DNA of 64,000 nucleotides from Eledone cirrhosa (lineage: Eukaryota), in contig OZ024748.1 in assembly GCA_964016885.1 (NCBI GenBank), forward strand, positions 40,238,001 through 40,302,000, in the 5' to 3' direction. Under the pieces are notes generated by a model. The model saw nothing but the letters and a program-made list of their open reading frames with translations. It had not been told where the DNA came from and searched no databases. How positions within the stretch are numbered: position 1 is the first letter of the stretch; every line of letters begins with the position of its first letter. The position numbers and the translations under genes were made by a program. Positions 1 to 64,000 of the stretch are shown here, piece after piece.

Positions 1-6
1 TGACAC

Positions 7-2045
7 AGCACTGGATATGTAGTCCTGATGATTTCTAACAAGAATGAAACGCGTAGATTACTTCCCTTGCTTTTATCGAGAATCTAATTGTAATACGTGA
101 CGTATTCTATTCTATAGCGATTAGGTCTTCAAAATGTTTATTATAAACATACAGAATATTTTCGAATATTCTATGTCTATATTCACATATATATCGCTAT
201 TTCAGAGCATTTATTCCAATTTCTAATTTCTGCCGGACCGGCAACCGCTCTTTCAAACCAGTTCCTGTACACAGCTAAGTATTCTATAAGTCTCTAGCTG
301 TGTCATTCTCGATAAAAGCACTGGATATGTAGTCCTGATGATTTCTAACAAGAATGAAACGCGTAGATTACTTCCCTTGCTTTTATCGAGAATCTAATTG
401 TAATACGTGACGTATTCTATTCTATAGCGATTAGGTCTTCAAAATGTTTATTATAAACATACAGAATATTTTCGAATATTCTATGTCTATATTCACATAT
501 ATATCGCTATTTCAGAGCATTTATTCCAATTTCTAATTTCTGCCGGACCGGCAACCGCTCTTTCAAACCAGTTCCTGTACACAGCTAAGTATTCTATAAG
601 TCTCTAGCTGTGTCATTCTCGATAAAAGCACTGGATATGTAGTCCTGATGATTTCTAACAAGAATGAAACGCGTAGATTACTTCCCTTGCTTTTATCGAG
701 AATCTAATTGTAATACGTGACGTATTCTATTCTATAGCGATTAGGTCTTCAAAATGTTTATTATAAACATACAGAATATTTTCGAATATTCTATGTCTAT
801 ATTCACATATATATCGCTATTTCAGAGCATTTATTCCAATTTCTAATTTCTGCCGGACCGGCAACCGCTCTTTCAAACCAGTTCCTGTACACAGCTAAGT
901 ATTCTATAAGTCTCTAGCTGTGTCATTCTCGATAAAAGCACTGGATATGTAGTCCTGATGATTTCTAACAAGAATGAAACGCGTAGATTACTTCCCTTGC
1001 TTTTATCGAGAATCTAATTGTAATACGTGACGTATTCTATTCTATAGCGATTAGGTCTTCAAAATGTTTATTATAAACATACAGAATATTTTCGAATATT
1101 CTATGTCTATATTCACATATATATCGCTATTTCAGAGCATTTATTCCAATTTCTAATTTCTACCGGACCGGCAACCGCTCTTTCAAACCAGTTCCTGTAC
1201 ACAGCTAAGTATTCTATAAGTCTCTAGCTGTGTCATTCTCGATAAAAGCACTGGATATGTAGTCCTGATGATTTCTAACAAGAATGAAACGCGTAGATTA
1301 CTTCCCTTGCTTTTATCGAGAATCTAATTGTAATACGTGACGTATTCTATTCTATAGCGATTAGGTCTTCAAAATGTTTATTATAAACATACAGAATATT
1401 TTCGAATATTCTATGTCTATATTCACATATATATCGCTATTTCAGAGCATTTATTCCAATTTCTAATTTCTGCCGGACCGGCAACCGCTCTTTCAAACCA
1501 GTTCCTGTACACAGCTAAGTATTCTATAAGTCTCTAGCTGTGTCATTCTCGATAAAAGCACTGGATATGTAGTCCTGATGATTTCTAACAAGAATGAAAC
1601 GCGTAGATTACTTCCCTTGCTTTTATCGAGAATCTAATTGTAATACGTGACGTATTCTATTCTATAGCGATTAGGTCTTCAAAATGTTTATTATAAACAT
1701 ACAGAATATTTTCGAATATTCTATGTCTATATTCACATATATATCGCTATTTCAGAGCATTTATTCCAATTTCTAATTTCTGCCGGACCGGCAACCGCTC
1801 TTTCAAACCAGTTCCTGTACACAGCTAAGTATTCTATAAGTCTCTAGCTGTGTCATTCTCGATAAAAGCACTGGATATGTAGTCCTGATGATTTCTAACA
1901 AGAATGAAACGCGTAGATTACTTCCCTTGCTTTTATCGAGAATCTAATTGTAATACGTGACGTATTCTATTCTATAGCGATTAGGTCTTCAAAATGTTTA
2001 TTATAAACATACAGAATATTTTCGAATATTCTATGTCTATATTCA
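7..2045 (+). repeat. 310-bp tandem array (~6.6 units), retrozyme-like, one hammerhead ribozyme per unit
   Basis: CTGGATATGTAGTCCTGATG recurs at 11, 321, 631, 941, 1251, 1561 and 1871. Units are identical apart from one G>A seen at 1162. The array ends by running into (TA)n at ~2045. Confidence 0.97.
19..61 (+). ncRNA. Minimal type I hammerhead ribozyme (copies every 310 bp: 329-371, 639-681, 949-991, 1259-1301, 1569-1611, 1879-1921)
   Basis: Stem I GTAGTC(19-24)/GATTAC(56-61); core CTGATGA (25-31); stem II TTCT-aaca-AGAA; GAAA (46-49); palindromic stem III ACGCGT; cleavage triplet GUA, predicted cut after 55. Confidence 0.88.
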
Positions 2046-2641
2046 TATATATATATATATAATGTACTAAAGTATATATATATATATATATATAATGTAC
2101 TAAAGTATATATATATATATATAATGTACTAAAGTATATATATATATAATGTACTAAAGTATATATATATATAATGTACTAAAGTATATATATATTTAAT
2201 GTACTAAAGTATATATATATATATAATGTACTAAAGTATATATATAATGTACTAAAGTATATATATATATAATGTACTAAAGTATAGATATATATAATGT
2301 ACTAAAGTATATATATATATATAATGTACTAAAGTATATATATATATAATGCACTAAAGTATATATATATATAATGCACTAAAGTATATATATATATATA
2401 ATGTACTAAAGTATATATATATATAATGCACTAAAGTATATATATATATATAATGTACTAAAGTATATATATATATAATGCACTAAAGTATATATATAAT
2501 GCACTAAAGTATATATATATATAATGTACTAAAGTATATATATATATAATGTACTAAAGTATATATATATATAACGTACTAAAGTATATATATATTTAAT
2601 GTACTAAAGTATATATATATATATATATATAATGTACTAAA

Positions 2642-2686
<45 letters not shown>

Positions 2687-3539
2687 GTACTAAAGTATAT
2701 ATATATATATAATGTACTAAAGTATATATATATATATATATAATGTACTAAAGTATATATATATATATATATATAATGTACTAAAGTATATATATATATA
2801 TAATGTACTAAAGTATATATATATATATATATAATGTACTAAAGTATATATATATATATAATGCACTAAAGTATATATATAATGTACTAAAGTATATATA
2901 TATATAATGTACTAAAGTATATATATATATATAATGTACTAAAGTATATATATATAATGCACTAAAGTATATATATATATATAATGTATATATATAATGT
3001 ATAAAGTATATATATATATATATATATAATGTACTAAAGTATATATATATATATATATAATGTACTAAAGTATATATATATATATATATAATGTACTAAA
3101 GTATATATATATATATATAATGTACTAAAGTATATATATATATATAATGCACTAAAGTATATATATATATAATGTACTAAAGTATATATATATATAATGT
3201 ACTAAAGTATATATATATAATGTACTAAAGTATATATATATAATGCACTAAAGTATATATATATATATAATGTACTAAAGTATATATATATATAATGTAC
3301 TAAAGTATATATATATATAATGTACTAAAGTATATATATATATAATGTACTAAAGTATATATATATATATAATGTACTAAAGTATATATATATATATAAT
3401 GTACTAAAGTATATATATATATAATGTACTAAAGTATATATATATATATAGTGTACTAAAGTATATATATATATATAATGTACTAAAGTATATATATATA
3501 TATAATGTACTAAAGTATATATATATATAATGTACTAAA

Positions 3540-3574
<35 letters not shown>

Positions 3575-3848
3575 GTACTAAAGTATATATATATATATAA
3601 TGTACTAAAGTATATATATATATATATAATGTACTAAAGTATATATATATATATAATGTACTAAAGTATATATATATATATAATGCACTAAAGTATATAT
3701 ATATATAATGTACTAAAGTATATCTATATATAATGTACTAAAGTATATCTATATATAATGTACTAAAGTATATCTATATATAATGTACTAAAGTATATAT
3801 ATATATATATATAATGTACTAAAGTATATATATATATAATGTACTAAA

Positions 3849-3883
<35 letters not shown>

Positions 3884-4492
3884 GTACTAAAGTATATATA
3901 TATATATATAATGTACTAAAGTATATATATATATATATATAATGTACTAAAGTATATATATATATATATATATAATGTACTAAAGTATATATATATATAT
4001 ATAATGTACTAAAGTATATATATATATAATGTACTAAAGTATATATATATATAATGTACTAAAGTATATATATATTTAATGTACTAAAGTATATATATAT
4101 ATAATGTACTAAAGTATATATATAATGTACTAAAGTATATATATATATAATGTACTAAAGTATAGATATATATAATGTACTAAAGTATATATATATATAT
4201 AATGTACTAAAGTATATATATATATAATGCACTAAAGTATATATATATATAATGCACTAAAGTATATATATATATATAATGTACTAAAGTATATATATAT
4301 ATAATGCACTAAAGTATATATATAATGCACTAAAGTATATATATATATAATGTACTAAAGTATATATATATATAATGTACTAAAGTATATATATATATAA
4401 TGTACTAAAGTATATATATATATAACGTACTAAAGTATATATATATTTAATGTACTAAAGTATATATATATATATATATATAATGTACTAAA

Positions 4493-4529
<37 letters not shown>

Positions 4530-4756
4530 GTACTAAAGTATATATATATATATAATGTACTAAAGTATATATATATATAAATAATGTACTAAAATATATA
4601 TATATATAAATAATGTACTAAAATATATATATATATAAATAATGTACTAAAATATATATATATATAAATAATGTACTAAAATATATATATATATAAATAA
4701 TGTACTAAAATATATATATATATAAATAATGTACTAAAATATATATATATATAAAT

Positions 4757-4943
4757 AATTGTTTCTACTTTAGGCACTAGGCCAGTAATTACCCAGTGCA
4801 TTACTGGTACTTTATTTTATCGACCCCGTAAGGATGAAAGGCAAAGTCAACCTCGGCGGGATTTGAACTCAGATCGTAAAGGGACGTAACTATGCTGGAA
4901 AGCATGGCGTCCGACCCTCTACCGATACTGCCAATCCACCGCC
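4757..4943 (-). mobile_element. tRNA-derived SINE, family B, full length
   Basis: Minus strand reads GGCGGTGGATTGGCAGTATCGGTAGAG...GAGTTCAAATCCC (A/B-box-like), then GCCTTTCATCCTTACGGGGTCGATAAAATAAAGTACCAG and a GAAACAATT tail. More than 10 related copies occur in the window. Confidence 0.85.
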
Positions 4944-4994
4944 CTATATATATTAATAATGTACTAAAATATATATATATATAAATAATGTACT

Positions 4995-5415
<421 letters not shown>

Positions 5416-5826
5416 ATAGTGTACTAAAGTCTATATATATAATGTACTGAAATATATATATATAATGTACTAAAGTATATATATATAATGTACTAAAGTA
5501 CATATATAATGTACTAAAGTATATATATATAATGTACTAAAGTACATATATAATGTACTAAAGTATATATATATAATGTACTAAAGTATATATATATAAT
5601 GTACTAAAGTATATATATATAATGTATATATATATAATGTACTAATGTATATATATATAATGTACTAATGTATATATATATGTAATGTACTAATGTATAT
5701 ATATATAATGTACTAATGTATATATATATAATGTACTAATGTATATATATATAATGTACTAATATATATATAATGTACTAAAGTATATATATATATATAT
5801 CTATAATGTACTAAAGTATATATATA

Positions 5827-6793
5827 TCTATATTACTAAAACAGAGAATGTCTGTTTGTCTGTCTGACCAATCACTAAAACTCGAGAACCACCCAACCGA
5901 TTGTTTTCAAACTTTACACATGTAATACTTATGGTCCCGTGCGTCTTTTGAACAAAAAAAAAATTTTTCGATGCCCTAGGCACTGCATTAGGCGATCTCT
6001 ATCTATAATTCTTAGTCTTTCTCTTTTTAGATAGATACAAAGATATAACGCCGCGCCTTTATAATATCTGTTTGTATTACGTCATTATGATGCGATCAGT
6101 GTGTATATATAGTGTGTGTATAAATATATATTCTTATGCCAGGGAATGTCTTCACGAACCAAAGTATCATCTTCCTGTTTTCCTTCGGTTGCAACGTTTT
6201 TTCGAAATATTTACATCTGCGCTCAGATTGATGTTTTTAGTTTCAGAAGATCCTGTTAAGGTTGAAAGCAGCGATTCTTTGGTTAAACTTTAATATGTTA
6301 TTTTAATATAGATATTCGTGTACAGATATTTTTGCCTACACAAAAACAAAATATAAACAAACAAGGCTGGCGATTACATAATTACATGCATCACTGACAG
6401 ATATTTTTGCATACACAAAAACAAAATATAAACAAACAAGGCCAACGATTACATCAGTTAGTCTTAGTGTACTTCATACTGCTTTTAGGTAGAAGATCCC
6501 ATTAAGGGTGAAAGCAGTGATTCATTTTCTGCATTCACACATTGATTTTTTTAGTTTCAGAAGATCCCGTTAAGTGTGAAAGCAACGATTCTTTGCTTAA
6601 AATTTAATCTGTCATTTTAATATATATATATATATATATATATAATTATATATTCGTGTACAGATATTTTTGCATACACAATAACAAAATATAAACAAAC
6701 GTATTTATTTCACGAGGCTCGATAAGGATAAATATATATCAAATATATAAGAACCCTAGAGCAAATCCCGAGCAACGCGGGCCATTCTGCTAG
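5827..6793 (+). mobile_element. Non-autonomous Helitron
   Basis: 5' TC start; subterminal hairpin CCCGAGCAACGCGGG; 3' CTAG; inserted between A and T of the satellite with no TSD. Confidence 0.8.
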
Positions 6794-7229
6794 TAATGTA
6801 CTAAAGTATATATATAATGTACTAAAGCATATATATATATACTGGGATGAGATGATAACGGCCAACCTTACCCAATTGCACCTCTCATGAGCAATGACAC
6901 ACGACCTCTGGCGTCACGCAGTAATACAGAAGACCCCCCCCCCCCTAGGCCCCCACAGGAACAAGCTAAAGCTGAAGCATATAGACAATACGCTCCCACT
7001 GCAAAGTGGTCGTGGAGGTGCCATGGCAAAAAAGCACGCAGCCCACACTGTAAATGAGGTTGGTGTTAGGAAGGGCATCCAGCTGTAGAAATCAAGCCAG
7101 AATCAGTTCCCGTATGAGCAAGACAAGGTCAGCCAACCGGACACTGCCCACAACAGGACAACCTGTCTAACCCATGCTAGCGTGGAAGAACGGACGTAAA
7201 AGGATGATGATATATGATATATAATATAT

Positions 7230-8822
7230 TAAAGTATATATATATATATATTATACTAAGGAGTGTATATATTATATTAAGAAGTGTATATATTATATTA
7301 AGAAGTGTATATATTATACTAAAGAGTGTATATATTATACTAAAGAGTATATATTATACTAAAGAGTATATATTATATTAAGGAGTGTATATATTATACT
7401 AAAGAGTGTATATATTATACTAAAGAGTGTATATGTTATACTAAAGAGTATATATTATATTAAGGAGTGTATATATTATACTAAAGAGTGTATCATTATC
7501 TATAAAAGGCAGATTGTTGTGCGTGTGTGCGTGTGTGCGTGCATGTTCCATGTTTATACATTTGCACAATTTCAAACCGATTCGACTCAATGTCTGTAAG
7601 AATGTTGTAAATGGTCTAACTTAGGTCAACGACTATTTATTTATTTCAAACTCACCCACAATTACGGAAATAATCGATAAAACTAAATACATGACACTTT
7701 ACCCCTCTAATAGAATCTGATTACCTCTCTCTACTCCCCTTAAACTTTAAGAGAGAGGGGGAGAGAGAGAGAACGTTTGTTTTTGAGTGTGGAACGGTCA
7801 AACATTTATTTACTTCAATGACAAAGAGAACTTATTACATTTCATACGAAACAACAATTATTCAAAAGCAACAGATAAATTTATTCAACAACAAAAAAAA
7901 TAGCGATAAATCTTTTTAAAAACATCTATAACGAACGTGGAAGAAAGAAGTATCAGTTCATTTACTATACACAATAATATCCTCTATGTGGTCACTAAAC
8001 CTACTGTCTTAAATTTAGAAAACATATCCTCTATGAGGTCACTAAACCTGCTAGAAACAGCAGCTAACTCTCCCTCATATCACACCCCTCCCTACTGTCT
8101 TAAATTTAGAAAACACACATTAGACAACCATGCAGAACAACTCCATCGCAGCTCTGTTGTTCGGCTGGCATCGTCTACGCGCGTGTTGCGCAAGTACTGT
8201 GAAACAATAAATTTCAACAGTTCTTTGCACAGAGATAATATCCATAGGCGAAACTACAATTGTCACTGCTGGCGCAGCTCCTGCTTCGGCAGTCCAGGTC
8301 TGCAATTCATTCACCCAGTGCCTGGCAGACAAAAAGTGCTGCCATAAAATGGGTGGTGCAACCTAACTTTGGTAATTTACTGACCCCGAGCAACGCCGGG
8401 CTTTAATGCTAGTATATTATATTAAGGAGTGTATATAATACTAAAGAGTGTATATATTATATTAAGGAGTGTATATATTATATTAAGGAGTGTATATATT
8501 ATACTAAAGAGTGTATATATTATACTAAAGAGTGTATATATTATACTAAAGAGTGTATATATTATACTAAAGAGTGTATATATTATACTAAAGAGTGTAT
8601 ATATTATACTAAAGTGTATATATTATACTAAAGAGTATATATTATACTAAAGAGTGTATATATTATACTAAAGTGTATATATTATACTAAAGTGTATACA
8701 TTATACTAAAGTGTATATATTATACTAAAGTGTATATATTATACTAAAGAGTATATATTATACTAAAGAGTATATATTATACTAAAGAGTGTATATATTA
8801 TACTAAAGAGTGTATATATTAT
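7230..8822. repeat. 19-21-bp minisatellite TATATTATACTAAAGAGTGTA, split by a Helitron
   Basis: Direct tandem repeats on both sides of 7493-8412. Confidence 0.95.
7493..8412 (+). mobile_element. Non-autonomous Helitron, second family
   Basis: 5' TC; 5' (GTGC/GT) microsatellite; hairpin CCCGAGCAACGCCGGG; 3' CTAG. Removing it restores GTGTA|TATATTATA. Confidence 0.8.
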
Positions 8823-9593
8823 ACTACTACTGCCACTACTACTACTACCACAACTGCCACTACTATTACTACTACTACCACTACTATTACAACTGCCACT
8901 ACTACCACTACCACTAATACCACTACAACTGCCACTACTAACACTACCACTACCACCACCACAACTGCCACCACTACTACCACTACAACAATTACTACTA
9001 CAACTGCCACTACTACTACTACTGCCACTACCACTACTACCACTACTACCACCGTTACTACTACTACTACTACCACGACAACTGCCACTACTATTACAAC
9101 TACTGCCACTACTACTGCTACTCTACTACTACAACTGCCACTACTACCACTACTACAACAACTGCCACTACTACTACAACAACTGCCACTACTACCACTA
9201 CAACTACCACTACTACCACTACAACTACAACTGCTACTACTACTACTGCCACTACCACTACTACCATTACCACTACTACCACCGCTACTACTACTACTAC
9301 TACCACGACAACTGCCACTACTATTACAACTACTGCCACTACTACTACTACCACTGCAACAACTGCCACTACTACTACAACAACTGCCACTACTACTACA
9401 ACAACTGCCACTACTACTACAACAACTGCCACTACTACCACTACAACTACTACTACAACTGCTACTACTACTACCACTACAACTGCCACTACTACAACTG
9501 CCACTACTACTACAACTGCCACTACTACAACTGCCACTACTACTACCACTGCCACTGCCACTACTAGTACAACTGCCACTACTAGTACTACTC
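8823..9593. repeat. (CTA/CCA/CAA)n-derived trinucleotide satellite
   Basis: Degenerate ACT/ACC/ACA triplets with recurring ACAACTGCCACT. Confidence 0.95.
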
Positions 9594-9778
9594 ATATATG
9601 TTTTATGAGTTATCAAAAAATTATCATTTAATCTCACTTTCAGAAATTTAAGGGAAGGGCAAAAGTAGTAGAATTGACCAATAAACACTGACAATTTACC
9701 ATTGTCAATTTGACCATTTGTTTCCAGTACACAATAACATTTTTTTTTTTTTTTTAAAAGAATTTTAGGAATACAAAC

Positions 9779-9912
9779 CAATCTTGGCATTCAAGCCAGT
9801 CTGACATGACATCTCGTACTTCGATAGGGAACCGTGCATCTTCATAGCAAGATATTATTGGTGGCCAGTGCTGGGTTCCTAATAGTAGTTTAGTTTTCAT
9901 CCAGAGAGACAT
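9779..9912 (-). CDS. STAT: First coding exon of a STAT-family transcription factor (N-terminal domain)
   Basis: MSLWMKTKLL...YEDARFPIEVRDVMSDWLECQD(W) matches the STAT N-domain pattern W...Y..FPIEVR...W.E.Q.W. Acceptor TTTTTTGTTTCAG ends at 9931 (exon starts 9930), ATG context is CCAACCATG, and a phase-2 GT donor lies in the Trp codon at 9778-9777. No further exons were recognised in the window. Confidence 0.88.
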
Positions 9913-9998
9913 GGTTGGAGGATCACTTTCCTGAAACAAAAAATATTACATCGCCATAATTAATAACATCTGCATGTTGCTACCAAAACATTCCCTAA

Positions 9999-10562
9999 CC
10001 CTTTACCATTTACATTACTCTATATATACTATTGTATTTTCACACTAAAGACTTTACCTCACATAATATCTCATAACATTTATATTACACTATATATACT
10101 ATTATATTTTCACAATAAAGGCTTTACCTCACATAATATCTCACATAACATTTACATTACTCTATATATACTATTGTATTTTTACAGTAAAGGCTTTACC
10201 TCATATAATATCTCACATAACATTTACATTAGTCTATATTTACTATTGTATTTTTACAGTAAAAGCTTTACCTCACATAACATTTACATTACTCTATATA
10301 TACTATTGTATTTTCACAGTAAAGGCTTTACTTTACATAATATCTCTCATAACATTTACATTACTCTATATATACTATTTTATTTTCACAGTAAAGTCTT
10401 TACCTCATATAATTATCTCAAATTATATTGAATCTAAGAGATATGGATATTTATTTTGAGAACAATACTTTAACATCAGTATGAGTGGTAAGTTATGGCC
10501 GGTTTTAACAAAAAGAGGTGAGAGAATTCTGGCCAGATACAGCCGGTTTAAATGCTAAAGGT
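9999..10562 (+). mobile_element. piggyBac-like (TTAA) MITE with ~6 internal 72-bp repeats
   Basis: CTAA|CCCTTTACCATTTA ... TAAATGCTAAAGGT|TTAA; internal unit CATTTACATTACTCTATATATACTATTGTATTTTCACAGTAAAGGCTTTACCTCACATAATATCTCACATAA. Confidence 0.75.
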
Positions 10563-11454
10563 TTAAACTAACTACAAATAAAATCTTTAACAAAACCAAC
10601 ATTACTTAAAATTGCATCAAAAACATCACTGTCCTTGTAAAACAAACAAAATAATATTTCTACTTTTAGCACAAGGCCAGCAATTATCTCAGTGCATTAC
10701 TGGTACTTTATTCTATCGACCCGCGTAACGATAATAGGCAAAGTTAACCTCGCGGGATTTGAACTCAGAATGGAAAAGGCCGTAACTATGCGTCAAAGCA
10801 TGGTGTCTGACGCATAGAGTTACAATAATGATGTAGTAGTAGGAAAAGCACTCTACGTTTCGCAAGTAGTGTTTTTTACAATAAAACTTTAAAAGGAATA
10901 TTACCAGTCCTGTTATTTTAATAAAATTAATTATATTTATATATACTTTAGTGACAAACCTCGTACATCTCTCTCTCTCTGCTAATGTACTTTTTTGCCG
11001 TGTATGTGTTTTTAATGTCTAAAGAGAATTAATTGTCGCAGGAATGCTACCATTTAAAATAAAATTTTGCTGGAGATAGGTTAGCAAATTTAATAAGTGG
11101 GGTGAGGTAAAAGAGGGGAGGGTCTGAACAATTAATAAACAGGTTATTGGATATCACAGACGATATAAAACATTGGTGTGACTTGTTTGTTTTTTTTGTT
11201 TTAGGCCAGTAGTGGGTAGTTTGACTGCTATTTCTAGCAGGTCATGCGACCACATTGAGATCCGTTGTTTATTAGTTGTGCGAGTTTGTTTTTCTTTAGT
11301 GCAACTTAAGACACCATAAAATATTTTGAATTAGTTGTGTGAGTGAATTTACGAAAGAATGAGGCCTTGACTTGTGAACATAGAGGTATTTTATATTATT
11401 TATATACATGGCAATTGAACTTAATTGTTTTGTATATTAACACACATTATGTGT

Positions 11455-11632
11455 ATTGGCAGTATCGGTAGAGGGTTGGACGCCATGCTTTCCAGCATAG
11501 TTACGTCCCTTTACGATCTGAGTTCAAATCCCGCCGAGGTTGACTTTGCCTTTCATCCTTACGGGGTCGATAAAATAAAGTACCAGTAATGCACTGGTGA
11601 TTGCTGGCCTTGTGCCTAAAGTAGAAACAATT
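11455..11632 (+). mobile_element. tRNA-derived SINE, family B (partial or degenerate copies at ~10655-10815, 12627-12720, 13131-13250, 13975-14115, 27100-27222, 34135-34270, 44205-44395, 63655-63810, 63918-64000)
   Basis: Near-exact reverse complement of 4757-4935. Confidence 0.85.
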
Positions 11633-11910
11633 ATATATATATATATAACTTAGAAAAATTAAAGACAGGACAAAACAACGAACGAAAACAAGGCAAAACG
11701 AAAAACAATTTTTTGAAGGGAAACTAAAAAATAATACAAACGAAAGACACACAACTCTAGGGTGATCGGCTGTTGAAATAGAATTTGGCAGTTTTGACCC
11801 CTACCAACAGTACTGCTGGTTTACCCGGGGGGGTGACAGCGTCTGACACAGGCCAAAACTTTGTCCAAGAAGTAAGAGACAAGTGACAATACAATAATTT
11901 ACAGCAGTTA

Positions 11911-11948
<38 letters not shown>

Positions 11949-11950
<2 letters not shown>

Positions 11951-12045
11951 GGGTGTCCCAATAAATGTATACACACTTCAACAGCATTCTAATAAACATT
12001 GCCTGTATAGGTAATTAAAATACGTATACAATTTTGGGAGACATT
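11949..12045. mobile_element. ~95-bp Tc1/mariner-type MITE (inverted copy at 29803-29895)
   Basis: CAGGGTGTCC terminus in TA context; internal TGTATACACACTTCAACAGCATTCTAAT is shared with the 29.8-kb copy in reverse. Confidence 0.6.
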
Positions 12046-12831
12046 ATATATATATATATAAATCTAAATCTAATCTGAGTTTTTCGAATATGAATAATAA
12101 TATTCGATTCGTTTGCAATTATGCAAACAAGCCTCATATAGATAGATAGATAGATAAGGGTTGGGTGAAAGGGGGCGAAAAGACTCTCGGAGTTTCGCAG
12201 ATCCACACACCCCTCACATTTGGTGGGAAAGGATCATCTTTCCGTGGTTCTTTTTTTTTTTTCTGTACTTCCGTTCTCTGGTATAAAAAGTCTATTGTTA
12301 GCATCTTGGTTAGATTAATTGATAACACACACACAGACAGACAGTCAGACACACACAGAGACATAACACACACACACAAACAGACTAACACAGAGACAAA
12401 CACACACAGATACAGACAAACAAAAAACAGTAAAAACAATTCTTTTCTACTGAAATCGTTTGGGGTGTTGTTCTATAAATTTACCTTTTTTTTTCTGGTG
12501 ATTTCAAATCTTTCTGCGCAATTTTATTACAAAATATATGGATTCGCTGTGTATATAGATAGGTGTGTGGTGTGTGTGTATGCGTCTATCGTGTTTCTAT
12601 ATGTACAAATAACATTTCAAAAATATAATTGTTTCTACTTTTGCCACAAGGCCAGCAATTACCCCCAGTGTATTACTGGTCCTTTATTGTTTCGACCCCG
12701 TAAGGATGAAAGCAAAGTTAATAATAATAAACATGTTGATAGCGAAATTACGGAATTAAAGTTTATAAAGTAAAGAAAACGATGGTGTGAAAATATTAGA
12801 AATATATAGATATTCCTTATATTAAACTTAC

Positions 12832-13010
12832 CTGGGCGATTTGTTAACAGTATATATATATGTGCGTATTACATATATGAGATGTGATAACTAGATTTAG
12901 AAGAGTAAAAATAATTGATTTGCAAGATACTCCAATTAAAATGAAACTCTCACAGTTTTTTTTCCTAGAAAATGTAACACTATCAAACTAACAGCCTTCT
13001 GATTGGTTGA
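12832..13010 (-). promoter_or_regulatory. Candidate STAT non-coding exon 1 and promoter
   Basis: Consensus donor CAG|GTAAGT at 12832/12831 (minus); ISRE-like AGTTTCATTTT (12938-12948); GAS TTCCTAGAA (12962-12970); CCAAT box (ATTGG 13002-13006). Confidence 0.45.
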
Positions 13011-14347
13011 AATAAGTAATCACATGACTATCCTTGACAGACGTTTCCGTGTTATTAATGTCCCAAGTCAGGTCACATCGACTTCTTAGGGAAGTTTAGA
13101 AGGGATTTGGGGTTTTGTTATAATTATTACATTCTGAGTTCAAATCCCACCGTGGTTAGCTTTGCCTTACATCCTTACGGGATCGATAAAATAAAGTACC
13201 AGTTATGCACTGGTTAATTGCTGGCCTTGTGCCTAAAGTAGAAACAATTATTTAATTCAAAAGATTGATTAGTTGAAATGGGATAGAGCGGCGATAGAAA
13301 CTCCTTGTGGCTTTCATTCGGTGATGATCCTTGAGATTTTTAGTTCAGATACCGCCGAGGTCAACTTTACTTTTCAAACTACTGGCCTCGATAAAAGTAC
13401 TATAGTCGATTTAATTGACTATACTCCTTCAGGCGACAGATTGACAGCCATTAGAACGCCGAGTAGAATTATTTCTGATGCTTCCTGTGGCTCTCTTCTA
13501 TCTCTCTCTCAGTTCAAATCCCGTCGAGGTTAACTTTACCTTTCGTCCTTTCGAGATCGATTTAAAAAAAAAAGTACCAATCTAGTATTGGAGTTGATTC
13601 TCTCTCTCTCTCTCTGGAAGAAAGCTGCTGTGTTCAGACTTAGAGAGGGGCTCCGCCAGGCATAAAATGCCCAAGAAAAGACGTATGTCAGTGACTACGA
13701 CACCTCCACGACTCCATGACGAGTTACGTGACCATACATATTGCTTCCCCACTTATTAAGATGACGTAAGTAGATGCTTGTCGAATGGTAGATAAGGTTC
13801 GAACACAATTAGGTTTACCCCAAAAGAGAGTAATGTGACCTTCTGCTTAAATTACAAACAATTGTATTTGAGAGGTTCTTAGCAATAATTAATTGTATTT
13901 ATTATATGTGTTTATATTTTCATTCTGTAAGAATTATAAACAATTCGAAATGTTATTTATATGACTGTAAATAATGGTTTCTGGTTTAGGCACAAGGCCA
14001 GCAATTTTGGGCGAGGGGAAAGTTGATTAAATCGACCCAGTGCGTGACTGGTACTTTATTTTATTAATCATGTAAGGATGTAAGATAAAGCTAACCTCGG
14101 CGTTATTTGAACTCAATGAATAATAAAAAGTAATATTGCTAAGTGACGGGTGATGAATTTGGTGGAAGCGGTTTGTGTACAACAATGAATCTCGTTTCAA
14201 AAATCTTTTTTTATCGATCCAATTCACTGATTGATTTATTATGTATCTATAAATACGTCCTGTGTCAACTATACTATGACATTGTAGACAACTCTATATA
14301 ACTGTGAATGTAAGGTACTCTAATTCAACCTCATACATGCTCTATAC

Positions 14348-15070
14348 CAAAGGTTCTCAACGAGGGGCATATGCACCTCCGGGGGGGGGGGCGTTTCGGA
14401 ACTCCAGGGGGGCGTTTGGGAGCAAGGTCGCGTTAGGGGGGGGGGAGCTGAGGGAGGGGGTTAGGAGGGGCGCTGGAAGGCTCTTTATTTTGGTAAGTTT
14501 TATAAGCCATATTTGTTTGTCTTTGAGACAGCCAGTGTGAATGCATTTGAATGAGCTTGCAGACAGCATAACTATAGTCTGACTGCAGCTGTGCAGGCAT
14601 GTTCGGTAATTGAGATCCTAAAAATGGAAAAACCCACAGTCAACTAGGTCAAAGACACTATGAGCGCAGCCAGTTAGAATCTTATCTTTCCTTCACCGAT
14701 AACAATGTATTTCATGTCTGAAATTATTGAATCAACCGCAACGACTTAACACTATGTAGATCTATTTTATTCCCTATTGTATAAATAATATTACAAATAA
14801 AAAAAAGAAAAGAAAAAACAGAAGCGAGTATCACACGCATCTAGGACCACATACAACACATAATCAGGTAATACACTCATCTAGGACCACATACAACACA
14901 TAATCAGATAATACACACATCTTTGGAATATTGTTAATCAATTTTTTTAGTAATCTACTGATATAAAAATCAGTAGTATATTGAAAAATGGAAAAATAGG
15001 GGGGGGGGGGCGTTACGTGATTTCAAGGGACAAAAGGGGGCGTTTGGCCTAAATGGGTTGAGAACCTGTG
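14348..15070. mobile_element. hAT-type MITE with 8-bp TSD
   Basis: TIR CA(A/C)AGGTTCTCAAC; TSD CTCTATAC at 14340-14347 and 15071-15078. Confidence 0.88.
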
Positions 15071-15098
15071 CTCTATACGATAATAATTGTAGATGTTA

Positions 15099-15635
15099 CA
15101 GACCTGTTAACTCCCCCCGTCTGACGGGGACATCTCTCACCCACTTTGGGGTGGGTGAGAGATGTCTTCTCTTGTGAAAATGGGTATAGCTTTTATTCTA
15201 ATAATAATTATGAAATTATTGTGTACAGTGCTCAGGTGCACTACAACTCATCAAAGGTGCGTGTATAGTACATAAAATAATGTACAAATGTTTTTTTAAC
15301 ATCCACTTTCCCAGCTAGCAAGGGTTGGACGGGTCTACATATACCAAGTTAGTACTGAAGTGGTGGCTACTGATCTCCCAGACATGAGAAGAGGAGGAGG
15401 AGAAGATAGAGGTGGTAGGTAAGAGTCGTCGTTCCTAGCAACAACCCTCTTACAACATGCAGGGATATAATGTATCTATCCTAAATTGGATACATGCATA
15501 TTCACAATTCAAGAGAATAAAAATAAAATCTAGAATTTAGTTGTAAAATCTCCCCATTTTGCCTCATTTCTCCCGTTCTGGGGCACTTTTTTTCATAGTA
15601 CTCCCCATTTGAGTTTTTACAGGTTGGCAGGTCTA
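15099..15635. mobile_element. TIR element with 6-bp TSD (hAT-like)
   Basis: CAGACCTGTTAAC...GTTGGCAGGTCTA, flanked by ATGTTA on both sides; homologous inverted copy at 26264-26660. Confidence 0.72.
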
Positions 15636-15865
15636 ATGTTATTCCCTTGTACTATCGCTTCACAAACTTTTTATTACCCTTGTGGAACTCTTGAAATAGT
15701 TTTCATGTTTCAGGGAACCCCTACATAAAAATTATTATCACCACCAATTATTAAAATAACATTATAAATATATTTATTTTAAATACTGTATATACATAAA
15801 TAACATAATATCGCAATTCCTTCAAATATGATATCGTTGATAAACACACCATTATTACAGGTAAC

Positions 15866-15989
15866 GACGATCTGAGTTCAAATCCCGCCGAGGTTAACTT
15901 TGCCTTTCATCCTTACGGGGTCGATAAAATAAAGCACCAGTAATGCACTGAGTAATTGCTGGCCTTGTGCCAAAAGTAGAAACAATTAT
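15866..15989 (+). mobile_element. 5'-truncated family B SINE with ~18-bp TSD
   Basis: ATTATTACAGGTAACGAC at 15851-15868 and 15985-16002 flanks the SINE. Confidence 0.85.
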
Positions 15990-17140
15990 TACAGGTAACG
16001 ACAGTTTTGACTAATATAAGAGGCGGAAGCCTTTATAATCAAAATATTTCAACAATATGCCGTACATTACGAATAGAAAATTAAATAAAAATTACTCGAC
16101 GGAGCCCCTAAGGACCTTTTGTGTAAACCCTGGGGTTTCGGGGAAACACGGGTTGAGAAGTGGTTCCTATATAATAGATGTAACTTGCTGAAATTCCTTA
16201 TTAGGTAAAACAATTAGTCGTGTACAGTTATTCCCCTTTTATTTTCTGATGTCGATTGACGACCGAGTCCATTTTAGAGATTATCTTCCGTAATTCGATA
16301 AAAATGTACACGAATGTCGAGACTTCCTTCTTTCCTTCTCCAGATTTGCTTCTTTTAACCCCCCCTCCCAAAAATGGTTAACTCAAATAAAATATATTTC
16401 TATTTTTCCACTAGTTTTAGTAATCAGTTAAATATGTTTTAATAAAAATCAAAACAATCATAAACAAATCTATTTCAAATAAAAACAACACTACAGATAT
16501 TAAAAAAAAACGAAAATAAAGGGAAGGGCAAGGGTTTAGGGTCACAGGAGAATGGGGGGAGGTAGAAAGGGTGAGGGACTCTAGGTCTAGGGGTTGCACC
16601 CTGCGGACAAGACCGCTAAAGCATTTAGACTGCAACAATGCTGGGGTACCACCTTCAAATGATTTAATTGTCGATATAGATATACTTCCGTACACAGTTT
16701 TAAGTCTCATATTTCTTCTGTGTCTTTCTTTTTTTACGAAGGGTTACACAAACAGTAAATGTAAACACACAGACACATTCACACTCATGTATATATGAGT
16801 ATATCATTGTTTTATATGTATATATAATTGTCACCTACTCCAATGGCAACATGGTGTGTTTGGTTACCAGCCCAGACTCCGCTGGCCGCCAAGTCGAAAA
16901 GCGTAAACTGTCCTGTGGTTAGAAAAAGCTATCTCACTTACCGCTTTTCATAGGCGCCGCTAAATCCAATTGCTGGTTTCTCCTCTTCCACGTGCGTCCA
17001 ACTCATTAACACCGGGAGCTGCCAAAACTCGCGTCCACACCGTTCCTGGTCACCACTAGATCTGCTGGCCCTTCCGGTCGAGCACTCCCCGTCTTCCGGC
17101 CACCGCACGCCACACCATACCCCCCCCCCCCCCCCTGATC

Positions 17141-19875
17141 TCAAGCATCAATTCCCCCCTCGTCCTTCTGCATATGAAAGTCGGCTGTCCAGGTTGGTGG
17201 TTTGCGACTTCTTTGCGATCTCCGCAGTGTTGGGGCGGCACTTTGGGTTTCCTCTTCCTCGGAGTCCGTTGACACAGTGATTCTACGGACATCCAGGACA
17301 TGACGTGGTACTCCGTCCACGGACACATTGTTCTGGGAATTTACGGCCGTCACCGTTCCCCTACCCATTGAGATGTGCAACGTGCATCTAGGGGCTTAAC
17401 CCAGACTTCTTCGCCCACCTGCACGAATGCACTCTCTCTCCCCACTGGCCGTTGTGGTGGCGTGCACGGGTGCCGCCACTCGTATCTGAATACTGCTCTG
17501 TGTGGCACCGATTCCTCGACCTGTCCCACCCGAGGGGACATGTTGTACCAGAACACTGCCTCCATTGGTGAGATATAGCCCCGCTCCGCCATTGCCTTGA
17601 TCGTCCGGTGGTGTCGCTCCACAATTCCATTCCCGCTCGGCCTGTGCGCTGCTCTGAAGAAATGGTCCACCTGCCATCCATCGAGCATCTCCCTCAGCAC
17701 CTCCGAGCGGAACGCTGCGCTGTTGTCAATCAGCAGTTCGTCCACAGGGTCCCGCTCCAAGAACACCTCTCTCAACGTCCGCATGATTTCCTTGGCCGTT
17801 CCAGTCTTCATCTCCCTCCATATTGCCATCCATCCTGGTCCACAGTCGACCATCGAGAGGTACATTCCGTCGGTAGTGCATTACATCCACCGCCAATCGC
17901 GATCCACCGGGAGGCTTCCCGTTTCATGCACACCCGGGGCGGGATCAATGGACTGACATCGGACGCAGCCTCTAACTACCCTTTGAACACTGTGTCTGTT
18001 AACGTCCGAATCGATTCTCCTGGCTAGGAGCAGGCTCCTATCCACTCCCATGTGGTGCATGTCATGCAATCCTTTCAGATCCGACTCGGTCAGCCGACAC
18101 ACGGCAGCTATCTCATCTTCTACCTCCTCCGGCGTTTCCATCCAGGCTTTCTTCACCCTAGTTAAAACGTCCGCCCTATTTTTCTCTGAGGGCACGAAAA
18201 CTACGCTCAGCCTCAGGTCGAACTCGGTGGCCAGCTCTCTTAAAGTTCCCAGGCGGCGCTTTATCACCATCTCCGCCGCCCCTCTCGTTCGCACTCTTTT
18301 CTCACTGGTGAGCACTGATCTCACCCATCCGAGTACAGTAGCCGAGTCGGTGCGTATCTCGATGCTGCGCAGTCCCCACCTCAGGGCGAGGTTCACGCCT
18401 TTCAACACTGCGTCCAGTTCGGCCACATTGATGTGGTTGCAGTCGTCCTTCTTCCTAAGCCAGGCTGCATCCTCGACCTCAACACCTCCTATCTCCAACG
18501 TGACACCCAGCACTATGCTGCTGGCATCGCACCATACGGTCCCGCTCTGCGATTTGGGAACATACCAGCGTCCCCGCACTGGGTCGTCGGCCTTCACCCT
18601 CCCCACGATCTCCTGCATCATGGTCACTGTCCTCTCTCCCACTCTGTCACTCCAAGTCACCCCTCCCGCTCGTCTCTTGACATAGCTGCATGCCGTCCGG
18701 AGTCACCCAGCAATCGGGTAGTGACCCACCAACTTTCCACACATCAAGAAAAGCTCCCGCCTACTCATACTTGGGCCCAGTTCTGGAATTTCATTTCCCC
18801 TCTGGAATACTAAGATGCCCATCCTGTCTCGCCGTAGCCTAAGTCCCAGCGAGCCTCCTCCCTCCAACGCTTCTGACGGCTTCGCAGCCACTCCATACCC
18901 CTGTAAATGGCTCGTGACCTCCGCCGCCGATATCACAGACTCGTCCACTAGGATGTCGTCAATGTAGGAGTTAGTGGCCCTCTTCATCTTGTCGGCCTTT
19001 CCCAGAATGGTCTTGAGGACCGCCGCCATGATCTTCGGTGCGGAGCTCAGCCCGAAACCGAGCCTGGTCAGGCAATATGTCCAGCCCTTATACCTGACCA
19101 GCTGATACTGCCAGAGCTTCTCATCTATATGCAATTGCAAGTATGCCAACTTTAGATTGCTGAACCCTCCGTCATGCATCTCCACTCACGCAGGGTTTCC
19201 CCACAGACATCCGTGACCTCGCCACCCGTGTGGCATGACACGTGCTCGTTCAGCTCCCGAAAGTCCAGCACCGGCCTCACCTTGTTCTTCATGGGTTGCG
19301 CCACCGCCATTAACGGCAATACTCCGCACTTCACCTCCTCTTTCCAGGGAAGCAGTATGCCCTCCTCAATCCATCTCTCTACCTCTCGCTCCTAATGTTT
19401 CCCTTCAACGTGTGTTGATAGCAGTGTTGGTGGTTCTCCCTTCTAGTACCACTCAACAACCCATCGCTGCCCATCGAACACGGCCTAGAAGTCTTTGTCT
19501 TGCACAGTGTAAGCGGGGTATTTCTCCTCGTGGGCCTTCTGGTTCTCCTGTCGCGTACTCACAGCGCATACCGATGCAGCTCCGCCAAACGACACACCGA
19601 CGTTGTTCACTGACGCCTCCTAGACGGCGAATTGCGTCTATGCAAATAACCACGCCGATCCCATCCACCACGTTGTCAACTACGATGGCAGAAAGCCTTA
19701 TTTTCCTTCCCCGTACCGCTATCTCCACTTCGCTGCGACCTCGGCATTCAATTTTCCTGCCGTCGACTACCCTTATGCTGCTCTTCCCTCTCCACCTCTG
19801 CGCCACCAGTGTCGTCGTACAGCCCGTGTCCACGAGGGCTCGCTGTGGCTTTCCCCTCACTAAGACTTCCACCAC
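17141..19875 (-). pseudogene. pol: Gypsy pol (protease, RT, RNase H, integrase), fragmented
   Basis: ALVDTGC (PR), RPVLDFRELN and YIDD (RT), WCDAS...NVAEL...TDS (RH), H..HH..C..C and IDN...GNGIVER (IN), spread over several frames. Confidence 0.9.
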
Positions 19876-19886
19876 GGGCAGCGCCT

Positions 19887-20650
19887 CTACTCGTAAGGGG
19901 CAACTACCGGCACAGTAGTTACCCTTGGATCGTTTCCCTGGTCGCAGTTAGTAGCGATGTGGCCTGGTCGCTTACACCAGTAGCATATTATTTCCGGCCT
20001 TGACTCTCTACAGTCTCTAGCCATGTGCGGGCCCTGGCACCTAAAACAGCGACGTCTAAACGTTCGCGGGCGACCGCGTGTCGTGGTTGCCTCCCTTTCA
20101 CCATTTCGCTGCCAGCTGTCTTGAGCCACTGTATGTGCTATCGCCGCAACACTCTGCTTGGCATCTTCTGCTATGATCCAGGCTTGTTCCACCAGTGAAC
20201 TCATTTCCATTTCTTTGTAACCCGGGACTTGCTGCAGTTTCACCGCTATGTCACCTGGGAATCCATTTATGAACGCCAACCGCACCGTGCGTTCGCATTC
20301 CACCTGATATCCAGCCAACATGGCCAATCGCCGTATTTACGCTGCGAAAATGTCCACGCATTCACCGTTCCATCTAATTCTTGCCAGCTTAGCAAAAGCG
20401 GCTAACGAACCCTCTGCGAACGCTTCCATCATGCACCTCTCAATCTTTTGCGCATCTCTTTGGCTGTGTTCATCCAACTCAAGGAAGAGTACCAACGCCC
20501 CCCCCCCCCCTCGAGGTACAGTGCCATGAGGCCAGCCACATCTATCTTCTGTAAGCTTGCGACCAGCCGGACTTTTCGCAGCCAAGTGACAACATCACCT
20601 TCACCGGTAAATGCCCTAATCGCTTCGCTCGTTCGTTGTCTCGTCGCCAT
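19887..20650 (-). pseudogene. gag: Gypsy gag with two zinc knuckles, frameshifted
   Basis: CFRCQGPHMARDC and CYWCKRPGHIATNC; one frameshift at the poly-C run near 20500. Confidence 0.85.
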
Positions 20651-21034
20651 ATCCTAATTTGTCTTGCGGTATGTGATAAAAAACAAACAACAGACTCCTC
20701 TCTGTTTTTCCAGTAGTTTTTTTTTTTTTTCAATCAGATCTCAGTTTCCAGTGCCAAAATAGCTTGTGGTTAGCAAAAGCTATCTCACTTACTGCTTTTC
20801 ATAGGCCCCGCTAAATCCCATTGCTGATTTCTCCTCTTCCACGTGCGTCCAACTCATTAACACCGAGAGCTGCCAAAACTCGCGTCCACACCGTTCCTGG
20901 TCACCACTAGAGGGAGGCCGATCTGCTGGCCCTTCCGGTCGAGCACCCTTCCAGCCAAGCACCCTTCCGGTCAAGCACTCTTCCGGTCGAGCACTCCCCA
21001 GCTTCCGGCCACCGCACGCCACACCATACCCACA

Positions 21035-21400
21035 TGTCCAAGTATCGTCCACTCTCTGTTAGGTTTGTGGTAGAGCATGCCTACTCACTGCTATCAGAGC
21101 TGAGTTGGCTGCCCGCTGCAGGTACGAGCCTGTAGCAGTGGAGACTTCCGGCATTCTTGGCCCACCTCAGACCACATCCCTACTCACTGCTATCAGAGCC
21201 GAGTTGGCTGCCCGCTGCAGGTACAAGCCTGTAGCAGTGGAGACTTCCGGCGTTCTTGGCCCACCTCAGACCACATCCCTACTCACTGCTATCGGAGCCG
21301 AGTTGGCCTCCCTCCGCAGGTGCGAGCCCCACGAAGTGGAGTGTCTGTTTCAGTGCGTCTCCCTTACCCTCCCCTAGGGGAATATATTCTCCATCATGTG
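21035..21400 (+). pseudogene. C-terminal restriction-like endonuclease fragment of a CRE-like non-LTR element (its 5' part lies at ~16835-16913), with a 99-bp internal duplication
   Basis: Reading across the Gypsy TSD gives EKRKLSKYRPL, then PVAVETSG(I/V)LGP...IGAELA...EPHEVECLFQCVSL. CCTACTCACTGCTATC recurs at 21080, 21179 and 21278. Confidence 0.6.
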
Positions 21401-21639
21401 AGGCGAGACCAAGAGGTGGAGGGTAAGATAGTTGGAGATGGAGAATACTCGTTCGGATGTCACTTCATAAATGTATTGAATATATACTATATCACCTTGA
21501 CCACCTTGACCGACCAGTCTGTCGGGTGTCATTCGGCGCTGGTGATCACAGCACGTTGCTGTTTTAGCCATACGATGACGCCATCCCACTGGCTGGGCGG
21601 GCAGGCCGTAAGTCTAAAGTCTGTCTTAAGCCAGAAGGC

Positions 21640-21897
21640 TCATTTGGTCAGTGTTTATCCCGGCTTCATGGCGTGAAGCGACTGAGAGCACAAGACTCCC
21701 CCCTGGACAGGACGCCAGTCCATCGCAGGGTTAAACCTCCAGCTATTTTTGGTACTCATTTTCAGCTGAGTAAACTGGTGCAACGTGAAATAAAGTGTCT
21801 TGCTCAAGGAAACAACACATCACCCGGTCCGAGAATTAAACTCACAACCTTTCGATTGCAAGCCGAATGCTCTAACCACTAAGCCATGCGCCTTCAC
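21640..21897 (-). mobile_element. tRNA-derived SINE sharing its head with family A but with a different body
   Basis: Minus strand GGCGCATGGCTTAGTGGTTAGAGCATTCGG...GTGAGTTTAATTC. Confidence 0.7.
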
Positions 21898-22709
21898 TAT
21901 ATACTATATATGATGTAAAAAATATATATATATATACTATATAAGATGTAAAAACAACAATATGTTTACCTAGCTTGTTAATTAAATTGTCTACATTATG
22001 TCTACCAACATTCATTCCATTTATCCAGCCTCACCAAAACACTCCCTTCTATTGCTTTATATGTTTGTTTGATATGCATGATAGTCCTGGTTAGAAAAGC
22101 ATCCTCAGAATATACCGACTAAGTTTCGTCAATCTTGCTGTTCTTCTTTCATAAAGCACATAGAAGAATCAATGCCCTCCTTACTCTTCCCTTCATTCAA
22201 GTGGCATTTGAAGTTGATAATGAGGGCTTGACCGGAGAGGGTGATTCCTGTCCTTAAACATTTTAGGCTAGCCACTCATACAGCTTACTTCGACATTGCT
22301 ACCAGACTGAGGAAGACTCCCCACACCTCCTTTCTACAAGGTGGTGGTTGAATCTTCATTATAGAAGTGGCTACGAGCTGCACATGTCCTACACACACGA
22401 CAACAGTTGTTCAACATGAGCCCACAAATCTGCGATGCTTGGACATTGAGCGATAGCATGTATGACATTCGTGGTCACGTGTAGATGTCGAGCAGGTCAG
22501 GTTTTTGGCATGTCCATGTCTGTACAGTCTCGAACTAGTAATATAAACACAAACACATCTGCACTCATAAATGACATTATTCCACCTATACCTCTGGTTT
22601 GTGTCCAACTCATGCAAGCATGGAAAAGCAGGCATAAAAATGACAATGATGATGGTGATATATATATATAATATATTAATAAATGGAAACTATATTTATA
22701 AAACATATT

Positions 22710-22775
22710 TATTTTATTATATATATTTCAAGGGCAACCAAGGCAAATTTTGGTGCGCTTTCATCAGATAAAATA
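22710..22775 (-). ncRNA. Hammerhead ribozyme, family 2, inverted copy
   Basis: Exact reverse complement of 22874-22939. Confidence 0.75.
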
Positions 22776-22873
22776 CAAAATTTGTTTTATAAATGTTGAC
22801 ATACCCGCGGAAAAACAACCTTGACAGTTGAAGGTTCTCCGCGGGTATGTCAACATTTATAAAACAAATTTTG

Positions 22874-22939
22874 TATTTTATCTGATGAAAGCGCACCAAA
22901 ATTTGCCTTGGTTGCCCTTGAAATATATATAATAAAATA
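22874..22939 (+). ncRNA. Hammerhead ribozyme, family 2
   Basis: Stem I TATTTTAT/ATAAAATA; CTGATGA at 22882-22888; stem II AAG.GCACCAA/TTGG.TGC.CTT; GAAA at 22920-22923; palindromic stem III ATATATAT; predicted cut after A22931 (AUA). Confidence 0.78.
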
Positions 22940-25087
22940 ATTATGGTTTTATAAATATAGTTTCCATTTATTAATATATTGAATAATTACTCCAGTAATC
23001 TGTTGAGTGCTTTATATCAGTTATAAAACTTTTAAGCTTGTTGAATCCAACAAATTAAATATAACTTTTGCATATATATATAGGTCGTTTAGTGCCACAA
23101 TTAAAAAAAAAATATGGTTGGTATTAGGGAGGGCACCCAGTCGTAGGAACCAAGCCGGAAACAGTTCTCTATGAGCAAGAGATGGTCATTTGATTTAACT
23201 TATCTCACAAAGGGACAACTCGTCTAACCCATGCTAGCATGGAAAAATGGACGTTAAAATGGTGAGGATGATGATGATATATATTTCAAATTTTTCTATC
23301 TAGCCCATTTCAAGTAAACTCATTTAGAAGGATCTAACGCTTTTTATGATAATATAAAATGTGTTTTCTATTCCAGTATGAAAGACTATATCTTCTCCAG
23401 GACTGGATTAATTGGGAGCTGAAGAAACAAAGACCTTGGGCCCCTGCATCAAACAGTTCTCCCCACCCTCTCCAAACAGGGCCCCTGCTACTTTTTAAGA
23501 ATATAATTTAATCTTTTATAGAGTATGCTTTATCATCTAATATCGCTTTTGTACAAATTTATCAAAATTTCTCTAGGGTTAGGGTTGGGTTATCTCTACT
23601 TTAGGAACAGCAGTTGATGAAAGTAGGCATATGATGTGTATGTATAGATATATCACTGGTTATGCATGATGTGTATATATATTTATTGTGTGTATATGTG
23701 AGTACACAATAACCATTCCTCTATCTCCATGATTTGACCTCATGACCTGGTAGTGGACTGATGTATTTGAAATTCAAAGCAATGTGAAACCTTATCCTCT
23801 CTCTCTCTCTCTATCTATCTCTCTCTCATCCCTTTTTTCTGAGGGTAATGTCACAATGTTTTCTTGCTACTAACATGTAAATAAATTATTTACCTGTTAT
23901 GAAGATTTGACAGAATATATCTTTAAAACATAAGTGTATTTTAATTCTCTGTTTCTCCTCCTTCTACTTCCTCTTCCTGGGAGGGTTGTGGGGCAGAATC
24001 CTCAAGTATGCCTTCCAATGGGTCCCTGTCAGAAACAACTGTCTCCAATATACCCTACTGGATCCCCGGGACCAACCGAGTTCATGGATGTTATCCAATT
24101 ATCTTGCTCATGGTCTGCCCATGTTAAATTTTTAAAATCTAACCTTTCCAGTGACATATAGTTTGATACCAAACTACCTGAAACTGGTTCTACAAACCAC
24201 CTGAAACTCGTTCTACAAACTACCTGAAACTCGTTCTACAAACCATCTGAAACTGTTCTACAGTATTTAAATTTATCTAAAAACTTTCCATCATAATTTT
24301 ATGAAAAATTTTTTTATCATATTGTGTTCAAAACACCAGCTTAATAATGAGAAAGTCAGTTTTTTTGCAATTAAATTTTGTATGTATAAATTGTCAATTA
24401 CAATTCATGCAGTAAATGGACTTTGATATGTAAATTTGGTAATTTGCTGTGTTTTAATTTTTGTCTATGAGGGACCTATACAGAAAAATTAGAAGTTCTG
24501 GGAAGTGAGTGATGTGTTAATGAAGAGAGGAGTGTCATTGAAACTAAAAGTGTAGGCTGTGTGTGAGAAATGCTGCAATTTATGGGAGTGAGACATGGGT
24601 GATGTATGTTTATCACCCAGAATGTGGAGGAACCGAGAAGAATGTTAAGTGCTGTGTAGGGGTTGTGGTGGTGACATGACAAAAAGCACGCAGTCCACAC
24701 TGTAAAGTGGTTGTGTAGGTATCATGATAAAAAGCACCCAGCACACACTACAAATGTGGTTGGTTTTAGGAAGGGCATCCAGCAATAGAATCCAAGCCCA
24801 AATCAATTCTGTGTGAGCAAATCACGATCCTCCAGCCTGGGTCTCACAATGGGTAGCCTCTCCTACCCATGCTAGCATGGAAAATGGACGTTAAACGATG
24901 ATGATTTTAATTTAAATTAAACTACGTCTGTTTGATTTAAGGGATAAATTTCTGACATTTGTCTTTCTTAGCAGGAATCTACTTTTGGCTCCAAAATATT
25001 AGATGGGTGGGGTGGACAAGTGCTTAAATTCTTTTCAGCAGTAGGGTTGGAATAAACAGGGTGGTTGGCAAATTGGTAATTGTATAG

Positions 25088-25426
25088 CATCATCATCATC
25101 ATCATTTTACGTCCGCTTTTCCCTGCTTGCAAGGGTGGGACGGGAACTGATTCTGGCTTGATTTCTACAGCTGGATGCCCTTCGTAACACCAACCTCATT
25201 TACAGTGAGTGCTGGGTGCTTTTTTGCCGTGGCACCTCCACGACCACTTGGCAGTGGAATGATACGGACCCCAGTCCCTATCATCTCATTTCTATTTCTA
25301 CAGCTGAGTAAACTGGAGCAATGTGAAATAAGGTGTCTTGCTCAAGGAAACAACACATCACCCAGTCTGAGAATTGAACTCACAACCTTTCAATTGCAAG
25401 GCCAGTGCTCTAACCACTAAGCCATG
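25088..25426 (-). mobile_element. tRNA-derived SINE, family A, with (GAT)n tail
   Basis: Near-identical reverse complement of 5122-5413; (CAT)n at the left end. Confidence 0.85.
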
Positions 25427-25774
25427 AGTATACGTTCGTAAATATGGAATTTCTTGTAATGTTCTTTTTTTGTCATATATAATGGGGTTTTTTAATGTAA
25501 AATAAAATAATTATTAGATTCTGCAGCTGGTGTATTGATATGAATCACTTACAATAAAATTTTTGCCAGAGATAAATTAGCAAAATTTAATAAGTGGAGG
25601 GGTTGGAAAAAATCTGAAAAATTAATAAGCAGAGTGGAGGGTGATTATTCAAGACCCAGGAGTATTGTAAATAATCATTTTCAATTATAAATAAAATCTG
25701 GAGTTTAATTTATAATCCTAATTGATTTTTAATCTGACTTTCAATCTCTTCTCAATTTAATGGTCCAAAAAATA

Positions 25775-26107
25775 CAAAGGTTAGCTGAAAAGTTCATAAG
25801 CTGACTCTCATGGAATGACCAAATGAGGTTTATTTTTCAACATAGACCCTGGAAAGAAACAATGTAGTTATTAATAAAAAGAGTTGAAATTAATGCATGC
25901 AAGATTTCACAGCTCTAGCATCACTCCTTCATAGGCTGACCAAGATAGTCTCCACGGAATGGCTGAATGAGGTTTATTTTTTCAACATACTCACTAGAAA
26001 GAATCAATGCAGTTATTAATAAGAAGAGTTGAAATTAATATAAACAAGATTTCACAGCTCTAGCATCACTCCATCATCAGCCTATTAACTTTTCATCTGA
26101 CACTTGT
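25775..26107. mobile_element. Probable mariner-type MITE with internal duplication
   Basis: TA|CAAAGGTTAGCTGAAAAGTT ... AACTTTTCATCTGACACTTG|TA imperfect TIRs; ~145-bp internal direct repeat. Confidence 0.5.
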
Positions 26108-26263
26108 AGTTTCCTATTCTTTAAGTACAAGCTATTAATTTAATATATCAGAACAGTAGAATTACTGGTAGTGAAATATGGATAGTAACTGGAGAGGGCA
26201 TGGCTGGAGAGAAATAAGCAACTGCATTGTGTGTGATGCTCCATGGTAGTGAAACATGGACAG

Positions 26264-26660
26264 CAGAACTGCCAACTTCTAAAAACCTAAACGGGGAGTA
26301 CCATGGAAAAAAGTGCCCCAAAACAGGGAGAAATGATACAAAATGGAGAGATTTTATATAATTGTTTCTACTTTAGGCACAAGGCCAGCAAATTACCCAG
26401 TGCATTACTGGTACTTTATTTTATCGACCCCGTAAGGATGAAAGGCAAAGTCAACCTCGGCGGGATTTGAACTCAGATCGTAAAGGGACGTAACTATGCG
26501 GGAAAGCATGGTGTCCGACCCTCTACCGATACTGCCAATCCACCGCCCAGAGAGATTTTATATAATGAAAGCTATAGCCATTTTCACAAGGGAAGACATC
26601 TCTCACTCAAACCCAAAGTGGGTGGGAGATCCCATCAGACGAGGAGAGTTGACAGGTCTG
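26264..26660. mobile_element. TIR element with 6-bp TSD containing a family B SINE (26360-26548)
   Basis: GGACAG|CAGAACTGCCAAC...GTTGACAGGTCTG|GGACAG; the internal SINE is flanked by a duplicated GAGAGATTTTATATAAT. Confidence 0.78.
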
Positions 26661-27254
26661 GGACAGTGACTACAGAAGACATGCCTAAATGGAGAGAAAT
26701 GAAGCAACCATGCTTCATTTGATGTGCGATGCTGCCTGGTAGTGAAATATGGACAGTAACTGCAGAGGACAAGCCTAAACTGGAGAGAAATGAAGCAACT
26801 ATGATTCATTTGATGTGATGCTGCGTGGTAGTGAAATATGGACAGTAACTGCAGAGAAATGAAGCAACCATGCAAGGAAAAGGCTACAATAAGTCAGTTT
26901 TTACTTATATAATTCCATGACCATAATTTCTGGAACTCATGGTCGGGGAATTATACAAAATCTGACTTATTTTAGTCGGTCTAGCTTATATCCCCGTAAA
27001 TTGAGATTTTGGTTTAAGTTTTAATATATTTTATTACTTTTCTGAGTAGATAATTTATTAATATACTTTTCATTATATGTGTGTGTGTGTATGTATAGTG
27101 AATTGGCAGAATCAATAGGGCGTCAGACATCATGCTTTGCTGAGTTCAAATCCCACCGAGGTTAGCTTTGCCTTTCATCCTAATGGGGTCGATAAAGTAC
27201 CAGTAATGCAGATTGTTGGCCTTAATAATAAACCTCTCTCTCTATATATATATA

Positions 27255-28556
27255 CAGGGTGTTCGGGATAAATTTGACAGAATAATATTTGGTTGTTTTT
27301 TCAGATGTTTTAAATTCATTCATGCCCACTAGGCTTTATTTGAAAGTTTAAACCCTCCTTCATTCATATATGTGATGACAACGAGAATGGATGACTGGGA
27401 GCCACCTGAATCATGGAAGAGAATAACTTGTATCATGATGATTCGCGCCGGCCATCAAAATAAGGAGATTATGGTCGCTGCTCAATGCTCCCTGAACACT
27501 GTAAAAACAATCCAGCATGAACTGGAGAATTGCAATGGAGACTACGAGGCTGTGGCTAGAAGAAACATAACAGAAGATCTGATTGCTCTCGCACAGCAGA
27601 ATTCATCGAAAATCTGCAGAAAAAAGTGTTGGAGGACCCTGGCATCGGAATTCGGTCTTTGTCGCGTGAATTGAATGTTTCAGCCTCTACTATGAAAATT
27701 GCACTCAATGAAGACCTTCGCTACTACTCATACAAGCGTCGCAGAGGTCAACTTCTCACAGAAAAGGCCCGCGAAAATCGTCTGACAAAGGCGAAGAAAC
27801 TTCTGAGCAAAGTGAAACATCCTGCTGAAGCACAAACAATCTGGTTCTTTTCCGATGAGAAAAACTTTTGTCAAGATCAAAAACACAACACGCAGAATAA
27901 CAGATGACTTGCATACAGTCCAAAAGACACTCCTCAAGTCATGCAGACTAAATTTTCCCAAACTGTCATGGTTTTTGGATGTGTGTCCTCCGAGGGTGAT
28001 GTGATGCCTCCGCATTTTTTCAAACAGGGTCTCAGGTTGAATTCAGATGCCTACGTGGAATTGCTAACCACTGTAGTTAAGCCCTGGATAACAAGGGTAG
28101 CCAATAATAGGCCGTATGTATGGAAGTAGGATTCGGCCCCCTGCCACACCTCGGGGAAAAGTCAAAAATGGTTGTCAGCCAATTTTTACGACTACACCAG
28201 TCCCAATGTTTGGCCTCCGAACTCCCCTGATCTTAACCCGATGGACTATTATGTATGGGGCGCTGTAGAGAAAGACACCAATCGCCGTGCCAGTACTACA
28301 AAAGCCCAGTTAATCGACAGAATTAAAGTAGTTTTTGAGGGCCTTCCCAGGGAAAGTGTAAAACCAGCTTGCTCCAGGTCCCGGGCCCGGATTGAGGCTG
28401 TAATAGACGCTAATGGCGGTTATTTTGAGTAAAACTCTCTGACAATAGTGTAATTTCCTTGTCCATTGAATTTCTTTTAAATCAAATAAATTTTGTAGAT
28501 ACCAAGCACTTTTTCTTTTTCCTGATGAAACTGTCAAATTTATCCCGAACACCCTG
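27255..28556 (+). mobile_element. Tc1/mariner superfamily DD37D (maT) transposon, full length, inactive
   Basis: Perfect 26-bp TIR CAGGGTGTTCGGGATAAATTTGACAG with TA TSD; motifs FSDEK, DSAPCH, WPPNSPDLNPMD; 37 residues counted between the second and third Asp. Confidence 0.93.
27387..28432 (+). pseudogene. maT transposase pseudogene
   Basis: Frameshift near 27565; stops at 27905 (TGA) and 28127 (TAG). Confidence 0.88.
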
Positions 28557-28563
28557 TATATAT

Positions 28564-29013
28564 GGCATACGTTAAGACGGGCATTCGGGAAAGTGAAAGT
28601 AAACTTTTTGACAAAATTGTGAATTTTTTTTTTTTTTTTTTTACAATGAAAGTTACGATACACACGCAATTGTATGGATTTCTTAATATATATATATGTG
28701 TGTATATATATGTGTGTCTGTATGTATATATATATGTGTGTTTGTATATATATATGTGTTTGTGTCATCATCATTGTTTAACGTTTATCTAAAGAAAAAA
28801 ATAATCACACACGCAATACTAATTAACACCATATCACTATAGAGACCTGTTGTAAATAAACAAACAAATTCACAGTGTACACACATATATACACCCACAC
28901 ATATATATATATTAAGAAATCGATACAATTGCGTGTGTATCGTAACTTTCATTATAAAAAAACAAAAAAAAACAAATTCACAATGTTGTCCGGAACGCCC
29001 GTCTTAACGTATG

Positions 29014-29015
<2 letters not shown>
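28564..29015. mobile_element. Fold-back MITE with GGCATACGTTAAGA termini
   Basis: Long inverted arms; a second family member lies at 43506-44177. Confidence 0.78.
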
Positions 29016-29052
<37 letters not shown>

Positions 29053-29999
29053 TTGAGTACAGCATAGATGAAGCTCTAGTATACGGCCAAGCTAGCGTGT
29101 ATGCTTATTCGGTTTGTAGCTTTAGCACTCAGATGAGGTAAGACCCCAGAGTAATAACATTATGTTCAGACAGCTTAGCAAATCAGATATAGCAGTCGGC
29201 AGTCCGACCGCATTACCAGAGCAACGAAAATACAGGACCCAGGAAAAGATAATGTGTGCGTGTATGTGCAGCGAGTGGGTCCGTAGGAAGAAAGGAAAAC
29301 AGTGCCCTGCATAATTAATGCACATATATGTATGTATGTATATAACAAAGAGGGCATCTAGCTGTAGAAACGGCCGGAGCCCAGCCGTCGGGGTCCTGAC
29401 TCTTTCCCTATATATATATGTGTGTGTATATATATACATACATATATATATATATATATACAAACACACATAAATACATGCATATAATATATACATACAT
29501 GCATATATATATGTGTATGTGTGTGGTTTACGTTTACTGTTTTTATACTTCGAAACTTAGAGTTGGACGAAAAGAGATCGATAGAATAAGTACCAGATTG
29601 AAAAAAAACCAAACAGCATTCAGAACGTAAAAGGCCGTAACTCTATGCCACAAAGCATATTGTCCGACGCTCTACCGATTCTGCTAGTCAACCTCCCTGC
29701 TGAGAAGGACCCGTCGAACCCATGCAAGCGTGGAAAAAACGGACGTAATAACGACAACGACGATGATGATGATGACAACGTATGCTTGTATGTGTATATA
29801 TATAGGGTGTCCTCCAAAAATGTATACACACATTGATTAGAATGCTGTTGAAGTGTGTATACATTTTTTTTTTGGGGGGGGGGGGGGACACCCTGTATAT
29901 ATATATATATATGTGTATGTTTGTGTCTGGCTTGTCTCACAACGGGACAATTCGTCTAACCCATGCTAACGTGGAAAACATACGGCAAACGGTGATGAT

Positions 30000-30078
30000 G
30001 TATGCATGTGCGAGTGTATATAAGTATGTGTGTATATATATATGTGCATGCATGTATATATGTATGTATGTGTGTGTG

Positions 30079-30125
<47 letters not shown>

Positions 30126-30208
30126 GTGTATATGTATATATATATATATGTGTATATGTATATATATATATATGTGTATATATATATATATATGTGTATA
30201 TATATATA

Positions 30209-30243
<35 letters not shown>

Positions 30244-30245
30244 GC

Positions 30246-30282
<37 letters not shown>

Positions 30283-30350
30283 TATATATATATTATTCTA
30301 TGTAGGCGAGTTGTAGTGCACCTGAGCACTGTACACAATAATTTCATTAT

Positions 30351-30434
<84 letters not shown>

Positions 30435-30841
30435 GCTTATCTGACAACGGGACAACATCAATAATGAAATACCATCATCTACCTTGGTGTTAACATCTTC
30501 TAGAGCTGTGTTACTGTCGTCTGATTCCATCTTCCAGTCAGTCACTATAAACTACCAATATCTACATTACTGCTGCTTTTATACAACGAATTTCTTGGTA
30601 AAACAACTTTCTGCTTTCGTTTTCAAAATTCCGAGAAATTCTCTCATGTTTCAATGGCAGTGAGGGGAGGGGCAGATATTTTCTTCTTCTCTCTTTTATT
30701 TTTGATTACTTTTCGTTAATTTTTGTACATGTTTATTTTTATTTTTTATATGTATTTTATGAAACTGCAATGTAACAACACAAAAAATAAAAAAAAAACG
30801 AAAAGACAAACAGAAATAAACAAATACGCTCTCTCTCTCTC

Positions 30842-30936
<95 letters not shown>

Positions 30937-31003
30937 ATATATATATATATATGTGTGTGTGTGTATGTATGTGTGTATCTGGATGTATGTGTATGTATAT
31001 ATA

Positions 31004-31052
<49 letters not shown>

Positions 31053-31123
31053 ATGTGTATATATATATATGTGTGTGTGTGTATGTGTGTATGTATATGT
31101 ATGTGTGTGTGTATGTATGTGTG

Positions 31124-31164
<41 letters not shown>

Positions 31165-31205
31165 GTATATGTATGTATGTGTGGATGAAGGTATGTGTGT
31201 ATATA
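30000..31205. repeat. (TA)n/(TG)n microsatellite fields (30000-30432 and 30846-31205)
   Basis: Dinucleotide runs; these generate the YI/VC/HT-rich spurious ORFs. Confidence 0.95.
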
Positions 31206-31747
31206 TAGGTGTAAGTGCACTAAATCCCTTTCTATCACGCTCCACTCTCCTACCCATCACAGGAAGATATGTGTATGTATATTGCTTCCACCCCCTCACT
31301 GACCAGCAGCTGGCGATTGCTAAATCTGACCTTTATAAAATAACCCACACCCCAAATAACTTCTCATTCACTACCAGAAAGGGACACAGCAGTCAACCTG
31401 TTGTTGCTACCAAGATGAAAACTGCTATGAAATCCCACAATGAATTTTATACTTGAATTTTCAAGTCTCAAATTTTAACTCTTCGTATTATTAATTTTTC
31501 TTAATATTAATCAACATTTGAAAAGATGGCTTTTGCAGACCCATCGAAACCGGTCATTTTTTATACCCTTTATTATTTCCTTACCTTATAAAATTATGTT
31601 TTTTCACAAAAAAGTATTCTGTCTCTTATATATTCCATGTGCCATTACCAACCTCAATTTTCTCTCTCTCTATATATATATATATATATGTGAAGTAATT
31701 CCGTCGGAAAAGTCCAGGAAAAAAGAGTGCTCGAGGTAGAGCACACT

Positions 31748-31791
<44 letters not shown>

Positions 31792-32157
31792 ATATTAACA
31801 AATGGAAATTATATTTATAAAATCATATTTATTTCATTATATATATTTCAAGGACACCAATTATTGTGCGCTTTAATCAGATAAAATATAATATAGGTTA
31901 GTTTTATAAATAAATATTGACATACCCTTAAAAAATGCAACCATTCTGGTTGGAATCTTCTGGATAGTGGAGTTATTAGATTTATTGTTGGTTTATTATG
32001 CAAATAAGTGTCGGAAAGGTTTAAAACAGTATATTTAAATTAAGCCGTTGGAATAGGGAAAAAAAAAGAAAGAGAAAAATCGAATTTGTTGAGTGCTTTA
32101 TATCAGTTATAAAAATATTTAGCTTGTTGTATCCAACAAATTAAATATAACCTCTAC

Positions 32158-32197
<40 letters not shown>

Positions 32198-32281
32198 AAA
32201 AGGTAAACACAAATAACAACACAATCGGTACAGTATATGTAAGGGATATATTAGGTTAAGGCTTGATATAGCAGGAAGAGG

Positions 32282-32365
<84 letters not shown>

Positions 32366-32497
32366 ATACATATATATATACATACATCATATATATGCAT
32401 GTGTGTGTGTGTATGTGTGTGTGTGATAGGGTGTAGTAAAAACCAATTAGACCATAACCCATCAGAATACTCGATACTTGGGGTAGTTGAGTGGGTA

Positions 32498-32609
32498 ATA
32501 TGAAAAGATTCAGGACCCCGACGGCTGAGCTCTGGCCGTTTCGACAGCGAGATACATTCGCATCTCGCTGTTGAAACGGCCGGAGCTCAGCCGTCGGGGT
32601 CCTGAATCT

Positions 32610-32617
<8 letters not shown>
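32498..32617. repeat. ~120-bp near-perfect palindrome derived from a dispersed repeat
   Basis: ATATGAAAAGATTCAGGACCCCGACGGCTGAGCTC...GAGCTCAGCCGTCGGGGTCCTGAATCTTTTCATAT. Single-arm homologues at ~29358-29407 and ~35004-35050. Confidence 0.9.
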
Positions 32618-32654
<37 letters not shown>

Positions 32655-32849
32655 CGCTGAGATACAACCGGTACTGGCATTGATAAATATGTTGGGTCCG
32701 CCAACTCCTTATTATATATATGCAGTAATACAGATGACCCACCTTCTCCCGTGCACGGGTTGAAACATACATCTATCCCACATCTCTAGATCTACATCCC
32801 AATGTTCATATAGAACTGTTTCTACAGCTGGATGCCCTTCCTAACGCCA

Positions 32850-33102
32850 ACCACATTTACAGTGTGAACAAGGTACATTTTGTTGTGGCACCTACACGAC
32901 CACTTTACAGTATGGACTGGGTACTTTTTGTTGTGGCACCTACACGACCACTTTACAGTGTGGATTGGGTACATTTTGTTGCGACACCTACACGACCACT
33001 TTACAGTGTGGACTGGGTACATTTTGTTGTGACACCTACATGACCACTTTACAGTGTGGACTGGGTACTTTTTGTTGTGGTACCTACACGACCACTTTAC
33101 AG
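32850..33102 (-). repeat. 48-bp tandem repeat amplified from a SINE body
   Basis: CCACTTTACAGTGTGGACTGGGTAC...CACCTACACGA x5, contiguous with the family A SINE motif TTCTACAGCTGGATGCCCTTCCTAAC. Confidence 0.85.
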
Positions 33103-33115
33103 AGTACACACATAT

Positions 33116-34120
33116 GAATTGGCTGTCAGAAGTGAAAGTAGAAGAATGTGACGTCATTCGTCAACCTTCGTTTATTTCCGTATCCCCACCACCACCATGT
33201 ATAAATAAATAAACTTTGAAATCACCACGTTGAATGCAAAACTTGGTTTTTCACTTTGGGATAATACACGTATTTGCAACTTGAAAAATATGAATTCTAC
33301 ATTATACTCCAGCGTGGAATTAATCATCGCGATATTTATATTTCCATCGCTACCCCTACTACAGCAGATACCATTAATTGGTTGAAAAAACATGGACTTA
33401 ATCCTGTCTGTTATTAAAAGGTTCCCGAGTAGTATAGTAAATTAAAGCCTTTACGAACGGAACTATGCAATGAAAGTATTTTTAATAAATGTATCTCATC
33501 GTAAACGTATCTCTTAGAAATTCATAAATGGCTGTGTAAACCCTTACACTTTAAAACAAAATTACAAACCAATTATGTGGTCATTGAAGTTGCTAGAAAT
33601 AGCAGGCAAATCTTATACCATCTACCATATTAAAAAAAGAAAAAACGAAAACGGGAGTAACTCGTTAATATTTATTGAAATATTCGAAGCGTTACTGCTT
33701 CGGACGTGATAAAAAGGAAATTATAGAGAATTTTAAATATTTCAAAAGCACAAGCAATCGTCAAGAACTTTATATACTAATTCCTTTCTTTCTGTGTTCG
33801 TGGCTGCTGAGTATCAACCATCCATAAATAATTTTTACCCGCTAAGAATCTCAATGGGGAAAATTTTCTTCAATTTCTGCCAGTATTACAAAACAAGGTT
33901 ATCTTGTAGTTACCCGCGTTAAATTGTTTTTTTTTAAAGAAAGTCGGTAGTGTCGGCCCCATGAACTCCATTTGCTTTTAATTTGATAACTATGACTATG
34001 CATCAACGTGGTGATTTCAAAGTTTATTTATTTACACATGGTGGTGGTGGGGATACGGAAATAAACGAAGGTTGACGAATGACGTCACATTCTTCTACTT
34101 TCACTTCTGACAGCCAATTC
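33116..34120. mobile_element. 1-kb non-coding TIR element with ~118-bp TIRs, unclassified
   Basis: GAATTGGCTGTCAGAAGTG...CACCACGTTGA (33116-33233) is the near-perfect reverse complement of 34003-34120; no TSD recognised. Confidence 0.8.
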
Positions 34121-34755
34121 CGTTGTAGTGCCCTTTATTTTATCGACCCCGTAAGGATGAAAGGCAAAGTTATCGAAGGCGGGATTTGAAGTCAGAATGG
34201 CGAGGGCCGTAACTCTATGCGTCAAAACATGGTGCCCGATCCTCTAGCGACACTGCTAGTCCACCGCCCTTTAGTAGTAGTAATAATAATAATAGTAGCA
34301 ACAGTAGTAGTAGTAGTAGTATGCCTGTAGCTGTTAGGGAAGAGAGGTAAAGCAGGAGGAGGAAGGTGTAGTGAAATAGTTGAGCGACAGGCACCTCCTT
34401 TTTATAGATTTGAAATTCCTAGAAAAAACATTATGTACGGAGTTCTACCTATTCCATGAAATTGTCTGCTAATTATAGCAGTTGTTAACAGCAGCTGATA
34501 CTGGTGCTGTTGCTACTACTACTACTACTACTACTACAGCAGCAGCACCTGATATTGGTGCTGTTGCTACTACTACGACTACAGCTGACGCTACTACTAC
34601 TACTACAGCAGCCGCTGATACTATTACTACTCCAACAACTATTATTGCTACTACTACTACTACTGCTGCCACTACAGTTGTTGCTGCTTTCAAATGTGTT
34701 GTCTTTTATCAATGACAAAATACAACACATGCTTCATATGTTTATATTTACTTAA

Positions 34756-34916
34756 CCCTTTAGCATTTAAACTGGCCATAACTGGCTGTTCATACTTATG
34801 TTAAGGTATTGTTCTCAAAATAAATATCAAAATCTCGTAGATTCGATATTATATGAGGCAAAGCCTTTACCATGAAAATACAATAGTATATATAGAGTAA
34901 TGTAAATGATAAAGGG
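34756..34916 (-). mobile_element. piggyBac-like MITE, single-unit form (partial copy at 35452-35620)
   Basis: TTAA|CCCTTTAGCATTTA ... TAAATGATAAAGGG|TTAA with one copy of the 72-bp-type unit. Confidence 0.85.
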
Positions 34917-36544
34917 TTAAATAAATCTGGATGGATTCAGTTAGAAACTGGTTAGACCATTACTTACCAGAGTACTCAATATTTGGGGTAGTAGAGTATG
35001 GGACTAGCTGTTGAAATGGCAAGAGCTCAGCCGTCAGGGTCCAGACTCTTACATTATATACAATAACAACAACAACAGACATTATGTAAAGTTAGAAATA
35101 TTTTAATTACATCACCTCCCCCAAAATCTTAATTATAATGAAAATTAATTGCAATACATTGGCAGTCTGATGAGAATTAAAAACACAAGGAATTACAATA
35201 CATAACGACAGAATTGTTGAAAACATCAGCTGGAATCCTTTCTCAAATATTTCAGTTCTTGCATTCAGGGTCCATATCCCACTGAAGTCAATTTTGCCTT
35301 TTCTCCTGCTGGGGTCAAGAAATGCCAATCTAGGATGGTGGCTTGATCTGACCATTGTTAAAACATCAGATAGGAGATATCTTCTTGTATTTCATCCAGT
35401 CCTCCCAACACGCACACCTCTTTTTTTTTATTTTTTGCGTTCTTACTTTAACCCTTTAGCATTTAAACCAGCCGTGTTCAAGCCATATCTGCCCAAGATT
35501 CTCTCACTTCTTTCTGTTCAAACCAGCCATAACTGACTGCTCATATTTATGTTAGGGTATTGTTCTCAAAAATAAATAATATCCAAACCTCAGATTCAAT
35601 ATTATGTGAGATAAAGTGTTTACCAGACACCACCTTGGAGGATATAGAGTTGGCACAGGACCACCAGCAATGGAGGACACTGGTGGAGCTGGATGCCCTT
35701 CCTAACACCAACCTCATTTACAGTGAGTGCTGGGTGCTTTTTTGCCGTGGCACCTCCACGACCACTTTACAGTGGAATGATATGGACCCCAGTCCCTATC
35801 ATCTCATTTCTACAGCTGATTAAACTGGAGCAATGTGAAACAAAGTGTCTTGCTCAAGGAAACAACACATCACCCGGTCTGAGAATTGAACTCACAACCT
35901 TTCGATTGCAAGGCCAATGCTCTAACCACTAAGCCATGTGCCTCCATATATATATATATATATGAGTAGGCCCCCTTTGGTCACAAATGACCAAGGTTTT
36001 TCACCTAGAAAGTTCCCTTCTGAGGCACAATGCCTAGGAAAGGTGTGTTTGTGGAAGACCAGCAATCGCCCATACATACCAGTCTCCCCTCTCCATGCCA
36101 CCAATGTTGTCCAATACAGCTTGGCACTAGAGATGTTGCAACTCATTTCAGAGTAAACTGGAGCAACATGAAATAGAGTACTTGGCTCAAGATCACAACA
36201 CACCGCCCGATCCAGGATTCAAATTCAAAACCTTACCACTGTAAGCCCAATGTCCTAACCACTAACCTCACGCCCTCATATATATATAGTTCGGAATAAC
36301 AGAAAATAAAAAAAAACAAACAAACACAGGAGTAAATGTTACAAACATTATTAGTTTCACGCTTGGTGAGAGTGAAGTGGGGTGGGTTGTGACGTTTCGG
36401 GCATAAGCCCTTCACCAGGAAAGTGGCGAGGAGGAACTCCAAGGAGTGAATGTACTCATGGAATGACCGTAAGGTGATGCATTCAACTACAACACAGATA
36501 CTATATTTCACATCACTCCAAAAATGAGTTGAACCTGTAATTAA

Positions 36545-36767
36545 CCCTTTAGCATTTATATTACTCAATATATACTATTGTAATTTTGTGGTAAAGGCTT
36601 TACCTTGCCTAATTATCTCACATAATATCAAACCTATGAGATTTTGATATTATTTATTTTGAGAACAATACCTTAACATCAGTATGAGTGACCAGTTACA
36701 GCTGGTATGAACAGAAAGAGGTGAGAGAATTCTGGCTAGATACGGCCGGTTTAAATGGTAAAAAGGG
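36545..36767 (+). mobile_element. piggyBac-like MITE, single-unit form
   Basis: TTAA|CCCTTTAGCATTTA...TTAAATGGTAAAAAGGG; same body as 9999-10562. Confidence 0.8.
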
Positions 36768-36974
36768 TTTAAGGGGCTAGCATTTTCACGTTGACTCCTC
36801 CTGAAAAACTACATTAAGGGTACACACACGTCTGTGGAATACTCAACCACTTTCACGTTAATTTCACATGCAGTTGGTTAAACCAACTGGGGCACTTGTT
36901 GGAAACAATGAAGGTCAAAGAACTCATAGATTAGAAACACAAAAATACAAACGATGACTTGCTCTGGGTGTGAA

Positions 36975-37425
36975 GTTCATAGTACCCTCTAACAAGCTTG
37001 TACACACCATCCCACAGAGAAGGGCAAATAGTTCATAGTACCCTCTAACAAGCTTGTACACACCATCCCAGAGAGGGGGCAAATAGTTCATAGTACCCTC
37101 TAACAAGCTTGTACACACATTCCCACAGAGAGGGGCAAATAGTTCATAGTACCCTCTAACAAGCTTGTACACACCATCCTAGAGAGATACAAATAGTTCA
37201 TAGAACCCTGTAACAAGCTTGTACACACTATCCTAGAGAGAGACAAATAGTTCATAGTACCCTCTAACAAGCTTGTACACACTATCCTAGAGAGAGACAA
37301 ATAGTTCATAGTACCCTCTAACAAGCTTGTACACACAATCCCACAGAGACGGGCAAATAGTTCATAGTACCCTCTAACAAGCTTATACACACCATCCTAG
37401 AGAGAGACAAATAGTTCATAGTATC
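36975..37425. repeat. ~53-56-bp minisatellite
   Basis: GTTCATAGTACCCTCTAACAAGCTTGTACACA...CAAATA x8. Confidence 0.95.
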
Positions 37426-37502
37426 CACGTCCCACATAGAGAAGTAAATGTTTGTTTATGCCAGCATTGTAAGTAAACATTAACATCATGCATGAATATG
37501 CA

Positions 37503-38518
37503 AAACGTGTAGTCTGGTATAGGTCAGTTGCTACCCTAAACATGTAGTCTGGTATAGGTCAGCTGCTACCCTAAACATGTTGTCTGGTATAGGTTAGCTG
37601 CTACCCTAAACATGTAGTCTGGTATAGGTCAGCTGCTACCCTAAACATGTAGTCTGGTATAGGTCAGCTGCTACCCTAAACATGTAGTCTGGTATAGGTC
37701 AGCTGCTACCCTAAACATGTAGTCTGGTATAGGTCAGCTGCTACCCTAAACATGTAGTCTGGTATAGGTCAGTTGCTACCCTAAATGTGTAGTCTGGTAT
37801 AGGTCAGCTGCTCCCTTAAACATGTAGTCTGGTATAGGTCAGTTGCTACCCTAAATGTGTAGTCTGGTATAGGTCAGTTGCTACCCTAAATGTGTAGTCT
37901 GGTATAGGTCAGCTGCTCCCTTAAACATGTAGTCTGGTATAGGTCAGTTGCTACCCTAAATGTGTAGTCTGGTATAGGTCAGCTGCTACCCTAAACATGT
38001 TGTCTGGTATAGGTTAGCTGCTACCCTAAACATGTAGTCTGGTATAGGTCAGCTGCTACCCTAAACATGTAGTCTGGTATAGGTCAGCTGCTACCCTAAA
38101 CATGTAGTCTGGTATAGGTCAGCTGCTACCCTAAACATGTAGTCTGGTATAGGTCAGTTGCTACCCTAAATGTGTAGTCTGGTATAGGTCAGCTGCTACC
38201 CTAAACATGTAGTCTGGTATAGGTCAGTTGCTACCCTAAATGTGTAGTCTGGTATAGGTCAGCTGCTCCCTTAAACGTAGTCTGGTATAGGTCAGTTGCT
38301 ACCCTAAATGTGTAGTCTGGTATAGGTCAGTTGCTACCCTAAATGTGTAGTCTGGTATAGGTCAGCTGCTCCCTTAAACATGTAGTCTGGTATAGGTCAG
38401 TTGCTACCCTAAATGTGAAGTCTGGTATAGGTCAGCTGCTACCCTAAACATGTAGTCTGGTATAGGTCAGTTGCTACCCTAAATGTGTAGTCTGGTATAG
38501 GTCAGTTGCTACTCTAAA
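37503..38518. repeat. 35-bp minisatellite (~29 units)
   Basis: CATGTAGTCTGGTATAGGTCAGCTGCTACCCTAAA head to tail, no spacers. Confidence 0.97.
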
Positions 38519-38957
38519 GCTCATACAATGTATAGTCATTCAATTAGGAGCACAGATTTAAAATCACTGATAAATCTGTTCGTTTCAGACATAAAACACA
38601 TCTGTTATGATATCTGGTTATGTCCTAGACTGTATTGGCAATAACTGGGATTATTTTAACTGAATGTTTTATTTTATTTCCACACAACCACAAGTGAAGT
38701 TGCAAACAGTATTTATGAAAAGCAACAAGCAATATATGTAGAGGTCAAGATATAAATATAAATGACATATATATACGAGTGTATATTATATATATATATA
38801 TATATAAATATATATATATCAACACATCATCATTTAATGTTTTTCCCTGCTAGCAAGGGTTGCACTGATCTTTACAGAATATATATATATATACACACAT
38901 GATTGTCTGCATAGAGTTGAAAATGCTGGAATAATTTGGTTCTTTCCTGATTGTTTC

Positions 38958-39010
<53 letters not shown>

Positions 39011-40016
39011 GTTGACACGGTATGTGCGAGGAGGACCTGGAGACTATGAAAGGACACTGAGAAAACAATTCAATGTAACAGACTGAGAAGAGTGGAGTAA
39101 AACTACAGTCTAGCATGCAAACATGGCAGGGATAAACAGACTAACTTTTTGATGTGAGAGTTGAAGAGGGTAATATTAAAAGTGAAACTGAAGAAAGACA
39201 AAGACAATGTTTTCAAATATCATAAATATTTGATTTGAAAAATGTTTCTGAATGCTACAGCTCAACTATTACCTGTGCTGGCAATGAAGGAATTCTCTCA
39301 CCAAGTGAATGGTAGTGAGACAGCGACATTGATTGCCAATAACAAGCAAAAGTTAACAAAGAAATGAGGCTAGCATGATTGGCGCTTGTTGTGTAATGTC
39401 AGTGTACAGGAATGACAAAGCACAGATGAGTTGAAGGAGAATTAAATGTAGTGTAGAGGAAACATTACACTGGTACAGGTTTGTAATGTGTCTGGATGAC
39501 TTGATGATGGTCGTTTGGTGAAAAAGTACCAGGAGTTCCATGGTCGTTCAGTGAAGAAGTAGCAGGAGTTCCAAGTAGATGGTTGCTTGCAGGGCTGGAG
39601 TATAATATTGGCAGAGATGCTGAGAGCTGGTCTTTAAATGCTGGACCTCACAGAGGAATGAAATGAAAGAGATACATGAAGGAGGAGAAGGAAGAGAGGT
39701 GTGCTGGAAAAAACTCGTCCAAACCATGCAAGCATGGAAAAGCAGATGTAAAAGTGATGATGGTGTTGATGATGATAATGATGATGATGAGGATTTCCAA
39801 ATGTTTTAAGAAGGTTTCATATTTTAAAACACTCCTACTCAACTATCTGAATTTCTTCTTTTTCCCACACCCACTCCATTAGAACTTTTTGAATCCTTCC
39901 TGTTTTACCCTAGAGGAATTGCAGACTTGGGATTTTTATTGTTCATGGATTATATTGGGATACATAGGGATCTCTGTGCCAAATTTGGTAGAGATATACT
40001 GAGAAATGGTGTTTTT

Positions 40017-40655
40017 TCAAGACTTATGCTTATTATTTAGGTTAGCCAACCTTCTCTGCCTTTTCAACCTCATGTATTCAGCATTGCGGAATTTCCTCAT
40101 TTTTTTTTCAGCTTCTGTTTCATTCTGTATTCTCTCCGCAGCTCTTATTCTCTCCAAAGCAAGACGAGCCTCTCTTTGTTCTTGAGTTTCGTTCACTAAT
40201 CTTTCTGCAGCTCTTAGTCTGATATCATGTATTCTTTTCTTCCTTTGATCATCAGTCTCATTCTTTAATCTTATAGCAGCCCTTTGTCTTAAATCCTCAA
40301 GTCTTTGATTTCTCTGCTCTGGAGTCTCATTAGCAAGTCTTATTGCCATTCTTTGTCTCATGTCTGCAAGTCTTTTTTCTCTTTGTTCTTCAGATTCTTT
40401 CTGCAGTCTATTAGCTGCTCTGTATCTAGCTTGTGCTTTCACCCTCTCCTTTTCTTCACCAACAACCGGGATCAATCTTTTCTCTGGTGTCTTTTTAACT
40501 TGAGATCTTTTTGTACGATGAGTCTCAGCATCTTGAGCTCGTCTTGTTGCAGTTGTATCAGAATTTTGACATGCTCTGTATCTCCTCATATAATCTGCTC
40601 TTGCTGCACGTCGTCTATCTGTTTCTACCGTGTTACCACTATTTTTGTCTTCCAT
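40017..40655 (-). CDS. 212-aa protein with STPR-type 23-residue repeats (putative DNA-binding protein)
   Basis: Intact ORF; tandem 23-aa units ESEEQREKRL..., ETPEQRNQRL..., ETDDQRKKRI..., ETQEQREARL..., ETEAEKKMRK...; units have diverged while keeping the E(T/S)..QR..RL pattern. Confidence 0.72.
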   Translation of the reverse strand: MEDKNSGNTVETDRRRAARADYMRRYRACQNSDTTATRRAQDAETHRTKRSQVKKTPEKRLIPVVGEEKERVKAQARYRAANRLQKESEEQREKRLADMRQRMAIRLANETPEQRNQRLEDLRQRAAIRLKNETDDQRKKRIHDIRLRAAERLVNETQEQREARLALERIRAAERIQNETEAEKKMRKFRNAEYMRLKRQRRLANLNNKHKS

Positions 40656-41954
40656 GACAGAATAAATGTTACTATGGTCTGTTTTTTTTTTTATTTAGAT
40701 CTGTTTTAATGCATTAGCTTCTCCTTTCTTTCCTTTTATAATAAACTGTTCGGGCTTATGAGGTCATATATCATATCTCTAATATATATATATATACAAA
40801 TAGTTGTAAGAAACTCTCAGGAGAGCTGGTCAACAGGTCTTCAAGCGAGTGTTTCAGCCCTTAACTTCTAATATATATATATATATATTTATTTATTTAT
40901 GGTCATATACGAGAGTAAAGCGCTGCCCAAGGCTTCAAGGCCCAAATTTGACCATACTTCCAGAATACAAGAGGCATCAAATTAGTGACCTTTCTTTGGG
41001 TGTTTGTATGAGTTATATATATATATAAATTAGATTTACTGGTCGATGTTCAATATTTTTCTGGGGCCTTAAACAGATTTTCTACCACAATTAACGCTGT
41101 GAAGAACAGCAATTCAGGCGGAGTTAGTAACAAGTAGTCTCCCTTGTTTTTGTGTTAATTGCGTTAAATTGTTTGTTACAGATTGAAAAATAAAATAATT
41201 ATAAAAGTACACGTGGCGTATATTTCATTATAGTTCAATATAAATACATAAATATATATATATATTAACTCTTACTACAATCGTTTACTCTCTTGCTTCA
41301 GTGTTTCCTTCATATATATATATATTTACCCATAACATATATGTTGAGACTTATTTAGGTCAAATATACCGGCAAATATGACGAGACAAGAGTTTTACAT
41401 ATCCACATTTGGTGTTGTGTGTATATAAATGAATATAACTGGTATCTGGAAGATACGTGATTCAATTCCTCATAGCGGCCAATGGCAACTTCTTTTTCCG
41501 TATTTTAAGGGTGTTCACCTTATTTTATAAGCTATCTTTATAGCATCTCTGTGATTGAGCACTTTCTTTATATTTATGTATATACATATATATCTGTTTG
41601 TTTCTCTGCATGAAAGATATATACATAAAGTCTGTTGTGTATATATATATATGTGTGTGAAGATGGAGTTACCTTTAAATAAAAACAAGAGGTTTGTCTA
41701 TAATTTCATCCTTTGTGTCTTTAAACTTATCAACTAAATATAATTATACAGTCTTCACATATTTAGGTAATAAATAACAAATAAATATATATATATATAT
41801 CCTCACGATTTTACACACTTTCGGAATTATACAACAATTCTCCGCTGATGAAGTGAAAACATTCCGTTTAACAGAACCAACATAAAAAACGGTAAATTTG
41901 TTTATATTCGACAACGATCAATTTCAACAGGAAACTGTAAAAATTATTTAACGG

Positions 41955-42000
41955 TTAACCGGAAGTTAATGGAGAACAAAGACCTTGTGACGTCACAAAC
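41955..42000. promoter_or_regulatory. Candidate promoter: ETS site plus palindromic CRE
   Basis: ACCGGAAGT at 41958-41966 and TTGTGACGTCACAA at 41985-41998, in locally CpG-richer unique sequence. Confidence 0.45.
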
Positions 42001-42545
42001 TCTTCCTCCTCCCCTTCCTCTTTACTCTTAGTTAGTCACGCTCTCTACTATTTCTTACTCTTTCTTATCTTTCTTGCACCTTTACTATACTTCTAACTCT
42101 TTCTCTTTCTCCCACTCTGGCTGACTTTTAATTCTCCCTCTCTCTCTCTTCCTTTTACTCTCTTTCTTTCTCTCTTTCTCGTCTGTGTTCCCTTTTTTCT
42201 TTATATTATCTTCGTTCCTAATCTCTCTCTTTCACCCCCTCTCTCTTTTACTCTCTCTCCCTCTCTCTCTCTCTCTCTCACACTCACTACCCTTATTGTC
42301 GTCTCTTTCTTTCCTTATATCCCCCTCGTTCGTATTCTCTCTCATCGTCCTCGCCCTCTCCCTGTCACCCCCCTCTCTCATCGCCCTAACCCTCTCTCAC
42401 CCCCTCACTCCGCCACCCTGTCCTTTTATCACACTCTAACTCTGTATATTCCGTAATTTAAACCACTGAAAAGACCGTACATGTAGCCATATTGCTATCT
42501 ATAACCTTTTCAACCAATTCCTGTGTTAGTTGCGTAAATTATTAA

Positions 42546-42780
42546 CCCTTTCCATATCAAACCATTCCTGCTTCTGCGATACAAATTTTTTTTTTTAAAA
42601 GAATATATATTTATCTAAACATCTCCCATAATAATTCTATGTTATATTATTCCATCGAATGGAAGCATGATAGCGAGAAAGTTGGTTATTTGACTAAATT
42701 ATTTTAAATTCTTCATTATTTTCAATATTATTTGAAAATCACAGGCAGTGTCTTTCCTTAGAAATATGGTAATGAAAGGG
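42546..42780. mobile_element. piggyBac-like MITE, second family
   Basis: TTAA|CCCTTTC ... GAAAGGG|TTAA. Confidence 0.7.
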
Positions 42781-43458
42781 TTAATGACATAGGTAGTGTC
42801 TTTCATTAGAAATATGGTAATGAAAGGGTTAATGACATAGGCAGTGTCTTTTATTAGAAATATGGTAATGAAAGGGTTAATGACATAGACAGTGTCTTTT
42901 ATTAGAAATATGGTAATGAAAGGGTTAATGACATAGACAGTGTCTTTTATTAGAAATATGGTAATGAAAGGGTTAATGACATAGGCAGTGTCTTTTATTA
43001 GAAATATGGTAATGAAAGGGTTAATGACATAGGCAGTGTCTTTCCTTAGAAATATGGTAATGAAAGGGTTAATGACATAGGTAGTGTCTTTCATTAGAAA
43101 TATGGTAATGAAAGGGTTAATGACATAGACAGTGTCTTTCATCAGAAATATTGTAATGAAAGGGTAATGACATAGACAGTGTCTTACATTAGAAATATGG
43201 TAATGGAAGGGTTAATGACATAAACAGTGTCTTTCATTATGGTAATGAAAGGGTTAATGACATAGACAGTGTCTTTCATTAGAAATATGGTAATGAAAGG
43301 GTTAATGATATAGACAGTGTTTTTCATTAGAAATATTGTAATGAAAGGATTAATGACATAGACAGTGTCTTTCATTAGAAATATGGTAATGAAAGGGTTA
43401 AAGACATAGACAATGACTTTCATTAGAAATATGGTAATGTAAGGGTTAATGACATAGA
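42741..43458. repeat. 48-bp minisatellite made from the MITE right end
   Basis: ~15 copies of CATAGACAGTGTCTTTCATTAGAAATATGGTAATGAAAGGGTTAATGA. Confidence 0.95.
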
Positions 43459-43505
43459 CACACATATACATACATACAGAAACACACAAATACATACATA
43501 CACGT

Positions 43506-44177
43506 GGCATACGTTAAGAATAACGTTCGTGAAAGTGAAAGTAAATTTTCTGACAAGTGAATTTTTTTTTGTGTTTTTTTTTACAATGAAAGTTACGATA
43601 CACACGCAATTGTATGGATTTCTTGTTTGTTTATTTACAACAGGTCTCTATAGTGATATGGTGTTAATTAGTATTGCGTGTGTGATTATTTTCTCATATA
43701 TATATGTGTGGGTGTGTATATGTGTGTATATATATGTGTATCTGTATGTATATATATATGTGTGTGTTTGTATATATATATGTGTTTGTGTCATCATAAT
43801 CGTTTAGATGTTTTTGTAATATCTTGCCAAAGTTGGTACCAACTATCTGTCCCCAAAGAAATTAAGGCCGGGTCTTAAGAAGGACAGAGAATGATAAGGG
43901 ATTTGGGTCAGAGGGGCAGCACACATATATATATACATACAGACACACATATATATACACACATATACACACCCACACATATATATATGAGAGAAAATAA
44001 TCACACACGCAATACTAATTAACACCATATCACTATAGAGACCTGTTGTAAATAAACAAACAAGAAATCCATACAATTGCGTGTGTATCGTAACTTTAAT
44101 TGTAAAAAAAACAAAAAAACAAATTCACTTCAGAAAATTTACTTTCACTTTCACGAACGTTATTCTTAACGTATGCC
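43506..44177. mobile_element. Fold-back MITE with ~250-bp arms
   Basis: GGCATACGTTAAGAATAACGTTCGTGAAAG...CTTTCACGAACGTTATTCTTAACGTATGCC. Confidence 0.82.
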
Positions 44178-44739
44178 CACATTTTAATCATTATTATTGA
44201 AGACAGGGTCGGACGCCATGCTTTGACGCATTGGGTTACGGCCATTGCCATTCTGAGTTCAAATCCCGCCGAGGTTAACTTTGCCTTTCATCCTTACGCG
44301 GTCGATAAAATAAAGTACCAGTCATGCACTGGTGTCAATTTAATCGACTTTCCTCTCCTCCAAAATTGCTGGTCTTGTGCCTATATAAGAAACCATTATT
44401 ACTGCCATTAAGGCCAAGCCTGGGTCTTGTACTTTGGAGTTCTTCCTATGTATTACAAAGTCATCAATAAAGAATCTATTAATCTCTATTACGCTAATAT
44501 ATGTTTATATATATGTGTGTGTGTGTTTGTATATATATATATATATATACGATATTAACAAATGGAAACTATATTTATAAAACCATATTTATTTCATTAT
44601 ACATATTTCAAGGACACCAAGTTAAATTATGGTGTGCTTTCAACAGATAAAATATAATATAGATCAGTTTTATAAATAAATATTGACATACCCTTAAAGA
44701 ATGCAACCATTGCTGTTGGAAGCTCCCGGATCTATATTA

Positions 44740-44804
44740 TATTTTATCTGATGAAAGCACACCAAAATTTAACTTTGTGTCCTTGAAATATGTATAATGA
44801 AATA
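44740..44804 (+). ncRNA. Hammerhead ribozyme, family 2, diverged copy
   Basis: TATTTTAT-CTGATGA-AAG.ACAC...GTGT.CTT-GAAA-TATGTA-TA-ATGAAATA. The inverted copy at 44590-44654 has core CTGTTGA. Confidence 0.72.
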
Positions 44805-44931
44805 AATATGGTTTTATAAATATAGTTTCCATTTGTTCATATCGTACTTTTACTCCAAATATTTGTTGAGTGCTTTATATCAGTTATAAAAATATTTGCT
44901 TGTTGTATCCCAACAATTTAAATAGAACTTT

Positions 44932-45009
<78 letters not shown>

Positions 45010-46830
45010 TATGTATATAATAATAATACTATTTATAGTATAGTTTAAATGTTTTAAAGCTGTAATTGTCGAAGTTATTCGTATCCCTGTTTTTGTTTGA
45101 ACGGTTTCTATCGTAATGGAATGTCCTCCATCTCACTCTATTGACAAAAGAGTTGACACTATTGATCAATAATTTTTCATATATATCTTTAGGTGGTATT
45201 GGTATGTTCTTAGTAGACATAGGAAGGTGGTCTTTGATAAGCATACTGGTAATTTAATGTATGTTAGCTCAACTGCATGGAGCAGTAAATAATAATAATA
45301 CTATTTATAGTTATGTATAGTGTATAAACAACTATAAACAGGAAGGTCAGTAATTTGTTATTACCTTATTACCACTAAGAGAAATAGCTCAATGTATGAA
45401 CATCAGTTGTTTTACAAAGCAGGAAAATAACTAAATTATACAATTATCAAAGTTGTGTTCAAATCATTGTGTTCAAATCATTTAATAGCTGACAATCGTT
45501 TCTTCCAAACTCTCGTTTGGAGTCATCGGAGCATTATCAATGTTTGTATATATAATTACCTTCCTATTCAACTGAACAATAATATAGATACATATAAATT
45601 GATGTTGTGAGCAACAGTTTCGTATTTACAGGGTGGAATGGATGTGACATATTTTACGAGAATTGTACAATAATTGTACAAACATTCAAGTTCAAATTAA
45701 AATTAAAATTAAATTAAAATCAAAAGCACGGAGTGGAATACATGCAACAGATAAAACAAGAGAATAGTCCAATTATTAAAGAGGCATCATATGCAGGCGT
45801 GTGGAGAGTGCAACTGCGTTAGTCATATACATGAGAAGGAGACAAGCAAAGCTATTATGCATATATAGATGAATAAATATTGCACTTTAAGCAAATATGT
45901 TAATGTATTAGAATCTATGGTGGATGCTGTATGCTGATAGTGTTCGAATTTGTGTGTGTTGAGAAACATACAGTTTTTGCAGCCTTTTCCATGACATATG
46001 TTGAATTAAATTTTAGTTAATGTTTATATTGAATGTTTTAAGTTAGTTAGAGCAATGGTTTGTAAATTAGTCTTAATGTATTCATATTCATAGACTATAT
46101 TTGATCAACCGTTATATTTTCCAATCGTGAATTTCCGGAAGTGAATAAGGGGAGCTAATTTGTAAGGGGAGGTAACTAGCTAATTAAGTTCAATTCAGTT
46201 ATTAAAATTCTTTGTTCTAATACACATTATAATGTGATACCATTGGATTTCTGTTACATAACGCTGTATATTTATACCTGATTTTAAATACAGTGTATTT
46301 TACTATCATATATTAAAGGTCTCTTTAAATTGTTATCTATTCATTACTGGACAAGGTATATGTTATGAAGGATTGTATAGTTGTTAATATGTCAAAATAG
46401 ATATGCCATATGTGTAATAATATACATTATTGTTTTGAAAGTTAATCCCTAATATACAATGCTATTACATTTTATATTTAATTATAAATGTATATATACT
46501 TTATTATTATTATGTTGTGTAATTTAAGTATTTAATTATACAATTATAAATGTGTATATAGTTTATTATCACATATTACATTAATTGTCTCTACATCCCA
46601 AGTACCAAATATCCATTACTGTATATGATATAATTAATCTATTGTAGTTATATCACAAAGTGGTAACTCTATGTCTAATTCTAACTGTTATTGCAGAGCA
46701 TAAGGTTATAGATGAATAGGAGTTGTGTAGAGGAAAGAGTTGGTCGAAGGGTTTGTGGTTGTGGGTGCTGCTAAGTCCTAGATGTGTAGTGTTAATGGTG
46801 GTGGGAATTCAAATCTGACATTGTTGTATA

Positions 46831-49295
46831 CTAACAGCTAGGTTTAAAGTTATGGAAAGAGTGCCAGTACCGGTGATGGCACGAGGAAAATGTCTCTGAT
46901 TTTCTATTAAGGAGGTCTAGTTTCGAAAAGATTATAGTATGGGTCTCCAGAAGGCAGAGATTATACAATTTATTCGGTGGTTTATACGATGAGGCCCTAC
47001 CTACTACTTCCCATTGCAGTGTAAATGGTCTATTCCTAGTTTTCAGAGAGGATACGTAGCTAGATAAAGAAGTGGAGCTGGCTAGATTGTGTTTTTTGAA
47101 AGAGTGGAGGTGCGAGTTGTATCTCGTCTTGAAGTTGTTTGAAGTAGAACCTATATATGTTTTAGAGGAGTTGTTTGCGTTGACGGTGCATGAGTAGATG
47201 ATGTCTTTGGTTAAGCAATTATTACCTAAGGGGCAAGTTCTATTAGTTCTACAGTTACATTTATTCTGGGTGTTAGCTTGCCGGTTCCTATGTTGGGAAG
47301 AATTCTGGTTGCTAGGGATAGCACTAGGGTAATGATGTCTATCATTCGTATTGTTATTGATTTCATTAGTGCTATTATCATTATTACTATTATTACTACT
47401 ATTGTTTACAGGTACTAAGTTTACCTCCTGTTGTGTTTTAATTAGTTGGAAATAATTATTAATCTTCCGTTTATTACTACTAGCTATATGGTATGCTATG
47501 TTAGGTGTGGTGGAGTACGATATTTTAATTGTATATTTATTGGTACTTTTTACTGGTATTTTTATTGGTATTTTTATTGGTACTTGTGGCCGGTCGGGAA
47601 GTTTTTTCCTAAGATTGAGAAGAAAGCCTTAGGCAAGCTGGTAGAGACGTTTAGATTGAAAGTGGGATTGAAGAATGTATTAGTTCTCCTTCTATTTTTG
47701 TTTATAGTATTGTTTTTTGAGGTATTTATATCCCTGTTTATATTATTATTGTGGTGTTTACTTTGTGCGAGTTAAGTTTGGTATTAATCTTCGTCCTAGA
47801 GTTATAGTGGCTAGTGTTTTTACTATTTTTCCTCATGGCCATATTATGAGAAATAATGTTGTAACTATGTGATTTTATAGGTAGGAATTCAATCTCATTC
47901 TTATGTCCTGATTTAGCTAAAGCCTCATTATAGTATTGTGAATTATTGTTAAATATGGTTTCATTATATGATAGATTAGAGATTCTATTAGATATTTCTT
48001 TAGTAATAGAATTTAATATGGATTTAGGGTAGTTAGAGTTGGTGTTCACATAAATTAGTTGTTCGTTAGGTTTATGATAGGGTGTGTATATTCTAGAGTC
48101 TAGGCTAAGGGTAGCATCGAGGAAGTTGACGTTTTTAGTGTTTTTATCTAAGGTGATACTTAAATTGAAGTTTTTGAAAATTTTGTGTAACTGTTTCCTA
48201 GTTTTTTCTATATTAAATTTTTTTATAGTCTATAAGAAGAAGCGCATCATCGCGGTATAAACCACCATTGAGGTAGGGTAGGTTCTTATGGATTTCATTA
48301 AGTAGGTATAGGCCCACCAAATCGGTGACCTGCGCCGAGTCACTACATCCCATGGTTATGTCGAAGTTGTTATGCGTATCCTTGCGGATAATTGTTCTTC
48401 AAATGTAATTATGGTTTTTCGGGCCGCAAGTATGACGTCAATTTGGGATCTAGTCAGGTCACTATTGTTCATGGCCATAATTAGAGCCTCATTTAATAGG
48501 CGAAATAGAGGTGTAGTATGAATTGATATCAAATTGTATACATTTTTTATTTTTACACTTTTTAATACCCTTGAACCATTCAAAACCTCACCCGTATTTC
48601 CCCATTGGTTAAGGTATATTTTGTGCTTAAATTGTTGGATGATTTTATCTAATATTTTCTTGCTGATAATACCAATGTCAGACAGGGCAAATCAGTCTAA
48701 TTGAAGGGTTACTAATGAAGTCTTCTTTATGGTCCTTCAGAGAGAATCTTGGGGGATTAGGGGTGTATGGCTGTGTATGTCTCTGAAGTCCTAATTTACT
48801 CACTATATTATGGCCTTCAGTATTTATATCTTCTAGGTTTTTAGTAGTAGTTTTCTTGTAGCTCCTATGCAGTCCCTTATATATAAATTTTCTATAAGTA
48901 TCGTAATCTAAGCTATATATATTATTACTTTTATCTGCATGCACTAGGATTTTTTTTTTATTAAATCCTTTAATAGTGGAGTTAAGGTAGTTTAAGGTGT
49001 TGTTTCTATTATGATGTTTTTTGCATTTTATGTTCTTAACTAGTTCAATTAGATCATTTTCAAAGGAATTTAATAATGTGTTGTGGGGAGGGCTTTTAAA
49101 TGTTTTAAAGCCGTAATTGTCGAAGTTATTCGTATCCCTGTTTTTGTCTGAACGGTTTCTATCGTAATGGAATGTCCTCCATCTCACTCTATTGATAAAC
49201 GAGTTGACACTATTGATCAATAATTTTTCATATATATCTTTAGGTGGTATTGGTATGTTCTTAGTAGAAATAGGAAGGTGATCTTTGATAAGCAT
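46831..49295 (-). pseudogene. PLE RT plus C-terminal GIY-YIG endonuclease ORF, disrupted
   Basis: ADKSNNIY, LKDHKEDF..NPSIRLI, FDITMG.SDSAQVTDLVGLYLL, GLYRDD (~48245-48265), then CNCRTNRTCPLGNNCL.KDIIY...TYIGSTSNNFKTRYNSH (~47110-47265); stops and frameshifts present. Confidence 0.9.
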
Positions 49296-49520
49296 ACTTG
49301 TAATTTAATGTATGTTAGCTCAACTGCATGGAGCAGTAAATAATAATAATACTATTTATAGTGATGTATATAGTATAAACAACTATAAACAGGAAGGTCA
49401 GTAATTTCTTATTACCTTATTACCAGTAAGAGAAATAGCTCAATGTATGAATATCAGTTGTTTTACAGAGCAGGAAAATAAATAAATTATACAATTATCA
49501 AAGTTGTGTTCAAATCATTT

Positions 49521-49572
49521 AATAGCTGACAATCGTTTCTTCCAAACTCTCGTTTGGAGTCATCGGAGCATT
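49521..49572 (-). ncRNA. Hammerhead-like ribozyme, family 3, in the PLE pLTR (copies: 45484-45535 minus, 50211-50262 plus)
   Basis: AATGCT-CCGATGA-c-TCCAAAC-GAGA-GTTTGGA-a-GAAAC-GATT-GTC-AGCTATT: 7-bp stem II with GNRA loop, self-complementary stem III, GUC triplet; core is CCGAUGA rather than CUGAUGA. Confidence 0.72.
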
Positions 49573-50300
49573 ATCAATGTTTGTATATATAATTACCCTC
49601 CTATTCAACTGAACAATAATATAGATACATATAAATTGATGTTGTGAGCAACAGTTTCGTATTTACAGGGTAGAATGGATGTGACATATATTTTACGAGA
49701 ATTGTACAATAATTGTACAAACATTCAAGTTCAAATTAAAATTAAAATTAAATTGAAATCAAAAGCACGGAGTGGAATACATGCAACAGATAAAACAAGA
49801 GAATAGTCCAATTATTAAAGAGGCATTGAGAAAGTAGTTTTGAGAAAGGAAGAGTACATTAACAATTCATATGCAGGCATGTGGAGAGTGCAACTGCGTT
49901 AGTCATATACATGAGAAGGAGACAAGCAAAGCTATTTTCTCAAAACTATTTTCTCAATGCCTCTTTAATGATTAGACTATTCTCTTGTTTTATCTGTTGC
50001 ATGTATTCCACTCCGTGCTTTTGATTTTAATTTAATTTGAATTTGAATTTGAACTTAAATGTTTGTACAATTATTGTACAATTCTCGTAAAATATATGTC
50101 ACATCCATTCCACCCTGTAAATACGAAACTGTTGCTCACAACATCAATTTATATGTATCTATATTATTTTTCAGTTGAATAGGAGGGTAATTATATATAC
50201 AAACATTGATAATGCTCCGATGACTCCAAACGAGAGTTTGGAAGAAACGATTGTCAGCTATTAAATGATTTGAACACAACTTTGATAATTGTATAATTTA

Positions 50301-50353
<53 letters not shown>

Positions 50354-50393
50354 AACATGTTCTAATGGTTTTAAACTCTTTGTATTCATTTCC

Positions 50394-50469
<76 letters not shown>

Positions 50470-51007
50470 CACATCTATATATTATATATACATACATACA
50501 CACACCTATATGAGCACACACACAAACACACTATGATGATTTCCAAAGGTGTGAGGTCACCTGAATTATTTCAATATTCTAGTCACGCAAATGATGGTCT
50601 TTTCTCTCAACGTTTCCTGTTTGCCAAGAATTGTAAAAGAAAAGAAATGAGTGGAATAGAGAGATATATATTTGACAATTTTAATGGAGAGAGATATATA
50701 TTTGACAGTTTTAAACCTTTATCATTTACATTACTCTATATACACAATTGTATTTTCACAGTAAAGGCTTTACCTCACATAATATCTCACATAACATCTC
50801 GTATACGAGAGACGTGTGTTGACGTGTGTGAACAAGCTCGGCTACCGAGTCGGATTTACTTACTCAAAAGTGAGTTTTGATTAATTTTTTTATACTGTAA
50901 TATACGTTAACCCCTTGCTTTGGTCGTCAAACTTTGAGTTTATTTATTTTCGCCCCTTTTTGGGGCGAATTTTCCAGTTAAAAACTTATTACGGCAAACT
51001 AATAGAA

Positions 51008-52746
51008 ATGGACGGAATTTTCACATCTCATCCTAACGTGAAAGCCTCGCCCCCTAAGAAAGGTGATACAGAGAAGCTAGAAGCACAAGGCTCTAAGTCT
51101 TCCCTCCTCACTTCTGCAAAAGAAACATGGAACACGGAATTAAAAGAGACATTTGTAAAAATGGGTGAAAACCCAGAAAGTCACATAAACGCAGACAAAA
51201 ACAACAACGACAATAACAGCAATAGTCACAACACCAACCAAGGAAAAAATAACGATAACACCAAACAAAGCGAACCCACTACTGGTGCCTCCTTTGCACA
51301 GGCGGTCCGGAAAACACAAACCTGCAAGCAACTGGACATTACAACTCTGAGAGAAAAGATGAAGGAAGCGAAACAGTATGTAACTTTCAAAGAAGGAGGA
51401 GACTTCACAATCACCTCCCCACAAGAAATCAAAAGAGACACGACGCTAAGAACGATATCTTTCAGAACAATTTCCAACATAACAAGGAAACCAACTCAAT
51501 TATCCCAAAAAGAGATTGAGCTGGTCCTAAAAAATGTGTGGAGTGATATATCGTTCATACAAAAAGGGCCACTCTATGGGAATATAACGGTGCTAATGAA
51601 GGATCAATTGACGGCCAGGAAATACTCTGTGGCGCCAATTGTTTCCAAGCTACATACATTTTTTCCCACATATTTAGGGAAAAGAACGCAGAAAATAAGG
51701 GTCTCTGGAATCCGTCCAAATGCATGCATTTCCTGGGTACTAACAGGATTTTTAGAAGACGAGGACGGAATCCTCTCAGTAGGAGAAGTCACCACAGACG
51801 TTTTCGGCGGTTTGAGCGTGGAGGTTCTGGTCCAAATGAGACCAGAACGAATAGCTAGAATACCACAGAGGGTGTCCCTCGATGGAGAAACATTTATATA
51901 TATTTCAGCCGAGGGTAGGAGGCCCATATGTTACTACTGTTCAAGCAGGGGTCATCTAAGGGCTGCTTGTCCTCAATTGACAAAAAAAAGGCTCTTTTGC
52001 CTACACACCACACACCACCACCGCCACCACCACCACCACCACCTCCACCACCACCACCACAACAACAACAAAAACAACACGGAAAAATAACACAAGACAC
52101 GGCCCCACCCAAAACAACTCCCAAAACACACACAAATACAACAAAACCCCAAAATATACCACTACCCGACAGCACGGACGAGGACCCAGCTGAAACGGCA
52201 CCTAGTGACGAAGAGGGGGAACCCTTCCAACCTGTAAAAAGGAAAAAAAGAAAGCACCACTCGAACATAAACGAAACAAACACACAACCACCAACAAAAA
52301 CAAAACAAACAGAACAAACAAAATCCGCCCCACCCCAAAACATAACACATACAACAAAACGTAAGCACACACAAGAACAACAAACAAACACAACACAAAT
52401 AAAACAGTATACATACATTAACACAAATAACAAAGAACTCGTAAAAACAATACACAAAGACCCTTTGGTGGAAACTGAAGGGCAATTCTTTGCAAGCGCG
52501 GCCAACAAACCGCATTTAAAAATGATAAGACTCCCAATGGACACCTATGCAAAACTAAGAGAGAACTTTCCTGAGGACGTGGGGAAAACATGTACTCGAC
52601 CCTATAACCGCGTCCTCTTGAAACGTTTCCCCACCCACACCTCACCAAACACCCCCACTCCACCACAGAACAACACCCCACCAAACAACCCCTCCAATAC
52701 GCCCATGGATATTGTGCAACCTGCTCCTCAGGAGCCGAACAGGTAG
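51008..52746 (+). CDS. ORF1 (gag-like, CCHC knuckle, Pro/Thr-rich tail in the -1 frame)
   Basis: SFAQAV and CYYCSSRGHLRAAC; frame break at the A8 run 51982-51989; the -1 frame stays open to 52746, 21 nt before the ORF2 ATG. Confidence 0.75.
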
Positions 52747-52767
52747 GTCCTTCCTCTTTTAACCAAC

Positions 52768-55700
52768 ATGGCTGATATAAGAGTTGGGTGTCTGAATGTA
52801 CGCAGCCTGGGACTGTCTTGGAAACAAGGCAAACTTTTAAACGATCTCAGGTCGCATAGAATGGATGTAATGGCTATTTGCGAGTCCAGGATCAGCAGCG
52901 AGCACCAACTGGCGCCCCTCTTCGACGACTTTGAAATCTTCGCATCTCTCTGTCAACCGGGGGGTGGGGGTGGAGTTGTCGTTCTGCTGCGAAAACACCT
53001 GGGCCTCGCCATACAGAAGGTGCACCTGGACCCGGAGGGTCGACTGGTGGTTTTAGACGTCGGCAGTAGTGAAAGTGGAGCCCTTAGACTAATAGCTGTG
53101 TACGCCCCTTTTTGGGCAGCACGGCCGGAATACTTCCAACGTCTGGAAACTTTTCTGGGAACGTCCCGCTCCTTGCTTTTAGTGGGGGACTGGAATGGTA
53201 TCCTGGATGCACGTTGGGACTATGTAGGGGCATGTGCCAATAGAGGGGGGTGTAAAAGCCTCAAAAGGTTAATCGGCCGATTTGACCTGGCCGATAGATA
53301 TCGACTAGATTTTCCGACTGTACCACTATGTACGTGGACCAATCGCAGCAGAACATCTAGGTCGTACCTAGATAGGGTCGTAGTTAGAGATAAGGATAGG
53401 GACACATTTAGCAGTCCAAAAATGTTCATGGTTGACTATTCGGATCACAAGTTAGTGACCTGCATAGTCAACCTTGATAGAACCCATAGACAGGGACCCG
53501 GTTACTGGAAGCTGAACTTGTCCTTACCGACATGCAAAGCTTACAGTAAACGGATTAGCACGTTAGTTAAGCAGTGTTTGACAGGGGCAATTGTCAACAA
53601 CAGGTGGTGGAGCTCTCTTAAGAGAGCAATTAGAATAGAATCGATAGGTTTTAGTCAGGAATTAGCAAGGGATAGGAACAAGACGGAAAGGGAATTAGTA
53701 GATAGAGTAGAAGAGGCGATTAGGAGTGGCAATGTAGCCGGCGTGCTGGCATCAAGAATGGCCTTAGACCAGTTCTTTGAGGTGAAGCATGAAGGCTGCG
53801 TTGTCAGGAGTAAAATACGTGCTCTGGGTAATGAGGGAGCCAAAGCTGTGAGCTGGGCCCGAGTGACAGAGGCAAAAAGTGGGAACAAGTCCACGATTCG
53901 GTCTTTGAAGGACTAGGATGGGCGTGTGATCCTTGAACCTGGGCAGATGTGTGCGGCCTTTCAGCGGCACTTTGCAGGGCTGTTCGAGAGGGGCGGCGCG
54001 CCGAGTGAGACTATGGATTTCAATCCATACCTCGACGGTCTGCCGCGCCTCTCGGACGCGGAGGCGAAGTCCTGCGAAAGGACGATTTCAGCTGCTGAGA
54101 TAGGGGCGGCGCTGAGCCAATGCGGCAAACGCAAATCCCCGGGTCTCGATGGTCTACCATACGAGCTATATGTAGCGATGCCGGACTTGTTCTCCGATAT
54201 CGTCGAAGCGGTCTACTGCAACTGGCAGCAGAACGGGAGAATTCCCAGTTCTGTGACCAAGGGCGTAGTTACGCTGGTGAGGAAGGATGAGAACAAGGGG
54301 GATGACATAAGTAACTTCAGGCCCATAACTCTGCTAAATACAGAGTTAAAGATTTTGGCCAAGGTGTTAGCGAAGAGGTTGGCGCTTGTCGTTGGAAACC
54401 TGGTGGGAGAAGCGCAGACATGCGCAATCCATTCACGACAATCTCCACCTTATGCGATACATCATAGAGAGGGTAGGGAATGAACCCGGCTTTGGTGGGG
54501 CCCTGATCAACTTGGATCAATCTAAAGCTTTCGATAGGGTTGACCATCGTTACCTGGATGCGGTGCTCGTGGCGGCAGGCTTCGGACCCCTTTTCAGGGG
54601 TTGGATTGCTGCGATGCACAGCAGCAACGTCTGCTCAAGGGTCAAGGTGAACGGCCACCTCTCGGAGCCGTTCCAAATCATGCGATCCATCCGACAGGGA
54701 TGCCCTCTCTCCTCCCTACTGTATATGCTGGCTCTTGAGCCACTACTGCGGAAGTTGGAGCGGTTGCAGGGCATCCCTTTGGAACCGGGATTGCAGAAAG
54801 CGGCGTCGGCCTACGCCGATGACGTGACAGTAATGGTGTTGAAAACCTCGCAAATCGGTGAGATCGGCACCTTACTGGAGGAATATGAAAGGTTTACAGG
54901 AGCCAAGCTGAACCGGGACAAGTCCGTCGGTTTGCAACTCGGAACATGGAGAGGCAAACCGATGCCCTCCAACGACGTCGTCGGACGCTGGACGGAGGGC
55001 CCGGTGAAGCTGCTTGGGGTCTGGTTCGGACCAGACCTCCAGGTGGAGAAAAACTGGAACGAGGTAACGGCCAGGGTGTTTGCACTCACCCAGAAGTGGG
55101 CCCAGTGCAAACTATCCCTGAAAGGTCGAGCGGAGGTGGCGAATACTTATATAGCATCCGTCATCTACTACCGCTTGACCGTCGTGCCTTGCCCAGTGAA
55201 AAGACTCGCCAAAATGGAGTGCGCGCTGTTCCAATTTCTTTGGAACAAGCGGACCCCTTTGGTGAGGAGATCCATCTGCTGTCAACACCCTTCGAAAGGA
55301 GGGCTGGGGATGCCGTGGCTACAGATGCGTAAACACGCATTAAGGCTACGGCACCTCCAGGTATTCCTCACCGGTCAACCGGTGTGGGCCCCGTTTGTGA
55401 GGCGAGCCTTTCCCAGACTCGTCTCGCTCACCGAGCTGCAATCCTGGGTCAAGCAAAGACCGAGAAAAGTGGGCGACTGGCACATTGAATGTGCCCAGGC
55501 GCTCACGGCCCTCTGGAAAGCGGACCCGGCAATCAGTGGAGACTCCACCTCGACATTCTATAGAGGGCTGGTACGCAGCAGGTGCGACGATGCTCTCGGG
55601 GAAGCTCTAGGCATGGAGGAAGATGAACTGGCCAGTCTGTTCGGTAGGACGTTTGGCCCTGGACCGATGGACAACTTCCAAAAGTCCCTGGGTTGGCAGT

Positions 55701-56194
55701 GCTACCGAGGGGCTCTACCCGTTCGAAACAAGCTCCACAGGCATGGGAGCCTGGGTAGAGATCCTTTGAATAAGATCTGTCCGAGATGCGTGCATGATGA
55801 CGAAACCGTTGCGCACGCATTCGTACACTGCCCAGGCATTGCTGACCTGTGGGGCTATGTGGAACGACTACTGTCGAGGGTGGGACCAATCCGGTTGACC
55901 ACCGAGTCCATTGTCACGATCAAACCGCCTCCCCCTTTCAAAAACGAAGGAGAGGCGGTTTTTCTCTGTGTGATAGCCATGGCTAAAGAAGTTGTATGGT
56001 GGACGAGGCTGAAAGGGCTGAGGTCAGACACCTTTCTCTCAGGCCAACAACTGGTCCCCTTTTTCAAATACCATTTTAAAAGAAGGATCAGAATGGAGAG
56101 AGAGGTGCTCTACCCCAGCAAGTTTTATGAAAGGTGGGTGAAAGTAGGGAGAATGGCCAGAGTGAATGGGTCTTCTCTCTATATCAGCCTGTAG
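52768..56194 (+). pseudogene. ORF2 (APE endonuclease, RT, zinc finger), with one stop and a 10-bp deletion
   Basis: CLNVRSL, GDWN, SYLDR, SDH; SPGLDG, RPITLLN, DQSKAFDRV, QGCPLS, YADD; CPRC..DDETVAHAFVHC. TAG at 53914 where copy 2 has CAG; deletion near 54430. Confidence 0.92.
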
Positions 56195-56430
56195 GTAAAA
56201 GAAGAGGAAAAAGAGGAGACGAGGGAAGCACCTACTCTTTGTGCTCCTGAGGAGAAGGGTTGCACATTTTTTCCGGGGTGTGTGCGACCCATGTTAATGC
56301 CCCCTCCCTATTGAGGACTTCGTTTGTTGTTGTTATTTCATTGTTATATTTTTGTACTCGTTAATTATATGTAAACTTCCCCCCTTGTATCTGTCCCTAC
56401 CTTTTGTGCCCTAGTGGCAAATAAAGAAAC

Positions 56431-56782
56431 CACTCTATATATACTATTGTACTTTCACAGTAAAGGCTTTACCTCACATAATATCTCACATAATATTTAC
56501 ATTACTCTATATATACTATTGTATTTTCACAGTAAAGGCTTTACCTCACATAATATCTCACATAATGTTTACATTACTCTATATATACTATTGTATTTTT
56601 ACAGTAAAGGCTTTACCTCACAATATCTTTCATAACATTTACATTACTCTATATATACTATTGTATTTTCACAGTAAAGGCTTTACCTCACATAATATCT
56701 CACATAACATTTACATTACTCTATATATACTATTGTATTTTCACAGTAAAAGCTTTACCTCACATAATATCTCACATAACAT
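56431..56782 (+). repeat. 72-bp tandem repeat (~5 units) between the two LINEs
   Basis: Same unit as in the MITE at 9999-10562. Confidence 0.95.
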
Positions 56783-59700
56783 CTCGTATACGAGAGACGT
56801 GTGCTGACGTGTGTGAACAAGCTCGGCTACCGAGTTGGATTTACTTACTCAAAAGTGAGTTTTGATTAATTTTTTTATACTGTAATATACGTTAACCCCT
56901 TGCCTTGGTCGTCAAACTTTGAGTTTATTTATTTTCGCTCCTTTTTGGGGCGAATTTTCCAGTTAAAAATTTATTACGGCAAACTGATAGAAATGGACGG
57001 AATTTTCACATCTCATCCTAACGTGAAAGCCACGCCCCCTAAGAAAGGTGATACAGAGAAGCTAGAAGCACAAGGCTCTAAGTCTTCCCTCCTCACTTCT
57101 GCAAAAGAAACATGGAACACGGAATTAAAAGAGACATTTGTAAAAATGGGTGAAAACCCAGAAAGTCACATAAACGCAGACAAAAACAACAATGACAATA
57201 ACAGAAATAGTCACAACCAAGGAAAAAATAACGATAACACCAAACAAAGCGAACCCACTACTGGTGCCTCCTTTGCAAAGGCGGTCCGGAAAACACAGAC
57301 CTGCAAGCAACTGGACATTACAACTCTGAGAGAAAAGATGAAGGAAGCAAAACAGTATGTAACTTTCAAAGAAGGAGGAGACTTCACAATCACCTCACCA
57401 CAAGAAATCAAAAGAGACACGACACTAAGAACGATATCTTTCAGAACAATTTCCAACATAACAAGGAAACCAGCTCAATTATCCCCAAAAGAGATTGAGC
57501 TAGTCCTAAAAAATGTGTGGAGTGATATATCGTTCATACAAAAAGGGCCACTCTATGGGAATATAACGGTGCTAATGAAGGATCAATTGACGGCCAGGAA
57601 ATACTCTGTGGCGCCAATTGTTTCCAAGCTACACACATTTTTCCCCACATATTTGGGGAAAAGAACGCAGAAAATAAGAGTCTCCGGAATCCGGCCAAAT
57701 GCATGCATTTCCTGGGTACTAACAGGATTTTTAGAAGACGAGGACGGAATCCTCTCAGTAGGAGAAGTCACCACAGACGTTTTCGGCGGTTTGGGCGTGG
57801 AGGTTCTGGTCCAAATGAGACCAGAACGAATAGCTAGAATACCACAGAGGGTGTCCCTCAATGGAGAAACATTTATATACATTTCAGCCGAGGGTAGGAG
57901 GCCCATATGTTACTACTATTCAAGCAGGGGTCATCTAAGGGCTGCCTGTCCTCAATTGACAAAAAAAAGGCACTTTTGCCTACACCCCACACACCACCAT
58001 CGCCACCACCTCCACCACCACCACCACCACCACCACCACCACCACCACCACCACAACAGCAACAAAAACAACACGGAAAAATAACACAAGACACGGCCCC
58101 ACCCAAAACAACTCCAAAAACACACACAAACACAATAAAACCCCAAAATACACCACTACCCGACAGCACGGACGAGGACCCAGCTGAAACGGCACCTAGA
58201 GACGAAGAGGGGGGACCCTTGCAACCTGTAAAAAGGAAAAAAAGAAAGCACCACTCGAACATAAACGAAACAAACACACAACCACCAACAAAAACAAAAC
58301 AAACAGAACAAACAAAATCCGCCCCACCCCAAAACATAACGCATACAACAAAACGCAAGCACACACAAGACAACAAACAAACACAACACAAATAAAACAG
58401 TATACATATATTGACACAAATAACAAAGAAGTAGTAAAAACAATACACAAAGACCCTTCGGTGGAAACTGAAGGGCAATTCTTTGCAAGCGCGGCCAACA
58501 AACCGCATTTAAAAATAAGACTCCCAGTGGACACCTATGCAAAACTAAGAGAGAACTTTCCTGAGGACGTGGGGAAAACATGTACTCGAACCTATAACCG
58601 CGTCCTCTTGAAACGTTTCCCCACCCACACCTCACCAAACACCCCCACCCCACCAAACAACCCCTCCAATACGCCCATGGATATTGTGCAACCTGCTCCT
58701 CAGGAGCCGAACAGGTAGGTCCTTCCTCTTTTAACCAACATGGCTGATATAAGAGTTGGGTGTCTGAATGTACGCGGCCTGGGACTGTCTTGGAAACAAG
58801 GCAAACTTTTAAACGATCTCAGTCGCATAGAATGGATGTAATGGCTATTTGCGAGTCCAGGATCAGCAGCGAGCACCAACTGGCGCCCCTCTTCGACGAC
58901 TTTGAGATCTTCGCATCTCTCTGTCAACCGGGGGGTGGGGGTGGAGTTGTCGTTCTGCTGCGAAAACACCTTGGCCTCGCCATACAGAAGGTGCACCTGG
59001 ACCCGGAGGGTCGACTGGTGGTTTTAGACGTCGGCAGTAGTGAAAGTGGAGCCCTTAGACTAATTGCTGTGTACACCCCTTTTTGGGCAGCGCGGCCGGA
59101 CTACTTCCAACGTCTGGAAACTTTTCAGGGAACGTCCCGCTCCTTGCTTTTAGTGGGGGACTGGAATGGTATCCTGGATGCACGTTGGGACTATGTAGGG
59201 GCATGTGCCAATAGAGGGGGGGGGGGTAAAAGCCTCAAAAGGTTAATCGGCCGATTTGACCTGGCCGATAGATATCGACTAGATTTACCACTATGGACGT
59301 GGACCAATCGCAGCAGAACATCTAGGTCGTACCTAGATAGGGTCCTAGTTAGAGATAAGGATAGGGACGCATTTAGCTGTCCAAAAATGTTCATGGTTGA
59401 CTATTCGGATCACAAGTTAGTGACATGCATAGTCAACCTTGATAGAACCCATAGACAGGGACCCGGTTACTGGAAGCTGAACTTGTCCTTACCGACAAGC
59501 AAAGCTTACAGTAAACGGATTAGCACGTTAGTTAAGCAGTGTTTGACAGGGGCAATTGTCAACAACAGGTGGTGGAGCTCTCTTAAGAGAGCAATTAGAA
59601 TAGAATCGATAGGTTTTAGTCAGGAATTAGCAAGGGATAAGAACAAGACGGAAAGGGAATTAGTAGATAGAGTAGAAGAGGCGATTAGGAGTGGCAATGT

Positions 59701-62410
59701 AGCCAGCGTGCTGGCATCAAGAATGGCCTTAGACCAGTTCTTTGATGTGAAGCATGAGGGCTGCGTTGTCAGGAGTAAAATACGTGCTCTGGGTAATGAG
59801 GGAGCCAAAGCTGTTAGCTGGGCCCGAGTGACAGAAGCAAAAAGTGGGAACAAGTCCACGATTCGGTCTTTGAAGGACCAGGATGGGCGTGTGATCCTTG
59901 AACCTGGGCAGATGTGTGTGGCCTTTCAGCGGCACTTTGCACGACTATTCGAGAGGGGCGGCGCGCCGAGTGAGACTATGGATTTCAATCCATACCTCGA
60001 CGGTCTGCCGCGCCTCTCGGACGCGGAGGCGAAGTCCTGCGAAAGGCCGATTTCAGCTGTTGAGATAGGGGCGGCGCTGAGCCAATGCGGCAAACGCAAA
60101 TCCCCGGGGCTCGATGGTCTACCATACGAGCTATATGTAGCGATGCCGGACTTGTTCTCCGATATCCTCGAAGCGGTCTACTGCAACTGGCAGCAGAACG
60201 GGAGAATTCCCAGTTCTGTGACCAACCAAGGGCGTAGTTACGCTGGTGAGGAAGGATGAGAACAAGGGGGATGACATAAGTAACTTCAGGCCCATAACTC
60301 TGCTAAATACAGAGTTAAAGATTTTGGCCAAGGTGTTAGCGAAGAGGTTGGCGCTTGTCGTCGGAAACCTGGTGGGAGAAGCGCAGACATGCGCAATCCC
60401 GTCCAGGTCCATTCACGACAAACTCCACCTTATGCGATACATCATAGAGAGGGTAGGGAATGAACCCGGCTTTGGTGGGTCCCTGATCAACTTGGATCAA
60501 TCTAAAGCTTTCGATAGGGTTGACCATCGTTACCTCGATGCGGTGCTCGTGGCGGAAGGCTTCGGACCCGTTTTCAGGGGTTGGATTGCTGCGATGCACA
60601 GCAGCAACGTCTGCTCAAGGGTCAAGGTGAACGGCCACCTCTCGGAGCCGTTCCAAATCATGCGATCCATCCGACAGAGATGCCCTCTCTCCTCCCTTCT
60701 GTATGTGCTGGCTCTTGAGCTACTACTGCGGAAGTTGGAGCGGTTGCAGGGCATCCCTTTGGAACCGGGATTGCAGAAAGCGGCGTCGGCCTACGCCGAT
60801 GACGTGACAGTAATGGTGTTGAAAACCTCGCAAATCGGTGAGATCGGCACCTTGCTGGAGGAATATGAAAGGTTTACAGGAGCGAAGCTGAACCGGGACA
60901 AGTCCGTCGGTTTGCAACTCGGAACATGGAGTGGCAAACCGATTCCCTCCAACGACGTCGTCGGACGCTGGACGGAGGGCCCGGTGAAGCTGCTTGGGGT
61001 CTGGTTCGGACCAGACCTCCAGGTGGAGAAAAACTGGAACGAGGTAACGGCCAGGGTGTTTGCACTCACCCAGAAGTGGGCCCAGTGCAAACTATCCCTG
61101 AAAGGTCGAGCGGAGGTGGCGAATACTTATATAGCATCCGTCATCTACTACCGCTTGACCGTCGTGCCTTGCCCAGTGAAAAGACTCGCCAAAATGGAGT
61201 GCGCGCTGTTCCAATTTCTTTGGAACAAGCGGACCCCTTTGGTGAGGAGATCCATCTGCTGTCAACACCCTTCGAAAGGAGGGCTGGGGATGCCGTGGCT
61301 ACAGATGCGTAAACACGCATTAAGGCTACGGCACCTCCAGGTATTCCTCACCGGTCAACCGGTGTGGGCCCCGTTTGTGAGGCGAGCCTTTCCCAGACTC
61401 GTCTCGCTCACCGAGCTGCAATCCTGGGTCAAGCAAAGACCGAGAAAAGTGGGCGACTGGCACATTGAATGTGCCCAGGCGCTCACGGCCCTCTGGAAAG
61501 CGGACCCGGCAATCAGTGGAGACTCCACCTCGACATTCTATAGAGGGTATGGTACGCAGCAGGTGCGACGATGCTCTCGGAGAAGCTCTAGGCATGGAGG
61601 AAGATGAACTGGCCAGTCTGTTCGGTAGGACGTTTGGCCCTGGACCAATGGACAACTTCCAAAAGTCCCTGGCTTGGCAGTGCTACCGAAGGGGCTCTAC
61701 CCGTTCGAGACAAGCTCCACAGGCATGGGAGCCTGGGTAGGGATCCTTTGAATAAGATCTGTCCGAGATGCGTGCATGACGACGAAACCGTTGCGCACGC
61801 ATTCGTACACTGCCAAGGCATTGCTGACCTGTGGGGCTATGTGGAACGACTACTGTCGAGGGTGGCACCAATCCGGTTGACCACCGAGTCCATTGTCACG
61901 ATCAAACCGCCTCCCCCTTTCAAAAACGAAGGAGAGGCGGTTTTTCTCTGTGTGATAGCCATGGCTAAAGAAGTTGTATGGTGGACGAGGCTGAAAGGGC
62001 TGAGGTCAGACACCTTTCTCTCCGGCCAACAACTGGTCCCCTTTTTCAAATACCATTTTAAAAGAAGGATCAGAATGGAGAGAGAGGTGCTCTACCCCAG
62101 CAAGTTTTATGAAAGGTGGGTGAAAGTAGGGAGAATGGCCAGAGTGAATGGGTCTTCTCTCTATATCAGCCTGTAGGTGAAAGAAGAGGAAAAAGAGGAG
62201 ACGAGGGAAGCACCTACTCTTTGTGCTCCTGAGGAGAAGGGTTGCACATTTTTTCCGGGGTGTGTGCGACCCATGTTAATGCCCCCTCCCTATTGAAGAC
62301 TTCGTTTGTTGTTGTTATTTCATTGTTATATTTTTGTACTTGTTAATTATATGTAAACTTCCCCCTTGTATCTGTCCCTACCTTTTGTGCCCTGGTGGCA
62401 AATAAAGAAA
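56783..62410 (+). mobile_element. Tx1/L1-clade non-LTR retrotransposon, copy 2, full length
   Basis: Highly similar to copy 1, with the same junctions; different ORF2 lesions (frameshifts near 58822, 60225, 61548, 61689). Confidence 0.92.
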
Positions 62411-62411
62411 T

Positions 62412-63455
62412 CACTCTATATATACTATTGTATTTTCACAGTAATCTCACATAACATTTATATTACACTATATATACTATTGTATTTCCACAGTAAAGGC
62501 TTCACCTCACATAATATCTCACATAACATTTACATTACTCTATTGTATTTTCACAGTAAAAGCTTTCCCTCACATAATATCTCACATAACATTTACATTA
62601 CTCTATATATACTATTGTATTTTCATGGTAAAGGCTTTACCTCACACAATATCTCATATAACATTTACATTACACTATATATACTATTGTATTTTCATAG
62701 TAAAGACTTTACCTCACATAATATCTCACATAACGTTTACATTACTCTATATATACTATTGTATTTTCACAGTAAAGGCTTTACCTCACATAATATCTCA
62801 CATAACATTTACATTACACTATATTTACTATTGTATTTTCATAGTAAAGGCTTTACCTCACATAATATCTCATATAACATTTACATTACTCTATATATAC
62901 TATTGTATTTTCACAGTAAAGGCTTTACCTCACATAATATCTCACATAACATTTACATTACACTATATTTACTATTGTATTTTCATAGTAAAGGCTTTAC
63001 CTCACATAATATCTCACATAACATTTACATTACTCTATATATACTATTGTATTTTCACAGTAAAGGCTTTACCTCACATAATATCTCACATAATATTTAC
63101 ATTACACTATATTTACTATTGTATTTTCATAGTAAAGGCTTTACCTCACATAATATCTCATATAACATTTACATTACTCTATATATACTATTGTATTTTC
63201 ACAGTAAAGGCTTTACCTCACATAATATCTCACATAACATTTACATTACTCTATATATACTATTGTATTTTCACAGTAAAGGCTTTACCTCACATAATAT
63301 CTCACATAACATTTACATTACTCTATATATACTATTGTATTTTCACAGTAAAGGCTTTACCTCACATAATATCTCACATAACATTTAATTACTCTATATA
63401 TACTATTGTATTTTTTACAGTAAAGGCTTTACCTCACATAATATCTCACATAATA
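62412..63455 (+). repeat. 72-bp tandem repeat (~14-15 units)
   Basis: Gives 24-aa periodic spurious ORFs; same unit as above. Confidence 0.96.
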
Positions 63456-64000
63456 CTGAATTTATGAAATTTTGATATTACATACTTTGAGAACAATACC
63501 TTAACATTAGTGGCCCGTTACAACCAGTTTGAACAGAAAGAGGTGAGAGATTTCTGGCCGGCTTCGGCCAGTTTAAATAAATTCAGCTAAAAGGAATTAC
63601 AGAGTCTACACCATTTTTACAAACCAGCTATATAATGGTTGTTTGTATTGTATATAGGAGGTGGCAAATTGGCAGAGTCATTAGAATGTAAGGTAGAATA
63701 TTTTACAGTATTTGTTCCAGCTTTCTGAGTTCAAATACCACTGACGTTAACTTTGCCTTTTATCCTTTTGAGGTTGATAAAAAGAAGTACCAGTCTAGTA
63801 CTGGGGTCAGTTCTTCCCCTATGTTTCTTTCTCACTCTCTATCCTTCTCTGGAAGAAATCTGCTGTGTTTAGAACGTCCTGTGGTAGTGCACCAGAGCAC
63901 TATTTACAATAATTTTCATGCCTTTCATCCTTACGGGGTCAATAAAATAAAGTACCAGTAATACACTGGTTAATTACTGGCCTTGTGCCAAAAGTAGAAA

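Follow-up and report, generated by a model that had tools for sequence, protein, structure and literature searches.

Among LINEs with a defined insertion site, Tx1L carries a fixed target site duplication (TSD) of ~23 bp, and its site lies within the internal tandem repeat of Tx1D. Tx1D is a nonautonomous piggyBac element in which Tx1L of Xenopus laevis inserts, and other members of the Tx1 clade occupy Mariner (Tx1-Mar), Harbingers (Tx1-9_AMi) or microsatellites (Kibi and Koshi) (PMC4494074, PMC1950540, PMC6719617). Targets change among the families of this clade, and the crocodilian ones just named, at 85-87 % to consensus, are old and less strict in their preference (PMC4494074). Full-length copies of the melanogaster-type R1A show a precise 9-bp target deletion and truncated copies carry TSDs; the R1A transcript was proposed to bear 6-27 nt of upstream target (PMC2718515, Stage and Eickbush 2009). 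In R2, uniform 5' junctions are explained by cDNA annealing, target-derived bases take part in the 5' RNA structure, HDV-like ribozymes of some lineages cut within the 28S sequence, as far as 36 nt upstream, and a springtail R2 shows a uniform 7-bp deletion (PMC3774820). In the Octopus vulgaris repeat paper, recent L1-Tx1 and piggyBac families are tabulated only (PMC13282606). In the literature that we searched, no description of the family presented below or of a Tx1 target-derived leader was found; Repbase and subscription journals lay outside this search, and the family may be catalogued there.

Here we analysed two LINE copies, A and B, that lie in one MITE array of Eledone cirrhosa. The window, i.e. 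the whole stretch of DNA that was analysed, is 64,000 nt long; coordinates of its features are collected in Table 1.

The locus, its LINEs and their host element

Both LINEs follow CTCACATAACAT and end in AATAAAGAAA(C/T)C, directly before ACTCTATATATAC, and their first bases are 5985 bp apart. The TTACATT of the 72-bp unit is absent at both. The identical flanks and common site that an earlier note had described for the two copies were recovered at all four boundaries, as was its remark that neither copy ends in poly(A); no TSD is visible at either. A and B are 1.9 % apart (108 differences over 5596 aligned bases) and both have frameshifts in their ORFs. Tandem arrays offer many sites, so that several LINE copies can accumulate in one MITE, as in the window.

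Table 1. Features of the window (positions in the 64,000-nt stretch)
Feature	Position	Strand	Remarks
Empty MITE copy, ~6 units	9999-10562	+	564 bp
Short empty MITE copy flanked by TTAA	34756-34916	-	161 bp
Short empty MITE copy, one unit	36545-36767	+	
Host MITE left end and one 72-bp unit, cut after ...CATAACAT	50715-50797	+	preceding TTAA 50711-50714
Target-derived 25 nt before copy A, putative 5' leader	50773-50797	+	homogenisation across copies; pairing in folds
LINE copy A	50798-56431	+	ends in AATAAAGAAACC
Copy A, 5' UTR	50798-51007	+	
Copy A, ORF1	51008-52746	+	CCHC knuckle, one frameshift
Copy A, ORF2	52768-56194	+	APE endonuclease, RT, zinc-binding; three pieces
A-B spacer, 4.9 units of 72 bp from the MITE's internal repeat	56432-56782	+	
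Putative leader of copy B	56758-56782	+	
LINE copy B	56783-62412	+	ORFs broken; older subfamily; ends in AATAAAGAAATC
~14 units of the 72-bp repeat after copy B	62413-63453	+	empty target CATT^ACTCTAT at each unit boundary
Host MITE right unique part and degenerate right TIR	63454-63594	+	76-84 % to right ends of the window's short copies

The array had been described as bounded by the ends of a TTAA MITE. This stands as far as the identity of these ends is concerned, which match those of the 161-564 bp copies in the window, but the ends of the host copy are damaged: the left one reads TTAA-ACCTTT, not TTAA-CCCTTT (first base mutated), and the right terminal inverted repeat (TIR), which reaches ~63594, has a 7-nt interruption and is without an intact TTAA. 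At many loci the termini are TTAA-CCCTTTAGCATT on the left and ...AATGCTAAAGGG-TTAA on the right. With TTAA target sites and terminal inverted repeats starting CCC, the marks of piggyBac, the host MITE is a non-autonomous piggyBac-type element. A Pfam search with PF13843 retrieved piggyBac transposases in the genome, ~17 of 30 loci corresponding to an autonomous family of 2.58 kb with an open 561-codon frame. The termini of this family are TTAA-CCCTTTAGC(A/G)TTCA (TTAA-CCCTTTAGCATTCACATT and TTAA-CCCTTTAGCGTTCAAA at the two ends), and the MITE left end (window copy at 36541) is identical to them at 20 of 22 positions; similarity ends at the terminal repeat. No match to the 13-nt LINE target was found in the autonomous piggyBac at <=3 mismatches, so the LINE strikes the nonautonomous element and the transposase gene is spared. 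In the MITE, the first target site is located 18 nt inside the left end and is multiplied by the tandem unit.

The coding capacity of the family was assessed on a natural unbroken copy (L118), with an ORF1 of 580 aa and an ORF2 of 1145 aa; many other copies keep an open ORF2 frame of 1152 codons. PF03372 and PF00078 scored above cut-off in L118 and PF13966 reached 28.6 bits, while the CCHC of ORF1 matched PF00098 weakly (E 0.007, below cut-off). ORF2 thus combines an APE endonuclease, an RT and a C-terminal zinc-binding region, next to a separate ORF1 with a CCHC knuckle, i.e. the Tx1-type architecture. In phmmer searches, ORF2 gave 295-318 bits to proteins named YTX2 or transposon TX1 149 kDa (~28-32 % identity to Tx1-named proteins), 184 to human L1 ORF2p and 59-85 to R2; the nearest named protein relative comes from another cephalopod, Argonauta hians, and a cluster look-up returned no Tx1 names. 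Judging from these similarity scores and the architecture, the family very probably belongs to the Tx1 clade.

Sister families are present in the genome, with RTs 85-89 % and endonucleases 65-83 % identical to those of the family. Their 3' ends show AATAAAGAAA followed by TCTATC/TATATC repeats in 7 of 7 distinct ends among the loci covered, and in one sister family all 13 of the 5' ends are preceded by (TATC)n-type repeats. As the closest relatives thus lie in microsatellites, the piggyBac target is probably convergent with that of Tx1L/Tx1D.

Target site and 5' junction

The family is young and counts ~350-370 genomic copies. A 27-nt pattern of its 3' end had 344 exact genomic matches; in 332 of them two bases and then ACTCTA follow, i.e. 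the same base of the 72-bp unit, where Kojima's criterion of target preference is one sequence type in >20 % of flanks. Since reversed-pattern controls gave 0 matches, the site count is not due to chance. Inspection of six of the 12 exceptions revealed two small target variants (L151 and L200) and four members of sister families (L187, L188, L190 and L199). When one mismatch was permitted, the 3' junction occurred 368 times, and a 24-nt pattern of the 5' UTR occurred 291 times, so that the majority of copies are full length. With 33,583 exact empty target sites in the genome, ~1 % of sites are filled.

To make the choice of loci independent of the junction, a query internal to ORF2 was used. 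With it, 30 of 30 loci (the first 30 of 40 matches, window copy included) end at the target site, one of them without 12 nt of the 3' end; with a 5' UTR query, 30 of 30 5' ends come after the sequence found upstream of both window LINEs. Pooled full-length copies have the exact 12-mer upstream in 114 of 119 cases and 1-2 substitutions in the remaining 5. The main copy reaches the 5' end in 59 of 60 fetched 10-kb stretches, which were best-scoring matches and thus over-represent young copies. The LINE inserts at one base, and on one strand, of the 72-bp unit of the MITE, and there can be hardly any doubt that this insertion is site-specific. The LINE-on-MITE parasitism put forward in the earlier note from two copies therefore holds for 332 of 344 flanks across the genome.

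The 5' junctions of truncated copies are variable. Six truncated copies keep TTACATT and repeat the downstream target over 2 (L193), 6 (L198), 9 (L186), 10-13 (L255), 15-17 (L294) or 27 nt (L242); those without duplication lose 1 (L247), 7 (L147) or ~24 nt (L291). L147, L242 and L291 may have started out full length and been shortened by a later deletion. The replacement of 7 bp without TSD, as proposed earlier, is accordingly a property of full-length copies and does not extend to the truncated ones, which mostly carry short duplications. A 65-bp TSD hidden by the tandem period was considered as well and rejected: of 22 variants private to the downstream unit, none reappears upstream.

Upstream of full-length copies, the target is unusually uniform over a short tract. 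Homogenisation was tested on the 127 of 130 junctions that could be parsed, with L141 excluded. Over the 25 nt directly upstream of the 5' ends, 16 of 3114 positions departed from the reference unit, against 434 of 18854 in other units (p 6e-14, an optimistic value since units within one array are not independent), and positions -65 to -30 were at background (147/4520 vs 953/28611). Where variants are locally fixed, the abutting unit has the local base in 0 of 8 cases at -25 to -1 (control 46/65) and keeps it in 35 of 39 at -65 to -30. Position -24 is not homogenised (7/124), perhaps because the source copy was a variant or because the leader is shorter. Full-length copies thus show uniform 5' junctions, truncated ones variable and duplicated junctions, and target sequence has been carried to atypical sites: L141 lies inside an array of 60 43-bp units but bears two 72-bp units on its 5' side. 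On this pattern, the LINE RNA probably starts ~25-30 nt upstream in the MITE target, occasionally farther, and carries this leader along; the loss of TTACATT is then likely inherited through RNA from the source copy.

The junctions can also be read with no RNA leader, the endonuclease recognising a long perfect upstream stretch and the top strand being cut 7 nt upstream of the first nick, which would produce a true 7-bp deletion each time and leave site specificity real. Such a cut has a parallel in that proposed for R1A, 9 bp upstream (PMC2718515), and a cut at -7 may coexist with a leader; moreover, the 5'-truncated L147 is joined exactly at ACAT with at most one base of microhomology. A perfect 25-mer stands before 130 of 162 full-length 5' ends and 854 of 2036 empty sites, and a choice of perfect units would likewise raise this share, but just 1 of 7 truncated copies has it (L147 and L291, which break inside the 25-mer, not counted). 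Nor would such a choice account for L193, whose insertion site lacks the 25-mer altogether, for the foreign units of L141, or for TTACATT left intact in six truncated copies. The abutting unit of L123 combines two reference bases that never occur together in 15 other scored units, yet it retains five local variants farther upstream. We therefore regard an origin of the junctions without a leader as rather improbable, and retain the target-derived leader.

The 5' junction is present, without differences, in deep contigs of three contig runs of one sample; as these are possibly the source of the assembly, they are not counted as evidence.

In predicted folds, the leader pairs with the first 40 nt of the LINE (z -2.4 and -2.9; 3-4 of 200 shuffles equal), and in a sister family the first element bases are predicted to pair with their own upstream TATC repeat in 12 of 13 copies. 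If the first 20-40 nt are complementary to the own target in each family, a switch to another target would require joint changes in the endonuclease and at the RNA 5' end. A novel RNA element, possibly self-cleaving and half built from the target, might set the 5' end, an idea that these foldings make conceivable but that we consider unlikely; if true, the result would be a compact APE element whose insertion is precise, near-exclusive and for the most part full length. The best hit of an Rfam scan of 50600-51300 had an E of 0.77, on the minus strand and far below cut-off, and a simple descriptor of our own detected no HDV, hammerhead or twister core at the 5' end.

The motif AGACG at +13 is common to the family and a sister family. 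DPE-like promoter motifs are spaced at +28. A DPE-like start with this spacing would fall at -15, shorter than the homogenised tract; it was not adopted and is kept as a lead.

Independence of the insertions

At 18 loci, the MITE right ends are a median of 17.5 % apart and the LINEs 0.55 %. In the 35 pairs whose LINEs differ by <0.3 %, the smallest difference between MITE ends is 6.6 %, and the two divergences are uncorrelated (Spearman 0.11, p 0.17). Diverged MITE ends around near-identical LINEs exclude a composite element moving as one piece. In addition, nine 5'-truncated copies with MITE upstream have nine break points and one shared 3' site; six further 5'-incomplete rows, with 3' ends at the target site, are preceded by unrelated or rearranged sequence, and of the remaining ones three are full length and one is a sister element. 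Given the gap between MITE and LINE divergence and the truncated copies of varied length at one site, the insertions are independent.

These data bear on a reading in which there were one or a few LINE insertions, the composite of MITE and LINE then spread by DNA transposition or unequal exchange, and A and B are one duplicated insertion. Clusters of 3-6 copies spaced ~5.7-6.3 kb do exist and speak for such a spread, and some duplication within clusters, like gene conversion between A and B, is possible. As to the family, this origin is largely refuted by the divergence of MITE ends and its lack of correlation with that of the LINEs, by truncated copies of nine lengths, and by array variants that are locus-specific on both sides of the LINE; the host MITE in the window, furthermore, has damaged ends.

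For A and B themselves, the earlier note had kept open the duplication of one insertion by unequal exchange, which now appears unlikely. B ranks 90th of 110 neighbours of A by distance, the two carry different subfamily alleles at 32 sites (each allele in at least 3 other copies), and in the tree they fall on either side of a branch with SH-aLRT 95. On the other side, A and B have 6 rare states in common, 4 of them in the ORF2 region, a number that 5 of 861 older-copy pairs attain, and the AU test does not reject an A-B clade (p 0.19). These data are best explained by two insertions, each from its own source lineage, and a degree of gene conversion afterwards. Spread of a composite, including a duplicated A-B insertion, is very improbable.

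The least credible reading, that the 72-bp units are the carried head and tail of the LINE's own transcript and that insertion is not sequence-specific, could draw on the few copies with MITE units on one side only (L104 and L140), but is refuted by downstream units with local variants from about the ninth base onward, with a MITE right end beyond them that differs locus by locus, as well as by 33,583 exact empty sites that have no LINE and by the use of the same site in other MITE layouts by L141 and L193.

Proposed integration route and comparison with known systems

Taken together, our results make it probable that a Tx1-type LINE is directed to CATT^ACTCTAT of a piggyBac MITE by an APE nick at this point, with a 5' join guided by the RNA leader. 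The APE endonuclease would nick the bottom strand at or just 3' of CATT^ACTC and thereby prime reverse transcription, a step with established TPRT chemistry underneath. The position of this nick is suggested by the last two bases of the LINE, which are TT in the oldest copies (2.13 %), then TC (1.51 %), and CC in the youngest (0.25 %): TT before ACTC corresponds to the target's own bases, and the series suggests that once target-derived bases now pass through RNA. The top strand would be cut at a variable downstream point (2-17 nt overlaps in truncated copies), possibly at -7. A full-length cDNA would end in a copy of CCTCACATAATATCTCACATAACAT and pair with the upstream unit; by annealing to the target it would yield the uniform 5' join, overwrite local variants and drop TTACATT, so that the 7-nt loss would pass from the source copy. 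Target specificity would have shifted from a (TATC)n microsatellite, because ACTCTATATA resembles TCTATCTA.

Both a transposon target of this type (Tx1L/Tx1D) and this way of joining the 5' end (R1A, some R2) are already known, and here they are combined in one family. With precedents for both, the findings change nothing in principle, and their value lies in a natural data set of unusual clarity on the final steps of integration by site-specific LINEs. As the target repeat is dispersed and varies locally, the overwritten 5' tract can be mapped (~25-30 nt), which rDNA targets do not permit. The probable recent move from microsatellites to a transposon, made between families so close in RT and endonuclease, provides a tractable pair for the study of APE specificity, and the many copies with open frames make the family directly testable.

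With R2, the family shares the uniform junction but differs in that R2 uses a restriction-like endonuclease, and no HDV-like core was detected here. R1A is closer, being likewise an APE element with a precise deletion in full-length copies (9 bp in R1A, 7 bp here) and duplications in truncated copies; it belongs to the R1 clade and targets 28S rDNA, whereas the target here is a transposon repeat dispersed over thousands of loci. In contrast to the crocodilian Tx1 families, the present one is young, its ORF2 is often open and its target is nearly exclusive. The analogy with Xenopus Tx1L drawn in the earlier note proved closer than it had stated, the MITE being of piggyBac type like Tx1D (PMC4494074): in both cases a two-ORF APE LINE inserts sequence-specifically at a single site in a nonautonomous piggyBac. 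In place of the fixed TSD of Tx1L, a 7-nt loss marks the full-length copies here; the host lineage is a different one and the target is unrelated. The Tx1L/Tx1D arrangement probably has an independent origin here.

Arrays and contig distribution of the LINE copies

Runs of 5-6 copies of the Tx1-type LINE were found within single arrays, at a spacing of approximately 5.7-7 kb. On contig C10, three reverse copies are opposed to three forward ones, an arrangement that perhaps reflects an inverted duplication.

Across the genome, exact matches to the 3'-end pattern of the LINE indicated that its copies are concentrated near the ends of the largest contigs. On contig C1 (443 Mb), all 27 copies among the matches listed fall within 31 Mb of its start or 12 Mb of its end; the mid-contig pattern matches that were checked on contigs C2 and C3 belong to sister families. 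Several related Tx1-type families are arranged head to tail, with short (TATC)n tracts in between (loci L187, L188, L190 and L311-L323).

Repeats and coding frames in and beyond the window

The 280-aa ORF that crosses the 72-bp repeat is most likely incidental. Tandem amplification of MITE sequence was also observed at the start of contig C20, where locus L141 (C20:1-8845) carries a 43-bp array of at least 60 units derived from the MITE left end. Within the window, the unit of a 48-bp array includes AAGGGTTAA, which resembles a piggyBac end.

Other frames resemble known elements by eye. Two of them look like the GIY-YIG and RT-upstream parts of a Penelope-like element, the frame at 48678-49304 giving no significant Pfam match; the 273-aa frame appears similar to two portions of an LTR retrotransposon, RNase H and the zinc-binding part of integrase, and the 225-aa frame, with its charged repeats, appears similar to a Helitron protein N-terminus.

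Features of the window and of other loci of the assembly
Feature	Location	Strand	Remark
310-bp tandem repeat	window 7-2054		6.6 copies, 99% identity
273-aa frame, candidate LTR retrotransposon part	window 17881-18702	minus	by eye
225-aa frame, charged repeats	window 40017-40694	minus	by eye
48-bp tandem array	window 42746-43460		15 copies
Candidate Penelope-like element pieces	window 46831-47628 and 48678-49304	minus	by eye
280-aa repeat ORF	window 62625-63467	plus	stop-free frame through 72-bp units
Autonomous piggyBac, example copy	L266:973-3547		
LINE run	C1:4.22-4.26 Mb		
LINE run	C10:40.72-40.75 Mb		
LINE run	C10:41.38-41.43 Mb		

piggyBac families

An autonomous and young-looking piggyBac family of 2.58 kb (loci L262-L290), whose 561-codon frame is open in several copies, is a candidate mobiliser of the MITE. 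There is also a second family, which has ends TTAA-CCCTTTCGTTACC.
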